Shown piece after piece: positions 1-64,000 of a DNA stretch of 64,000 nucleotides. The translations under genes and the position numbers were made by a program. Positions within the stretch are counted from its first letter, which is position 1. Each line of letters begins with the position of its first letter. The notes under the pieces are model-generated. The model searched no databases. It was given only the letters and a program-made list of their open reading frames with translations, and had not been told where the DNA came from. Origin of the DNA: Leptospira sp. (GTDB taxonomy: Bacteria; Spirochaetota; Leptospiria; Leptospirales; Leptospiraceae); the NCBI GenBank assembly GCA_034439575.1, contig JAWXAQ010000016.1, forward strand, positions 64,001 to 128,000. Reading direction: 5' to 3'.

Positions 1-1256
1 ATACTATCTCTTTGTCCCTTTCTGATTTAAGAAGCAAGCTTTCTAGACTTACTTCCGAACTAACTGAAGCTGAAAAGAAATCTTCTCTTCTCTCAAGAGT
101 TCCTTGCAATGGGGTGGAGGTTTCGGGTAAGAAGCTAACAGAATCATGCGAATTGCTTGCTGATGCGGTGGCGGCTCAATCAAGAATCGTCGAGATTAAA
201 AAGGACTTCGATCAAGTTACTATAGACTCTAATGTTCTCGTTCTTAAGTCAGATCAAATCAACCTGCAGTTAAAGACTATTGACGATTCAAAGTTAAAGG
301 AATCGGAAAAGTTAAAGAACTTTGATTCCCTCGCAGAATTTAAAACCGAGATCGAAAAAATCAGAAAGGAAATCCAATCTGAAAAATTGAAACTCACTCA
401 GTATGCAGATATCGAAAAGCAAATTGCGAATCTTGCTTTGGTCGACGAACGAGTAAAAGACTACCAGGGAAAGATCGATATTGCTAATTCCAAAAAAGCA
501 GAATTGACAATGAATTTAGAGAGCCTCGTAAAGTTGATTTCTGACAAACAATCCGAAGTCGATGTTCTCGAAGGAGTGGAAGAAGATCTTCGAATCAAGA
601 CTGAATGGAAGAAAATAGCTTCTTCTAAGCGAGACGAATTGATTTCTAAAATTTCCAAACTCGAAGCAAAACTAACTCAAATCGAGGAAGCGAAATCGAG
701 ATTAGAATCCCTTGGAACTCAAGCAAAACTAGATCGACTAACTAGGCTTAAGAACTTGGCTGAGGCTCTATCTCCAAAAGGAGTCCGTGCTTTGAAACTT
801 GATGCAGCTGGTCCCGAGATTTCCCAAACAATCAACGATATCCTTTCCGAGTGTTACGGCACTAGATTCCAAGTTGCGATTCGTACAACGAAGGAAACTG
901 GAAAGGGCGTAACGAAAGAAGACTTCTCGATCGTAGTTCTCGATGAAGAAACTGGAGAGGAAACTTTCGTTGATAACAAGTCAGGCGGTCAGGAAGCAAT
1001 CATCAAAGAAGGGATCTCACTAGGAGTCGCTGTATTTAAAAAACAAAAGACCGGTGCGGATATCAGAACTTTGATACGAGACGAAGCGGACGGAGGACTC
1101 ACGTCCAAGAATGCTCATCTTTATCAGAAGATGCTTGATAAAGCAATGATCATGGGCGGATTCGCTCAAGTGATTTTTGTATCTCATAAACCTGAGATTC
1201 AAGAACTCGCGACAACTGTATTTCGCGTGGGTGATGGTAAGGTTGTACAATTATGA
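1..1256 (+). CDS. SbcC/Rad50-like SMC ATPase, C-terminal part (5' truncated by the window)
   Basis: Long coiled coil, signature KSGGQ, Walker B LIRDE, H-loop FVSH. Confidence 0.85.
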   Translation, partial: TISLSLSDLRSKLSRLTSELTEAEKKSSLLSRVPCNGVEVSGKKLTESCELLADAVAAQSRIVEIKKDFDQVTIDSNVLVLKSDQINLQLKTIDDSKLKESEKLKNFDSLAEFKTEIEKIRKEIQSEKLKLTQYADIEKQIANLALVDERVKDYQGKIDIANSKKAELTMNLESLVKLISDKQSEVDVLEGVEEDLRIKTEWKKIASSKRDELISKISKLEAKLTQIEEAKSRLESLGTQAKLDRLTRLKNLAEALSPKGVRALKLDAAGPEISQTINDILSECYGTRFQVAIRTTKETGKGVTKEDFSIVVLDEETGEETFVDNKSGGQEAIIKEGISLGVAVFKKQKTGADIRTLIRDEADGGLTSKNAHLYQKMLDKAMIMGGFAQVIFVSHKPEIQELATTVFRVGDGKVVQL

Positions 1257-1444
1257 AAAAGAGAATTAAAAGATTGTTAAATCATATCCGCGATTTACGA
1301 GCCGAAATGTCAGAAATGAGAAAAATACATAAAATGAAAATGCAACTCCTTAATGAAGTTCAGTTTGTCTTAGTGGATCTTTGGAGAGAGAACGATTCCT
1401 TAAAAAAGGAATTGAATCAAATCCAAATGAAGGAGGCTGCATAA
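1253..1444 (+). CDS. Small coiled-coil phage protein
   Basis: ATGA overlap with upstream gene. Confidence 0.6.
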   Translation: MKKRIKRLLNHIRDLRAEMSEMRKIHKMKMQLLNEVQFVLVDLWRENDSLKKELNQIQMKEAA

Positions 1445-1445
1445 G

Positions 1446-1571
1446 ATGTTTTCAGTAATTCACGTAATCATTCTGTGCGTTCTGGTTTCGTTTTTGTTCG
1501 GTTTGTTAGTTGGTAAATGGATGGCTTCGAAAAAGAAGCCAGTCCATTTTATCTCAAATCTACCGAGATAG
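1446..1571 (+). CDS. 41-aa single-TM membrane peptide (not in ORF track)
   Basis: GGAGG upstream of ATG; MFSVIHVIILCVLVSFLFGLLVGKWMASKKK. Confidence 0.55.
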   Translation: MFSVIHVIILCVLVSFLFGLLVGKWMASKKKPVHFISNLPR

Positions 1572-1608
1572 CTATTGTTATTTTTTAAAGAGACATAAGG
1601 AAGAAAAA

Positions 1609-2085
1609 TTGAAACCAGAAGATTATAGATGTGATCCATTAACCGCACAAATGAATTTGCCTCCTTCAGAGGCAATCGTTTGGACAACGCTATGGACATT
1701 TCAAGGTAACAATGAATATGCGTTTCCTTCTTTGGCTGCAATCTCTGAACGAATGGGAGGAATGCTGAAGCCGAAGCGCATATCTCAAATAATACAAAAG
1801 CTTAAAAAGAAAGGTTGGTTAGACGCTAAGAAGGTTGGATATCGAGGAACGAATCATTATCGTGTTTTTGTTCCTGAAGATTTATTGTTCAAACCAAATT
1901 TTGGAAAGAGAGAAAAGAACAAGGTTTACCAAGAGAAAATTAAAAAGCAACAGAAACCAAAGTTAGATTTCGATCTACCAAAAATTCAAATCATAACACC
2001 AGAAAGGAGAATACCAACTGATGAAGAAGTTTGGGCACTAAGTAAAGAGGTTTTTGAGTTCTATGATGAGATGGAAGCTGCATGA
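1609..2085 (+). CDS. Winged-HTH phage replication initiator-like protein
   Basis: YAFPSLAAISERM...IIQKLKKKGWL...TNHYRV is typical of HTH_36-type initiators; TTG start at 1609 after AAGGA preferred to 1510. Confidence 0.7.
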   Translation: MKPEDYRCDPLTAQMNLPPSEAIVWTTLWTFQGNNEYAFPSLAAISERMGGMLKPKRISQIIQKLKKKGWLDAKKVGYRGTNHYRVFVPEDLLFKPNFGKREKNKVYQEKIKKQQKPKLDFDLPKIQIITPERRIPTDEEVWALSKEVFEFYDEMEAA

Positions 2086-2378
2086 AGTTACCAACAAAAT
2101 GCAAATTGAAAACTTGGCCTTGCGATGTTGCAAAATGCGATTGTGAGCGTATTGCAATAAGTCGAGAGCCAGAGAAATGGATCTCCCTCATGGCTATCGC
2201 TGAACACAAAAAAACGGGAGAAGATGCCCAGGTTGTAATTGAACGATTAGTTTCAAACCAATGGAAAAATCTTAGAGGAGACCGTCCTCTTGATATCAAT
2301 AAATTCCATAAACGATTACAAACAGAGAATTTAAAAAAGATTATTTCGGAAGAAAAGGAAAAGGTAACAGGAACATGA
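2082..2378 (+). CDS. Hypothetical phage protein with N-terminal cysteines
   Basis: ATGA-coupled ORF. Confidence 0.6.
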   Translation: MKLPTKCKLKTWPCDVAKCDCERIAISREPEKWISLMAIAEHKKTGEDAQVVIERLVSNQWKNLRGDRPLDINKFHKRLQTENLKKIISEEKEKVTGT

Positions 2379-3109
2379 TGGAAGCACAAGTAATTGAACA
2401 AACACAAGACCAACTTGATAGAGAAGTGGCTTGTAAAACTTACACAGTAATGTCCGCAGATATTAAGAGCTCATTAAAATTAAAAGCTCAGGTCTTGCAG
2501 AACTTTGAAATCTCAGTTGATACAGGAGTAAAAACTCAAACTGGTATTTGGAGTATTGTAAACGAAATCAAAGAGATTGTGAATGAATTCCATGAATGGG
2601 ATCTTCCTACTTCAAAAGAACTCGATAGGCTATTGAACGATCATATTTCAATTCTCGCAATGCGATTTCAGAATCAAGAGTTGCTTGAGATGGAAAATAA
2701 ATTGAAAGATAAATTTCGTAGGCTCCCATCTATCGAAACAATCAGGATCAATTCGATTAAGTGCAAGGATATGAAGATCGCAGGATTTGCGAGACCAATC
2801 TTTGAGATGAAATACCAATCAAATGATAACAGGACTCTTCTTCCTGTAGAATACACATTGATTATCACGAGAGGCGATCTCACTCAAATTCTAAGTTCAG
2901 AAGAACCTACTGCCTTTCTTCAGTTACGTCATCTTTGCGAGGAATTTTTCTCTGAAGCAGATCTTCATCTCATGAATTTCAATAAGGAAGTAGAGAAGCA
3001 GAAAAACAAAATTATGGAGAAATCCAAGGAAGAGAATTCGCAACTCAAACTTTCCATCGTTCCAAATCCTGGAGACAAAACCGACGGAGATATCGAAGAT
3101 GAAGACTAA
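2375..3109 (+). CDS. Hypothetical phage protein
   Basis: 244-aa coupled ORF. Confidence 0.65.
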   Translation: MMEAQVIEQTQDQLDREVACKTYTVMSADIKSSLKLKAQVLQNFEISVDTGVKTQTGIWSIVNEIKEIVNEFHEWDLPTSKELDRLLNDHISILAMRFQNQELLEMENKLKDKFRRLPSIETIRINSIKCKDMKIAGFARPIFEMKYQSNDNRTLLPVEYTLIITRGDLTQILSSEEPTAFLQLRHLCEEFFSEADLHLMNFNKEVEKQKNKIMEKSKEENSQLKLSIVPNPGDKTDGDIEDED

Positions 3110-3581
3110 AAACAGATTTCATATAAGAACCGCTAGGCGCAAAAACCCTAAAGGTAAATCTCCTATGGCTCTTCTTCTTACAGCTCCTTCTGAAGCGAAA
3201 GAACAAACAATGCTCATTGAAATGATATCGATCAAATATCCAAATTTGATTTTCAGAGTCGGTATGGAAGCAGGCAAACGAAACCCTCGTTTTGCGAAAG
3301 AACAAGGCGTTTCATCTGGATGGCCAGATTTGTATTTTCCGTACGAGAGCAGAGGATATAAGGCTCTTTGGATTGAGTTAAAGAAGCGAGATGCAAAGCT
3401 TTTTAAGAAAGATAAAGTTACTCCTAAGGACCAGAGAATTGCAAACCAAATAAGGATTATGAATTTTTTGGAGAACCGTGGTCATGTCGCCAAATTCTGC
3501 TTTGGTGCTAAAGAAGCTTTGAATACCATCGATTGGTATCTAAATGAAGAAGAGAAACAATTTGCTGGAGAAATAAAATGA
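3099..3581 (+). CDS. VRR-NUC-like PD-(D/E)XK nuclease (candidate resolvase)
   Basis: GVSSGWPDL...LWIELK...Q motif pattern. Confidence 0.8.
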   Translation: MKTKNRFHIRTARRKNPKGKSPMALLLTAPSEAKEQTMLIEMISIKYPNLIFRVGMEAGKRNPRFAKEQGVSSGWPDLYFPYESRGYKALWIELKKRDAKLFKKDKVTPKDQRIANQIRIMNFLENRGHVAKFCFGAKEALNTIDWYLNEEEKQFAGEIK

Positions 3582-3970
3582 TTTCAGATACCGTAATAAT
3601 AAGTTTAAGAGGAATCGAGTGTTGCAATTGTCATGCAGTTTTCGGGATGACAGCTGATGCAAAACAAAGATACGAACGTGATCATAGATCTTTTAAATGC
3701 CCTTATTGTTTTACTTCTCAATCGTATCGAGGGAAGTCTGATTTAGAGTTAGCCCAAGAAGCGTTAGAACGTGAACGAAAGAAAAACGAAGATAAAAATA
3801 TCCAACTTCGCCATCTTGAAAATTCGCTAATCGCGGAGAAAGGACAAAAAACAAAGCTCAAGAAAAAACTTGAGCGAGTTCAAAATGGGTTATGCCCAGA
3901 TTGCAATAAGTCATTTAAGCATCTTGCAAAGCATATGAAATCGAAACATGGTTGTCGTGAGGATCTATGA
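3578..3970 (+). CDS. Zinc-binding coiled-coil protein with C-terminal C2H2 finger
   Basis: CCNC, CPYC, CPDC...HLAKHMKSKH. Confidence 0.75.
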   Translation: MISDTVIISLRGIECCNCHAVFGMTADAKQRYERDHRSFKCPYCFTSQSYRGKSDLELAQEALERERKKNEDKNIQLRHLENSLIAEKGQKTKLKKKLERVQNGLCPDCNKSFKHLAKHMKSKHGCREDL

Positions 3971-4635
3971 TCATGAATGTCATCGACCGCCAAATCTTGA
4001 TTACACCTAGATCGATTGTCCGTAATTACAATGAGTGGGCGGTTCTCAAGGGATATGAGCCTTCGCTTTCGATGTATTCAAATGGGAAAACGTTCTTCGG
4101 TGAGTGGAACTATGGCCAGAACTTCAAAAACATTTCTGGGTATAAAGGAGCATACGCACAACAGGATATATCTCGTCTGCAAGCTTGTATTCCAGATATG
4201 GGAGTCCTTTTGCATTTGTTCTCCGGATCGATGCCAGTTGGTCCATATTATCGCTTGGATAATAATTTCGCAGTGATTTCGGATGCAAGAACAGGCATTG
4301 ATTTCGTCGCCGATGCCACGGAAGCACATCTTTATTTTGAGCACGAATACTTTGATGTCGTGATGGCAGATCCTCCTTGGAGTAAATACCACAGCGAAGA
4401 AATCTATAATTGTAGTTTGGTGGACAAGACTAAGGTCTTGAAATCAGTTCATCAAATCCTAAAACCAGGCGGTCTTTTGATTTGGAAGGATTATGCAAAA
4501 CCAGTTTGGAGTGGAGCAGAGTATGACTATCTCGGAAGAATCTGCATTGATCCTTCCAGCGGTCACGATGATCGAAGTTTTAAATTTTATCAAAAGAAGA
4601 AGGAGATCACGAATGAAATCTTACCTCTGTCATAA
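3967..4635 (+). CDS. SAM-dependent DNA amino-methyltransferase-like protein
   Basis: LHLFSG (motif I-like), VMADPPW (motif IV), ILKPGG. Confidence 0.75.
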   Translation: MIMNVIDRQILITPRSIVRNYNEWAVLKGYEPSLSMYSNGKTFFGEWNYGQNFKNISGYKGAYAQQDISRLQACIPDMGVLLHLFSGSMPVGPYYRLDNNFAVISDARTGIDFVADATEAHLYFEHEYFDVVMADPPWSKYHSEEIYNCSLVDKTKVLKSVHQILKPGGLLIWKDYAKPVWSGAEYDYLGRICIDPSSGHDDRSFKFYQKKKEITNEILPLS

Positions 4636-4780
4636 GTGCGGATCTGATGCGAAATACCAACATGACAACTCCGATCTTTGTGAGTCTTGTTATACGGTCG
4701 AGCTTGGCAAGGAGTTCGATAGACTTCACATCCAGATATATCGGGAAAAATGCGATCGGGAATTGGGGGTGATAAATTAA
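4613..4780 (+). CDS. Small zinc-ribbon protein
   Basis: AGGAG before ATG 4613; CHKC...CESC. Confidence 0.55.
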   Translation: MKSYLCHKCGSDAKYQHDNSDLCESCYTVELGKEFDRLHIQIYREKCDRELGVIN

Positions 4781-5133
4781 TGGAAACGATAGTGCAGCCT
4801 CGCCCTACCAAAGCAAGAAAAGTTCATCGTTGCGATTTCTGTGAGTTAAAAATCGAGCAAGGTGAAACCTACGAACGTTCTGTTCACAAAATGGACGGCT
4901 CAGTGTATGAATGGAAATCTCATCTCGATTGCTCATGGATTGCAAGTGAACTAAATATGTTCGACCACTGCGATGAAGGCTTAACTGGAGAAGCATTCCA
5001 AGAAGAGATTATGATAGAATTTGAAAAGTTAGAGTTTGAGAATCCGACGGAGAGACTTTTTTCCAAATTTCTTTCGCAAGTTATAGAGTATCACAAAGAG
5101 AAATGCGATCGGGAATTGGGAGTGATTGTATGA
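4780..5133 (+). CDS. Hypothetical phage zinc-binding protein
   Basis: KARKVHRCDFC...HLDC, a common early-phage pattern. Confidence 0.65.
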   Translation: METIVQPRPTKARKVHRCDFCELKIEQGETYERSVHKMDGSVYEWKSHLDCSWIASELNMFDHCDEGLTGEAFQEEIMIEFEKLEFENPTERLFSKFLSQVIEYHKEKCDRELGVIV

Positions 5134-5516
5134 ATGAAAATCAAATTATTTTTAAAACGAGGTGGAAAGACCACGAGTCTTTTTTCGGAAATCCTGTTAT
5201 TGAATATGTTGGAAATAAAAAATCAGGTAAATGGATGCTTACTCTTCAGTGTCTTTCACCAAAAATAAGAATAGGCCAATGTGATCTTTGTCGTGTGATA
5301 GATGGTACAGATTTATTCGAAGACGATTGGATTAGAGATATTAGAACAGGAGTTGAATTTCAAATTATTTTCAACGAGGAGTTCCTAGGTTGGTGGTGTG
5401 TTTCTAAAGATAAAACTATCGAATGCCCATTGAATTCTATCATTAAATTTCACGAAAAAATAATTCAGAAGGAAGAAAAGGATGATACTCGGATTCAAGT
5501 CACAATTCAAACATAA
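5130..5516 (+). CDS. Hypothetical protein, weakly YopX-like
   Basis: Coupled ORF; DGTDLFEDD motif. Confidence 0.5.
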   Translation: MNENQIIFKTRWKDHESFFGNPVIEYVGNKKSGKWMLTLQCLSPKIRIGQCDLCRVIDGTDLFEDDWIRDIRTGVEFQIIFNEEFLGWWCVSKDKTIECPLNSIIKFHEKIIQKEEKDDTRIQVTIQT

Positions 5517-5859
5517 GATTCTTTCAGGTGAAAAACTCCATACGATCCGAGCAGATGAGTTGAACCGATGGAAAGCTGGGAAGATCATTCAATTTGCGAC
5601 AGGTCTCAGGACAGCTAACTATGAACAGTTCGCGCTTGGAAGATGTACCAGAGTTTCCGAGATCATTATCAATCCAGAGAACGAACGAGTTTATATTGGG
5701 CATGGATCTGGAATCGTCTATCGAGGACAAGGCGTTCAAGCTTTCGCAAAGAACGACGGTTTCGATTCTCTGGAAGACTTTTGGAAGTGGTTTAACAAAC
5801 CGTTTGAAGGCAAATTGATTTTTTGGCAATTATTTGCGAATGGGAGAGACGAGGGATGA
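5482..5859 (+). CDS. ASCH/PUA-like domain protein
   Basis: ILSGEKLHTIR...FAKNDGF motifs. Confidence 0.75.
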   Translation: MILGFKSQFKHKILSGEKLHTIRADELNRWKAGKIIQFATGLRTANYEQFALGRCTRVSEIIINPENERVYIGHGSGIVYRGQGVQAFAKNDGFDSLEDFWKWFNKPFEGKLIFWQLFANGRDEG

Positions 5860-6305
5860 AAAATACTTTAGAACCAAATCAACTCAGTTTATTCCCTGAA
5901 CCTGAGCATGTTTCAAATTGGTGCATTCTTTGGAATTTATACGGTTTCCCAGAACCAGCGATAGGTGATATCATTGCCATTGGTTGCTGCATAGCGGAAT
6001 TATTAGAACCTGAAGATCCTGAATTTACGCATACTTATCTTTATTGGCAACTTTGTATAATTACAGAGATCAGAAATGACGGAAAGGTTATTTGTGAGTT
6101 TAAGTATAATTTCTCACCAGATAATCCTTGGATTTATGAAAAAATGCTAGGAAAAAAAATCATTTTAGATAGGGAAGATGTCTGCATTCCTTTTCCACAA
6201 GTTGAGTTTCTTTTAGGTCTTCATGAAAAAGGTGAAATTTCAATTCGAAAGGAATACCGACAAGCAATGCTTGGATGGGAAAACGAAGGAGAGGAAGAAG
6301 AATGA
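5856..6305 (+). CDS. Hypothetical phage protein
   Basis: ORF in operon; ATG after GAGGG. Confidence 0.55.
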   Translation: MKNTLEPNQLSLFPEPEHVSNWCILWNLYGFPEPAIGDIIAIGCCIAELLEPEDPEFTHTYLYWQLCIITEIRNDGKVICEFKYNFSPDNPWIYEKMLGKKIILDREDVCIPFPQVEFLLGLHEKGEISIRKEYRQAMLGWENEGEEEE

Positions 6306-6469
6306 AGGTAAAAACATTAATAAGGGAACTGCAAAATTTAGACCCAAGCCAGGATGTAAAATTTTCGACTAAATGTGGCTCAACCTCAGGTAAGGTAACA
6401 GGCGTTTACATGCTCGATAAGGTTACTTTAGAATGTGAAGCCACACATTTTGATGGGGAAAGAATATGA
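6302..6469 (+). CDS. Small hypothetical phage protein
   Basis: MKVKTLIRELQNLDP start is typical of small phage proteins. Confidence 0.55.
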   Translation: MKVKTLIRELQNLDPSQDVKFSTKCGSTSGKVTGVYMLDKVTLECEATHFDGERI

Positions 6470-7764
6470 ATAACTCATCAATCGAATGGACAGACAAAAC
6501 CTGGAATCCTGTTTCAGGCTGCTCAAAGGTTTCCGCTGGATGTAAGAACTGCTATGCGGATGCAATGTTTACGAGATTCAAATCGAAATGGGGTGAGTTC
6601 AACGATGTGAAGTGCCACGAGGACAAACTCGATGAACCGTTTAAGTTGAAGAAGCCGTCAAAGATTTTCGTGAATTCAATGAGCGATTTGTTCCATGAGA
6701 AGGTGCCATTCGAGTTTATCGATAAAGTTATGGCTGTCATTGCACTCAATCCGAAACACACTTTCCAAGTTCTTACCAAAAGACCAGAAAGAATGAAAGA
6801 GTATTTCGATTCATGGAATCAAATTGGCGGTGATTTCAATTTAACTGAGGCGATGGATGAAATAGAGGAAGAACTCTTACGTCACGAAATTTCTGGCGAA
6901 CTCAAAAAGCAATTTCGTCCCGAACGTGGAAATGAAATCGATGACTCATTAATATACGATTCACGTCCACCTGTCATTCTGAAAAACCTATGGCTCGGTG
7001 TCTCTGTCGAAGATCAAAAGACCGCCGATGAGAGAATCCCAGTTTTGTTACATATTCCAAGCTACATTCGGTTTCTATCCTGTGAACCGTTATTAGGTCG
7101 AATTAAGTTCGATGATCTTTTAAAAAATTGGAATGCTTATGATCCAAAAATGTTCAAAATCGATTGGGTAATTGTAGGAGGGGAATCTGGAATAGGGGCA
7201 AGAGAGATGCATCCAGACTGGGTTCGCTCTATCTTGAGTGAATGTGCCGATATGAGTATACCATTCTTTTTCAAGCAGTGGGGGGAGTGGATCTCGACAG
7301 ATCAAGGTTCAGAACTTGATGAAATTCCCGTAAAGCCAGAACATTTAATTCCTATAAATATAGGAGGAAGACTGTCGACGCATTCTTTGATAAAAGTCGG
7401 CAAGAAAAAAGCTGGCTCATTGTTAGACGGCAAAGAATGGAAAGAGTTTCCAAGGGTTGGGGGAATGAGTATGGAAAATAATAAACCAACAGAACTTGAA
7501 GAAAAAATCATACAAGCTGCACATATCGCTTGTATGGAATCTGGAATGGAAAAATCTCCAACCCCTAATCGGCTAATTGATAAACTTCGCAAAATCATGC
7601 CACCTACTTGCACAACTAACGAAAGGCAATTTTTGGATGAGATAAGAGAAAAGTGCAAATGGTTCCCATACAGTGATGGAATGATTGGAATGAAACCAAA
7701 TGGCAACGCGACCAACATTTTTCAGGTAAATTTTGAGACAAACTTAAGGGAGCTAGTAGAATGA
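6466..7764 (+). CDS. DUF5131 / phage Gp37-Gp68 family radical-SAM-like protein with C-terminal extension
   Basis: SIEWTDKTWNPVSGCSKVSAGCKNCYA, FVNSMSDLFHE, SCEPLLG, WVIVGGESG, FFFKQWGEW. Confidence 0.9.
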   Translation: MNNSSIEWTDKTWNPVSGCSKVSAGCKNCYADAMFTRFKSKWGEFNDVKCHEDKLDEPFKLKKPSKIFVNSMSDLFHEKVPFEFIDKVMAVIALNPKHTFQVLTKRPERMKEYFDSWNQIGGDFNLTEAMDEIEEELLRHEISGELKKQFRPERGNEIDDSLIYDSRPPVILKNLWLGVSVEDQKTADERIPVLLHIPSYIRFLSCEPLLGRIKFDDLLKNWNAYDPKMFKIDWVIVGGESGIGAREMHPDWVRSILSECADMSIPFFFKQWGEWISTDQGSELDEIPVKPEHLIPINIGGRLSTHSLIKVGKKKAGSLLDGKEWKEFPRVGGMSMENNKPTELEEKIIQAAHIACMESGMEKSPTPNRLIDKLRKIMPPTCTTNERQFLDEIREKCKWFPYSDGMIGMKPNGNATNIFQVNFETNLRELVE

Positions 7765-8171
7765 GTGAAATTAAATACGATAACGAAAAAAACGTTTGTG
7801 CTTGCGATAAATTTTCATTTCTTTTGGACGACTACGAATCCGAACGTCTTGCACATGAAGCGACAAAGCGAGAACTGGAACAACAAAAGCACGATACCTA
7901 CCTAGTAACTAAAGAATATGAACGAGTATCAAAGGAACTGGAAGAGTTAAAACTAATTAACAAAATCGCGGTTCAAGGGTTAAACGATGCTTTAAAAGAA
8001 AAACAAAAACAATTTGAAGACTTAACTAGGCTGATCCAATTTGTGATTCCAAAGACCCAGGTTAGTCTATTCTCTGAAAGTGTAAAATCACCTAGGGCGC
8101 ATAAAGCAATTATTGGTTGTATTAATAAAATGACAGCAATTATCGAATCATCAAGAGGTAATCATGAGTAA
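7761..8171 (+). CDS. Hypothetical coiled-coil phage protein
   Basis: Coupled ORF. Confidence 0.6.
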   Translation: MSEIKYDNEKNVCACDKFSFLLDDYESERLAHEATKRELEQQKHDTYLVTKEYERVSKELEELKLINKIAVQGLNDALKEKQKQFEDLTRLIQFVIPKTQVSLFSESVKSPRAHKAIIGCINKMTAIIESSRGNHE

Positions 8172-8475
8172 GATACGAAGATTCACAACAAACCCGATTC
8201 AAGGACACCCTCCATGCATTTTTGAAACAGAAGATGGCGAACTATGCTTATATTCGGATTTGGAAGCGACAAAGCGAGAACTGGAAGAGTTGCAAGTTGC
8301 GTTGCAAAATATAGCTCACCCTATTAATTATTTGCAAAATTTAGCTGATAAAGAAGGGCATAAATTAAGTGGCGAAAAAGCCATCAAGTTGAGCCAAGAC
8401 CCAAATTGGCTTACAGGATTGGCTAAAAACGCAATCGAAGCCTCCCGTCAAAGAGCAAAGGAGAAACAAGGATGA
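8164..8475 (+). CDS. Hypothetical phage protein
   Basis: Coupled ORF; shares EATKRELE with the upstream gene. Confidence 0.6.
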   Translation: MSKIRRFTTNPIQGHPPCIFETEDGELCLYSDLEATKRELEELQVALQNIAHPINYLQNLADKEGHKLSGEKAIKLSQDPNWLTGLAKNAIEASRQRAKEKQG

Positions 8476-8711
8476 GCTCACAAATTTGTATCCACTGTCA
8501 ATGCCTAATGCATCCTTTCGAAAGTGAAAAAGGAAACGGTAACGAGTGCATGGGTTGTATTGATCCACGAGATGAAATTGAGGATGATGATCCTTATTTT
8601 TTTTGTGATGATTGCCAATATGATTTTTGCTCTGATTTTGGTTGTGAAATAAAAAATGGGATTTTGCAACCAGATGTAGAAGGGTGGGGGATGCCGTTAA
8701 GTGAAAGATGA
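8472..8711 (+). CDS. Cys-rich acidic small protein
   Basis: Several CxxC motifs. Confidence 0.55.
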   Translation: MSSQICIHCQCLMHPFESEKGNGNECMGCIDPRDEIEDDDPYFFCDDCQYDFCSDFGCEIKNGILQPDVEGWGMPLSER

Positions 8712-8729
8712 AAAAAAAGGAACCAAACA

Positions 8730-9077
8730 ATGATAAGATTTTTTAATATATTCTTTTATTTCCAAATCCTCATCTTGTTTTCAAAAAGGCTTCGGGAACT
8801 TTACCGATATTCTCCTATAGAAGTTCGTGGAATGACCTTCCCAGGATTAATGCTTTTTCGTCCTTCATTTGCATTCTCAAAGTACCATAAAAATACAATC
8901 GTATGCTTAGAGAATAATGAGAATCAAATGAATATCAGAGCAGATTTCTTTATTCAAGGTCTGGTAGAAAATCCAGAAATTTGGAAAAAAATTGAAGAGG
9001 CAAGAACTAGATTTATAACTGAAAGAAACTGCGAAGTCAAATACGGTGATGCGTGGTTTAGGATTAAAGAGTTCTAG
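8730..9077 (+). CDS. Hypothetical protein
   Basis: ORF with AAGGA RBS. Confidence 0.55.
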   Translation: MIRFFNIFFYFQILILFSKRLRELYRYSPIEVRGMTFPGLMLFRPSFAFSKYHKNTIVCLENNENQMNIRADFFIQGLVENPEIWKKIEEARTRFITERNCEVKYGDAWFRIKEF

Positions 9078-9470
9078 ATGATACCAATTTGTAGAGTTTG
9101 GGATATCAAAAATGAAAAGATGATCTATCTTTCGGAATTTGAGAGATGGGGAATTATCGATCATACCAAAGATTCTACTCAAATCGCAACCGGACCAAAT
9201 TGTATTTTTGTCTCTGATAATCCCGAATGCTTTGTTTGGATGCAGTTCTTGGGAACTCAAGATGCAAATGGGAATGATATTTTTGAGTTAGATATTCTAA
9301 AAGATGAATGGCATGATAATAATTACGCAATACCTTCCATAGAAGAAGGTCAGATTAATTTCAATTTAGGAATATTCGAATGTGGCGTTTCCCAAGCAAA
9401 TGATTCTATTAAGCTTGGAAATAAATTTGAAAATAAAGATATCTTCGAAAGAGTAGCAGAATTTTTATGA
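9078..9470 (+). CDS. YopX family protein
   Basis: RVWD...KMIY...MQFLGTQDANGNDIFELDIL...LGNKFEN. Confidence 0.8.
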   Translation: MIPICRVWDIKNEKMIYLSEFERWGIIDHTKDSTQIATGPNCIFVSDNPECFVWMQFLGTQDANGNDIFELDILKDEWHDNNYAIPSIEEGQINFNLGIFECGVSQANDSIKLGNKFENKDIFERVAEFL

Positions 9471-9703
9471 ACGATTTAGAAAAAAAGGAAATTATGCTGA
9501 AATGGGTAGCCGATTGTGCTGAACTTCAGGCATTAAAAGAAATAGAAATCGCAAAAGTAAAAATCAATTTGGCAACTTCCTTACTAAAAAATCCTCTAGG
9601 AACATTATTAGCTTTATCAACAACAGATTTTTACCAAAACCAAATAGACGCGATTCGATCACAGGCACCTCCACCATGTCCGTTATGGTTTAAGGAAGGT
9701 TAA
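9467..9703 (+). CDS. Hypothetical protein
   Basis: Coupled ORF. Confidence 0.55.
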   Translation: MNDLEKKEIMLKWVADCAELQALKEIEIAKVKINLATSLLKNPLGTLLALSTTDFYQNQIDAIRSQAPPPCPLWFKEG

Positions 9704-9758
9704 TTCCCCAGTATATCAAAAAAATAGTTTACTTCTAAGTTCATTCTTTAGTGTGAAA

Positions 9759-9778
9759 TATAACTAATTAATGTTATA
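9759..9778. promoter_or_regulatory. Palindromic operator-like site upstream of the modification cassette
   Basis: TATAAC-N8-GTTATA in an AT-rich intergenic gap, the largest of the early region. Confidence 0.35.
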
Positions 9779-9791
9779 CGAGGTAGATTAG

Positions 9792-10208
9792 ATGAAAGCA
9801 ATTAAAGAGATTATTGAAACAAACGGTGGGATGGGATATTTAAAAAACCATCCGTCGATTAAAATTCAGAACAGTGTATATATGGATTTGATCATAGAAT
9901 ACATTGGTGATGATGAGAGAGGAAATCCTCTTATTTCTGTAGCACATTATTATGTGCAGAATGGCGATCTAATGTCAGATCCAGAAATAGTATTTTCCGT
10001 AGACATCGATTGGAACTTTACTCCTATTTCTATAACTCAATCGGCTTTCGGAAGATACCATGAAGTGTATTTTGTCCGAGATGGAAAGTATTACAAGAAT
10101 CTAGTTTTATACAAGGAACTGGTCGGATTCTCAAAAATATGGAATAAGAATATTGTTGAGCAAGGATTTGTCAAAGTCTTCAAAAAGCTAAAGGCGATTG
10201 CGTGTTAG
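9792..10208 (+). CDS. DUF6908-like protein
   Basis: YMDLIIE...ISVAHYYVQNGDLMSDPEIVF...W..NI..QGF. Confidence 0.7.
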   Translation: MKAIKEIIETNGGMGYLKNHPSIKIQNSVYMDLIIEYIGDDERGNPLISVAHYYVQNGDLMSDPEIVFSVDIDWNFTPISITQSAFGRYHEVYFVRDGKYYKNLVLYKELVGFSKIWNKNIVEQGFVKVFKKLKAIAC

Positions 10209-10435
10209 CGAATGATTTACAATCACCAGATAATCTTTCTGGTGATTCCTTGGAAGATATTCACTATCAATTGAAATTAATAAAGCTAATGTTGCTTAGT
10301 GGAGAGATTGACTATGAACGTGCAAAAGAAAAGGCAAAGCCTTACATCGAAATTCTTAATGCAAAAGCGAACATTATTGCTCGTAAGTACGGAAAACAAT
10401 TTTATCCAATTAGCTTTTTAGGATTCATGAGATGA
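10202..10435 (+). CDS. Small helical hypothetical protein
   Basis: Coupled ORF. Confidence 0.6.
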   Translation: MLANDLQSPDNLSGDSLEDIHYQLKLIKLMLLSGEIDYERAKEKAKPYIEILNAKANIIARKYGKQFYPISFLGFMR

Positions 10436-10812
10436 AGATTTATACAAGCTACTTCGGATTTGTTAAGAAACTCCCAGAGACAATTATTCCGATATCAATT
10501 TCGAGATATGCGAGATTTTGGAAAGGAAGAGAGTATAAGAATTTGGCTCCCGATCCAGCAATTATGAATTATTCTGAAGAAAGATACTCAGAAAGATTTA
10601 ACGCATATCTAGAATCACTAAATATCGAGAGAGTGATAGAAGAATTGCTTATACTTTCTTCAGGGAAAGATTGTGCTCTTTTGTGCTACGAAAAACCAGA
10701 GGACTTCTGTCATAGAAAATTAGTCGCTAGGTGGATTCAAAATAAAAAAGGGATTGAAGTTTCAGAATTCGTTGATCAATCTGATTCGGAGAATCCCGGG
10801 TTATTTAGCTGA
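10432..10812 (+). CDS. DUF488 family protein
   Basis: MKIYTSYF...LAP...LLCYEKPEDFCHR motif. Confidence 0.8.
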   Translation: MKIYTSYFGFVKKLPETIIPISISRYARFWKGREYKNLAPDPAIMNYSEERYSERFNAYLESLNIERVIEELLILSSGKDCALLCYEKPEDFCHRKLVARWIQNKKGIEVSEFVDQSDSENPGLFS

Positions 10813-12107
10813 GTTTTATTGGATCTGTACCACCTGAAGCAAGAGCAATCTTAATAGATTTGTTACAATTTGTCCCCAAATCAGAACATCTTTACGTTGG
10901 ATGTTCTGGGAATTTCACTATAGATAGAATCTTATCCAATCAAGGTTATTCTATTCATTCCAACGATGTTTCTTTATATTCTAAAACGATTTCGGAAATC
11001 GTTCTTGGGAAAAAATCTGAATTCATTTGTATCGATCCAATTTACAAATCAGTTTTTTCAAAATGGAAGGACTCGAAATTCAAATCCATAATTCAGATTA
11101 TGTTCGTGCTAAAAACTTCTGCATTCAGGCCATGCAAAAATGATTATCAAAAATCGATGTGGGAATCTTACCTACAAAAGTCGGATGAGTTTTATGAGAA
11201 GAGCCTCAATAAATTTGAAAAGAATGAAGTTTTTGATTTTAAGATCGATTCATTTCATTACGGAGATTTTCGAGATCACATAAGTGAAGCACGCGGAACC
11301 TCTTTAATTTTTGCACCTACATACAAAGGTGGATATGAAAAAATTTATCAGACGATCGAAGAAGTCTTTGAATATGAAAGGGCTGTTTATTCAATTTTCG
11401 ATAGTAAAGCCGCTGGAAGTATTTATTTAGACATTTTGGAAAAAGGGAAATCCATTATTTATTCTGACATAGATTTTAAGGAATTGAGTACTTATAAAAG
11501 AGGAGTGGTTCAATTTCCAAAGAAGAGGAATATATTCCTTTATTCAAATGTGAGTGATAAAAAGTATTTTTTTACAACTCCAGAATCCAAAAAAGATCTA
11601 AATGCAAAGATAATTCCTTCTGATTTTTCTTTCTCGAATTCCACAAAGATATCCATAGCGAAAGTACAATCTGAATTAATTTTCCACTACAAGCACTTGT
11701 TCATGTCTTCAAGAGTGAATTACTCGGAAAACGAAGACTTCGGAATCGCATTTTTAGCGGACGGAATGATTTTTGGGTTTGCTGGGTTTAATAAATTTAT
11801 GAGTTCGGAAGAAAACTTATTTTTATCTAGCGACTTTGTTTTTCCATCCGGAGAGAAAAGACTATCAAAACTCCTTATCATGCTTCTTCTTTCGAAGGAG
11901 ATTAGGAAGCTATTAATTCGGCACTACATCCATGCTTATCAAGGTCTTAAGACTTCTGTTTATACTGAGCATCCAATTTCTATGAAATACCGCGGCATTT
12001 TTGAATTACTTGATCGGAAAAAGGGGAAACTTGTCTACCAGCAAGAATTCAAAAATGAATATATTAACGAGGTATTTATTAGGTGGTTCAAAACAAAGAG
12101 GAAATAA
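10809..12107 (+). CDS. Dam-like methyltransferase fold fused to a GNAT/Mom-like domain (putative DNA modification or anti-restriction enzyme); probable CTG start
   Basis: YVGCSGNF, HSNDVS and FAPTY in the N-terminal half; FLADGMIFGFAGF...FLSSDF...KRLSKLL in the C-terminal half; frame open from CTG 10809. Confidence 0.65.
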   Translation: MSFIGSVPPEARAILIDLLQFVPKSEHLYVGCSGNFTIDRILSNQGYSIHSNDVSLYSKTISEIVLGKKSEFICIDPIYKSVFSKWKDSKFKSIIQIMFVLKTSAFRPCKNDYQKSMWESYLQKSDEFYEKSLNKFEKNEVFDFKIDSFHYGDFRDHISEARGTSLIFAPTYKGGYEKIYQTIEEVFEYERAVYSIFDSKAAGSIYLDILEKGKSIIYSDIDFKELSTYKRGVVQFPKKRNIFLYSNVSDKKYFFTTPESKKDLNAKIIPSDFSFSNSTKISIAKVQSELIFHYKHLFMSSRVNYSENEDFGIAFLADGMIFGFAGFNKFMSSEENLFLSSDFVFPSGEKRLSKLLIMLLLSKEIRKLLIRHYIHAYQGLKTSVYTEHPISMKYRGIFELLDRKKGKLVYQQEFKNEYINEVFIRWFKTKRK

Positions 12108-12820
12108 GGAAGAAGCTCGAAGAAATAAACGAGATCATTTCTCCCTATAAACTGGCTTGGGTAAATCCCCAAGAGGATTGCGAACTTCTACGCAATAACG
12201 CAAGATACATGACTCCAGACCAAATGGAGAAGCTAGTTCGGAATATTAAAACGGATGGTTTCCTTTCCCAGCTTCCTTTTGCAGTGAAATCGGGTGAAAA
12301 ATTCAGAATAATTTCTGGAAATCACAGAGTAACCGCAGCGATCAAGGCCAGTCTTTTGGGAATCCTTATCCTCTATGTAGATGAGATAGACGCACAAAAG
12401 GAAATCGCGATCCAGTTATCTCACAATTCTATCGTTGGCCAGGATGATATCGGAATTCTAAAACAACTCTATAGCCAGATCCAAGAGATTGATCTTAAAG
12501 CCTATTCAGGTATAGATGAGAAATTACTCCTCAATTATCAAATACCTGAATTAGTTCCTATATCTGAATCAGACATCCAGCTAAATGAAGTAAGACTTTT
12601 TTACTCAGATTTAGATTTAACCAGGTTTGATCAGATACTAGAACGATTAGAAAAATCAATCATCGATGAGAAAAGAGACAGGATCATTTTTGGTGATTTT
12701 ACCAACTTTGTTGAAACTTTAACAAAAGTTAAGAAAAAGATAAATGTAAAAAATCATTCAGTTGCTTTTATTCGAATGCTGGAAATTTGCGAAGACTATT
12801 TAAACGAAAAGGAAGCTTAA
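12083..12820 (+). CDS. ParB/Srx N-terminal domain protein
   Basis: NARYM...LVRNIKTDG...IISGNHRVTAA. Confidence 0.85.
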   Translation: MVQNKEEIRKKLEEINEIISPYKLAWVNPQEDCELLRNNARYMTPDQMEKLVRNIKTDGFLSQLPFAVKSGEKFRIISGNHRVTAAIKASLLGILILYVDEIDAQKEIAIQLSHNSIVGQDDIGILKQLYSQIQEIDLKAYSGIDEKLLLNYQIPELVPISESDIQLNEVRLFYSDLDLTRFDQILERLEKSIIDEKRDRIIFGDFTNFVETLTKVKKKINVKNHSVAFIRMLEICEDYLNEKEA

Positions 12821-13263
12821 TGCGAAACCATGGACGCCCATCCAAACTAACAGAAGATACGAAAAAGAAACTTTTTGCAGCTATTTCCAATGGCCATAGT
12901 TATGAAACTGCATGTGCCCTTAGCGGAATTTCCGAGAGAACATTTTACTTCTGGAAAAAAAAAGCAGAGAATCAAAATGAGAGAGGTGAATTTTTTCAGT
13001 TTATTCAGGAACTAAAAAGCACCGAGGCGATCGCTAAAGTAAAACTACTAAACGATATTCAAAAAGACCCTTCCTGGCAGTCCAAAGCCTGGATACTTGA
13101 AAGACGTTGGTCCAGGGAATGGGGTAAGAAGCAATTAGTGGATCTCCTGAATGAAAAGCTAAAAGATATTGATTTCAATCGTCTCACCGATATTCAGCTG
13201 AACAGGATTCAGAGCGGTGAAGATGTGTTAGATGTTCTTTTGGAGGACTTAAAAGCTAGGTAG
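12820..13263 (+). CDS. HTH-type terminase small subunit-like protein (TerS-1)
   Basis: GRPSKLT...ETACALSGISERTFYFW...WQSKAWILERRW; position before TerL. Confidence 0.65.
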   Translation: MRNHGRPSKLTEDTKKKLFAAISNGHSYETACALSGISERTFYFWKKKAENQNERGEFFQFIQELKSTEAIAKVKLLNDIQKDPSWQSKAWILERRWSREWGKKQLVDLLNEKLKDIDFNRLTDIQLNRIQSGEDVLDVLLEDLKAR

Positions 13264-13269
13264 GTATTT

Positions 13270-13872
13270 ATGAAAAAAAGCTCTAAAACAAAAATTAATG
13301 ATAAGCAAAAACTCTTTATTCAGAGCTTTATTACGGATTTTAACGCTTCGCGTGCTTATCGCGAAGTTTATGGAGTAAAGAACGAAAGAACGGCAGTGGC
13401 AGCTAGTTCCAGATTGTTGACAAATGTTGACATTGTTCAATATAAGAACGAACTCCTTAAGCAAATCTTGGATTCGAAAATTGAGGATTTGAGGTATAGA
13501 ATTCAAAACGAATTAGTGGTAAGATCTTTTATCAGAGTAAATGATGTAATGAATAAGGAAGGGGAATTTGATCTTGAGAAAATAAAGAATCTCCCATTAG
13601 GAATGGTTAAGAAAATCACGATCATCAAGGAATTCACAAAGGACGGTAGCCCGATAATGAATCACCATCTTGAATTAGGTGATAATCATAAGCCTCTCGA
13701 ACTTTTAGGAAAAACCGTTGGATCTTTTGACAAAATAAATCAATCGGATGTGTTACAATTCTTAAAGGATATTGATCTGACAAAACTTTCAGAAGACCAG
13801 TTACTGCGTATCAGTAATGGTGAGAATCCGCTAGAGGTACTCTTTGGCCATTACCGCCGTATTACCGCTTGA
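13270..13872 (+). CDS. terS: Terminase small subunit (TerS-2)
   Basis: KQKLFIQSFITDFNASRAY...AASSRLLTNV...KPLELLGK. Confidence 0.85.
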   Translation: MKKSSKTKINDKQKLFIQSFITDFNASRAYREVYGVKNERTAVAASSRLLTNVDIVQYKNELLKQILDSKIEDLRYRIQNELVVRSFIRVNDVMNKEGEFDLEKIKNLPLGMVKKITIIKEFTKDGSPIMNHHLELGDNHKPLELLGKTVGSFDKINQSDVLQFLKDIDLTKLSEDQLLRISNGENPLEVLFGHYRRITA

Positions 13873-15280
13873 GCTAAGAGTTAAGATCGCTCGTGAAATC
13901 AAATCACGAGAGGACGATTCTGAGAAGCAAGAGATTCTATCTTTCAAGGAGTTTATTCGTAAGTTTATACCGCATTTTAAATTTTACTGGCACACTGAAG
14001 TAATCATTCAGCGCCTTCAGGATGTTGCAGATGGAAAGATCAATCGTTTGATGATCTTTCTGCCTCCGAGACATTCCAAATCGGAACTTGTTTCAAGAAT
14101 TTTCCCAGCATACATCCAGTATGCTTATAAAAATCGTCATGTTGGCCTCTGTTCGTATTCTGCGGACTTAGCAACTGGTTTTGGATGGGATGCCCGAGAG
14201 AACTATAAAAGAACCGGTGGAAGGCTTTTAAAAGAAGCTTCGAAGAAATGGAAAGCCTGGCATGGCGGTGAGATGTGGTCGGCTGGGGTCGGCGGTCCCA
14301 TTACTGGAAAGGGTTTTCACATTGGAGAAATTGATGATCCGATCAAGAATGCTCAGGATGCTCAATCAGAGACCATAAGAACAAAGCATATTCAATGGTA
14401 TCAATCCACTTTTTATTCCAGAGCAGAACCAGGTGAAGCTATCATACTTTGTATGACGAGGTGGCATGAAGGGGACCTTGCCGGTTGGCTTCTTGATCAA
14501 GAAAAAATCGGTGATGAGGAATCTGAGCGATGGCACATCATTCATTATGAAGCCATAAAGACATCCAAAGCATATAAATATCCAGATAGCTGCACCGTTG
14601 AACCAGACCCACGTAAAACAGGCGATGCCCTATGTCCTGAAAGATATCCAGTAAGTAGGCTTAAACGTATCGAAAAGCGAATCGGTTCATACTATTGGAA
14701 TGCACTTTATCAAGGATGGCCAACTTCCTTCGGTGGAAATATTGTTCGAAAAGAATGGATAAGAGAATACACTCATCTTCCTGAAGGAAATCGATTATAC
14801 ATTCAATCTTGGGACCTTACTTTTGATGATACTGTAAATTCAGATTATGTTGTTGGAACAGTTTGGTGCAAGATCGGTGCGAATAAGTATTTAATCGATA
14901 TGTATAGAAAACAGGCCGACATCATCGAAACGATGAGGGCAATAAGAACTTTCAAGAGCATTTATCCAGAAACATCTGCAATTCTTATAGAAAACGCTGC
15001 AAATGGAAAGGCAACTAACAAACTTTTAAAAAATGAAATTGCAGGGATTATTTTACGAGATCCAGCTGGGAGCAAGCCGGATAGATTACGCGCTGCAGCT
15101 CCTCAATTTGAAGCTGGCAATGTATTCTTTCCCAAAAACTCAGCGTTCGTAGATCTTGTCGTACACGAGTTACTTGGCTTCCCAACCGCCAAACATGATG
15201 ACATTGTTGATACGATTTCAATGGGCCTTCTGTATCTTGAAAATCCAGATGTCTTTAAACCGAATTTTGTTTATGTATAA
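13844..15280 (+). CDS. terL: Terminase large subunit
   Basis: PPRHSKSE Walker A, IDDPIK, MTRWHEGDL, QSWD, HDDIVD nuclease motifs. Confidence 0.95.
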   Translation: MAITAVLPLELRVKIAREIKSREDDSEKQEILSFKEFIRKFIPHFKFYWHTEVIIQRLQDVADGKINRLMIFLPPRHSKSELVSRIFPAYIQYAYKNRHVGLCSYSADLATGFGWDARENYKRTGGRLLKEASKKWKAWHGGEMWSAGVGGPITGKGFHIGEIDDPIKNAQDAQSETIRTKHIQWYQSTFYSRAEPGEAIILCMTRWHEGDLAGWLLDQEKIGDEESERWHIIHYEAIKTSKAYKYPDSCTVEPDPRKTGDALCPERYPVSRLKRIEKRIGSYYWNALYQGWPTSFGGNIVRKEWIREYTHLPEGNRLYIQSWDLTFDDTVNSDYVVGTVWCKIGANKYLIDMYRKQADIIETMRAIRTFKSIYPETSAILIENAANGKATNKLLKNEIAGIILRDPAGSKPDRLRAAAPQFEAGNVFFPKNSAFVDLVVHELLGFPTAKHDDIVDTISMGLLYLENPDVFKPNFVYV

Positions 15281-15288
15281 TTTTTTTC

Positions 15289-15317
15289 TTGACTCGGATC
15301 TTTTATGTCTCTAAGTT
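15289..15317 (+). promoter_or_regulatory. Sigma70-like promoter before the portal gene
   Basis: TTGACT-N17-TAAGTT. Confidence 0.4.
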
Positions 15318-15403
15318 TTTCTTGCTAGCTAGTTCGCAAAGGCGATTTAGCTCTGCTTCGCGGGTTCGGCGATAAGGGCACCAACATCAATGTAGGTGAT
15401 AGA

Positions 15404-16879
15404 TTGGCTGGCAACGAACTCGAAATCATAGCAAAACGAAGACATCCAAAACTTGCCAAGAAGCATGCAATTTATGAGCTGATTCTTGATTCGTATAAGG
15501 GTGGTCAGGATTATATTAATAAGAGTTACCTTCCCCAATATCCGAGAGAACGCGAATCAGATTACAAAGCAAGAAAGGCCAGGTCAGTTTATTTTAACGA
15601 TGTCCAACCGATAGCTGACACTATGGCCGGAATGCTTTACGAGACACCTGTTCAAAGAGATAAACTCGAAGGAAAGTATGCTGAGTTTACGTCGAACATT
15701 TCCAAAGGGAAAGGTGTAGATTCGTTCATGCGAACTCTTGCGATCCATAGCCTTTTACGCACCGTTTTTGTTTTGGTGGATTCGCCTTCTTTTGATTCAA
15801 GTCAAGTAGTGACTGAAAAAGATAGGATTGATAAGAAGCTTTCACCTTACGCAGTAATTTATTTTCCAGAACAAATCCGTGATTTTAGTTTAGACGATAA
15901 AGGCGAGTTGCGCTGGATCTTGCTTGACGATTCATACTTAGACAATGAGAACCCTTTATCGGAAGCAGCGAAGAAAACTCAGTATACTCTATGGACTTCC
16001 TCAGAGTTCAAAAAATTTATCATTTCCGATGATGGCAAAGTCTCCGTTCAGGAAGAAGGAACGCATAAAGTAGGAGCCGTTCCAGGATTCCTCTGTTCTT
16101 GGCGAGATCTCGAAGATGATGGCATCGCAGATACTCCATTTGAAGATATTTCCATTCTTGGAAAGAAAATATACGAAACAATTTCTTATATGGATGAGAC
16201 AATTGCTTCAGGAACATTCCAGATATTATTTTATCCAGGTGAACCTCCGAAAGAAGCCTCATCTAAAGGTATCGGAAATCTTTCCATAGTTCCGTTTGAT
16301 CCAGCTAGCTCCAAAGGCCCTTACTTTGATGGACCAGGATTAAGAGAGCTGTTTCCATTCATTCAAGGATTGGAAGTTTATCTAAAGAAAGCACTTTCCA
16401 TAATGGGTCTTGATAAAGACCAAGAGAAATCAAATTCTCAATCTGGTACCGCTAAAAAGTTAGAGTATCGCAAAGCATATGCAATTTTAAATCAGGGTGC
16501 CTCGGTTTTAGAAGAAGCTGAAAAGAAAATATTCAGTCTCTTTGCCAAATGGCAGGGTGATCAAACACCTCCCGAATATAAGGTCTCTTACAATAGAGAC
16601 TTTGATCCAGAATCACTGGATATACAAGTTAAACGCCTAATATCTGTTTATGATACGATTATCATTCCTTCAATCAGGAAGCGAATTACTTTGGAATTGC
16701 TACCCAAACTATTCCCAAATCTTGATGCGAAGGAAATGAAGGCTCTTGAATCTCAAGTGCTTTCTGAAATAGATGTGGGGCAACAGGTCTCTGACTTGTT
16801 AAGTCGCATGGCCACGCGAGACGAGCCAACAAACAACAATACGCCGGCGGGCGACACAACGCAAACAAGCGCAACCTAG
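15404..16879 (+). CDS. Portal protein
   Basis: Follows TerL; YLPQYPRE..DYKARKARS, SGTAK motifs; 491 aa. Confidence 0.85.
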   Translation: MAGNELEIIAKRRHPKLAKKHAIYELILDSYKGGQDYINKSYLPQYPRERESDYKARKARSVYFNDVQPIADTMAGMLYETPVQRDKLEGKYAEFTSNISKGKGVDSFMRTLAIHSLLRTVFVLVDSPSFDSSQVVTEKDRIDKKLSPYAVIYFPEQIRDFSLDDKGELRWILLDDSYLDNENPLSEAAKKTQYTLWTSSEFKKFIISDDGKVSVQEEGTHKVGAVPGFLCSWRDLEDDGIADTPFEDISILGKKIYETISYMDETIASGTFQILFYPGEPPKEASSKGIGNLSIVPFDPASSKGPYFDGPGLRELFPFIQGLEVYLKKALSIMGLDKDQEKSNSQSGTAKKLEYRKAYAILNQGASVLEEAEKKIFSLFAKWQGDQTPPEYKVSYNRDFDPESLDIQVKRLISVYDTIIIPSIRKRITLELLPKLFPNLDAKEMKALESQVLSEIDVGQQVSDLLSRMATRDEPTNNNTPAGDTTQTSAT

Positions 16880-16897
16880 CGATACAGGGAGAATGAT

Positions 16898-17674
16898 ATG
16901 CCAGAAGTGATTTTAGGTACAGGGAAAGAAGGAGAAGAACTCGTTGAATTGAAAGATCCAAAGAGTGATACGGTTTATAAAATTCCGAAGGAATTAAATG
17001 CCGTTATCGGTGCTCAAATTGCAGGAGTCCGAGTAGGAATTGAAAAAACTGCAAAGGAAGAGTATAGTAAAAAACTAGCAGATCTTACTGCAAAGTTGAC
17101 TGAGAAAGAAATCACTCTTCAAGAATTTCAAACCGAGTTAACTACTCTCCAAAATTCCACTTTACCAGAAGCGGCGAGAAAGGAGAAGGAAGCCGAAAAG
17201 AAAATTAAAGATTTTGAAAAGAAAGTAACAGAATCGGAGACTAAAGCTCAGACAAGTTACAATCTATTCAGATCAACCAAGATCGATAATGATCTAATGG
17301 GTGCTTTTTCCGATCCTACTCTGGAAGTCTATTCCCCTTCGCAAGCTTTAGCATTACTTAAAGCATACGGAAGTGTTGATTTAGTTGAGGCTGATGGCAC
17401 TTTCAAAACAATCGTTAAACTCAAAGTCGGCGAAGAATTATTAGAATTAACTCCAAAGGAAGCTGCGGAAAAATTCATTAACCTTCCCGAGAATGTAAAC
17501 CTTAAGAAAAATTCCCTTAGCTCAGGAGCTGGAAGTGGTAGCGGAACTAAAGTTGGGAATGCTACTGTTTTTTCAAATAAAGACTGGGCGGTAAAAATTT
17601 CTTCTGCGAAGCCTGATGAACGTAAGCAATTACTCATGAAGGCATCTCGCGGTGAAATCGTTGTTAAAGATTAA
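16898..17674 (+). CDS. Head scaffolding protein
   Basis: Coiled coil plus SGAGSG linker directly before capsid. Confidence 0.75.
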   Translation: MPEVILGTGKEGEELVELKDPKSDTVYKIPKELNAVIGAQIAGVRVGIEKTAKEEYSKKLADLTAKLTEKEITLQEFQTELTTLQNSTLPEAARKEKEAEKKIKDFEKKVTESETKAQTSYNLFRSTKIDNDLMGAFSDPTLEVYSPSQALALLKAYGSVDLVEADGTFKTIVKLKVGEELLELTPKEAAEKFINLPENVNLKKNSLSSGAGSGSGTKVGNATVFSNKDWAVKISSAKPDERKQLLMKASRGEIVVKD

Positions 17675-17697
17675 ATCATTATAAGGAGGATTTGATC

Positions 17698-18834
17698 ATG
17701 TCCAATACACTTACAGACCTAATGAACACTTTGATTTTACCTGCGGCACTTCCGGTGCTTAGGGAAAACTCAAAGATGGCTGCATTGGTTAATCGCGATT
17801 TAGATATCGCTGCCAAGGAAAAAAACGCAACAATCCGAGTTGCCCTTCCGCAAAACATGGGAACTGCGGATGACATGAACACTTCGACTGGTTCAACGTC
17901 AACGGATCTAGAAGATCCTAAAGTTGATGTTGTTTTAGATAAGTGGAAGTATAAGCAATTCCAAATGAATGACAAAGAGATGAGAGAATCTCTTGCTTCT
18001 GGAATTCTTCCTTCCGCAGCTGAAGCGGCAATCAAATCGATTGCAAATCAAATTGATGCAGACTTGCTGGCATTGTATAAGGATGTTCCTTTTCATGCAG
18101 GTACAGCTGGAACCACACTTTCTTCAGCAGATACGATCATCGCTGCAAGAAAACTTTTGCAGGCAAACAATGTTCCTTTGGGCGATCGAAGACTGGTCAT
18201 TGATGTAGAAGCGGAAGCAGCTCTTCTATCCCTTTTCAAAGACTATGACAAAATCGGCGATACGCTCGCGCTGAATGAAGCTTCACTTGGTCGTAGATTT
18301 GGATTGGATATCTATGCAGATCAACTTGTCCCATCTCATACTAAAGGCACAGTTGCGTTAGCTGCTGCTGCAATTAATGGAGCCGTCGCTGCTGGTGCTC
18401 AGTCTGCAATCTTGGCTTCGACTGGTGCGTCAGCAACGATCAAGAAAGGGGACATTTTTACTGTCGCAGATGTAACAGGCCAATATGTTGTGACTGCGGA
18501 TGTGACAGCTTCTGGTGGTGGTGCAGCTACAATCGCGTTCTATCCGCCTGCTCCAGTTGGTGGCTTCCCTGATACGAAAGTCTTAACTTTCAAAGCGTCT
18601 CACCGCTCGAACCTCATTTTCCATAAAGATGCATTCTGTTTGGCGATGAGAACTTTGCAAGATGAGGCATCAGAATCTTCTACTGTATCATCCGCAGTGG
18701 ATCCTGTTTCTGGAATTCCGCTTCGATTAGAGACATGGAGAGATCCGAAACTTTCTACTAGGTTTTGGAGATTCGATGTTCTTTATGGAGTTAAAACTTT
18801 ACGTCCAGAATTAGCTGGAAGGCTTTTAGGTTAA
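17698..18834 (+). CDS. Major capsid protein (P22 coat-like) with inserted beta domain
   Basis: Strong AAGGAGG RBS; LVNRD, ANQIDADLL, FHKDAF, RFDVLYGVKTLRPE. Confidence 0.9.
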   Translation: MSNTLTDLMNTLILPAALPVLRENSKMAALVNRDLDIAAKEKNATIRVALPQNMGTADDMNTSTGSTSTDLEDPKVDVVLDKWKYKQFQMNDKEMRESLASGILPSAAEAAIKSIANQIDADLLALYKDVPFHAGTAGTTLSSADTIIAARKLLQANNVPLGDRRLVIDVEAEAALLSLFKDYDKIGDTLALNEASLGRRFGLDIYADQLVPSHTKGTVALAAAAINGAVAAGAQSAILASTGASATIKKGDIFTVADVTGQYVVTADVTASGGGAATIAFYPPAPVGGFPDTKVLTFKASHRSNLIFHKDAFCLAMRTLQDEASESSTVSSAVDPVSGIPLRLETWRDPKLSTRFWRFDVLYGVKTLRPELAGRLLG

Positions 18835-18850
18835 TTCCGTGTTTGAAGGA

Positions 18851-19132
18851 ATGATTAAACTCATTAAGACAGAGAATGGCAAGCAAAGCGATTGCTATTG
18901 CCCGCCTGAAAGAGTTGAATACCACTTAACAGAGTTGAGTGGTTATTCACTTCCTGAAGGATCTGTTCTTCCTGAACAAACCAAGCCAGAGGACAAGAAG
19001 GCAAAGAAAGGGAAAGATTCAAAAGGAGCTGACAAGGCTCCTGAAGACTCAATCCCTTCTGGATCCGAGGAATCAGAAACACTTCCTGAAGGATCTGTTC
19101 TTCCTGAACAAACAACAGGAAAGGAAGAATAG
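18851..19132 (+). CDS. Small post-capsid protein with internal repeat
   Basis: LPEGSVLPEQT occurs twice. Confidence 0.65.
   Translation: MIKLIKTENGKQSDCYCPPERVEYHLTELSGYSLPEGSVLPEQTKPEDKKAKKGKDSKGADKAPEDSIPSGSEESETLPEGSVLPEQTTGKEE
18948..19113 (+). repeat. 34-bp perfect direct repeat (18948-18981, 19080-19113)
   Basis: CACTTCCTGAAGGATCTGTTCTTCCTGAACAAAC x2. Confidence 0.9.
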
Positions 19133-19135
19133 ACC

Positions 19136-19795
19136 TTGATCGGATATGTAGAACTCAGTGAAGCCGATGCATTTCTTGAGTACCAAGTCGGTGCTGAAGA
19201 ATGGAACGACCTAAACCGCTATTCGAAGAAGACAGGTACAATTTCTTCGGATGGCGTAACGGACGTTTTACTCGGTGTCGGAACAACCTTCATTGAAGAT
19301 CTACAGGCAAATGAAGGAATCCTTATTGATGGAGAGGCATTACGTGTCCTTTCCATTGATTCGGATACTCAAGCAAAACTTGAAGTGAAAAAGGAAATCC
19401 CATCAGGAACAGAGTTGGTCGTTCTTACTGAATCAGAAACTAACTCTTTAATTGATCTGGTTCGAAGAAAAAAAGTCGGACTAATGTCTGCTTTTAGAGA
19501 GATCAAAAATAATCCCAAATTTGAAATTCCAGATTCGCCATCTGAAGATGAACTTGAGGCACTCAAGAATGCTCAGTGTGTAAGAGCTTTGGAAATCTTT
19601 ACAGATCCAACTAATCAGACTTCACTTAACCATGCGAGCAATGTGAGTAGCTATAAAGCTGGTGATTTTGCAGTAACATATAAAAAGAATGAGAGATTCA
19701 ATTTTTCAGATTCCGTTTTATTTTATTTAGAACAATTTCGTAAAGGTTTTGAAATCGTTCAGACTTTTAGGTCTGGACCAAAGTGGGCAGAGTAA
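19136..19795 (+). CDS. Head-tail adaptor-like protein with inserted beta domain
   Basis: YVELSEADAFL...LKNAQCVRAL...VSSYKAGDFAVTY. Confidence 0.7.
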   Translation: MIGYVELSEADAFLEYQVGAEEWNDLNRYSKKTGTISSDGVTDVLLGVGTTFIEDLQANEGILIDGEALRVLSIDSDTQAKLEVKKEIPSGTELVVLTESETNSLIDLVRRKKVGLMSAFREIKNNPKFEIPDSPSEDELEALKNAQCVRALEIFTDPTNQTSLNHASNVSSYKAGDFAVTYKKNERFNFSDSVLFYLEQFRKGFEIVQTFRSGPKWAE

Positions 19796-20806
19796 ATGGC
19801 GACAGCGATTCAAGTCTCTGAATTACTCAGAAAAGTTCCTGCAGCACAAAGAATGGAACTCGCACGGCTTCTTCGTAGAACAGTAGATTTATATGATTTT
19901 TCAGATAAAAATTTACTCAGAATAAGAGCCCTTCTTGAAGATATAAAAAATATTCAAGAAACAATACTATTCTCAATCGTTATAAATGCTTATGTAGAGT
20001 CCTTCGATAAGGTAACTAAACCAGGAAAAGCGATTACTCTCCTAAAGACTCCTTCTATCGATTTGGCTGCTGCTAAGCAATTAGCATTCGATACATTAAG
20101 AGATCTGAATCATGGTTTCAAACAAGGCGAAACTTATATTAGATCTATTTTCAAAACTGCAAAACAGGACATCCTTTCGGAGACAAAAATATCCGAGATA
20201 GTTTTGAATGATATTATGTCTGAAGGGACATTTAAAAAAGCAAGCAAGTCTCTCGGTTATGAGATGCAGCTCCTTGGATCAACTAACAATACTACGATTA
20301 GACAACTTTCAGAAAAAGAACTTCGGTCTAGATTTAATTCTTACAAAAAGAAACTAGCTCAATCAAAAGAACTTCCAGCAGGTTTGCGAAAGTATGCGCT
20401 TGGCAAAGCGGAAGAGAAACTCAGAGATGGAAAGTTTGTTACGATCATTGATAAGAATGGAAAACCAAGAACTTATAGTTTAGATTATTACACCGATATG
20501 GTGGCTCAATCAAGATTCGCTGATGCCCAAGTCGAAGGGACCATTGCAGCAGGAGAAAAATTAGGCGCACATTTATTCTTAGTAACGTTTCATAATACTG
20601 AGACACCTAAGTGTCAACAATACGAAGACAAATATCTTTCTTCAGATGAAAAACTTATCGGAAAATATTTTGAAGGTAGGGAGATCCTACGATTAACCGA
20701 AGACTCAAAGCCGATCTATCACGTTAATTGCAAGCATAGGTTACTGGTAGTTCCTATCACAAGTGATGAATATAATTCTATAGTAGGTGAAAGAAATGCT
20801 GCATAG
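19796..20806 (+). CDS. Minor capsid / head morphogenesis protein
   Basis: FVTIIDKNGK.R.YSLDYY, H...C, YHVNCKH. Confidence 0.75.
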   Translation: MATAIQVSELLRKVPAAQRMELARLLRRTVDLYDFSDKNLLRIRALLEDIKNIQETILFSIVINAYVESFDKVTKPGKAITLLKTPSIDLAAAKQLAFDTLRDLNHGFKQGETYIRSIFKTAKQDILSETKISEIVLNDIMSEGTFKKASKSLGYEMQLLGSTNNTTIRQLSEKELRSRFNSYKKKLAQSKELPAGLRKYALGKAEEKLRDGKFVTIIDKNGKPRTYSLDYYTDMVAQSRFADAQVEGTIAAGEKLGAHLFLVTFHNTETPKCQQYEDKYLSSDEKLIGKYFEGREILRLTEDSKPIYHVNCKHRLLVVPITSDEYNSIVGERNAA

Positions 20807-21074
20807 AATTAGAGAAATACTTAACGAAGATGGATCCATTCAGTCTTCCGATAGATCAAAAATTTCATATAACAGAATGCAGACTTCTTCCAAGGTTAAG
20901 CAAAATGGACAAGGGAACCAAGTCTTTGCAAAGTATAAGTTTTTCTTTAGAGCAAAAGTTGACTTAAAAGAAACAGATAAAATTGAATTTTTGGGAAAAA
21001 AATATTCAATCATGGAGTTTTATCCAGTGATGAATGATCGAAACCAAGTTGATCATATCGAGGTTTGGGTATGA
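20796..21074 (+). CDS. Head-tail joining (closure) protein
   Basis: Position; DKIEFLGKKYSI...DHIEVWV. Confidence 0.65.
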   Translation: MLHRIREILNEDGSIQSSDRSKISYNRMQTSSKVKQNGQGNQVFAKYKFFFRAKVDLKETDKIEFLGKKYSIMEFYPVMNDRNQVDHIEVWV

Positions 21075-21595
21075 GCCTAGAGTTTAAAATAAACGATCAA
21101 TTTTTTAAATCTTCTCTGTTGAAATTTGCTACTGCGGAAGAAAAGGTCATTCGTGAATCACTAGAAAAAGTCGGATATCGTATTGTAAAAGATGCGGTTA
21201 CTCTTGCTCCTAAAGCTCCTATTTTAGACGGCTTTCTGACTGGCGCCTTTACGGTAGCTGTTACAGACAGAGACACTATTTATCCAGCCATTAATGGCAA
21301 AGCATACCCAAAAGCTGGTGATACTGGAGAGAATTCGAAGGTCACTCTTAAAGCTGAAGAGATCGGAGAAGTCGATCTCACTGGCATGAAGAAGTTTGAA
21401 TTGAGAGTCGGAAACTCAATGATTTATGCTGCCAGATGGCACGAAAATCCTTTTACTCCAGGTCCATGGTCAGAGCGAAGAGGCAACGTTGGTTATAAGT
21501 TCATATCTATAAAGTTATACGGATACGGTGATCAATATTTGAAATTGCTCGCTGGTTTTATAAAAGATGCCATGAATGGGAGGTTGTTTACATGA
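21071..21595 (+). CDS. Tail completion protein (HK97 gp10-like)
   Basis: APILDGFL...VGNSMIYAARWHE. Confidence 0.7.
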   Translation: MSLEFKINDQFFKSSLLKFATAEEKVIRESLEKVGYRIVKDAVTLAPKAPILDGFLTGAFTVAVTDRDTIYPAINGKAYPKAGDTGENSKVTLKAEEIGEVDLTGMKKFELRVGNSMIYAARWHENPFTPGPWSERRGNVGYKFISIKLYGYGDQYLKLLAGFIKDAMNGRLFT

Positions 21596-22014
21596 TCTTC
21601 CTCCATGAGTATTTTTATTCTCATTTGAAAACTACATTTCAGGAAAACGAAGATATGAATTTCATCATGTATCCCGTGAAAGGGAACGTAGAAAAATTCA
21701 TTATGATCATGCCCATTCAAGGTAAGAGATCAAAGTATTACACTGATTCGGCTATCAATTTATCGATTGTGATTCAAGATACAAATGATCGCAAAGGTTT
21801 AGAAAATGCGATGTTGATTTATGATCTGTATCGTGATCAAACAAACAAAACAATTCCCTTAGATCCAGGATACAAAGCCGAGATCACAGAGGGTCGTTCT
21901 ATTATTGCTAACTTCATTCAGGCGGTGGATCATCCCGTTACGCTTGGTGACCAAGGCAATGGTAGATATCAATATAGTTTGAATTTTTTAATTCAATTAA
22001 AGGAGACGACATGA
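21592..22014 (+). CDS. Tail terminator-like protein
   Basis: LGDQGNGRYQYSLNF motif, position. Confidence 0.65.
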   Translation: MIFLHEYFYSHLKTTFQENEDMNFIMYPVKGNVEKFIMIMPIQGKRSKYYTDSAINLSIVIQDTNDRKGLENAMLIYDLYRDQTNKTIPLDPGYKAEITEGRSIIANFIQAVDHPVTLGDQGNGRYQYSLNFLIQLKETT

Positions 22015-22868
22015 AAATCGTTAAAAGTAAAAACGGGTACACAGTTTACGGACGAGAAGGTGGTTTAATTCGTCCAGCTGTTGTTATCGCAAGGCCAGAA
22101 CAACAAGCTGTTTTGACTGGAACAGTTACAGTTGGAACTGCTGGAACACCCGACGTAAAATCAAAAAACCTCATTGGTTCAGGAACAAATTTCCAAACAG
22201 CTCTTGCGGTAGGCGATTATATCGAATTTGATTTAGCGACACCAGTTGTAGCAATGATCAAAACGATTACGACCGATACAGCAGCAGTGCTAGGTGACCC
22301 AAAGAATCCAGGAGAAGACTTACTTCTATACATTCCACTTGGAACTAGCTATAGGAAATTTACCTCTCTATGGGTAGGAAAAACTGCACCAGCTGGAATC
22401 GAAATCACAGCAGAAGAATCAACTGCTGAAACTAAATCATCTGATGGCGGAGAAAAAGCAGAGAACGCTTATTCATCTGCCGTGAAGCCAATGATTAAGT
22501 TTGAGTTAATGGAAGCATCAATCGAAACATTGAGCGTTCTTTTGCCAGGGATTGTAAATTTTACTCGAGATGTTAACGGTAAAATTGTCGCTTCCTCTTT
22601 TGGCCCAAGAAACGGATACGATTTCAAAAAAAATGCCATTCGAATTGCAGTTATTGAATACGATGGCGATTCAGTTTCCACCTCTGGAGAAGATAGAACT
22701 GACTTTTTTAAAGTAGGTTTTAAAGGAGCTTTTAACCTTAAGAAAAATTCTACAGATCAAACTGGAATTGCATTAGAAGGTTACCTATTTGAAGACGATA
22801 CCAAAATGAAAAATGGTAAAGCACAATTCTGGGCAACTAACGAATCAGAAATGGTTTGGGACGAATAA
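22011..22868 (+). CDS. Major tail tube protein with inserted beta domain
   Basis: Position, strong RBS, beta-rich sequence. Confidence 0.7.
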   Translation: MKIVKSKNGYTVYGREGGLIRPAVVIARPEQQAVLTGTVTVGTAGTPDVKSKNLIGSGTNFQTALAVGDYIEFDLATPVVAMIKTITTDTAAVLGDPKNPGEDLLLYIPLGTSYRKFTSLWVGKTAPAGIEITAEESTAETKSSDGGEKAENAYSSAVKPMIKFELMEASIETLSVLLPGIVNFTRDVNGKIVASSFGPRNGYDFKKNAIRIAVIEYDGDSVSTSGEDRTDFFKVGFKGAFNLKKNSTDQTGIALEGYLFEDDTKMKNGKAQFWATNESEMVWDE

Positions 22869-22876
22869 GGAGAAAA

Positions 22877-23077
22877 ATGATGTCTGAAGAAAACAAAAAT
22901 GTTCCTCAAGAGCAAGTGGTGAAAAAGAAAGTTTCAATTCCTAGTTGGGCAATTCGCAAAATCAGCGAAAAGGAGTATAAAGTTTTTGTGTTGCGTGGGA
23001 ATCAGAAATGTTTCCTCGCAACAGCTGATACCCAATCAAAAGCTGAGACTCTTTATTGGAGTGACAGCAATAAATGA
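22877..23077 (+). CDS. Small hypothetical protein
   Basis: AAGGAG RBS; coupled to chaperone gene. Confidence 0.55.
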   Translation: MMSEENKNVPQEQVVKKKVSIPSWAIRKISEKEYKVFVLRGNQKCFLATADTQSKAETLYWSDSNK

Positions 23078-23595
23078 TTTTTCTTGCGAATGCATACGAA
23101 GTAGAAATTTGGGAGGGTGGGAAAAAATCCCACTCTCTTAAAATCAATGATGCAACCTCAACCTTTCGTGCCATAAAATTGGATGAGTTGGAAGATGAAG
23201 TTATTTCCATCGTTGAAAAGATTGCAAAAATTCAACCTCAAGTTTCTGAGATTATTAAGAATAATAGTCAGACATTGATTCAGGATCTTCCTAAAGAAGA
23301 TCAAGATATGTTAGTCGAATTAGAAAGACTTCAGAAAGAGATGAAGAAACTCAATGCAGAATTTATCAGAATTCTGGTACACGAATGGGATAAGAAAATA
23401 GAACTTATCGATTCTGTCGGAAGTAATTCACTAAGATATTTCATTGCAGCGATACGAAGAGCCGCATTTGGGCAAACAGACAATCGTCCAGGTTTGGAAA
23501 AAAAAAAAATCAAGCAAGTGAAATCAAAAACAAAATCTCCTGGAAAGAAATCAAAGAAAAATTCCACAGGTGGGGTTACTCGGAACAAGAAGTAG
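23074..23595 (+). CDS. Tail assembly chaperone (gpG-like)
   Basis: Between tube and tape measure; A12 slippery run at 23498-23509. Confidence 0.75.
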   Translation: MIFLANAYEVEIWEGGKKSHSLKINDATSTFRAIKLDELEDEVISIVEKIAKIQPQVSEIIKNNSQTLIQDLPKEDQDMLVELERLQKEMKKLNAEFIRILVHEWDKKIELIDSVGSNSLRYFIAAIRRAAFGQTDNRPGLEKKKIKQVKSKTKSPGKKSKKNSTGGVTRNKK

Positions 23596-23864
23596 ATTCT
23601 TGGAATGAGTTTAGGGTTACTTGGAAATATAACATCAATATGATAACAGAATTAGAATCTAAAATCGAACATTATAGAACTGTTATGCATTTGTGTAATT
23701 CCAAAGAGAATGCAGAAGTATATCAAAAACTCATCGAAGAAACAAAAGAAAATATTTCTAAAATGAGAAGTGAAGATATCGTGATTAAGGTTTCGGAACC
23801 AGTGATAGAATATGTTCCGCCAAACATTGTTGACATCCATAGCATTTTGAGAGGTGCAAAATAA
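23508..23864 (+). CDS. gpT-like -1 frame extension of the tail chaperone
   Basis: -1 frame open from the A12 run through the 23640-23864 ORF. Confidence 0.75.
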   Translation, partial: NQASEIKNKISWKEIKEKFHRWGYSEQEVDSWNEFRVTWKYNINMITELESKIEHYRTVMHLCNSKENAEVYQKLIEETKENISKMRSEDIVIKVSEPVIEYVPPNIVDIHSILRGAK

Positions 23865-23865
23865 C

Positions 23866-26679
23866 ATGACCGCAGGCGCTTCCGTAGGTTCAATTTATGG
23901 TCAAATGATTCTCGATACTTCTCAGTATGAACAAGCACTGAGGAGCATGGTAGGTCTTACCAGTTCTGGTGGTAAGAATATGGAGAAGTCAATTGACGGA
24001 CTTGGGAAGCGAATTGATGAACTCGAAGGCAAAACAGAAAAAGGCAGAAAAAAGGTAGATGAATATGCAAAAGCATTTGGGGCATTAGGTGGGATTCTTG
24101 GAGCTGGTGCTATCGTTGGGGGACTAAGATCTCTTACAACAGAAGCTGGAAAATTCGAAACCATTTCCACATCATTCAATGTTCTTACTGGAAGTGTTGA
24201 AAAAGGAACTAAGGTTCTGAAAGACTTAAATAAATACTCTCTCGATACACCGTTTACTCCGGAACAAGTTTTCAAAGCAGGTCGGGCACTCACAGCTTTT
24301 CAAATTACAGGTGATAAGTTAATTCCCACAATGAAAGCAATCGGTGACATTTCTGCTGGAACCGGTAAGGAATTCACAGAACTTGCAACGATTTATGGTA
24401 AAGCCAAAATCGCAGGCACTCTTTATGCAGAAGATATTAACCAACTTCTTGAAGCTGGTGTCCCCATCATGGGAGAATTTGCAAAGCAACTCGGTGTTTC
24501 CGAATCAGCAGTTAAGAAGATGGCGTCTGAAGGAAAAGTTAATTTTGCAATGCTTGAAAAAGCATTCGTGAGTTTGACTTCGGCTGGTGGTCCATTCTAC
24601 GAAATGACCGCACAACAGGCGCAAACTTTCGAAGGATTAACTTCCACTTTGGAAGGTGGTGCTCAAGAACTTAAAAGAGCATTCGGGGAAGGATTAGTAG
24701 AAGTTCTAAAACCAGTTGTAGTCGGACTTAGTCGAGTGATTGATGTTGTTCTAAAATTCAAAAACGAAAATCCAAATACATTTCGTGCCATAACTCTTTT
24801 GACCGCAGGCTTCGCTGCTCTCGTTGCCATTCTTATCGGTGGGGCTGGCTTGGTAACTGCGTTAGGTGTAGTGGGATCAGCTTTGTCTACATTCGGAATT
24901 AGCATGACAATGGCATTAGGCCCTATAGGGCTAGTTACAGCTGGAATAATAACCTTGGTTGGGTTATATGCTCAAATGAAAGATGGTGCCATTAATGCAT
25001 TAAGAGAAATTCAAAGAGAATCAGAAAGATTGTCTCAAACAAATGGGAAGGTGAGTAAAGCAACAAAGGATAACTTAGATGCAATGGTAAAGTCATTTGA
25101 AAATGTTAGGAATTCGGGTACGATGGCGACTCGTATTGCATTCTCAAATGCTTTTATCGAAAATATTAAAAATGCATCCGGTCTTACTAAAGAGTTTAAA
25201 GATCATTTAACTCAATTAGCAGGTTCTGCAAGAGACAGTGAATCATCATTTACTGCATTAAAAACAGCAATAGCAAGCTTAGCGGTCGAAGAGAATAAAC
25301 GAAATCCCAGTAGAACTGGTGGTAGTGGTGGAAATACTTCGCCAACCAATAATGAGCCAGAAAAACCAATAAAAATTGATTTAAACATAGATACAGGTGC
25401 ATTCGAAGGATTAAAGCAATCCGCAATAAAGGCGGTTCCAGAAATTTCAAAATACATTTCAGAAAAGCTAGGAGTTTCGATTGATGGTGACCTTGGCAAG
25501 TGGTTTCAAACTACAGGCGGTCAATGGACTCAAGGACTCATGGCAACTGTTTCAAAGGGAATCGAAGTTGTTATGGCTTCGATTAATGCGAAAGGTGCAC
25601 TTGCTCAAGCAAGACTTCAGAACCAAACACAGAATCTAAATTTTTGGTCTTCTTTCGCTAATCGCCAAACAGACGAACAACTAAAGATTACGAATGCTGG
25701 ATTAGATAAAGAAGTTGAAGCACTGGAAGCACAAAAGCAAGAACTACTTCGTATTGAACAAGAGTATCAAGCAGCTCGTGATGAGACAAAGAAATCCGAA
25801 ATCGAAAAAATCAAAGCACAGATTGAAGAAGAATACAATCTCCAAGCGCAATTATTACAAGATAAATTTCTCCAAGAATCTGAACGCCAAGAGACGGAAA
25901 TGGCATCAGAAGAAGTTGCAAATGCAAATGTTGAAACATTGCAAGAAGACCACCTTGCTAACATTAATGATTTAAGGTCAAGATTTGACCAAGAAAAATC
26001 CGATCGAATTGCTGCTCTGAATGATAGTATGCAATCGGAAGATGAAGCGAGAAAATCAAAACAGGTAAATACAGAAAAATCTTTAGTCGCTCAAATTGCA
26101 GCGATCGAAAAAGAAAAAATCGCTAACCAGGAAGCGGCGGACAAAAAGAAAAAGGACATGGAACGAGATAACGCTCGTTTGCAATGGGTTCTTGGAATGA
26201 ATGCATTCGCTATTCAGAAACAATCCGCTATCATGCAAGCAAAAATAAATATGGCTATGATGATCATGGATATAACTAAATCCGCGTTCTCTGCCATACC
26301 ATTTACTTTGCCAATTTTAGGATTTTTACCTATGGCCTACACTGCTGGAAACATGGCGATTCAGGCTGCATCGACTTCGCAGTATCCGCCTCCACCAGCG
26401 ACCGCTTTCGCATTAGGTGGTAGAGTAGAGGGAGGAATTCCAGGCAAGGACTCCGTTCCTAGTATGCTTATGCCTGGAGAGCTTGTAGTTCCGAATAAGA
26501 ATTTCGATGAGGTTGTGGATTCGGTTGCGAGTAAACGACGAATCAATCAGGAAGCAATTGTCATGAACTTCAATTTTTCAGAAATGAATTTTCATGGTGT
26601 TTCTGATGCGGAATCTGTTGCGCACGAAATCAAAGATATAATTTTCCAAGAAGTTCGTTCTGCGGTGGCAGCATTATGA
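23866..26679 (+). CDS. Tape measure protein
   Basis: TPFTPEQV, AIGDISAG, EDINQLLEAGVPI tape-measure motifs; hydrophobic Ala/Gly tracts; FALGG..G.DSVPSMLMPGELV tail. Confidence 0.92.
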   Translation: MTAGASVGSIYGQMILDTSQYEQALRSMVGLTSSGGKNMEKSIDGLGKRIDELEGKTEKGRKKVDEYAKAFGALGGILGAGAIVGGLRSLTTEAGKFETISTSFNVLTGSVEKGTKVLKDLNKYSLDTPFTPEQVFKAGRALTAFQITGDKLIPTMKAIGDISAGTGKEFTELATIYGKAKIAGTLYAEDINQLLEAGVPIMGEFAKQLGVSESAVKKMASEGKVNFAMLEKAFVSLTSAGGPFYEMTAQQAQTFEGLTSTLEGGAQELKRAFGEGLVEVLKPVVVGLSRVIDVVLKFKNENPNTFRAITLLTAGFAALVAILIGGAGLVTALGVVGSALSTFGISMTMALGPIGLVTAGIITLVGLYAQMKDGAINALREIQRESERLSQTNGKVSKATKDNLDAMVKSFENVRNSGTMATRIAFSNAFIENIKNASGLTKEFKDHLTQLAGSARDSESSFTALKTAIASLAVEENKRNPSRTGGSGGNTSPTNNEPEKPIKIDLNIDTGAFEGLKQSAIKAVPEISKYISEKLGVSIDGDLGKWFQTTGGQWTQGLMATVSKGIEVVMASINAKGALAQARLQNQTQNLNFWSSFANRQTDEQLKITNAGLDKEVEALEAQKQELLRIEQEYQAARDETKKSEIEKIKAQIEEEYNLQAQLLQDKFLQESERQETEMASEEVANANVETLQEDHLANINDLRSRFDQEKSDRIAALNDSMQSEDEARKSKQVNTEKSLVAQIAAIEKEKIANQEAADKKKKDMERDNARLQWVLGMNAFAIQKQSAIMQAKINMAMMIMDITKSAFSAIPFTLPILGFLPMAYTAGNMAIQAASTSQYPPPPATAFALGGRVEGGIPGKDSVPSMLMPGELVVPNKNFDEVVDSVASKRRINQEAIVMNFNFSEMNFHGVSDAESVAHEIKDIIFQEVRSAVAAL

Positions 26680-27467
26680 TATCATATTATATCCAAAACA
26701 GGAAAGGAGAAGTCTTACATTTTCAGGATAAGAATGCGAGAAGGGAACCTCTCGAATTTAAACCGAATAAGCAATCTTACGCCAAACAGAATCAATTCGG
26801 TGTTATTACTAGAGGTTCATTTAAACAGGCTGAGAAAAAAATATCTCTCAAATTTAATTTAATCGCAGAATCCCCAGATGAGTATTATTATAAACTCAAT
26901 TCAATTGCCGCTTTCTTATATAATCAATACAATGCCCCATTCTATTTATATTCAGTGGAAAGAAAAGTCAGAGGCAAAATTTCCATAAACTCTTTGAAAG
27001 AGAATTTCCTAGATGGCCATGAAGCGCGTTTAGGAATAGATTGTATTCTCGATCTGCAATTGGAAGACGCTCTTTGGGAATCAAATTCCGAATTACCGGA
27101 GACCAAAATTCTTGCCAATGGCGATTCTGTAAAAATTGAAATTGGTGCCGACTCAGTAGATTGCGCTCCAATTTTTACACTTACAAATCTTGATGCTTCA
27201 GTAAATCCTGAATTTGCTCTTTCTATTGTGAACGATGATTTCTCTGCAAATCTCATAGTTGCGAATACTGGATTTTCTACAGATAAAATTATCAAAATAG
27301 ATTGTGCAGATGGAAAGATATTCCTAGATTCAATTGCTTCTTCTCCGTCGATCATCGCTGGAAATTATTTTCCACTTCTTCCTGGTGAAAACATTGTCAC
27401 TTATGAATGCAAGACCAATCAAAATGTAGAGTTAAAAACTGCTTACAGATATAGGAGGCTTTTCTAA
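26676..27467 (+). CDS. Distal tail (Dit-like) protein
   Basis: After tape measure; IKIDC...YFPLLPGENIV...YRYRR. Confidence 0.75.
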   Translation: MISYYIQNRKGEVLHFQDKNARREPLEFKPNKQSYAKQNQFGVITRGSFKQAEKKISLKFNLIAESPDEYYYKLNSIAAFLYNQYNAPFYLYSVERKVRGKISINSLKENFLDGHEARLGIDCILDLQLEDALWESNSELPETKILANGDSVKIEIGADSVDCAPIFTLTNLDASVNPEFALSIVNDDFSANLIVANTGFSTDKIIKIDCADGKIFLDSIASSPSIIAGNYFPLLPGENIVTYECKTNQNVELKTAYRYRRLF

Positions 27468-29332
27468 TGCCTACCATATACGAAGAGGCTTACTCTAATG
27501 GGTTCGGTGGTTTTCCGTTTGGCGGATTGATTTATTCTCAAGGTGCCATTCGCATTAATTACAATCTTAGAAACGATGGGAAAACGGATGATGATTTTTT
27601 ATCGTTCGGAATTGCAAATGGATCTTTCCTAGAATCATTTCCTATCGATGTACAGAATACAATTTTCCAAAAATTATCATTTGTTGTAAATAATGGAGGG
27701 AATTGCCAGAGCTTCAAGTTCTCACTCAATTCTCTTCCCGATGTTCCATTGCTTACTTATACTGAGTATGCTTTAAAGTTTGGATCCATTCCGCGATTCA
27801 AAGGATATATCACAAAACGACCTATCCCTGGTGAAGATGAAGATTTGAATTTTTCAGGTTATGGATTTTTCAAGAAGATCGAAAAAACAAAAATAAAAAA
27901 TCCAGATAATCATTTGATTCAAAGCGTAAGCCAATCAGGTACAACAATGACTTTGAATTTATTACCAGGTTCACTCGTTGCATCAGCAAAAGTTGGCTTA
28001 AAGATTGTAGTCAAAAATTGCAATGAATCTAAGAACAATGGAGTTTTCGAGATAACATCTAACGGAACAGCTACAATAGTTGTATTGAATCCTTCAGGTG
28101 TTACAGATTCGAGCATTAGCGGAGTAGTTTATATTCTACCAATCGAATGGACAGAATCAACTCGCATAGATCTGCTAATCAAAAAAACGCTCTCGATGTC
28201 ACTCACATCAAGCAATCAAGTTTTATACGATCCCTCTACAATCGAAGAAACAACAGGATTTCTTTCGGCAGGTGAAGTTAATTTTGAAGGAATGGAAATT
28301 GGTAAATTCTTCGATTTGATGAGGAAGTTTTTGCAAAGAAAATATTACATCGGGATAGATGGATACGGTAAAATATTCGTCCGTCAAATTCCTCTTCAAA
28401 TGATTCAAAAGCTTCACGCTGGATTTGATTTTCCATCTGGATCAATTAACACAGATGAGGAAGTTGCAGGGAATTTAATTACGGTAAATAAATCTGATTC
28501 TAAATCAGGTAAAAGTTCTGGTTCTTCGATCGCTGGAATTGCAAGTGATCCGACATCGGTTGCAAAGTACGGAGAACAGCCTTATAGCGAAGATATCCCA
28601 GGTCATCTTTCTGCTGATACTGGAAATTTATATGCAAATGCTCTTTTGATCATAATGAAAGATCCAATCATTCAAGGCGAGGCAAAGGATATGCCTTGGC
28701 GTTGGTATGATTTCGGTCTCTATGGTTATGTTACTAAAACAGATTTTTATCCATTCACAATAGAGGATTTCGACTCATTAACTAATTGGGTAACTGATGC
28801 AGAGATCACAAGATCGATCGTTAATTCAAAGTTAGTGAACGGTGCAAACAGCCATAAATTAGTATTAACTTCTGCTTCGGAAAATAAGGTTCATCGGAAG
28901 CCAATTTCGTTCCGGATGAATTCTGGAAAGAATATGTTTTTCTACATGTTCTCTAATGTAAAAATCAAAATCAGATATGGTTTTGGAACAGATTCTTGGA
29001 ACGAGAATGTATATGACTTCGAGACTTTCGAAGTCGATCGTTGGTTTCCCTACCGAGTTCAATTCCAAGGCCTCACCAAACAGATAAATCATATAGGATT
29101 TCAAATTCTTTCGGATATTGATGCTGAAGTATACTTAGATTTCCTAAATTGTTTTTCCTACACTGCCTTACATTATGAACTTCAATTGGATCAGGCAGAA
29201 TACATTATAGATAGTCACGAACGAAAAGTAACTTTGAAGTTTGGTGATCTAACTCGCAATCCTGGATTTGAGCAATATATTGCAGGGATCAAAGCACAAG
29301 CAGAAGTCGCAAAAATGATGGTAAGAAAATGA
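27467..29332 (+). CDS. Baseplate hub / Tal-like tail protein
   Basis: Position after Dit; DPTSVAKYG motif. Confidence 0.7.
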   Translation: MPTIYEEAYSNGFGGFPFGGLIYSQGAIRINYNLRNDGKTDDDFLSFGIANGSFLESFPIDVQNTIFQKLSFVVNNGGNCQSFKFSLNSLPDVPLLTYTEYALKFGSIPRFKGYITKRPIPGEDEDLNFSGYGFFKKIEKTKIKNPDNHLIQSVSQSGTTMTLNLLPGSLVASAKVGLKIVVKNCNESKNNGVFEITSNGTATIVVLNPSGVTDSSISGVVYILPIEWTESTRIDLLIKKTLSMSLTSSNQVLYDPSTIEETTGFLSAGEVNFEGMEIGKFFDLMRKFLQRKYYIGIDGYGKIFVRQIPLQMIQKLHAGFDFPSGSINTDEEVAGNLITVNKSDSKSGKSSGSSIAGIASDPTSVAKYGEQPYSEDIPGHLSADTGNLYANALLIIMKDPIIQGEAKDMPWRWYDFGLYGYVTKTDFYPFTIEDFDSLTNWVTDAEITRSIVNSKLVNGANSHKLVLTSASENKVHRKPISFRMNSGKNMFFYMFSNVKIKIRYGFGTDSWNENVYDFETFEVDRWFPYRVQFQGLTKQINHIGFQILSDIDAEVYLDFLNCFSYTALHYELQLDQAEYIIDSHERKVTLKFGDLTRNPGFEQYIAGIKAQAEVAKMMVRK

Positions 29333-30267
29333 CAATTAAATACGGTGATAGGTTTTCAGATTTCAGATATGATCCAATCGATCAGGCTTTAGTTCCCCAA
29401 GAGATTCAAGGCTCCGATGGATTCGATGGTTCAGATCCAAATGGCGAGTTTCATCAAGCTTTACTTCTTAAGGGAACAAATAATAAATATGGATTCTCTC
29501 CCATTGAGATGCCTTTTCGAGATACATCGATTCCAAATTCAGGAATTATCGTCTATGAAATTGACGATCCATTAACTAATGTTGCAATCGGTTCACCTTT
29601 AACACAAGTTCGTCCGCCTATTGGTTCCCAGCCTGGTCTGACCGAATACGCAGTTGATTTCAATAATCCAATTCCTTACTTAAATACTGGCCGTATCATA
29701 GTTAATTCAGCTAACGCAAATAAATACTATCGAATGCATCGTTACTTCGGAATGGGAGGGATCAATTCAGTTGCGAATACAATGGCAATTGAAGCAGCCG
29801 TTTTATCTACGAAACTATCACGTGATGGTTCACTTGCAATGACAGGTCCTTTAAATATGGGGACTCAAAAAATCACATCACTTGCGAATGGAGTTTCAGC
29901 TGGTGATGCTGTAAACGTTGGGCAAATTCCGTCATTGCTTTCTGGCTCTGTACAAAGTCTCAAAGGATGCGCTGAATATGTTTTGCCTCAAGCAAGTGAT
30001 ACAATAACAGACGATAAATATATTTACCAAATTCAAATGACTGGATCTGGAAGCGTTCCAGGTGGTCACATAATTGATATCACAGGAATGCCTATTACAG
30101 TTGGAAATGTGGTTTGGGTTTCCTTCCATCAACCTGCCGCCAATCCAGTTTCTCCAAATGTCGTTAAAATTCATGGAAATACTATAATTTCAACAACGAA
30201 CTCAGCACTAATTTTCGGCATAGCCTACAGAAATTTAGGTGGCTGGCTTTTCTATCAGGTTAACTAA
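29329..30267 (+). CDS. Tail fibre/spike-related protein
   Basis: KLSRDGSLAMTGPLNMGTQKITSLANG..DAVNVGQ fibre motif. Confidence 0.7.
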   Translation: MTIKYGDRFSDFRYDPIDQALVPQEIQGSDGFDGSDPNGEFHQALLLKGTNNKYGFSPIEMPFRDTSIPNSGIIVYEIDDPLTNVAIGSPLTQVRPPIGSQPGLTEYAVDFNNPIPYLNTGRIIVNSANANKYYRMHRYFGMGGINSVANTMAIEAAVLSTKLSRDGSLAMTGPLNMGTQKITSLANGVSAGDAVNVGQIPSLLSGSVQSLKGCAEYVLPQASDTITDDKYIYQIQMTGSGSVPGGHIIDITGMPITVGNVVWVSFHQPAANPVSPNVVKIHGNTIISTTNSALIFGIAYRNLGGWLFYQVN

Positions 30268-30268
30268 A

Positions 30269-30583
30269 ATGATTCCAGATTTTGTTAATTATAACTTCAA
30301 GAAGGGAACTGACTGGGAGATTCGAATCGCTGCTTCATACGCAGGGTTTGTTGGATTTTGCGATGCCAAAATGATCAACAACCCAAATCGTAAAATATCA
30401 GCTGAAGTGATTGTTGAAGCTGAACAAGTTTTAGTAAAATTTCCATATTCGATTACTACTGATGCGTTAGTTGGAGATTATATTTTCGACGTAGAATTGA
30501 ATTCTGGTGACTTAGGAGATCCCTATTCTCAGAGTTTTGACACGTTCACAATAGGAAGAGGAAAGATTAGAGTTACATTATGA
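30269..30583 (+). CDS. BppU-like small baseplate protein
   Basis: KKGTDW...GDYIFDVEL...GKIRV. Confidence 0.55.
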   Translation: MIPDFVNYNFKKGTDWEIRIAASYAGFVGFCDAKMINNPNRKISAEVIVEAEQVLVKFPYSITTDALVGDYIFDVELNSGDLGDPYSQSFDTFTIGRGKIRVTL

Positions 30584-32481
30584 GCGAGCCGAAAGAAAAA
30601 ACACTGAAAATTTACAGAGGGGATACTACAAGAGAAGTATTCTATGTAGAAAATATTGATCCAGCTAATTTTAGTTCTATTACCATAAGATTGGAAGCAA
30701 AGAGAAGCGATAACAATCAGTATGTAATCGGAATTGATGTTTTAGAATCTGATATCGGAAATGATTGGGAAAATAATCTTGTGCAGGTAAATTTCTCGCC
30801 TGCTTCGACTCAGAACATACAAGGAGAAGATACAATTCTCCTTCGCTATGATTTGGAAGTCACGAGAATCACACCGGATGGAACAGAGGTAAAGAGTGAA
30901 TATAATGGTTCCATTGTACTCATAGCAGATGTTACCGTAGGAAATCCAGTTGTAACTCCAGAAACTCTCGTCGATATTTACAATAATTTAGTATCAACGA
31001 ACGACGCAAAAGGTGCATCATATATCGGTGTTAAATCTTCGATTTGGTTTGGGATTGCAACTACGGTTCAAGGTGCCTTGCAATGGATTAAAGAAAACTA
31101 TTTAGAATTTACTGGAACATTTTCAGCGAATAAACTTCTAAAAAGTGGATCATCCCTTGCGAAAGCAACAGTCTCAGGAATTTCAATTTCAGGAGATGAC
31201 GAACTTTCTGGCGTCAAATCAATTACTGTTACAGATCCACCTAGCGACGCAAACCACCTAACTAATAAGGATTATGTAGATGATGGGCTCGCACTAAAAG
31301 AAAATCTTAGCAATAAATCTACAAACACTGCTCTCGGTGGATCTGATTCTCTTTACCCGTCACAAAATGCAGTTAAGGTTTTTGTAGAGAATTCAATCAG
31401 TGCGGCATCTGTAGGATTTCTTAAAGACCGTGGAAACTATGATGCTTCAAGTAATCTATTCCCTTCGACTGGTGGCAGTGGACCAAGCGGTACTATCGAG
31501 AAGGGAAACCTCTGGACAATTAGCGTTGCTGGAACTCTCGGAGGAACGGCTGTTACGATTGGTGATGTAGTTCGTTCTCTTGTAGATTCCCCTGGCCAGA
31601 CTTCTTCCAATTGGGCAATCGGAGAAAATAACTTTGGCTATGTTGCGGAAAACTCTGCAAACAAAAATCAAAACAGTGGTTATGCTGGATTAGATTCTTC
31701 AGGAAACTTCGTTCAAAATTCTGACAAACTTCCAGAAGGATCGACGAATTTATTTTTCACAACTGCAAGAGCAATAGCTTCGGTATTAACCGGTTATTCA
31801 GCAACAAGTGGAACGATTTCAGCGAGCGATTCAATCTTGCAAGCAATCCAAAAAATTGGCTATTTCATAGCCAATATCGGGTCATCTATTCTGAATCAAG
31901 CGCTTACTGGTCTATCACTTGCAACTGGTGGAACGATTTCTTCATCTGATTCGATTGTCGTTGCCTTTGGAAAACTTCAAAAACAAATCACTGATCTAGT
32001 TTCTGGCTCGGTTCCAGTCGGAACATCAATTGAATTCTCAGGTAGTACAATTCCTTCGGGATTTCTTGAAGAGGATGGATCTGCCATTAGCAGAAGTACT
32101 TATTCAGATTTGTTTGCTGCTATAGGGACAACTTATGGTGTAGGCGATGGATCCACAACTTTCAATATTCCAGACCATCGTGGAAATTCTTCACGAGGCG
32201 TTGGAACAAGCTCAGGCTATGTGCAGAATGTAACAATAACTTTAGGTCAGCGCATTGATGACGCATTGCAAGGTCACTTCCATGCACAAAGATATGCAGG
32301 AAGATTTTTCTCTGGTTCGGGGCCATACACAACAGATGATTTCGACACTTCTGCTGGAGGAACACCAGCATTCAATAATAGAATTCGTGAAGAAATAACG
32401 AATGGAACTGATGGAACTCCGAGAACTGCCAATGAAACACGAGTTAAAACAATTGGTAAGAAATTTGCTATAAAATATTAG
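30580..32481 (+). CDS. Tail fibre with BppU-like N-terminus and tail-collar domain
   Basis: VPVGT...PSGFLEEDGSAISRSTYSDLFAAIGTTYGVGDGSTTFNIPDHRG. Confidence 0.9.
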   Translation: MSEPKEKTLKIYRGDTTREVFYVENIDPANFSSITIRLEAKRSDNNQYVIGIDVLESDIGNDWENNLVQVNFSPASTQNIQGEDTILLRYDLEVTRITPDGTEVKSEYNGSIVLIADVTVGNPVVTPETLVDIYNNLVSTNDAKGASYIGVKSSIWFGIATTVQGALQWIKENYLEFTGTFSANKLLKSGSSLAKATVSGISISGDDELSGVKSITVTDPPSDANHLTNKDYVDDGLALKENLSNKSTNTALGGSDSLYPSQNAVKVFVENSISAASVGFLKDRGNYDASSNLFPSTGGSGPSGTIEKGNLWTISVAGTLGGTAVTIGDVVRSLVDSPGQTSSNWAIGENNFGYVAENSANKNQNSGYAGLDSSGNFVQNSDKLPEGSTNLFFTTARAIASVLTGYSATSGTISASDSILQAIQKIGYFIANIGSSILNQALTGLSLATGGTISSSDSIVVAFGKLQKQITDLVSGSVPVGTSIEFSGSTIPSGFLEEDGSAISRSTYSDLFAAIGTTYGVGDGSTTFNIPDHRGNSSRGVGTSSGYVQNVTITLGQRIDDALQGHFHAQRYAGRFFSGSGPYTTDDFDTSAGGTPAFNNRIREEITNGTDGTPRTANETRVKTIGKKFAIKY

Positions 32482-32488
32482 GAAGAAA

Positions 32489-33205
32489 ATGAAAGCATAT
32501 CAAACAGACAATAACGGATATTATATTGGAGAAGTTGATTGCCAAAAATCTCCATTGGAACCTGGAAAATTTCTAATTCCAAGGGGGGCATTCACAGATG
32601 AACCACCAGAATTTGGAGAGAATGAAATTCCTTTCAGAGTTGGAGAAAGTTGGGAAATCCGACCAAACTTTTCAGGAAAGATTTACTTTAACAAGGAAAC
32701 AAGAGTTCCTAAAATATTTGAAATCGGTGAACTGTTCGATTCCAATTTTACCGATTCCGTTCCAATTGAAAACGAACCTTACCAAAAACATATAAATGGT
32801 GAATGGGTTATTGATGAAGATTTGAAACTGGTTTCCAAAAAAGAAATTTTTCATAATAAATTAAAAACCAAATTTGAACAGCTTACAATGGAATATAGAT
32901 CAGTTGTAGAAGTTGAGAATATTGAATGGGATTCAGGACAGAAGTATCTTTCCAATATTGATACTTTGATTTCAGTCTATTCTAAAAATCCAAATCAAAT
33001 CGGGATCCCTTTTTGGAGAGATGCTAATAATGATTTTCAAACAGTAACAATTGAACAGCTAACATCAATTAGAAATGAAATCGAAAAAGATATGTTCCAG
33101 GAAGGAGTGAGACTCTACGAAATCAAATGGATAAAAGAAAATGAAATTCAAAATTTAGAATTAGCAGATTTGGATTCATACGACATTTCGGAAGGTTGGG
33201 ATTAA
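32489..33205 (+). CDS. Tail fibre assembly protein (DUF4376-like C-terminus)
   Basis: SPLEPGKFLIP...T.EPP; WRDANN motif. Confidence 0.75.
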   Translation: MKAYQTDNNGYYIGEVDCQKSPLEPGKFLIPRGAFTDEPPEFGENEIPFRVGESWEIRPNFSGKIYFNKETRVPKIFEIGELFDSNFTDSVPIENEPYQKHINGEWVIDEDLKLVSKKEIFHNKLKTKFEQLTMEYRSVVEVENIEWDSGQKYLSNIDTLISVYSKNPNQIGIPFWRDANNDFQTVTIEQLTSIRNEIEKDMFQEGVRLYEIKWIKENEIQNLELADLDSYDISEGWD

Positions 33206-33206
33206 T

Positions 33207-33902
33207 ATGGAAAATTTAACTTTCTGGTCATTAATTCATAAGCATTGGGAATCAGTGATTTTTATTGTGATTCCTTTATGTTTTATTCTTCTCGGTGTTC
33301 TTCTATCTATTTTGCTTTGGATAATACGTGTTTATCGAATATCTGTAGCACTAAGTGGTTTCAAAATTTCTCCATCCAAACACGATCCTAAATATTTGGT
33401 TCGAATGTCGAAACAAGACCAATTTATTTATTCGACACTTGGAAAATTAAATCAGTTCTATAACGCCAATGTATCCGCAATTTTCCAATTTCACAATGGT
33501 GGAGAATTCAAAAATCAGAACTCGATTCTAAAATGGACACTCACTCATGATAACCCCGAACCAGGAAATGTTAGCTTCCACCTAAAGGAAATTAAATGGA
33601 CGAATGTTCTAGTATCTCAAGCGAATGAATGGATTGGGGTAACGCTGCTTAAGAAACTGTGGTTCTGCGATTTCGATTCACTTCCTGAAAATTCAAATTG
33701 GAGAAGGTATTTCGTGAGTGCTGACTTGCGTTCCGGTCTTTTCTATTTAGTTGAGGGGGAATACGGTCCTGAATTCGTCCTTGCCGTTTTCTGGGATAGT
33801 ATCTCGGACACCGAACACACTATGAATTCAATTAAAGAGTATGGTGATGCCATCGCTTCACTCTTGCGAGACGTTAAATTTCTTACGGAGGAAAACGAAT
33901 AA
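33207..33902 (+). CDS. Membrane protein with one TM and a GAF-like domain (T4-holin-like candidate)
   Basis: N-terminal TM; IFQFHNGG; first gene of lysis region. Confidence 0.5.
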   Translation: MENLTFWSLIHKHWESVIFIVIPLCFILLGVLLSILLWIIRVYRISVALSGFKISPSKHDPKYLVRMSKQDQFIYSTLGKLNQFYNANVSAIFQFHNGGEFKNQNSILKWTLTHDNPEPGNVSFHLKEIKWTNVLVSQANEWIGVTLLKKLWFCDFDSLPENSNWRRYFVSADLRSGLFYLVEGEYGPEFVLAVFWDSISDTEHTMNSIKEYGDAIASLLRDVKFLTEENE

Positions 33903-34579
33903 TGTTAATTGGTAAAATTGAAGCTAAAATTATTGCACCAGATAATCCACAGCGAACGGATCAAGCATGGGAATGGGAAGCTATTCCAACACCAGAGCAG
34001 AAAAAAAAGTTAAATGGTGAACCTTTCCTTATTAAGTTAGGACCGAATTCTCAGTGTGTCGGCAATACTCATCAAGACTTGCTCTATGGAGTTGCCAAAG
34101 AGTTCCCAGCAAAGATCGGTCTTTTGGCAACTGAAGATACTTATGAATATTACACTTGGATCAATTCATATCTTTATCATTTAGGTAAGCCGTATGATGC
34201 CAGCCACTTGAAATACTTCCAGGTGCACGTTGATTATTTTAACCATGTTTTTAAAATTCACGGAATCCCTGTTAAAGCTAAAGGTATCGAGATTCCAAAG
34301 AAAGAACAAACTTTGGAAACCGTCAAGTTTTGGATCGAAGAAACAAAACGCCAAGTTGGACTCGGGACTTTTCTAACAGGCTCCGGAGGTCACTGGATGC
34401 GCGGTGACACTATTGAAGTGCATGATGATCACATGGGGCTAGGTGGAAACGACCCATTCGGCACAAGTCCTTATAAATCAAAGACACAGAAAACAAGAGT
34501 TAGAGTAGTTTATAAGGATAAATTCCTAGAATCAAAAACGATTCGAAGAATTACAGTTTTAGAAGATCACAAATGGTAG
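33902..34579 (+). CDS. Candidate endolysin, papain/C39-like cysteine peptidase
   Basis: NSQC...GGHW...NDPFG order of Cys-His-Asp; lysis-cassette position. Confidence 0.5.
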   Translation: MLIGKIEAKIIAPDNPQRTDQAWEWEAIPTPEQKKKLNGEPFLIKLGPNSQCVGNTHQDLLYGVAKEFPAKIGLLATEDTYEYYTWINSYLYHLGKPYDASHLKYFQVHVDYFNHVFKIHGIPVKAKGIEIPKKEQTLETVKFWIEETKRQVGLGTFLTGSGGHWMRGDTIEVHDDHMGLGGNDPFGTSPYKSKTQKTRVRVVYKDKFLESKTIRRITVLEDHKW

Positions 34580-34586
34580 GTTAAAT

Positions 34587-35015
34587 ATGGAAGAGATTTT
34601 TATAGAAGTTTTAAGGGGAGTATTCGCATGGGCTGGCGAAACGTTTCGTTCTTACGTTCGGCTCGGTTATATCCTATTTATTTTCGCTGTCTGTATTTAC
34701 AGATTTGAATTCAGTGATTTAAGAGATTTTTACCGAGATAAGGAAAATAAAAAGTATAGCAGAAGCCGCTTTACTCTATTTGTTTCCTTCCTAGCTGGTA
34801 TAATTTTCGTTACGTTAGATTATCTAAATATCCCTGAAGGAATTCACAAAAAGGAAATCATTAAGATTATGATAGTTTCTCATATTGCGCACTTTATTTC
34901 GTTCGTAGTATTGAAATTTTCTTATGATTACCTAATTAAATTTATAATGTCGGGGACATTGTTTAAAATTATTTTCAGGAGGTCATTAGATGAGCCTGTT
35001 GAACCTACTCAATAA
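34587..35015 (+). CDS. Holin-like membrane protein
   Basis: About three hydrophobic helices in 142 aa. Confidence 0.55.
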   Translation: MEEIFIEVLRGVFAWAGETFRSYVRLGYILFIFAVCIYRFEFSDLRDFYRDKENKKYSRSRFTLFVSFLAGIIFVTLDYLNIPEGIHKKEIIKIMIVSHIAHFISFVVLKFSYDYLIKFIMSGTLFKIIFRRSLDEPVEPTQ

Positions 35016-35214
35016 CCTAACAGATTCAGGAAAGAAAGCGTTCTATATTGCGATTTTTATATTAATAATAATCTGCATCCTGTATTTATTTTCGGCAGAA
35101 ATTTCCAAAGGATGGAAGAGGGCATATGATGAATTTAGCAAAACTAATTTTAGTGATGAGTCTGAGTATGATTCAAATTGCGTGCCAGAGCCAGGCGAAC
35201 CTTGCAAGGAATAA
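34990..35214 (+). CDS. Single-TM protein, i-spanin candidate
   Basis: N-terminal TM, two C-terminal Cys, overlaps lipoprotein gene. Confidence 0.5.
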   Translation: MSLLNLLNNLTDSGKKAFYIAIFILIIICILYLFSAEISKGWKRAYDEFSKTNFSDESEYDSNCVPEPGEPCKE

Positions 35215-35539
35215 CCTAGCGGTTGTTTGTTCTGGATCATTTGAGTCAACAAACCGCACAATGCAGCTTCCTCCAGAGGCGAAAGTTCTAGAATCGGAAA
35301 GAAAGAAGTTCGGGTCTTCCGTTTTTGTCCCAGCTAGCAGATATAATGCTTTGCTTCGACACGCAAAGGAACTTGCTGAATGTGGGAAGGGTAGTCAGTG
35401 CTTGATTGAACATACCGAATACGAGCGAGATTGTGAAGCCGAATGGGCTGAAAGTCTGGAATCTAGTTTTATTCCAGGGTTTCTTCGCTTTCGTTCTTCA
35501 TGCAAGATACCTAAACCTCAATGCGAAATAGATATCTAA
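35126..35539 (+). CDS. Cys-rich lipoprotein, o-spanin candidate
   Basis: Signal MMNLAKLILVMSLSMIQIA-C. Confidence 0.55.
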   Translation: MMNLAKLILVMSLSMIQIACQSQANLARNNLAVVCSGSFESTNRTMQLPPEAKVLESERKKFGSSVFVPASRYNALLRHAKELAECGKGSQCLIEHTEYERDCEAEWAESLESSFIPGFLRFRSSCKIPKPQCEIDI

Positions 35540-35543
35540 TTTT

Positions 35544-35786
35544 ATGCTTAAAGAGAGAAAAGTTAGAGCTGTAAATATCGGAAGGGAAGAGGTTTTTTAT
35601 TTCTATTTAGATATGGAAATCCCTTTCCTTGGAAAATTCGAAATTAAACTCAGCAATCCAGACATTAGGCGTTACGCAGTTACCCACCTTGACGAAGACA
35701 AAAGCCTAATCATGCGTTTTAATACATATGAAGAGGCAGAAAATTGGTGTGGTGAGATGGGCTATGAAGTTGACGATAGATGGTGA
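35544..35786 (+). CDS. Hypothetical protein
   Basis: 80-aa ORF at end of late operon. Confidence 0.55.
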   Translation: MLKERKVRAVNIGREEVFYFYLDMEIPFLGKFEIKLSNPDIRRYAVTHLDEDKSLIMRFNTYEEAENWCGEMGYEVDDRW

Positions 35787-35792
35787 TTGATT

Positions 35793-37172
35793 TTATTTAA
35801 TTAAATTTGTTGGATCTGTATTTAAAATCCATTCTACAAAATGCCATTTGCCTTTTTTATTGAGTGCTTTCACCTGGACAACAGTCTGATATCGTTTGCG
35901 AATCTCTTCATCTAATTCTTTCGTATGAAGAATGGATATGATTTCGCCTTCAGAAGTACTAATTTTGAATTTATGATCTGGTTTAGTTAACCATCCAGAA
36001 GGTTCACCTAATTCGCCTATGAATACCGCCTCTTTCCCTTCTTCTTCATTATAATTCTCCAAGTATGCTTTAACCATGGACATTTTCCTTCTATCTTCTG
36101 GTTTCAAGGTTATTGAAACACTTGATTTAGGTAATGAAACTGTAATACTTTCTATGCCATCTTCAGGAATAGGGGATAAAGATTGAAGGCTAGCTGCAAT
36201 TTTTGATGCCAAGCTAAAATCAGCTTTAATTGAATCTATAAAATCTCCTGCCTTATCTTTAGCTTCAATTCGTTTTTTTGAATATAAATGTTTAACTGAA
36301 TTTAAACTCGTCTCTAAACGTTCCTCAAATATACTATTATCTTTTTGAGCTTGATTCTCTTCAAAATCAACTAACAAAACAGTGCTACTTGTCCCAACTC
36401 CGATAAGCATAGCCGTTGGTTCAATTGTAGAATCAAGTGAATTCAGCTTGCTCTTAATTATATCTGAAATATTTTGAAATACTCGAGATAATGTTGAAAT
36501 TTTAACTTTGCCTTTGCTAATTCCAACAGTTGGTAATTCTATTGACAGAGAATGCGATTGTTTTTGTTGCTTTGCAAATCCAGATTCTTCATCATATTTT
36601 CTTTGTAATTTTTCTGCCAGACGGACATTTTCTTCCATTTCTCTTTTTCTTAAACTAGGAAATTTAACATATAGGGGTTCCATTCTTGCAAGATGCTCTC
36701 TAATCGCAAATAGAGTCTCAGCAGTCGAAAATTCTTTTCCTAAATCTAAGCTTCCCCAATCTGTCATTTCATTAACCTCTATTGCATCCCCTTCTAGTTC
36801 GAATACTGGCTCGCAAAGAGTGGATTCTTTTGCTTTTCGAAAAGCTAGAATTACAGAATTTCTGTCATTTTCTAATATCAAACTATTCCAGTAAATGCTT
36901 CTCGATTGCTTACCTAAAAATCCTTCTTCATTTTTTTCGAATTCAGTAATATTTTTAAAAACTGGACTAAGATATAAAAATTTAGCCTCATCTCTATTGT
37001 TTCTATACCAGAAAATAAATACTGATATTGCTCCTTTCTTTTTCCATACCTCGAAATGAGCTAAAACTAATCTCTGAAAACTTAACCCAAGCTTAATTTC
37101 ATTGGAATAAACAATAAAGCTCTTTCGATTTAAAGTTTTGACCTCTAAGCCATGGATAAAATTTAGTTGCAT
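35793..37172 (-). CDS. Hypothetical accessory (moron) protein
   Basis: 459-aa ORF antisense to the late operon. Confidence 0.75.
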   Translation of the reverse strand: MQLNFIHGLEVKTLNRKSFIVYSNEIKLGLSFQRLVLAHFEVWKKKGAISVFIFWYRNNRDEAKFLYLSPVFKNITEFEKNEEGFLGKQSRSIYWNSLILENDRNSVILAFRKAKESTLCEPVFELEGDAIEVNEMTDWGSLDLGKEFSTAETLFAIREHLARMEPLYVKFPSLRKREMEENVRLAEKLQRKYDEESGFAKQQKQSHSLSIELPTVGISKGKVKISTLSRVFQNISDIIKSKLNSLDSTIEPTAMLIGVGTSSTVLLVDFEENQAQKDNSIFEERLETSLNSVKHLYSKKRIEAKDKAGDFIDSIKADFSLASKIAASLQSLSPIPEDGIESITVSLPKSSVSITLKPEDRRKMSMVKAYLENYNEEEGKEAVFIGELGEPSGWLTKPDHKFKISTSEGEIISILHTKELDEEIRKRYQTVVQVKALNKKGKWHFVEWILNTDPTNLIK

Positions 37173-37219
37173 ATGGTAAATAATTTCGACACTTTAACGC
37201 CCATTACTTTAGGAAAATA

Positions 37220-38095
37220 TTAGCTTTCTCCAATATACTCATCCAATCCTTTAATTTTTTTCAATACCTGGAACTCAGATCTTTTAGATTTAAGGGCAAT
37301 TTTTGCGTATAACTCGGGACCACCTTTAGGAAATCCTTTCGCAAAATCAGCTATTTCTTTCTTCGCATTCTCTTCTCGTTTGATGAACTTTTTGAGCTCG
37401 TCCTCTTTTTCCTTTTCGATTTTTCTCAAGATATTCACTCTTTCCCACCAGGAAAGGATTTGCTTGTTATAAGATTGAATTTGATCATCTGTTAGTTCAG
37501 GATATTTCTCGTTCTTATTCGCTTTTTTAATCGCTTCTAGATCACGATCTATTTGATAAAGAGTCCATTGCGGTATTGCCTCATGTATCACGTGTCTGAT
37601 GGCTTTTCGCAAGTTTCGAGGATCCGTTTCAGCTTTACCTGAGGTATAGTCTCCACCTTTGTAGTTTTTGATTAAAGCTGGAATTCCCCATTCCCGAATC
37701 ATTATCTCTTGGCGTTCTTCTGGCCAATAACGTTGATTAGTATCGTTGTCTCCATAGATTGCCTCGCGGTAAGTTGAATCATAATCAGATTCTAAGAAGA
37801 CAACTGGAACCATGAAATTTTTTGGAAGCTTTTTCTTTTTAATCCCTTCGATAACAGCCGTCCATCGACGTCTTCCTCTTAGGATAAGTAGTTTGCCCGA
37901 TTTCTTGTCTTTGTATACTAATAATGGTTTATCGCCCCAGATTCCATTTTTCCAAACTGATTCGCAGAACGACCGCCATTCTTCCTTTTGTTCTGGCGTA
38001 CGAGGGGGGCGAGCTGCATTCTTTGGATCTGGTCTAAGAGATATTGCTTTCTTTTGGGTAACAACGGAGGAAATTTTTAACTTAGAATTACTCAT
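37220..38095 (-). CDS. ParB-like N-terminal domain protein
   Basis: LRPDPKN...SVWKNGI...PLLV...ILRGRRRWTA. Confidence 0.7.
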   Translation of the reverse strand: MSNSKLKISSVVTQKKAISLRPDPKNAARPPRTPEQKEEWRSFCESVWKNGIWGDKPLLVYKDKKSGKLLILRGRRRWTAVIEGIKKKKLPKNFMVPVVFLESDYDSTYREAIYGDNDTNQRYWPEERQEIMIREWGIPALIKNYKGGDYTSGKAETDPRNLRKAIRHVIHEAIPQWTLYQIDRDLEAIKKANKNEKYPELTDDQIQSYNKQILSWWERVNILRKIEKEKEDELKKFIKREENAKKEIADFAKGFPKGGPELYAKIALKSKRSEFQVLKKIKGLDEYIGES

Positions 38096-38200
38096 CTTAG
38101 CCTAAATATCGGAATCATCTTCTAAATTCAATACGATTCGAATTCAGAAGATGAGACATAACGATCTGCTAGTCTTCTTTTGATTTGATTCTAACGCGAA

Positions 38201-38443
38201 TTAAGGCATTCCATATTGAACCCATTCTTCCATAGATTGAATCATCACCCTAAGGGAAGCAATGCGGTATTTTATCTTCAAACGAAGATCAGAAAGAACC
38301 AAGGACGGAAACGGCTTGATAATGAACAAACGTCTTTTGCCACTTGGGAAATGCCGAAATCGAAATTCGCTGTTATTGATTTGTATCACCATGAAGGTTT
38401 CACCCTTAATGATGATTAGGTTATTTGTTAGATTCGTATACAT
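38201..38443 (-). CDS. Small basic hypothetical protein
   Basis: AAAGGAG RBS upstream on minus strand. Confidence 0.5.
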   Translation of the reverse strand: MYTNLTNNLIIIKGETFMVIQINNSEFRFRHFPSGKRRLFIIKPFPSLVLSDLRLKIKYRIASLRVMIQSMEEWVQYGMP

Positions 38444-38484
38444 AGATTTGTATCTCCTTTACTTAAATTAGTAGGAGGTTTTGA

Positions 38485-38533
38485 ACCTGTTTTCAGGTAA
38501 TTTGAGACAAAATTTCATTTTAAATTGAAATTT
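38485..38533. promoter_or_regulatory. Two palindromes in a divergent intergenic region
   Basis: ACCTG-N4-CAGGT (38485-38498); AAATTTCA-N8-TGAAATTT (38510-38533). Confidence 0.45.
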
Positions 38534-38547
38534 CCCGATAAACTAAC

Positions 38548-38823
38548 ATGAATCAAAAAAAATATGCGAACCAAACCGATGAAGACCAATTTGTTCTTAC
38601 AAATGATGCAGAAGAATACATAAAATATCGAGACATCCCTTTGTGCCAGGTATGCAATCGACTAATCTCTGATATTCAAATGTTTCGGGGAACAGGAAAA
38701 CAAGGAATTTGGTTGGATAAGGTATTTTTCCCATTTATAATTTTCGAATTCACTTGTCATGGTTCATCATTAAAATTTAAAACGTTTGGTGGAGACATTG
38801 CCAAGGTGGAAGAATCAATATGA
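38548..38823 (+). CDS. Small putative zinc-binding protein
   Basis: CQVC...CH; ATGA-coupled to SIR2-like gene. Confidence 0.6.
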   Translation: MNQKKYANQTDEDQFVLTNDAEEYIKYRDIPLCQVCNRLISDIQMFRGTGKQGIWLDKVFFPFIIFEFTCHGSSLKFKTFGGDIAKVEESI

Positions 38824-39833
38824 AAACTCTATACTTGTTTGGTGCAGGTGCTAGTGCAGATGCAGTTCCAGTTGTCGGAGGTATAACTTTTTTCTGGGAT
38901 AAGTATTTCAAAAAGGAAACAGCAAAATTTCATAAAAGCGTGTATAAAAAAATTGATTCGCCTTTATTAGAAGATATAGACAAATTAATTGATGAGACTA
39001 AAGACTTCGGAACTCCAGATGTTTATGCAAAGTCAGTAGCTCTATCAAAAGGAATTTTTTCAAAAGAATATCGAATTGTTAAGACAGCTTTAAATTACTT
39101 TATAATATTATGCTATCTAGTAAATGAAATAGATAAAAGATATTTTTCTTTTTTTTCCGCACTTGTAGATTCAGAAAATAAAAATTCACACATATTGCAT
39201 AAAGATGTATTTATCGCAACTTGGAATTATGACTTTCAAATAACAAAATCCATTTCTATTTTGTTGAACAAAAATTTAACTGATATAAATCATTTGCTAT
39301 ATAATAAGTTATTTAGAATAAATGGTTACGCTGGTTCTTTGAGAGGAACCGTAGATAACAGAGAAAGTTTTCGTCTAACACAACCTGAAAATGAAAACGA
39401 TAATTATATTTTTAGATCAAGTTTTCCAGCAAGCATAGTTAAGGATATTAATGATTCATATGCTCGCATAATGGAAGATAAAAATTTAATATATCACAAC
39501 ATTTCCTTTGCCTGGGAACCACTAAATTTTAATTTAGAGAGACAACAGATTTTTCCTTTTCTAGATCAAATTAAAGTTTTAGTTGTAATAGGTTACTCTT
39601 TCCCAACCTTTAATAGATTTATTGATAAAGAATTAATCTCCAAGATGATAAATCTTGAAAAAATTTACATTCAAGATCCGAGTGATAGTATTGAAAACAG
39701 AATTATTCCATTCCTTGATATAAGAATGCCAGTCTATAAAATATCCAGGGATTCAGAACAGAAAAGTTATTACGATATTGAACATATAAAACACCCTGAC
39801 CAATTCTTTATCCCTCCAGAACTCGACCAGTAG
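38820..39833 (+). CDS. SIR2-like (NADase-type) domain protein, probable anti-phage effector
   Basis: YLFGAGAS, ATWNYD, RINGYA, VVIGYSF. Confidence 0.75.
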   Translation: MKTLYLFGAGASADAVPVVGGITFFWDKYFKKETAKFHKSVYKKIDSPLLEDIDKLIDETKDFGTPDVYAKSVALSKGIFSKEYRIVKTALNYFIILCYLVNEIDKRYFSFFSALVDSENKNSHILHKDVFIATWNYDFQITKSISILLNKNLTDINHLLYNKLFRINGYAGSLRGTVDNRESFRLTQPENENDNYIFRSSFPASIVKDINDSYARIMEDKNLIYHNISFAWEPLNFNLERQQIFPFLDQIKVLVVIGYSFPTFNRFIDKELISKMINLEKIYIQDPSDSIENRIIPFLDIRMPVYKISRDSEQKSYYDIEHIKHPDQFFIPPELDQ

Positions 39834-39848
39834 AAAATCTTTGCCCTC

Positions 39849-39972
39849 CAATATCTCTAGCTAGAGTGCGACTTTGAGGGCTTCCCAATATCGCGTACAT
39901 GCACGCGACATGCCAGCTCCAATATCGCTAGCTGGAACGCGATTTCAATATCGCTAGTTAGAGTGCGATATT
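39849..39972. repeat. Four 23-bp iteron-like quasi-palindromic repeats
   Basis: CAATATCGC-N10-GCGA consensus at 39849, 39886, 39920 and 39946 (first copy reads CAATATCTC). Confidence 0.85.
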
Positions 39973-40132
39973 ATATAGAAAAGAACAATGAAAGGTACAA
40001 CCTTAGTGAAAAAAGAAGAGAAGATCGCTGAATGCGATAATATAGAATTCTAGTATAAAATTCGAATTAACTAGGAAAATTGAGATTGCCGAATGTATTG
40101 ATTAAGTCGAATAGTATAGAAGAGTTAAAAAT

Positions 40133-40858
40133 ATGACAATTCCAGAAGCAGAAAGGAAATCTAAGTATATTTTAGATAATTATTTATTTTCTATTTTTGC
40201 AAGAAAGGATGATTTTACAATTCATAGCCATAGACGTGAAATGCTAAAAATTGTAAATTCTGGTAAGGCGACTCCTGATGATTGGTATGCCCTTGCTATT
40301 TTAGAATTCAATTTAGGTAACTATTCTGAGTCGATGAAAACCTTGAAAGGTTTATCTACTGTATCACCAGAGTTCCGAAATATCTATGCTTATGCTCAAC
40401 TAACGCTTGTTCAAAATTCAATTTCTATTTCCAAAAGTGAATCTGCAATTTTGAATGAATTCTTTACAGGGACAAATTTAATTAAGCCAGATAAATTACT
40501 TTATCAAATGATAAAGAATTCTATTCAATCTAACAATTCTCGGTTTGGTTTGAAAAAAGATATTATTATCAAAGTTGAATATTTCAATCCTAAGAATTTT
40601 AAATTAACGTCTGGTCCATTTGAATTTTCTGAAAATATCGAACCGTCAAATGAATTGGATCATGGATCAAACATTGGAAGTGTATTTGATTTGAATCTTC
40701 AAATCTATATACTAAACAATGGATTAGAAGAAAAACATAGAAAGTTTTTAATTGATTATTTGGACGAAAATGAAATTGATCAACTAATTACCGAAAATAC
40801 AGCAGAAGATTTAAAAACAGAACGTGACTATTCTGAATATACTCTATTGAATATTTGA
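40133..40858 (+). CDS. Hypothetical protein with a TPR-like helix pair
   Basis: DWYALAILEFNLGNYSESMKTL. Confidence 0.65.
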   Translation: MTIPEAERKSKYILDNYLFSIFARKDDFTIHSHRREMLKIVNSGKATPDDWYALAILEFNLGNYSESMKTLKGLSTVSPEFRNIYAYAQLTLVQNSISISKSESAILNEFFTGTNLIKPDKLLYQMIKNSIQSNNSRFGLKKDIIIKVEYFNPKNFKLTSGPFEFSENIEPSNELDHGSNIGSVFDLNLQIYILNNGLEEKHRKFLIDYLDENEIDQLITENTAEDLKTERDYSEYTLLNI

Positions 40859-40871
40859 TAAGTATTTTTCG

Positions 40872-41105
40872 ATGATAGTCCGGATCAGCCCTCATATACG
40901 TGAACTATTCGATAAACTCAAAAATGAAGATAGAAATTTCAGATTTAATCAGCAGAAAATATTGGATAAAGTAATATTTGATAGGTTCTTAAATAAGAAA
41001 TTCAATTTTAGGTTTGATACAACAGAACATGGACCTTTTAAAATTTTTTTAGAAGTGACACGAGACGGAATTTTCATTTCTGATTTGCGACAAGATATTC
41101 CTTAA
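40872..41105 (+). CDS. Small protein with a weak RelE/ParE-like pattern
   Basis: MIVRISPHIRELFDKL start, beta-rich C-terminus. Confidence 0.45.
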   Translation: MIVRISPHIRELFDKLKNEDRNFRFNQQKILDKVIFDRFLNKKFNFRFDTTEHGPFKIFLEVTRDGIFISDLRQDIP

Positions 41106-41179
41106 ACACCGTTTGGGAATCTCATAAATGGTAAAATTTGCACTTGTACTTTTTTCTTTATTCTGAAAAGTAGGTTAAT

Positions 41180-41220
41180 AAAAAACGAGCGGCTCTTACG
41201 AACCGCCCGATTTTAGTTTT
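41180..41220 (-). terminator. Intrinsic terminator, possibly bidirectional
   Basis: Minus strand CGGGCGGTTC-GTAA-GAGCCGCTCG followed by T6. Confidence 0.75.
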
Positions 41221-41250
41221 CGCATATTTAGAAGGGGTCTAACTGTCAGG

Positions 41251-41379
41251 CTATTTCCCTTTCTTCTCTTTCTGAGTTAACGCAGAAGCCGCCACGGACT
41301 TTTGCGCTTGAGTGCTTTTCGGGTTGCTAAGAATCTTGGCAGCCTGAGAAGCAACTTTCTTTGAAGTTTCTTTACTCAT
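41251..41379 (-). CDS. 42-aa basic peptide
   Basis: AAGGAGGTGA RBS; MSKETSKKVASQAAKILSNPKSTQAQKSVAASALTQKEKKGK; own terminator. Confidence 0.7.
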   Translation of the reverse strand: MSKETSKKVASQAAKILSNPKSTQAQKSVAASALTQKEKKGK

Positions 41380-41404
41380 AATATTCACCTCCTTGATCAT
41401 ATAA

Positions 41405-41569
41405 ATGAATCCAAATAAGCCAACTGATCCAGTCGGTGAATTATGTCGTATTATGCTAGAATTCAAAAATGAGAAAATCGGTCTAGTCGATTCGGATAAT
41501 TATGAATATAATGTAATCGGAAGAAATGGACAAATTAAACTAACTTGTGATTATGTGAGTAAAGACTAA
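41405..41569 (+). CDS. Possible 54-aa protein (not in ORF track)
   Basis: MNPNKPTDPVGELCRIMLEF...; no clear RBS. Confidence 0.3.
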   Translation: MNPNKPTDPVGELCRIMLEFKNEKIGLVDSDNYEYNVIGRNGQIKLTCDYVSKD

Positions 41570-41587
41570 CAGGTTTAGGTTCCAAAT

Positions 41588-42514
41588 ATGAAATTAATTC
41601 AGTTTTTCACTTCTCTTTTGCTTTTGTTATTTTTGGGCTGTTACACTGTTAAAGAATCTAAAAGAGAGCCTATACCTTTACCTGAAGCTGAAAAAGTTCT
41701 TTTATCAACTAATGAAAATTTGATTAAAGAAGAAGAAAAGAAAATCAAAGTGTATAGATCCGGTGATAATATAGTTTTTGAAATTGTAATCGAAGAAGTT
41801 TCGAAGAAGATGATTTCGAAAAAATATTTCGGCAAAGAGAAAGTTGAATACGAGACAGAGAGTACTTGGTCTAGAGTAATGGATGAACCTCCAAGAGCTA
41901 ACGGATGGGAAAGGCTTTTTGTTTATACTGGACTCGCAACATGGGGAGCAACTGCCATCCCAGTTTGGCTTTTAGAACTTCCGACACTGCCTTTTCGATT
42001 AACTCCAGATATTATTGAAAAACCAATAGAGCAAATAGAAACAAAAGAAATATCTCGAGTTAAATTGAAAGTAAAGGATCCTTATATAATTAATACTAGG
42101 TGCTTTGCTCTTATCACTCACCTTGGGAAAACTACAATCCCAGCAAGTGGCTTCGTAAATTCTTTGGGAATTAAAACAACTCAAAGAGTTGCTTTTGTTG
42201 AAGGAGAAAACGGCGAAGCTTTATCTGAAGAAGAGGAAATTGATTTTAGCTCAATTCTCACAAAGAAAGAAAAAGATATCATATCCGAACGTCAAAATAA
42301 TCCAGAGATTCCAAGATTGGTTTATGATTCACTCAGTTCAGGAGATGATATGGATACTATCATTTCATGGTTAGGTGAAGGAGAATCCATTCTCGAAAAC
42401 ATAGGATCAGGATTTGATATCATTTCTTACAGATATCGAAATCGGGACAAGTCAACAGTTCAGCTAATATTTATGAATGGCGAACTCAAAACCAAGCAAT
42501 GGTTTTCAAATTAA
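41588..42514 (+). CDS. Lipoprotein (prophage cargo)
   Basis: MKLIQFFTSLLLLLFLG-C; SmpA/BLIP-like C-terminal pattern. Confidence 0.7.
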   Translation: MKLIQFFTSLLLLLFLGCYTVKESKREPIPLPEAEKVLLSTNENLIKEEEKKIKVYRSGDNIVFEIVIEEVSKKMISKKYFGKEKVEYETESTWSRVMDEPPRANGWERLFVYTGLATWGATAIPVWLLELPTLPFRLTPDIIEKPIEQIETKEISRVKLKVKDPYIINTRCFALITHLGKTTIPASGFVNSLGIKTTQRVAFVEGENGEALSEEEEIDFSSILTKKEKDIISERQNNPEIPRLVYDSLSSGDDMDTIISWLGEGESILENIGSGFDIISYRYRNRDKSTVQLIFMNGELKTKQWFSN

Positions 42515-42545
42515 GAAATTTAAAAAATTAAAAGGAACTCACAAC

Positions 42546-43238
42546 ATGAAAAAACTTATCTTTATACTCGTAACGTTTTCTATTATTCTAAACTGCGCAT
42601 CTTCCAACAACGGCGAAAAGAAAGCGGACACCGAAAATGAGACTAAGATCCGTAACACGGAAGTATGGGCGGATTTGAAAGATCTAAATACTGAAAAAAA
42701 ATATACTACAAGTGGATATTCTATAAATCGAAAATCTAAGATTCAAAATTTCTTATTAATGTCTAATTTGAATATTAATTTGGAACAGGTCGAAATTACG
42801 TTCCTTGAAACTAATTCTTTTTATACTGTGCCAGTTGCGGCCTTCAGCATAAACAATAAATCACGTTACGAATTAATTAACTGCTTAGGAAAATTTATCG
42901 AATGGGACAAAATCGCTATTCTAAATAATGATAAAGTAGAAAAGGAAATTTGCTCAATAGATTACAGTAGTGATCCAGAAAGATCACCTTTACTTCAGGT
43001 GAATGGTAAGTTTAAAATAACCTTATTTACAGATTCCCCTAAAAAAAACGCAGCTAGATTTGATTTTGGAGAAATCCGTGATCCAAACGATGATTCTAAA
43101 TTAAGAAGATTTGATTTTCATTATTTAAATAAAAATGAAATCATAGGATTAATGAATTCCCTTACAGATAAAGAAATATCCAAGCAAGTGTTCGCTTACA
43201 TTAAAAAAGAACGAGCTACCCAAAGGAGATACAAATAG
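42546..43238 (+). CDS. Lipoprotein (prophage cargo)
   Basis: MKKLIFILVTFSIILN-C spirochaetal lipobox; AAAGGA RBS. Confidence 0.75.
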   Translation: MKKLIFILVTFSIILNCASSNNGEKKADTENETKIRNTEVWADLKDLNTEKKYTTSGYSINRKSKIQNFLLMSNLNINLEQVEITFLETNSFYTVPVAAFSINNKSRYELINCLGKFIEWDKIAILNNDKVEKEICSIDYSSDPERSPLLQVNGKFKITLFTDSPKKNAARFDFGEIRDPNDDSKLRRFDFHYLNKNEIIGLMNSLTDKEISKQVFAYIKKERATQRRYK

Positions 43239-43275
43239 AAAATATTCACTTTTTCTCCTTTTCCTCTTTTTTCTC

Positions 43276-43303
43276 TTGACACAAATTAAGCTCTCGCTAG
43301 AAT
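43276..43303 (+). promoter_or_regulatory. Near-consensus sigma70 promoter
   Basis: TTGACA-N16-TAGAAT, followed by AAAGGAGGTG RBS. Confidence 0.65.
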
Positions 43304-43329
43304 AATGTCATCCTAAAAGGAGGTGAACG

Positions 43330-43518
43330 ATGGCGACTAAAGATTTAGCTTATATGAAAATCAGCAAAGATCTAGTTAAACAGGCAAATGTTTCCTATGC
43401 GAAAGTTAAAAATGATATTTTAACTCAAGAAGGAATTGTTACCGAAGCATTAGAATTCTTTGTAGAAAATTTTCCGAAAGTCGCCGAGAGCCAAATTAAA
43501 AGAAAACAATCGGCTTGA
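43330..43518 (+). CDS. 62-aa ribbon-helix-helix-like DNA-binding protein
   Basis: Beta strand AYMKIS then two helices (KDLVKQANVSYAK; QEGIVTEALEFF). Confidence 0.6.
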   Translation: MATKDLAYMKISKDLVKQANVSYAKVKNDILTQEGIVTEALEFFVENFPKVAESQIKRKQSA

Positions 43519-43527
43519 GGCGTTAAG

Positions 43528-43557
43528 CCTTCCCATAGTTGAATTGTTATGTCTGAT
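43528..43557 (+). other. dif-like Xer site A with 8-bp central region
   Basis: CCTTCCCATAG-TTGAATTG-TTATGTCTGAT. Confidence 0.6.
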
Positions 43558-43628
43558 TAGAAGTATCAAAGAAACCTTTCCCTGAGCCTTGTAAAGGGCT
43601 ACGAGACAGAATTTCGGGAATAACCTCT

Positions 43629-43656
43629 ATGCGACATAAGATTGATTATGGGAAGT
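43629..43656 (-). other. dif-like Xer site B (28 bp, 6-bp central region); candidate chromosomal dif or attR
   Basis: Minus strand ACTTCCCATAA-TCAATC-TTATGTCGCAT fits the 11-6-11 dif architecture (CATAA...TTATG core). Confidence 0.8.
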
Positions 43657-43676
43657 GCCATATTGCGTCACGTAAT

Positions 43677-43730
43677 AATCTACTCCAAATGCTAGTCGTT
43701 GCATCATCTAAGAATCTACTCCAAATGCTA
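43677..43730 (+). repeat. 18-bp perfect direct repeat with 36-bp period
   Basis: AATCTACTCCAAATGCTA at 43677 and 43713. Confidence 0.85.
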
Positions 43731-43817
43731 ACCTGAGACGACTAGACTTTCCCATGGTCTTTCACATAACAGTATGATAACCTAAGTATTTTTAGATGCC
43801 TTTTGGAGAAAAGTAAC

Positions 43818-44615
43818 ATGAAAAAAATATCAAACAATACGAAATGGAAAATTAGTCTCTTTCTGCTTTCTAGCTTATTGAATTGTAATCCCGATTCCGG
43901 CAAAAAAGAAAACGAAGATCTAACGAACCTTTTATTATTAAACCAACTCACTTCTGCAACAGTAGCATCAACTTTTTCATGTACTTTGCCAGACACAGCG
44001 ACTGGCGGACCCCGCTGTTTTGATTATGGTACATCGACATCATCCAGCAGTGCGAGATCCCATTGTTCTACAAATTCAGGCACATTTTCAGCAACTTCAG
44101 CTTGTTCAACGACTAGAAATTCCGTAGGAACTTGTTCTGGGACAATTACTTCTTCAGGAATTTCCGTAAAGATTAATTATTTTGACTACTATAAAAGTTT
44201 TTCCAATTTTGCATCTAGTATTACTGTCGTTATTAATGCATTAGGATCTAACTCTACAGTATATGGAGTTGCAGACCGCTGTAGTATAAATGATGGAATC
44301 ACTAGTGGCGCAACAACTGTGCTTTCGACCAAATCTCCTCGAATTCGATTCGTTAATAACAGCGGGATTTCAGAAACGCATACATTTCATACTTCAACTG
44401 CTTGTGGCGCTGGAACAAAATATGCTACTTATGGAACAATTGCTAATGGAATTACAGGATCCTATATGACACTCACTGAAAGGACTTTACCTAGCTCTAT
44501 TAGCAGTAGTGATGGAGCCAATTGCTCTACTCTATCATATTTTTTCTCAAACGGAAATGTTTGGACATCAACTTCTACCCCAACAAATTCTTCAGTAGCG
44601 GCTACTATAGAATAA
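43818..44615 (+). CDS. Ser/Thr/Cys-rich lipoprotein
   Basis: Signal ending LSSLLN-C; NLLLLNQL motif common in Leptospira lipoproteins. Confidence 0.75.
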   Translation: MKKISNNTKWKISLFLLSSLLNCNPDSGKKENEDLTNLLLLNQLTSATVASTFSCTLPDTATGGPRCFDYGTSTSSSSARSHCSTNSGTFSATSACSTTRNSVGTCSGTITSSGISVKINYFDYYKSFSNFASSITVVINALGSNSTVYGVADRCSINDGITSGATTVLSTKSPRIRFVNNSGISETHTFHTSTACGAGTKYATYGTIANGITGSYMTLTERTLPSSISSSDGANCSTLSYFFSNGNVWTSTSTPTNSSVAATIE

Positions 44616-44620
44616 AAAAA

Positions 44621-44770
44621 CTTTGGGCACCCTGAAGTCCTTGCTTTGCAAGTGCTTCGGCCCCGCTCTCCGCTCCAATCTTCCACATAATTCTGATTAA
44701 ATGAATCCATTCTATTATATCTGGAAGGATTTCCGCTAGGATCGGTGGTGCGGAATTTTTCGTTAGCCGG
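44621..44770. repeat. Structured intergenic REP/MITE-like element between convergent genes
   Basis: CTTGC-TTT-GCAAG hairpin; CCGCTCCAATCTTCCA...TGGAAGGATTTCCGCT arms; resembles Leptospira interspersed repeats (from memory). Confidence 0.55.
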
Positions 44771-44779
44771 AGAAATACG

Positions 44780-45166
44780 TTATGGTAAATCTAGAAGTTT
44801 TGCTTTTTTAATATCACAAGTTAGGCCAATTGTAATAAAACTGTCAGCAATGATAAAAAACGAATTGATTTTTTTTACACAATCGTCCACCGAATCTTGT
44901 TCGTAATATTCCGAATCTTCAATATTGGCAACAATCGGAACTATAGCTTCATTGATCGCAGTGACAATTGTAGCGAATCCATATGAATAATCTGGATCTG
45001 TCAAGATTAAATAAAGAGTATCAAATGTACTGGCAGATTCAACTAACTTTTTTTTGGCATCTTTGCCTTTGATATTATTTGAACTAAGATCACCAAATCC
45101 TGGTTGGTTGCATTGGAAAAGGAATATAAGAGAAAATAGAGAAACTGTTTTTTTAAATGTACTCAT
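44780..45166 (-). CDS. Small Leptospira-type lipoprotein (TIGR04452-like)
   Basis: LIFLFQ-C; IKGKDAKKKL...YYEQDSVDDC. Confidence 0.65.
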   Translation of the reverse strand: MSTFKKTVSLFSLIFLFQCNQPGFGDLSSNNIKGKDAKKKLVESASTFDTLYLILTDPDYSYGFATIVTAINEAIVPIVANIEDSEYYEQDSVDDCVKKINSFFIIADSFITIGLTCDIKKAKLLDLP

Positions 45167-45287
45167 AATAGGTGTTAACTATTGTCATTTAATGCAAACG
45201 CACATAATGCGTCAAATATTTGACAAGTTAAGTTAATAGATAAAATCAGGATTGAAAGTAAAGGACTTGCTCTGATAAGAATATAAA

Positions 45288-46349
45288 TTAACCCTCCCAG
45301 TCCCAAAAAAAATCTTTATTGCTTAGTTCTTCTTTTTTTGATGAAGTTTTTTCATCTATTGTGACTTCATCCTTCTCGTCTAACATTTCAAAACTATTAC
45401 CCATTTTTTCTAAATCTAATGTTTCATTTAACCAATATTCTTCTGTTCCAAAATGGGGAAACAAATTAGGGAATGAAGGGTCTTGCCAACGTTTTGCGAT
45501 CCAGGCGGCATAATGAACATAACGAATGCCACGTAATGGTTCAATAAGTTTTAACCAGGAGTGAGAAAAATCAGAAAATTCTTTATATCCTTCAAAAAAT
45601 AGCTCACGTTCATATTCTTCCTTTTTCCCACCAAACGGCAGCAACATCCAAAAATCTTGGATCACAGGACCTTCTAGAAAATCATCAAAATCTAATATGG
45701 AAAATCCTTCCTTTGAATAGAGTAAATTCCCTTTGTGGCAGTCCCCATGAATCCTTTGAAATGGAATATCTTGGATTTTTAGAATATCTTCGTACGTTTG
45801 AAAGGTAATGTGTGCCGCCTTTTCATATCGTTTGAGAAGATTTTGATTTTGAATCCAAGACCCTTCTTTGATTAGTTCCAAAGCAAGTCCTGCATAATGA
45901 GTGATATCTAGTTTAGGTCGATATAAACTTTTTTTTGATTTACCAACGAGGTGGATTCTACCAAGCAATCGTCCCAATTGGACTAGGTCGGCTTCTGCAA
46001 TTTCTTCAATGATTCTACCAGTACGAAGTGGCCAAACAGCGAAGAGTATATTGTCATATTCGAATATAGATTGGTTTGATTCATCTTTAATGGGTGTTAG
46101 AACTGGGATTTCTTGTGCTTGCAACTCGTCTAAAAAGTTATGTTCTTCTTGGATTTGATCTTTTGTCCAGCGATGTGGTCTGTAGTATTTTACTACATAA
46201 CGGACATTGCCTTCCACTTCGATATCATAAACTCTGTTTTCTACGCTGTTTAATGGAATACATCTACCTGTTGGTTCAAAGCCAATAGTTTCCATAGACT
46301 TGAGTAAAAAATCGGGATCTAGTCTTTGGAATGAATTTTCAGATAACAC
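45288..46349 (-). CDS. srkA: Stress response Ser/Thr kinase SrkA/RdoA
   Basis: LNSVENRVY, VKYYRPHRW, RIHGDCHKGN, DFDD, WIAKRWQDPSFP. Confidence 0.9.
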   Translation of the reverse strand: MLSENSFQRLDPDFLLKSMETIGFEPTGRCIPLNSVENRVYDIEVEGNVRYVVKYYRPHRWTKDQIQEEHNFLDELQAQEIPVLTPIKDESNQSIFEYDNILFAVWPLRTGRIIEEIAEADLVQLGRLLGRIHLVGKSKKSLYRPKLDITHYAGLALELIKEGSWIQNQNLLKRYEKAAHITFQTYEDILKIQDIPFQRIHGDCHKGNLLYSKEGFSILDFDDFLEGPVIQDFWMLLPFGGKKEEYERELFFEGYKEFSDFSHSWLKLIEPLRGIRYVHYAAWIAKRWQDPSFPNLFPHFGTEEYWLNETLDLEKMGNSFEMLDEKDEVTIDEKTSSKKEELSNKDFFWDWEG

Positions 46350-47242
46350 TATGAGGTTAAGATTTTATTTCGCCCTGAATTTTTCGCCTCATAAAGAAAT
46401 TTGTCTGCATTTTTAAGCACTTCATTGGGTGTAATTTTTGCATCCAAAAGTCCCCCGCTGATTCCCCCACTAAAACTTACATGGAACAATTGGCCATCTT
46501 CTGCAAAAAAATCAACGTTAGAAAATAGAACGCGAATTTTTTCTAAGACGTAATGAGCATTTTGAACACTAGTTTCTGGAAGAAGCACAACAAATTCTTC
46601 ACCACCATGGCGAGATAAAAAGTCTGATTTTCGAAGATTGGATTTTAATTCATGAGCTAATCTTTTGATAACGATATCTCCGATATCATGACCATAACTG
46701 TCGTTTACCTTTTTGAAAAAATCTATATCAAGCATCGCGATGGCTACAGAACGATTGTGCCTTTTACATCTTTGAAATTCCTGATCGATACGTTCTTCCA
46801 TATAACGACGATTATATAACCCAGTTAATGGATCACGAATTGAAGATTCTAATAAAAGATCTTGCAAGGCTTTGATTCTGAGAGCACTAAATACCCTTGC
46901 CAATAATTCTATTTCATCGGCTGGTTTTCTAATAAAGTCAGTCGCCCCTGCTTCAATGGATTCTTTTATTTTTAGTGAATCAGTATGACTTGTGACCATA
47001 ATGATGGGAAGCCATCCCGTTGATGAGGACTGCAAAATTTCATTGATAAGATCAATGCCAGTTCCATCAGGTAACTCCCAATCAAGTAAAACTACATCTA
47101 TACTTTGTTTTGCGATAACTTTTCTTGCTTCCTCTGTGTTTGTCGCAAGAAAAGTTAAATATCCATTTTTAACCAACCATCGATCTAAGATTCTATATTG
47201 AATTTCGGAATCTTCTACAATTAGGATCTTATGTTGTTTCAT
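46349..47242 (-). CDS. Response regulator diguanylate cyclase (REC-GGDEF)
   Basis: REC VLLDWELPD; DPLTGLYNRR, DIDFFKKVND, GGEEF. Confidence 0.92.
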   Translation of the reverse strand: MKQHKILIVEDSEIQYRILDRWLVKNGYLTFLATNTEEARKVIAKQSIDVVLLDWELPDGTGIDLINEILQSSSTGWLPIIMVTSHTDSLKIKESIEAGATDFIRKPADEIELLARVFSALRIKALQDLLLESSIRDPLTGLYNRRYMEERIDQEFQRCKRHNRSVAIAMLDIDFFKKVNDSYGHDIGDIVIKRLAHELKSNLRKSDFLSRHGGEEFVVLLPETSVQNAHYVLEKIRVLFSNVDFFAEDGQLFHVSFSGGISGGLLDAKITPNEVLKNADKFLYEAKNSGRNKILTS

Positions 47243-47263
47243 GATACATTTTTTATTTGGTAT

Positions 47264-49039
47264 TTATTTCTTTTTTTTGGGTGAGAATATTTTTTCAGCC
47301 TCACCCTCTTCCATTGGAACTTTCACAACAGTACCACCTTCTTTGCGAACTTGGTTCAAATCGATGACAGCTCCGGACATCAATCCATTCGCCTTATTAG
47401 TGACATCTTTCACGCCATAGACAACCCATTTTCCACCTTCGAGTGACAGTACAAGGTATGAACAATCGGCCACCGCCAAAAGGGAATGTGCAGATATCTG
47501 TGCCATCACTTCATAACTTAAGACCACACCAGATCCAAGACCCACACCAATGGGAACCCCAACCGATTTTCCTAAATAATAAATCCCAAAAGCAGTCCCC
47601 GTGCCAAAACTTCCGACAGTCCCTGTCACACCAACGACTCCTGCCGCAGTTTTCGTAGCCACATAGGTTGTGGTTTGAACACCTAACGATGTTGCGGTGA
47701 TGGCACCCCCTGCCGCAGTTCCTGTAAGAGAAAGTCCTCCACCAATTACCGTTTGCGAAGCTGTGACACCAATCAAAGTTGAAGGTGCAAGTATATATCT
47801 GCCTGATTTTTCCGTTAGAATGGCAGCACCTTTTGTAGAATATTTAGAAGTTTTTCTAGCAAGTGTTCCAGATGTACGACCGCCTACTTTTAAAGATTCA
47901 TATGCCTCACCTGCCACAACTTCGGTACTTCCAAGAAGTGCACCTAACGCTAGCTTTGCGCTGGGTGCTACTATATATACAATTCCTTTCCCTGAGATAG
48001 CGATAGTTTCGACAAGAACATAAACGCCCGTTGTTGTCCCAACAGTAATTAATGCCGCAGGATAAATGACTGAGTTTACACCAATATATCCAACAGATAA
48101 TATTCCAAATTTACCAATGGGTTCAAGAATCGCATCGTAAAAAATAGCCTTGGTAGTTTTTGCAAAGGCTTTGAGGAGTGAAAAAGAAAGTCCATGTCCA
48201 TCGGCGATAGATTCAATATCTTTACCAGCGTCCTTTAACTCTTCTTTGGTTGCTTGCCCATAACTAAACACAGTTTCCTTCCAAGCATTTGCAATGGAAT
48301 TTGATGCTCTGGATCGTAAATCATTTACTTCGCCTAAAGTATTATTCCATGAGCCACCATCTAACGAGTCATAAGAATTTTCCCAAATCGATTTAAAAGT
48401 TTCATCGATATCCACATAACCATAAACAAACGATTCATAAGAATCCTTGTAAGTTTTTTGGTAATTTTTCATCCTAGCACGAAATTCGGGAGACTTATCT
48501 CTTTGTTCTGGATCTTTGAATTTGTCTTCAGCCCATTCCTCCCAATCTTTTCTTAATTGAATGGAATCATTGGTTACTTTATCATGAGCTTTTTTACCAT
48601 TCTCAAAAGAACTTCCGATAAGTCCGTGAGCCTTGGCATTGGATGCATACATTATATAAATTCCAGGTAAAGTCGCATTTTCGTTCAAATAATTGACAGC
48701 GTCGTTTCCCGTTCCAGACACGTCACCAGCAAGAGACCAACTTTTTTTGGTTCCTTCTTTAACAACAATTACAGATTCCTTTGCTTTGTTATATGCTTTG
48801 GAAAATTCTTGTTTTGCAAACCCGAATCGCCGCCCCATGAGATAAACTTCCCCTTCTTCCATGGGGGGAATAAATTTGATGCTTGTGCCAGCAATCGGAA
48901 CGGCACCTTGGAAATATAGGGAACTATGGCCTCCCGAAATTAATTTTTTAGAATTTCGTAGAGGATCTTCATGATCTTTGTTAGTTGAAGAACATGTAAT
49001 CGAAAATAGGAGTAGCATTAGGATTGAATAAATTTTCAT
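47264..49039 (-). CDS. Lipoprotein with long Gly/Ala/Thr-rich hydrophobic C-terminal half
   Basis: LLFSIT-C signal; paralog of adjacent gene. Confidence 0.75.
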   Translation of the reverse strand: MKIYSILMLLLFSITCSSTNKDHEDPLRNSKKLISGGHSSLYFQGAVPIAGTSIKFIPPMEEGEVYLMGRRFGFAKQEFSKAYNKAKESVIVVKEGTKKSWSLAGDVSGTGNDAVNYLNENATLPGIYIMYASNAKAHGLIGSSFENGKKAHDKVTNDSIQLRKDWEEWAEDKFKDPEQRDKSPEFRARMKNYQKTYKDSYESFVYGYVDIDETFKSIWENSYDSLDGGSWNNTLGEVNDLRSRASNSIANAWKETVFSYGQATKEELKDAGKDIESIADGHGLSFSLLKAFAKTTKAIFYDAILEPIGKFGILSVGYIGVNSVIYPAALITVGTTTGVYVLVETIAISGKGIVYIVAPSAKLALGALLGSTEVVAGEAYESLKVGGRTSGTLARKTSKYSTKGAAILTEKSGRYILAPSTLIGVTASQTVIGGGLSLTGTAAGGAITATSLGVQTTTYVATKTAAGVVGVTGTVGSFGTGTAFGIYYLGKSVGVPIGVGLGSGVVLSYEVMAQISAHSLLAVADCSYLVLSLEGGKWVVYGVKDVTNKANGLMSGAVIDLNQVRKEGGTVVKVPMEEGEAEKIFSPKKKK

Positions 49040-50520
49040 TTTTTAGATTCCGTATTTTTCTTTAAATTATTATTTGTTCTTTCTTTCACTTCTGCATCAA
49101 TGACTTTCTTAACAAGCGTTTGATCACGACTCAATATCTCAACTTTGCCGGATTTTTTGGCTTCTTCTAAATCAATAATTGTTCCCGTAGGTAGATCATC
49201 AAGACCGGCATAGTTTCCACGAACGACGGCAATGACTACTCTCGGTCCGTCATACGCTAAAAAAATGGTGCCGTCAGGAACTGACAAAAGTAAGTGAGCA
49301 GGAATCACAGTTAATGCAGTGTAACTTAAGATAAGACCCGATTTTAAGGCATAAACGCCTGATTCCGCCGAGCCTGATGCAAAGTCATACACAAGGCCCG
49401 TAGCATAGGCTGTGGTTTCATATGTGGCTCCACCAGTTTGGACGACAGCCTCACCACTGTACCCAGCAGCGATCGTTGTTACTTGGTTAAATGCAGAAAG
49501 TCCCGTGCCTGTGACAGCAGTCGGAGCAGTCGCACTTAGACTTGCAAGACCCATAGTTCCGAGTAATCCAGCTTCAAGTGTCGGTGACACTATTCTGTAT
49601 CCTAGTTTAACAGGATAATAGGCGACCATACCTGTTGTCATAATGGCTTGGCCTGAAAATGTTGAAAGGTGTGAAACTGGTACAAAAACACCATTGATCA
49701 CCAAAGTTTCCCCAACGGCGGAACCTGTATTAAATAAAGGGCTGATTAAAATTTCTTTTAAAGCAATCGAATACCCTTGAAAAATATCCCACATTGCAAA
49801 TAGGCTATTTCCCTTTTGACTTGATTCTTCATATTCATCAAGAAATGCTTGTGTACTTTTTTTATAGCTATCTCGCCATGCGTTTGTTAGCTTGTTTTGG
49901 TTTTTCCACATAGTATCTATAAATAAATCATTCGTATTGCCAGTAAATTCTGATCGTTCTTTATTTAAACTGGTCCAAACTTTCAATAATTGGGCTCTGT
50001 CTTCCTCTTCTCTGTCATTAAGTTCTACATAACCTGTGATAAATTTATTTGCCGCCTTTCCATTTAACTCTTTTGACAATTCCCATTCCATTAGAGTGAT
50101 TTTGTACGTTGTCGCTAATATCTCTTTTGAGATTTCTGTCCCACTTCCCCGAAAACTAGAAGCATTTTTATTAATCTCCACCATCGTTGATTTCATGCTA
50201 GGTGGAAGTTCTTCTGTTCGTTTCTTCATTTTTGTAAAAAGTATAGCTTTTGCTACCTTTGAACTCATTTTTCCCGATTCGATAACTTCTTCTATGGTTT
50301 TTGAAGCGGGTGGTATGAAAAGCCAACCATTGTCATTCAAATTCTTTCTAGCACCTAACGCATTTGATGTGAGAGGGGCAATCTTTTTAAAGGTAGATGG
50401 TTTTGCATCAGGGCTAGTAACAGATTCACCAATTATTTTTTCCGTCTTTGTACTATTGCAAGTAATGGAGAAAATAAGGACTATCAGTATGAATAAGTAG
50501 CGGAGGTGATGATGTAGCAT
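49036..50520 (-). CDS. Lipoprotein with long Gly/Ala/Thr-rich hydrophobic C-terminal half
   Basis: LIFSIT-C signal; ATGA-coupled to paralog. Confidence 0.75.
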   Translation of the reverse strand: MLHHHLRYLFILIVLIFSITCNSTKTEKIIGESVTSPDAKPSTFKKIAPLTSNALGARKNLNDNGWLFIPPASKTIEEVIESGKMSSKVAKAILFTKMKKRTEELPPSMKSTMVEINKNASSFRGSGTEISKEILATTYKITLMEWELSKELNGKAANKFITGYVELNDREEEDRAQLLKVWTSLNKERSEFTGNTNDLFIDTMWKNQNKLTNAWRDSYKKSTQAFLDEYEESSQKGNSLFAMWDIFQGYSIALKEILISPLFNTGSAVGETLVINGVFVPVSHLSTFSGQAIMTTGMVAYYPVKLGYRIVSPTLEAGLLGTMGLASLSATAPTAVTGTGLSAFNQVTTIAAGYSGEAVVQTGGATYETTAYATGLVYDFASGSAESGVYALKSGLILSYTALTVIPAHLLLSVPDGTIFLAYDGPRVVIAVVRGNYAGLDDLPTGTIIDLEEAKKSGKVEILSRDQTLVKKVIDAEVKERTNNNLKKNTESKK

Positions 50521-50604
50521 ATTTTGCTATTTCCTTGATTTTTAGAGTATTAATGGAAATCATGACGAAGGATCAAAACACAAATTCAGAATATTCTTAA
50601 TTCT

Positions 50605-52284
50605 ATGAAACATAATGGAATACTCACAAATATAGAGCAAAAACTACGTCCTGGACAGGCAGTCATATCCAAGACTGATATTCATGGAAAGATTCTATAT
50701 GTAAACGATGAATTTTGCCGTATCAGCGGATTCACTCAGGAAGAAGCAGTGGGTATGCCTCATAATTTAGTACGACATCCCCAGATGCCTTCAACTATAT
50801 TTGCTGAACTGTGGGAGACAATCTCTAGGAAACGTTCTTGGACTGGAGTCCTTGTGAATCGTTGCAAAAACGGTGACCACTATTGGGTCGAAGCGATCGT
50901 CTCTCCGATTTTTGCCGATGATGTTTTTTTGGGTTATATGTCAGTTAGAACTGCCGCGAGTGAAAAACAAATCCGAGATGCGGAAATGGCGTACGGAATG
51001 ATCCCAAAAGTAGAAGCAGGTTTAACTATTATTTCTCTGCGAAATTTTTTGGAAAGAATCGGAAGTAAAGTTCTGGCAATACTTTCACTCTTTAGCTTTG
51101 GAATTGGTTTATGGTTTGGTGGATTTAAGAATGAGTGGCCAATAGCGGTCTCATTATTTTTTCTGTCTCAAATCATTTCCATTTTATTATTAATTAAAGT
51201 TCATAGATCATATAACAATAACAAAAATGTATTTGTGCGCCAGTTGAATTCAATGGCGGAAAGAAATTTAAAGTTGACCAATGAATTTGTGAATGAAAAT
51301 TTCAAAGACAAATCCTTAAAAAGTTCGTATGCATTTTTATCTGTCGAATTACGCGGATTATTGTCCCAAGTATTTTCCAATTCGGCTCTGTTAAACGATA
51401 ATTCGTTTGAATTAGGAAAATCCATTAACCAAATAGATTCTGCTGTTTCAGAATTGTCCGCCTCGCTTTCAAAACTTTCGGAAAATTCAAGATCTACATT
51501 AGCAAGTACAAATACGGCTGGAGATCAAATAGTCAATTTAACGAACGCTATACACTCAATAAATGAAGAATCTCAAAAACTCACTCGGTTAATTTTGGAA
51601 ACAATCGCAGTGTTGAATGTATCATTTTCTAGTTCCAAATCATTAGCCAAACAAATGGGTGAGATGGATCATTCTCTGGGGCTCGCCACAGAAAAACTTG
51701 AATCATTGCAAGTTCGATCGGAAGGGATTGGTAAAGTTTTGAGTTCCATAGTATTTGTTGCAGAAAGGACCAACTTACTTTCATTAAATGCATCTATTGA
51801 AGCCGCCCGTGCTGGTGAATATGGTGCTGGTTTTGCTGTTGTTGCAGAAGAAATTAAAAAATTGGCTGAACAATCATCCCGTTCTGTTAAAGAAATTTTT
51901 GAGTTTTTACGTGCATTTCAAAGCGAAATCAAGGAAGTAACCGAAGAAAACAAACTTAGATTAGTTGATATTAGAAATGGTTCTCAAGAAATTTTGAAAA
52001 TCGAAGATAGTTTTCGTGATATCATGGAACATGCAGAAATAGAAAAGGTGACGAGTGCAGAATTGTACAATATTGCAAAAAACATAAACTCACTTTCCCA
52101 GTTACTTAGCCAAGATTTAGATATAATCATTTCGAAAAATGAAGAAAACTCATCCGTAACAGGCGTTTTAGCAAAAACGTCCGAAGAAGTATCAAATGCA
52201 GTTCATGTGATTACTTCGGCGATTGATGAAATCAAATCCGTTGCAGTCACATTAAACGGAATCACCAAACAGTATATTTTTTAA
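50605..52284 (+). CDS. PAS-domain methyl-accepting chemotaxis protein (Aer-like)
   Basis: [49 protein letters not shown]. Confidence 0.92.
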
Positions 52285-53246
52285 GGCATTTTATTTGACA
52301 TCACTCGCCAAAAAAAAGCAGTACGATTTTTATCTTCTATAAAACCACAATGCCCTCCCTTCTCCTCAATGATAACTTCCACGTAAGGAGTCACGGGAAT
52401 TTCACGAAAATCAGAAACAGGGATCACTGGATCGTCTGCGGCTGTTAGGATGGTAAGTGGAGTTTTAATTTTTTTAAAATAATCCCCTTTTAAAGTGTAT
52501 GTTTGAAAATATTCTTTCACAGAAAGAAATGGAGAATAGTCAAGTATCATAGTCTCAGTCAATTGCATCACTGTTTTATATTTTTGTAAGTCAGGGAATT
52601 TATATAAGTGGGGAAATAATTGTTCCTTTTTTCTAAGCGATGTAATCCAAGCCTTTAAAAAATAATCTCTAAGTATTATATGAGAATCCATTTTGATGGT
52701 TGCTGCCATTGGATCTAGTGCGGGACTAATGGAAAAACTATGTTTTAAATATTTAATTTTATCCGCTTTTTTAGACTTCGTATGCATACTTGTTATACGA
52801 ACAACGAAATTGCCTCCAAGCGAAAACCCGGCTAAATATAGAGGAAGACCTTTTGTGTTTAACTTTGAAAGTGCCAATACGGCTTCATAGGTCTCCTCCA
52901 GCAAACTACCATTAAATATTCCTTCATTGAGATGATGAGTCCCACCATGATCTCGTAAATTCAGGCGATAAACAGAATAACCTCGTTCCAAATAATGCCG
53001 TGTTGTTCTGATGATATAACTCGATTCTATGCTTCCTTCCCAGCCATGTAACAGAATTAAAATGCCTATGGCATTTTGAACTTCATTTAATGCAGCAAGT
53101 AAAGAAATCTGCTTTGAAGTCTTTAATAGATGCCATTTTACTTCTTTTAGAAATTTATAATTTTTATCTGCTTTTGATTTCCACGAAGCTAAAATTGACT
53201 GAGCCAGCGCACCTGATAGTATGGGAATCGGTTTGAAAGGAGTCAT
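52281..53246 (-). CDS. YheT-like alpha/beta hydrolase
   Basis: [26 protein letters not shown]. Confidence 0.88.
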
Positions 53247-53367
53247 AAATTCTAGTACTTTGACCCATAATTGCAAATTTACCTATGTGAAACACAAATT
53301 TCCCAAAGCCTTACACACAAATGTTTAAAATTTGACAAGACTTGGGTTAAAGTTTGGTCTAAACACA

Positions 53368-53817
53368 ATGCGTTACCTGATTTCCTTTGCATTTATCTCC
53401 CTTATCACTTGTGCTTCTGGATTCGTTTCTTATAAAAGTGAATGGAAACAAACAGAACTTGGTGAAGCTTTTTTTGCAAATTTAGAAGGTGTGGCTAGTG
53501 AAAAATCGATCTCAGCTGACAGCGTTTCTATGAAGCAAAGAAGTTGTATAGACGCTACAAAAACATTGTCCACATCAACAAAAGTTTCAAAATTACTAAT
53601 CAATGCGGAAGGCCAAAACCTTGAAGAACATGAACTCAAAGATTTGAGTAAACTTATTTTTTCTTATCAGATCACTCCGGTTCTTATAGAATGCCAGCCA
53701 GGAAAAAGCGAATCATTGTTTGGTGGAATAAATTGGACCACTTGCCAATGTTTGTATTCATATAAATATCCTGGTGGACGCAAACAATTCCAAAATGATC
53801 TCATTAAGGTGAAATAG
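53368..53817 (+). CDS. Lipoprotein, weakly LipL21-like
   Basis: FISLIT-C signal; ASEKSI...MKQRSC motif. Confidence 0.55.
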   Translation: MRYLISFAFISLITCASGFVSYKSEWKQTELGEAFFANLEGVASEKSISADSVSMKQRSCIDATKTLSTSTKVSKLLINAEGQNLEEHELKDLSKLIFSYQITPVLIECQPGKSESLFGGINWTTCQCLYSYKYPGGRKQFQNDLIKVK

Positions 53818-53818
53818 G

Positions 53819-55738
53819 ATGGACGAGCGGGAACTCCTTCAATTAATCAATGAAGGGACAAGTTCTCATGGAATGGAGTTCTTTACTCAGTTAACTTTAA
53901 GTTTAGAAAGAATCTGTAACGCAGACCAAGTGTTAATTGGTGAGTATGCGAACAAAACAAATTCGATAACAAGCCTCTCTTATCGACGTAACGGAAACGA
54001 ATCAGAAAAAATAATTTATAAACTTAAGGGCACGCCCTGTGAAAAAGTCACTACAAATCAATTGTGCATATATGATAAAAACGTAAGCGAAATATTCCCG
54101 GAAGATACCATACTCAAGGAAGAAGGAATTGAAGGTTATGCTGGAGTTTCAGTACTTTCAGAAAAGGGTGAATTTATTGGAGTGATATTTCTACTCTTTC
54201 ATCAAGCGATAGTCGATACCAAATTTGTATCCACAATTTTATCCATCTTTGCTTCAAGAGCCTCAGCAGAAATGGATAAAATTCAAAACAAAGATGAGAT
54301 AGAAATATTACAAGCTCAACTTCACGGCGCATTTGATAATTTACCATATGATATGTGGATTTCCGATTTAGATCAAAAGTATATATTATTAAATAAAAAA
54401 TTTGTCGAGTCATGGGGCAATGTGATTGGCAAATATCCATCAGCAATAGCAACTGATGAAAAAACTTTAGAACTTTGGAAATCAAACAACTTACGTGCGC
54501 TAAATGGCGAAACGATTATCGAAAAAGTTAGTTTTTCCGTAAATGATACACCAAAACATTTTTTAAATGTTCTATCTCCAGTAAAAATACCTCAATCAGA
54601 TAAAATCATAGGATTTACTGGGTGTAACATTGATATTACGGATTCTGTGGTTGGGCGCGAAAAATTAAAACAAAATGAAGAATTAATCAAATTAAACAAA
54701 CAAATTTTCGCACAAAAACAAGAGTTAGAAGAAGCTTTAGCGAATTTACATATCACACAATCTCAGTTATTTCATTCAGAAAAAATGTCATCCTTAGGAT
54801 TGATTACCTCGGGTGTGGCGCATGAAATTAATAACCCACTAGGTGCTGTAGCTGCTTTTGCGTCTAACTCAAAACAATCGATACTTGCTATTGTGAATCA
54901 GTTTGGAAAAATTGAAAAAGCAATCCAAAATTTGACTGAAATACAATTAAACCAATACCAAAAAGTAATTTTGGAGGGATTTAAATGGAAACATGGTCCA
55001 ACAGGATTAGATTACAGAAAAAAAATTAGGGAATTAGAACAAAGGCTAATTGAAAATTCCATTTCGTTGCCAAAGGAAATTCAAGAAAAATTAGTCGATC
55101 TTAGTTTAGAAGAGATGCCATTCCAATATACTTCTCTTTTCACAACAAAAGAATTACCCACTCTATTCATTTTGATTGAAGGTTTGATCGCGGCTTATAC
55201 TGCTGACCTTGTTTCAGAGCAAGCGATCGAAAGGGTAAAAAAAACATTATATGCACTTCGCAATTTTTCTAGATTACAAACGACTGATTCTTTAGTCCTC
55301 ACTTCATTAGAAGAAAATTTAGAAACAGTTCTTATCTTATATCAATATCAATTCAAACAAAATGTAGAGTTAATAAAAGAGATCAATCCAATTCCACCTA
55401 TACTATGTTATCCAGAAGATTTGATGCAGGTATGGACAAATTTAATTCATAACGCCTTGCACGCATTAAAGTTTAACGGTAAGATCAATCTACGTGCCTT
55501 TAAAGAAGATAATTTTGCAATTGTAGAAATTGAAGACAATGGACCTGGAATTCCAGATTCTATAGAAAGTAAAATATTTAATCCTTTCTTTACGACAAAA
55601 GAAAAAGGTGAAGGAACAGGCCTTGGTTTAGATATTTCTAGACGAATTGTAGAAAGACACAAAGGGGAACTCACCTTCACTTCTAAACCAGGAAATACTT
55701 GTTTTAGAGTTAAAATTCCGTATCAATCAAGTTTGTAA
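53819..55738 (+). CDS. GAF-PAS sensor histidine kinase
   Basis: GTPCEKV GAF; GVAHEINNPL; NLIHNA, DNGPGI, GTGLGL. Confidence 0.92.
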   Translation: MDERELLQLINEGTSSHGMEFFTQLTLSLERICNADQVLIGEYANKTNSITSLSYRRNGNESEKIIYKLKGTPCEKVTTNQLCIYDKNVSEIFPEDTILKEEGIEGYAGVSVLSEKGEFIGVIFLLFHQAIVDTKFVSTILSIFASRASAEMDKIQNKDEIEILQAQLHGAFDNLPYDMWISDLDQKYILLNKKFVESWGNVIGKYPSAIATDEKTLELWKSNNLRALNGETIIEKVSFSVNDTPKHFLNVLSPVKIPQSDKIIGFTGCNIDITDSVVGREKLKQNEELIKLNKQIFAQKQELEEALANLHITQSQLFHSEKMSSLGLITSGVAHEINNPLGAVAAFASNSKQSILAIVNQFGKIEKAIQNLTEIQLNQYQKVILEGFKWKHGPTGLDYRKKIRELEQRLIENSISLPKEIQEKLVDLSLEEMPFQYTSLFTTKELPTLFILIEGLIAAYTADLVSEQAIERVKKTLYALRNFSRLQTTDSLVLTSLEENLETVLILYQYQFKQNVELIKEINPIPPILCYPEDLMQVWTNLIHNALHALKFNGKINLRAFKEDNFAIVEIEDNGPGIPDSIESKIFNPFFTTKEKGEGTGLGLDISRRIVERHKGELTFTSKPGNTCFRVKIPYQSSL

Positions 55739-57030
55739 ATTTTAACTGGTAATGTTTTTCCTTTGATAGGAACATCACCTAAGAGTGACAAACGATTTAA
55801 TCGATTTGGGATTTCCTGAAAGACAGCTTCAGAAACTAATATTTCGGACTGATACACTTTGTTTAATTGTTCAATTCTTGAGGCAAGATTCACAACATCA
55901 CCAATAATCGTATATTCCTTCCTTTCATTTGAGCCAACATTTCCGGTTACGGCATCACCAGCATGCAGCCCCATACCGAATCCGATATGAGGGATTTCTT
56001 TATTTTTTATCATATCATTTAACTTTTGTTTAATGCTTTCTGCCGCAGAAACGGCATTGTTAATATCTTGGCCATTAGAAACAGGAGCACCAAATACTGC
56101 CATAAACCCATCGCCCAAAAATTTATTAATGATACCACCATTTTGATTCACACAATTAATAGCAGAAGTAAATACAGTATTTAGAAACAAAATTAATTCT
56201 TTCGGTGATTGGGATTCGGAAAACTGTGTAAAATTTCTGATATCAAAAAAAAGCATACAAACATGTTTAATTTCACCTTGCCAATCATCTTTCTGTTCTA
56301 ACAGCTGATTGACGACTTCGGGAGAAACATGTTGACCAAATAAATTTCGGATTTGATTTTTATCTACTTCATGATGGAATGAATTAGTGACAGCACGTTT
56401 GATTTGTCTAGTTACAAAACCCGCTATAAATCCCGAACCGAATAGTATTCCCGCTTTGGCAAAAAATAAAGAATCGTTTTCTATTAAACTAACAGGAGAT
56501 ATATGAAATGAAAAGGTTTTAAAATAGAAAAATAAACTCAAATATTGCAAAGAGGATATGACACTGGAGAAAATTGACATTCTCTCTTCCAAACGCAAAG
56601 TGGACAAAATGATAAATAAAAAATAAACATAACTCGGTGGTGTATTCAAAGAATCTAAAGAATTATGAGAACTTGATCCTAACAATAAGATGGCGAGAGT
56701 TGGTATGGAAGCTTCAAAAAAGGCTGAACCATATCTTACAAATGGATTGATTCCTCTCTCGACTCGGATTGCCCACTTGAAATAGGCACGTAAGAATAGT
56801 CCATATAAAGCAATAATCAAAAAATAGGAAGGAGGTAACCAAACGGGAAATCCTGTTGACAAAATAAAATCATAGATAGCTGGAAAAAAAATTGGTTGTA
56901 AAAGAAAGGCAAATGCCCCTACAAAAAAAATGATCACTAAAGCAGAGGCTCTTCTGACTTCTGATCGAAGGATTTCTCTAGCGAACGCATTTTCAAAATT
57001 AATGGTTTCGATTGATGGCATGTTCTCCAT
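55723..57030 (-). CDS. Membrane adenylate/guanylate cyclase (class III)
   Basis: TM N-terminus; FDIRNFT, KFLGDG, YTIIGDVVNLASRIE; start moved to ATG 57030 to avoid overlap with recC. Confidence 0.9.
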   Translation of the reverse strand: MENMPSIETINFENAFAREILRSEVRRASALVIIFFVGAFAFLLQPIFFPAIYDFILSTGFPVWLPPSYFLIIALYGLFLRAYFKWAIRVERGINPFVRYGSAFFEASIPTLAILLLGSSSHNSLDSLNTPPSYVYFLFIILSTLRLEERMSIFSSVISSLQYLSLFFYFKTFSFHISPVSLIENDSLFFAKAGILFGSGFIAGFVTRQIKRAVTNSFHHEVDKNQIRNLFGQHVSPEVVNQLLEQKDDWQGEIKHVCMLFFDIRNFTQFSESQSPKELILFLNTVFTSAINCVNQNGGIINKFLGDGFMAVFGAPVSNGQDINNAVSAAESIKQKLNDMIKNKEIPHIGFGMGLHAGDAVTGNVGSNERKEYTIIGDVVNLASRIEQLNKVYQSEILVSEAVFQEIPNRLNRLSLLGDVPIKGKTLPVKIYKLD

Positions 57031-57129
57031 TCTACCATTGCTCTTTGAATTTGTAAGTGCATTTTTGAAAAATTGTCCTACCCTAACGCTAAACTTTCTA
57101 AAAGCTTGCAATTTGTTCAGGAGTTTCCA

Positions 57130-60100
57130 TTGCCAATCAGTTATCATCATAGTTTGGACTTATCAAAATTGGCACATGTATTGCAAGATTCCATTACTAC
57201 AGAACAAAAAGATTTTCCATTACATTCTCCAATCGTAGTTGTTCCAAATCCGAATATAGAACGATGGCTGAAAATAAATTTACCCAAATACGCACCCGCA
57301 AATATTTCACTTAATGTCCGTTATATATTTTTGGAAAAATTGTTTGAAGACATATTTTTGGAAGGAGCCCCGAGTTCTTTAAAAATATTAAATCAATCCG
57401 AAATTGAAAAATTAATTTTTAAATATTTATGGAAGCATAAATCAGAGAAATTTTTATCTTTTTTGGAAAATTATTTAGAATCGGCACTCAGAACTTTCTA
57501 TTTAAGTAAAAAACTCGGAATCTATTTCAAAGATTATGAACTGAATAGATCCTTTTGGATTGCAGATTGGGCGAAAGAAAAAGGAATCAGTATTCCTGTT
57601 TTTTCAAAAAGTGAGTCTTCGAAATTAAATGAAGTTTCTGAATATTATAATTTTCAAAAGCGAATATATTCTGATTTATTTTTGAATACGGAAGATCAAA
57701 TATTTACTTTTGGACAATTCTTAATTAGACAAACGCAATATAATGAAAAAAATAAATTTAATCATAAGTCCATACACTTATTTTGTTTAGCAAATTTATC
57801 TGATACCTATCTAAATACTCTAGCTCAATTATCAAATATTTCAAAGTTAAATATTCACTTTTACCAATTTCACACAGGAAATAGCGACTTAGGAACTATA
57901 TCAAACGTCAAAAGTCCTGTTCGTTGGAGTTATCCACAAGTAATGATGTCAGATTCACTAACAAAACTTACATCAAATTCAAGTAATTCGAAAGAAAACA
58001 ATCTTGATCCTAAATTTCCAATTGGGCTCACCGCATTACATAATTTACTGCAAGGTAAATCGATTGATAGTAATTTAGAAAAATATCAAAATTATGCGGC
58101 GACAGCGGATGCCTCTATTCGTTTTTGGAACGCTCCTTCCACTTATCGCGAATTAGAATCTGTAGCTAATGATATTTTATACAAAATGAATTTGGCAAAA
58201 ACAAATAAAGAAGAACTATCATTATTAGATTTTGCAGTTCTCGTAACAGACATTAAATCGTACAGATCGGCGATAGATTGGGTATTTGACGGTGGTGTAT
58301 TGATCGAAACCAATTCACCGCAAAATAAAAAAATCCTAAGAGAAAAAATTCCGTATTCATTAGTAGACTTAAAGGCATCTGAAGCCTCACCCCTATTTCG
58401 ATTCTTAAGAGACTTCTGGCAAATATGTAAACCTTCCGGGTTTTTATATTCTGAATTTTTACAACTTATACGAAATCCTATACTTCAAAATTCTGATTTA
58501 GATGGAGAGAGATTAGCAGCCATAGAATCATGCTTTGAAATGTTAGGTGTAGCTTATCAAGATACTTTTTTAACTAGAACAAATGATCCTTCACAAATAT
58601 CAGAAGGTATTAAAAGAGCCGTGCTCTCCACTTTATTATCAGAAAAATTTGATTGGGAAAAATTGAATCTTTTTCCATTTGAAATAGAGGAAGATGATAT
58701 TGTTATTTTGATCGCCGATATATGGGACCATATATATGAAGCACAGAGAGAAATAGTAAACATATTACAATTTAAAGAATGGTCAGAAGGTAACCTAAAC
58801 AAAATCAAAGAGATTCTTATCACTCTTCTCAATTTCGATAAAAACGATTTGGAATATAAAAGAGAATTCAATTATTTTATTGAACAATTGTTATGTTGGG
58901 AAAACATAAATTTGGAAATGGAAGATGGTCTTGATATTTTAAAAATGATTACTAATCAATCATTTGACGGTATTAATGTCAAAAAAGGAGATTATCTAAC
59001 AGGTGGTATCACAATTTCCTTATTACAGCCGATGCGTCCATTACCTTTCAAACATGTTTATATAATTGGATTAGGTGAAGGAAAATTTCCAGGATCAGGT
59101 GATAAATCCCAATTAAACCTGCGTAAGGAAATTCCAGAAGTTTGGGATTTAGATCGAAAACAAATTCAGGAATCTCTATTTTGGGAAAGTTTGTTTTCGG
59201 CAACTATGTCAATCACTTTAAGTTATGTAGGGAAAAACACGAAGGAGGATAAAGAATTTGAACCTTGCTCCAGTTATCTGGAATTAATGCAAGCTTTCGG
59301 TTTTGAAAAAGCAATTCAAATTCCACTCGTTGCGTATAGCAACGAATATACTCATGAATCTGATACTTTGAAATTGGGTTTAGTAAGCTATGACTATTCA
59401 CGAATCTGGTTTAATGATGAGAAAGCAAACCCTGAGACACTCAAACAATTTCAAAATCCCGATAGTTTAGAAGTTTCTATCAAAAAGGAAAAATCTAAAA
59501 GAATTAATATTTTTGAATTAGTTCAATATCTAAAAGATCCCTTGGATACTTACCTTAGAAAAAATCTAGGGATGTACATCAGCGGAGATGAATTAAATGA
59601 CAAAGAAGAATTATTTTCTTTGGATCATTTAAATAGATCAATCATTATAAAAGAAATTTTTAATCATGTTTTCCCTACCCTAGTCACAAAGAATACTATT
59701 TGGAATAGAGGGCGCATTGAAGAAATATTGGACAGCATCGTTTATACAGAAATTAGAAAAGCAAAATTTCCTAATGGTGCTTTTACTGAATTAGAAAGAT
59801 CCCGCATACTAGATCATTTTGAAAACTTATTTGCTACATTTGTTGATTGGCAAAACTTACTATCGGGTGCCACGTATTACCCGAAAGTAAGTTTCGGAAA
59901 TACAGGATTAAACCCAAGTCTATGCAGACAATATCCGTACATTGATATAAAAGGAAATACGAATGTAACTCTGTCTGGCGAATGGGAGCATTTTTTTATC
60001 AAAGAGGAAAGAGTTTATTTGATTTATACAAAATCATTATATAGTAACCCAAAAAAAATTGGAGACTTTGGATTTCCTAAGGATTATTTTGGGAACAGAA

Positions 60101-60555
60101 TTGAACTATTTCTAACTTACTTGTGTTTCAAAAAAAACAATCTAACATTAAGTATATTAACTACGAACCAAAAGAACGATGACAATTCTTTGAAACCAGA
60201 AATAGTATTTTCCTATCCGATTTCTGAAAAATTACAAAGTAATTATATACTAGATCTAGTGGATCATTTTCTATCAAACGATCCTATATTCTTTTCAAGA
60301 TTTGCGTATCAAAATTTTTATATTGATAAGATAATGAAAAACTCAGCCTTGATTGATCTGTCTTCTTTGGAAAATGATTGGTTAAATTATCATACGGAAG
60401 AAAAAGATTTTATCGCACATCACCTGACACCTATTACGAAACTTTATCCAAAAATTGACAAATACATTCAAAATCCAAGTTTATCTTTTGCGAATCGTTT
60501 TTATCTTCCCTTAGGTGAACAAAAATTGAAAAATTCTAAAGAGGATACTTTATGA
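57130..60555 (+). CDS. recC: Exodeoxyribonuclease V gamma subunit
   Basis: IVVVPN..IERWLK, RELE, LQPMRPLPFK; TTG start 57130 after AGGAG; coupled to recB. Confidence 0.88.
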   Translation: MPISYHHSLDLSKLAHVLQDSITTEQKDFPLHSPIVVVPNPNIERWLKINLPKYAPANISLNVRYIFLEKLFEDIFLEGAPSSLKILNQSEIEKLIFKYLWKHKSEKFLSFLENYLESALRTFYLSKKLGIYFKDYELNRSFWIADWAKEKGISIPVFSKSESSKLNEVSEYYNFQKRIYSDLFLNTEDQIFTFGQFLIRQTQYNEKNKFNHKSIHLFCLANLSDTYLNTLAQLSNISKLNIHFYQFHTGNSDLGTISNVKSPVRWSYPQVMMSDSLTKLTSNSSNSKENNLDPKFPIGLTALHNLLQGKSIDSNLEKYQNYAATADASIRFWNAPSTYRELESVANDILYKMNLAKTNKEELSLLDFAVLVTDIKSYRSAIDWVFDGGVLIETNSPQNKKILREKIPYSLVDLKASEASPLFRFLRDFWQICKPSGFLYSEFLQLIRNPILQNSDLDGERLAAIESCFEMLGVAYQDTFLTRTNDPSQISEGIKRAVLSTLLSEKFDWEKLNLFPFEIEEDDIVILIADIWDHIYEAQREIVNILQFKEWSEGNLNKIKEILITLLNFDKNDLEYKREFNYFIEQLLCWENINLEMEDGLDILKMITNQSFDGINVKKGDYLTGGITISLLQPMRPLPFKHVYIIGLGEGKFPGSGDKSQLNLRKEIPEVWDLDRKQIQESLFWESLFSATMSITLSYVGKNTKEDKEFEPCSSYLELMQAFGFEKAIQIPLVAYSNEYTHESDTLKLGLVSYDYSRIWFNDEKANPETLKQFQNPDSLEVSIKKEKSKRINIFELVQYLKDPLDTYLRKNLGMYISGDELNDKEELFSLDHLNRSIIIKEIFNHVFPTLVTKNTIWNRGRIEEILDSIVYTEIRKAKFPNGAFTELERSRILDHFENLFATFVDWQNLLSGATYYPKVSFGNTGLNPSLCRQYPYIDIKGNTNVTLSGEWEHFFIKEERVYLIYTKSLYSNPKKIGDFGFPKDYFGNRIELFLTYLCFKKNNLTLSILTTNQKNDDNSLKPEIVFSYPISEKLQSNYILDLVDHFLSNDPIFFSRFAYQNFYIDKIMKNSALIDLSSLENDWLNYHTEEKDFIAHHLTPITKLYPKIDKYIQNPSLSFANRFYLPLGEQKLKNSKEDTL

Positions 60556-63500
60556 AAAGTACCTTTATAGAAGCATCGGCGGGAACTGGTAAAACATATA
60601 CGATAATGGAATACCTTTCCAAGTGGATGTTAGAACACAAAAACGATATAGATAATATTTTAACGAAGGTTTTGATTCTTACTTTTACAGAGAAAGCCGC
60701 AGGTGAATTAAAAGAAAGACTACGAAATAAAATATTAGAGCTAAAAAAAGAATCAAAAGAAAAAGAACTTGATCGCTATATTTTAGAATTGGATCAAGTG
60801 ACAATTTCGACAATCCATGGATTTTGTAACATGGTTTTACGCGAATACCCGGTTGAGACCAATTCTATTGATGAATGGCAGATAACAGATGTAAAAGCTA
60901 AAATTAAAGATATTTTTTATGAGTTAAAACATAACGAATGGAAACATTTTCAAATGCCAGAAGGCAAATTGAGCCAATTACTTATAGTTACAAATTTTTT
61001 TGATCAATATGAAGAGACTATTTCTAATTCAGCAATCAGAATATTAAGTGGAAGATCTTATAATATTGAAAATGAAATTGAATTAGAATTTAAAGGTAAC
61101 TTAGAAGAATTTGAGATATCTTTCGCAGAATTTGCATTAGAGGTTAATAAATATACGCAAAGTGTCATATCAGAGGACGTGCAGTCAATTCTTATGGCAT
61201 CTTATCGAAATGATACCTTTAGTCCCTATTGGAAGAAATTAAATGAAATATTAAATTCCGAAATAGATTTAAATCTCCAGACTAAAATAGTAAGTATATT
61301 AAAATTGTTTTCTCTTTCAGATTTGAATGGGGATCCGAACCTTGAAAATTTTATAATAACAAATGATTCTTTTCAAAAAAAAGCCCTTAAGACAAATTCC
61401 CAAGAAAAATACATCTTAAACAATACTGAAATTTTAAAAAAATTAAGAACAATTATTAAATCGCTAAATTCTATTTTACCAGCGAAAGAATTTATATATA
61501 AAACTGTCCTTTATATAGTAGGAAAAATCAATGAAACTTATAAATCATCAAAGGCCATCAGTTATGATCATATGGTATTGCAAGTAAGAAATACCTTAGC
61601 CACTAACAAAATATTAGTCGAAGCATTGCAAAAACGATTTACTATTTGTATGTTGGATGAATTCCAAGATACGGATTTAGTTCAATATGAAATATTTAAA
61701 ATGATCTTTTTAGACCCAAATACTCAGAACCATTTTCTTTATATGATTGGCGATCCGAAACAATCAATTTATGGTTTCCGCGGTGCAGATTTAGGCACAT
61801 ACCTCCAAGCAAAAAAGGAAATTGGTAAAGAGAATCACCTAACCTTAAAAACAAATTACCGTTCCGTTAAATCTCTCATTCAAGCGACCAATGAAATATT
61901 CAACCAAAAAGGTATATTTTTCCCTATTGAGGAAGTCGGAATTTCCGAAAATCAAATTTCATTTGAACCAGTCGAAGCCCCTCCTGACCATTTACAAAAG
62001 GTTAAACTTTCTGATAAATTTAATAAAGGTCCGATACACATCATAAAATTTAATGAAGGAAATGATGAAACATTACCTTCAATAAATAAAGCACTAGCAG
62101 AAGATAAATGGAATCAATTTATCGCGAATGAAATAATTAAACTGTCAAAAGATAATTTTTGTTTTTTAAAAAATGATTCGATCGTAAATTTAAAATATTC
62201 TGATATTGCGATACTAGTTAAAAATAGAAAAACAGGCATAGCAACTGAATCTGTTTTAAGAAAACATGGAATCCCTTGTACTTTCTACAAACAAACTGGT
62301 ATTTATCAATCACGAGAAGCCGATCAAATGATCAATATTCTTGAATGCCTTCTAGATCCAAACAAGCCATCAAGTTATCGAAAACTATTATTATGCGATT
62401 TATTTCAGATCAATCCAAACCAACTCATCGCATTTGATGAACATTCTATCGATTCTTATGAAAAACAAACACTCGATAAATGGAGAAAATTAATTCAAAC
62501 AAACCAGTTTGGGGAATTTTTTAGACGAATAGAGGAAGATACGAGAATCTTTTTTTCTGCAGATGACAGAGACTTGAGTTGGGAACGAAGAAGAACAAAT
62601 TATCGACAAATATTACAACGATTATTGGAATATCAAATTACGAATCAAGCTAACTTATCAGAATTATTAACAATTCTTAAAATGTGGAAATCTGACAATA
62701 GAACTGAAGACGAACAACCATTATTCGATATAGAAACAGAATCAGACACTATAAAAATATTAACGATTCATGCCTCTAAAGGATTGGAATGGCCAGTGGT
62801 CTTTGTAAATGATTTTTCATCTCCTCCCATCTCACTAAAAGACTATGACTATCCAAGTGAATCCGAAATGGGTAGAATATGGAAATTATCATTATGGGAA
62901 GAAGATAAAAATGCCTATTATCAATACAAAGCAAATGAAGACAAGCGTCTGTTATACGTAGCATTGACAAGACCACAAGTGAGACTGTATCTACCTTATA
63001 TTCAATTAAAAGATAAAAAAGGATCATATTCTCAATTTTTATTTAAAGCCATATCTTCTATCGAGAATAAAGTTTTAAATGGAGAACTTAAAGATCAATT
63101 TACGTTTAGAAATTCAAAAATAGGTCAAATTGAAAATTTAAAAGTTAATTTATCTAGCGAGTTCCAGATACAACAAGGTACGAAAAATCCATTAATCTGT
63201 TTGGATCATTCTCCATTGAATCAAAAAAGAAGAATATTTTTGCATAGTTATTCTTCATTGAAGAAAGGGATACAAAAAGAATATACACGGTTAGATGAAG
63301 AAATGATTCAATTGAATGAAGAGGTTGAAGTATCAATTGCAGATATTTTACCCTCTTCTGCGAATATGGGAACTTTTTTACATAAACTATTAGAAGAAAT
63401 TAATTTTTCCGAATTTGATGTTAATTTTCATACTTTAGCTAATTCTAATATAGATTGGAATTCGATATTGGACAAAAACATATTAAAATTTGATATAGAA

Positions 63501-64000
63501 ACGGAAATTAAATCTATACAAAATGGAAAAAGTATAATTCATCAAATGATTTATAATACAATCCATACAAAATTAGAGCTTATAGATCAATCCAATGTCA
63601 GTTTGAGAGACATCGAAGAATCAAATATGGCAAAGGAAATGGATTTTAGTATGCTGATTGAAGAGAGTGAAATCAAAGGTGCACTCGGAAATTTTTTAAA
63701 GGGCAGCATAGATTTAGTTTTCTCTAAGAATGGAAAGTATTATATTGCAGACTACAAATCTGACAAATTATTTTCTTATGAAGAACAGTTTCTTATGACT
63801 AAAATCTATGAGAACAATTACAATCTTCAAAGGGATTTTTATGCTTATGTTTTCTTTACTTATTTAAAATCCTTAAGTGATGAAAAAACAGCCTTATCAC
63901 AATTTGGCGGAGTTTATTATCTTTTCCTCCGAGGTATGGATCCAAAGAAAAAAAATATGGGGATTTATTCAGATTTAGGAAAAGGTAATGATGGTGCCTG
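60552..64000 (+). CDS. recB: Exodeoxyribonuclease V beta subunit (3' truncated; absent from ORF track)
   Basis: IEASAGTGKT, LTFTEKAA, DEFQDTD, IGDPKQSIYGFRGAD, TIHASKGLEW, YVALTR, GSIDL...IADYKS. Confidence 0.93.
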   Translation, partial: MKSTFIEASAGTGKTYTIMEYLSKWMLEHKNDIDNILTKVLILTFTEKAAGELKERLRNKILELKKESKEKELDRYILELDQVTISTIHGFCNMVLREYPVETNSIDEWQITDVKAKIKDIFYELKHNEWKHFQMPEGKLSQLLIVTNFFDQYEETISNSAIRILSGRSYNIENEIELEFKGNLEEFEISFAEFALEVNKYTQSVISEDVQSILMASYRNDTFSPYWKKLNEILNSEIDLNLQTKIVSILKLFSLSDLNGDPNLENFIITNDSFQKKALKTNSQEKYILNNTEILKKLRTIIKSLNSILPAKEFIYKTVLYIVGKINETYKSSKAISYDHMVLQVRNTLATNKILVEALQKRFTICMLDEFQDTDLVQYEIFKMIFLDPNTQNHFLYMIGDPKQSIYGFRGADLGTYLQAKKEIGKENHLTLKTNYRSVKSLIQATNEIFNQKGIFFPIEEVGISENQISFEPVEAPPDHLQKVKLSDKFNKGPIHIIKFNEGNDETLPSINKALAEDKWNQFIANEIIKLSKDNFCFLKNDSIVNLKYSDIAILVKNRKTGIATESVLRKHGIPCTFYKQTGIYQSREADQMINILECLLDPNKPSSYRKLLLCDLFQINPNQLIAFDEHSIDSYEKQTLDKWRKLIQTNQFGEFFRRIEEDTRIFFSADDRDLSWERRRTNYRQILQRLLEYQITNQANLSELLTILKMWKSDNRTEDEQPLFDIETESDTIKILTIHASKGLEWPVVFVNDFSSPPISLKDYDYPSESEMGRIWKLSLWEEDKNAYYQYKANEDKRLLYVALTRPQVRLYLPYIQLKDKKGSYSQFLFKAISSIENKVLNGELKDQFTFRNSKIGQIENLKVNLSSEFQIQQGTKNPLICLDHSPLNQKRRIFLHSYSSLKKGIQKEYTRLDEEMIQLNEEVEVSIADILPSSANMGTFLHKLLEEINFSEFDVNFHTLANSNIDWNSILDKNILKFDIETEIKSIQNGKSIIHQMIYNTIHTKLELIDQSNVSLRDIEESNMAKEMDFSMLIEESEIKGALGNFLKGSIDLVFSKNGKYYIADYKSDKLFSYEEQFLMTKIYENNYNLQRDFYAYVFFTYLKSLSDEKTALSQFGGVYYLFLRGMDPKKKNMGIYSDLGKGNDGA

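Follow-up and report, generated by a model that had tools for sequence, protein, structure and literature searches.

How a full-size tailed phage that encodes no recognisable recombinase can come to lie at a dif site is the question raised by the right-hand end of a prophage in a metagenome-assembled genome (MAG) of Leptospira. Filamentous phages, satellites, genomic islands and small phages without a tail are all on record as hijackers of host Xer proteins, double-stranded tailless phages with a one-armed attP were described between 2023 and 2025, and tailed phages are treated as integrase-dependent (PMC12715192). A sequence-only reading of the window (the whole stretch of DNA that was analysed, 64,000 bp, corresponding to C16:64001-128000) had proposed that the prophage ends at an inverted pair of dif-like sites, termed A and B, and that the phage integrates at dif using host XerCD, through either a hairpin or cruciform attP or a cer-like site. 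The analysis presented here upholds the part of this proposal that concerns integration at dif without an integrase and does not uphold the hairpin or cruciform attP, since the junctions fit a double-stranded site. Xer-mediated, IMEX-type integration of the tailed phage at dif2, the dif of a secondary replicon, would be the best explanation of the locus, and from the sequence data we give it a probability of roughly 70%.

Table 1. Features of the prophage, its junctions and the adjoining host DNA (window positions, except where C16 is named).
Feature	Position	Strand	Description
attL hybrid site	C16:58348-58375, window -5652 to -5625	+	ATGCGACATAA GATTGA AAAAGGGAAGC
Prophage, part within the window	1-43627	+	whole element 49,281 bp, starts 5,625-5,652 bp left of the window
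Large terminase subunit	13844-15280	+	Terminase_6N/6C; phrog_38, 9.5e-93; best phage match 42% identity
Major capsid protein, P22-type coat	17692-18834	+	PF11651, 5.7e-30; relatives in viral contigs
Tail tape-measure protein	23854-26679	+	PF20155, 2e-23
Sole reverse-strand module	35793-38443	-	459-aa, 291-aa and 80-aa proteins; none recombinase-like
Last phage ORF	43330-43518	+	62 aa, no family; stops 9 bp before site A
Site A, Xer-like	43528-43557	inverted relative to site B	CCTTCCCATAG / TTGAATTG / TTATGTCTGAT; 8-bp spacer
L2-like motif	43590-43605	+	TGTAAAGGGCTACGAG; ends 23 nt before the dif arm
18-bp shared segment	43628-43645	+	T, arm ATGCGACATAA, GATTGA
Site B, attR, intact dif2	43629-43656	+	11-6-11, ATGCGACATAA GATTGA TTATGGGAAGT
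R1 flank of dif	43657-43735	+	host; conserved beside dif sites across the genus
Host lipoprotein gene	44780-45166	-	128 aa; TIGR04452, Leptospira lipoprotein family

Judged by its gene content, the element is a siphovirus-like tailed prophage with the features of the Caudoviricetes (Table 1). In addition to the terminase, coat (P22_CoatProtein) and tape-measure (TMP_3) proteins, structural matches include the portal protein (phrog_145), SPP1_Dit, Phage_tail_terminator_6 and a Collar tail fibre, and the combination of tape measure, SPP1_Dit and tail terminator points to a siphovirus-type tail. Phage families are spread throughout the element and plus-strand phage genes fill positions 1-43238 of the window. 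In the single reverse-strand module, the 459-aa protein corresponds to phrog_28569, with a DUF6575-like lead, and the 291-aa protein has a weak ParB-like stretch. Towards the right end, the two largest proteins of unknown function resemble DUF6575 and BamE/BLIP proteins rather than recombinases, the latter by virtue of the end of a 308-aa protein. The genes adjoining the junctions are 145-aa and 62-aa ORFs without a family and a KilA-N/ANT antirepressor. On the other side of the right junction lie the lipoprotein gene and a diguanylate cyclase gene of the DgcR type, whose product reaches the cut-off of an NCBIfam model named for Leptospira. The division that had been proposed, with phage cargo to the left and host genes to the right, is thereby confirmed.

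That no integrase lies in the visible 43 kb of prophage had also been noted from the sequence, and it holds for the remaining 5.6 kb to the left of the window and for the contig as a whole, as six-frame searches found neither PF00589 nor PF00239 on C16. When two sets of prophage ORFs (31 and 33) were compared with Pfam, 19 and 9 families were returned, respectively, with no recombinase or transposase catalytic domain among them; the sole transposase-named match was a weak HTH_Tnp_1 (E 0.00025), which occurs alongside other helix-turn-helix families. Likewise, no integrase or excisionase is present among the PHROG matches listed (25 of 36 and 25 of 58 families). These Pfam scans of the prophage ORFs also revealed no DUF3653 (XafT-like) family, no rstR/xafT-like terminal gene pair and no ParA or plasmid replication family. 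It is thus a direct observation that the six-frame and 64-ORF Pfam scans contain no recognisable self-encoded recombinase, and a very divergent one may be present among the many unannotated prophage ORFs.

The host, on the other hand, encodes both XerD and a XerC-like protein, and these too are seen directly in its 4.11-Mb genome (37 contigs), which was built from microbial-mat metagenomes. PF00589, searched in six frames, matches this genome at five places, and C16 has none of them. Two are XerD (371 bits against a cut-off of 330, TIGR02225) and the XerC-like protein, which has the XerC model as its best match and, at 324 bits against a cut-off of 335, is 11 bits short of it. The remaining three are non-Xer tyrosine recombinase genes on C11, C20 and C7. 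The serine-recombinase domain PF00239 had no match in a six-frame search of the whole genome, no tRNA or tmRNA target was found within the window, and no Rfam family was found in 43000-44000.

The replicon that carries the prophage has a length of approximately 363.5 kb, and a separate metagenome contig of 363,642 bp has the same attR junction with the prophage integrated. By the evidence of its skew and gene content, C16 is a small, chromosome-like secondary replicon and the prophage locus is its terminus. A ParB gene at 274 kb coincides with the minimum of the cumulative GC skew of C16, the maximum of which is near 95-105 kb when the prophage is included and, when it is left out, is in the 5-kb bin that contains the junction, with GC skews of +0.036 and -0.034 in the 50-kb stretches to its left and right, respectively (prophage again left out). 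A skew flip at this point, which the sequence-only reading had named as a check on its proposal, is therefore what is found, with the sign switching at the locus, opposite ParB. The skew switch, the position opposite ParB and the conserved dif arms together identify the locus as the replicon terminus and site B as its dif. The prophage genes and the GC skew of the prophage (+0.079) run with the left replichore, so that the polarity of the element converges on attR, the intact site.

Site B is the 11-6-11 dif-type site that had been described, with arms and centre as claimed (minus strand, ACTTCCCATAA TCAATC TTATGTCGCAT). A scan of the genome for CATAA-N6-TTATG gave 22 sites, only three of which have the identical arms ACTTCCCATAA...TTATGTCGCAT, with the centres TCAATC on C16, TGTATA on C22 and TCAACA on C13, and hence the perfect arm pair of site B occurs just three times in this genome, once for each candidate replicon. 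Of 41 genomes sampled from the order, 35 have these arms, among them all 24 other genomes of the genus, with two to four sites per genome. In relatives that are assembled in few contigs, one dif site lies mid-way on a multi-megabase contig and another is on a contig of 264-276 kb, with the centre GATCAA, GATTGA or GATTCA, and the 28-mer of site B, identical or one base off, is present on these 264-276-kb contigs. Phage-free relatives have site B and lack site A. Together, these comparisons indicate that site B is the host's own dif on the secondary replicon (dif2), such that the element lies at a host dif and one of its junctions rebuilds a functional-looking dif.

The architecture of the junctions, like the identity of the dif, can be seen directly. 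The sequence-only reading had suggested that the left boundary of the prophage be inspected for a directly oriented dif copy and for an integrase, and a relaxed-match scan located there the first and not the second, a dif-like hybrid site (attL) in the same orientation as site B and 49,281 bp to its left. The two sites are identical at 24 of 28 positions, with an unbroken identity of 18 bp (TATGCGACATAAGATTGA) made up of one base, a full arm and the centre, and this 18-mer has exactly two copies in the genome, 49,281 bp apart. What attL and attR share is one Xer arm plus the centre. The second arm of attL is degenerate (AAAAGGGAAGC compared with TTATGGGAAGT), its four inner bases being AAAA in place of TTAT, and is 7/11 dif-like. 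The attR junction is bridged by contigs in four of four sequencing runs, and two metagenome viral contigs (IMG/VR) carry the same phage with the same attL. Both junctions are thus found in assemblies made independently, so that the integrated form is no artefact of assembly. Every copy of the phage was obtained from related metagenomes of microbial mats, and the copies therefore represent a single natural event. No excised or empty form was found in the contigs of the four runs over 42900-44300 (depth 4-9x), with no joints or loose ends at the core, and exact scans for the phage-side junction gave none in viral contigs and one in metagenome contigs, which is the integrated form on the 363,642-bp contig named above.

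These junctions suggest that attB was a complete dif2 and that attP joined one perfect arm and the centre to a degenerate second arm; the 18-bp shared segment would then be the crossover segment and the phage-derived half of attR. Judged against the Vibrio dif consensus and its presumed XerD-binding half, ATGCGACATAA would be the XerD-type arm and TTATGGGAAGT the XerC-type arm, an orientation that matches the consensus given in PMC12715192 at 17 of 22 positions compared with 13 of 22 when reversed. In the mechanism that we propose, the phage attP would be a double-stranded, one-armed mimic of dif2, in which the arm ATGCGACATAA and GATTGA are followed by the degenerate AAAAGGGAAGC, and host XerC and XerD would swap strands at the borders of the common 6-bp centre. 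This predicted Xer-catalysed exchange would rebuild an intact dif beside the right flank of the host (attR), so that chromosome-dimer resolution would be kept, and would leave a crippled hybrid attL behind at the left end, the degenerate arm of which should guard the prophage from looping out whenever dif is used.

The flanking DNA is that of a dif cassette. To the right of attR, R1 contains two direct repeats of approximately 32 nt that are 36 bp apart (43663-43694 and 43699-43730). The 12-mer GTTACCGATGTG has three copies in the 4.1 Mb, each located 29-44 nt to the left of a dif-type site, and one of them stands to the left of attL. With GTTACCGATGTG to the left of attL and R1 to the right of attR, the two halves of a native dif cassette now stand on either side of 49.3 kb of phage DNA. 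As the nearest genomes reach at most 72% DNA identity, the empty site was deduced from paralogous and orthologous dif cassettes rather than from a sister strain. A homologue of the TIGR04452 lipoprotein gene lies 0.2-2 kb from a dif site in five of eight relatives' loci, and at these eight loci this right-hand gene alone is syntenic, as the left-flank genes were not found near the dif2 of the relatives. On the phage side of attR there is the L2-like motif (Table 1), which is the sole L2 match in this genome. Of 23 distinct dif sites in relatives, 9 have the L2 motif TGTAAAGGATGTACGAG at a distance of 23-26 nt. In addition to half a dif, the phage therefore seems to carry part of a host-type dif flank, and this L2-like stretch may have been captured from a host or may be needed for the reaction.

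Site A has the inverted orientation, the 71-bp distance from site B and the match of 9/11 in each arm that had been attributed to it, and both of the stems that had been noted, TTCCC(T)GA/TCGGGAA and AGCCTT/AGGGCT, are present, the second of them appearing in the minimum-energy fold. When the whole genome (4.1 Mb, both strands) was scanned with spacers of 6-8 bp and 22 arm positions, 30 matches had at least 17 of 22 positions and ten reached 18 of 22. Five of these ten are background, and the rest are site A, the left junction and the three sites with perfect arms. Approximately 0.0015 background matches would be expected to lie as close as 150 bp to any of the four genuine sites, and site A is thus unlikely to be there by chance. 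No counterpart of site A with fewer than three mismatches was found in 40 other genomes of the genus, and because relatives have the L1/L2 flank at that place and no such counterpart, site A is phage DNA and not host DNA. A look-alike of site A on C7, 1.2 kb from a small tyrosine recombinase gene, was dismissed as a chance match, as it lies inside a coding frame and has three mismatches. One might guess that site A and the L2-like motif are accessory DNA that modulates the reaction, or that site A is a cer-like site for phage multimers. A fold in which A pairs with B is the minimum-energy fold of 43524-43660 on either strand; for the prophage form, z is -1.8 to -2.0 and 8-11 of 200 shuffled sequences do equally well. 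For the inferred attP form, z is -0.6 and -0.4, and the shuffled sequences that equal it number 56 and 64 of 200.

Integration could also have been the work of a conventional integrase that happens to have dif2 as its attB, either one that has since been deleted, which would make the prophage defective, or one of the three additional tyrosine recombinases encoded elsewhere in the genome, acting in trans. The genes on C11, C20 and C7 could indeed act in this way, many prophage ORFs lack annotation, and the lack of excision products in the contigs of the four runs would suit a defective element, yet the identity of attL and attR is exactly one Xer arm plus the centre, followed by an arm that is 7/11 dif-like, and this would otherwise be a coincidence. 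Moreover, there is no gap for an integrase module beside either att site. The relatives of the phage bear on this as well. Seven viral contigs have capsids that are 55-61% identical, and the three of them that were examined in full share the structural module alone. PF00589 is absent from all five of the related records searched (these three contigs and two other related records), three of which are 98-100% complete (CheckV). Hence we consider a conventional integrase unlikely. Searches for close relatives of the phage with other integration sites gave none: among 50,697 phage records no terminase exceeded 42% identity, plasmids held no such relative, and across 156 genomes from the order the capsid identity did not exceed 29%; two scans of genome contigs gave no match and one match, the one being a 42-kb contig of an unrelated MAG.

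A second alternative is that the phage is an extrachromosomal phage-plasmid, the Xer-like sites of which resolve its own multimers, and that integration is an occasional Xer cointegrate with dif2. Several properties of the relatives are in keeping with this. The capsid relatives from isolates are stand-alone records without an integrase, and one of them, which has 123-bp terminal repeats, may be episomal. The three relatives keep a Xer-like site, ACTTCCGATAA-N6-TTTGGTC(T/A)CAT, as a conserved island between diverged flanks, and two of the three differ at two of six central bases compared with one of approximately 370 flanking positions, with a regional divergence of approximately 3%, a contrast that is only suggestive. 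The Leptospira dif pattern at up to three mismatches was not found in the viral contigs with 55-61% capsid identity. In addition, there is a dif-type site on every replicon of the genus, including the small ones, ParB-like matches occur in the phage, and site A has 9/11 arms and an 8-bp centre that is within the core range of 6-8 bp of plasmid sites (PMC6744903). The design of attP argues otherwise, in that one arm and the centre are those of dif2 and the other arm is degenerate, an arrangement well fitted to stable integration and ill fitted to resolution between two attP copies, and a comparable design is found in the gonococcal genetic island (PMC6744903). The prophage ORFs, as noted above, contain no ParA or plasmid replication family, the relatives have only the structural module in common with this phage, and in five of five assemblies with this phage it is in the integrated form. 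On balance, a phage-plasmid appears improbable to us.

A third alternative is that sites A and B (or A and attP) would fold, as a single strand or a cruciform, into a dif-like forked hairpin for XerC in the manner of CTXphi, the attP of which consists of two inverted dif-like sites that fold as single-stranded DNA. The inverted geometry and the spacing of approximately 70 bp do recall CTXphi, and the minimum-energy folds do pair A with B. This alternative is very hard to credit, as the fold of the prophage form is marginal, that of the inferred attP is no better than shuffled DNA, the 8-bp spacer of A and the 6-bp spacer of B do not pair, the junctions need double-stranded exchange alone, and terminase-packaged tailed phages are not known to have a single-stranded circular stage. 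The locus is like CTXphi in lacking an integrase and in having, next to its junction, a pair of inverted Xer-like sites within 100 bp of each other, and is unlike it in having a double-stranded, terminase-packaged genome, junctions that are explained without site A, and an attP form in which a hairpin is not favoured; the folded single-stranded hairpin attP of the CTXphi type is not found here.

Xer-mediated integration through a double-stranded, one-armed site, which we prefer, has closer parallels. With the small tailless double-stranded IMEXs (PMC12715192), the phage has in common the lack of an integrase, the use of the dif of a multi-chromosome host, a one-armed mimic and one junction that regenerates dif. 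It differs from them in that it is a 49-kb tailed phage with a terminase, portal, P22-type coat and tape measure, compared with less than 16 kb and no tail, and also in its spirochaete host, in the extra inverted site A 71 bp away and in that no rstR/xafT-like pair was found. TLCphi of Vibrio cholerae likewise has an attP arm that departs from the dif consensus and a double-stranded site at which host Xer proteins carry out both integration and excision, as would be the case here. It is a filamentous satellite, its degenerate arm is the XerD arm, and XerD is activated by XafT (DUF3653) (PMC6744903). In the Leptospira phage, in contrast, the degenerate arm would be XerC-type by our assignment, DUF3653 was not found, and the phage is tailed, and hence the TLCphi combination of a degenerate XerD arm with XafT is not seen. 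The gonococcal genetic island also has a degenerate arm, which is thought to prevent Xer-mediated loss, and differs in that it is not a virus and in that the arm is the XerD arm (PMC6744903). Finally, plasmid resolution sites of the cer/psi type have an overlap region of 6-8 bp (PMC6744903). Site A resembles them in its 8-bp spacer, its two recognisable arms and its location on a mobile replicon, and is unlike them in that it is not the junction and that no accessory-protein sites are known for this host.

IMEXs are well known, and a full-size tailed phage using Xer would be new against the literature that was found. A search that covered neither subscription journals nor supplements returned no description of a tailed-phage IMEX, and nothing relevant on a Leptospira dif. 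If the proposed mechanism is true, the strategy of using host enzymes for integration would widen to the dominant class of phages, and prophage finders that rely on integrases and tRNA targets would miss a class of prophages. The dif sites of the replicons of this group are now defined. For bacteria in which genetic tools are scarce, the attP segment may in turn serve as a means of inserting DNA in single copy.

The conservation of the flanks raises a further and rather doubtful idea, which is that the dif sites of the host are extended elements of approximately 200 bp, with L1/L2 on the left and R1/R2 on the right, each made of direct repeats, that are shared and shuffled among the replicons of the genus. 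These would form an undescribed accessory system of chromosomal dif, jointly with a dedicated lysogeny module of tailed phages in Leptospira-like spirochaetes. Made of DNA signals alone and free of any recombinase (the one-armed dif mimic, L2 at its native spacing and the inverted site A), this module would recruit XerC/XerD and determine which way the reaction runs. The L2-type dif flanks of relatives were also considered as prophage ends and rejected, as there are no phage homologues beside 28 relatives' dif loci. The 17-mer consisting of the arm and the centre is present as a single copy in each of five of five relatives with a GATTGA dif, and in the five TACTAA genomes the sole extra match has one mismatch and a conserved place on another contig.

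C16, the contig that contains the window (JAWXAQ010000016.1), was recovered at nearly the same length in two independent assemblies (363,499 and 363,642 bp), and the presence on it of both an origin, marked by ParB and a skew minimum, and a dif terminus makes it likely that the contig represents an entire secondary chromosome. A second gene for a ParB-domain protein lies at 247 kb of this contig, and a search for overlap between the termini of C16 found none. The dif of the main chromosome is presumably the site with a TGTATA centre on contig C22 of the same metagenome-assembled genome. This site lies approximately 30 kb before the local cumulative GC skew maximum of its contig (near 135-140 kb), and a further inserted element or an inversion may be present beside it.

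Throughout the genus, each dif site is surrounded by a conserved cassette of approximately 170-200 bp, whichever replicon carries it (window positions 43657-43735 and loci L014-L041 of the relatives). Two types of left flank (L1, L2) and two of right flank (R1, R2) are found among these cassettes, in all four of the possible pairings, and one genome can have near-identical cassettes on its large and its small chromosome (loci L025 and L036). The cassettes have the appearance of modules around dif that are accessory or exchangeable. The third dif-type site of the genome, with a TCAACA centre (within contig C13:6500-8520, locus L003), is 1.6 kb from a hybrid second site, in which the TTATGGGAAGT arm is intact and has an R1-like flank but the other arm is degenerate. 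A copy of the R2 flank is found near this pair, and the two sites enclose an ORF of 402 residues, an arrangement that is possibly a small integrative mobile element exploiting Xer (IMEX) or the remnant of one.

Features of the dif sites and of the prophage
Feature	Location	Description
dif-type site of C22	C22:106491-106518 (locus L002)	centre TGTATA
L1	left flank of dif	two direct repeats, GTGT(A/T)ACC(C/G)ATGTG
L2	left flank of dif	TGTAAAG..TGTAAAGGATGTACGAG
R1	right flank of dif; window 43663-43730	two ~32-nt direct repeats, 36 bp apart
R2	right flank of dif	alternative to R1
308-aa protein	within window 38000-43300	C-terminal domain BamE/BLIP-like
SbcC/SbcD-like nuclease subunits	early region (window 1-13000 and L001:8400-14000, L001 being the contig region reaching left of the window)	
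Holliday-junction resolvase	early region	
DUF5131 protein	early region	
Dam-like methylase	early region	fused to phage GNAT domain
DUF488 and YopX	early region	
Ant-type antirepressor	early region	two matches

Integrase-lacking tailed phages from isolate assemblies (viral records G158, G159 and G160; loci L064-L072), with capsids that are 60% identical, retain a conserved Xer-like site and, after it, the palindrome TGAACATTTGTTCA. Between otherwise near-identical genomes of this set the site varies in its 6-bp centre, and G159 has terminal repeats of 123 bp.

Pfam did not recognise any CI-type repressor in the early region of the 49,281-bp prophage. At its right end (window 38000-43300) the prophage is AT-rich (GC 0.32-0.33) and contains ORFs that fall outside phage families; this stretch looks like lysogenic-conversion cargo.
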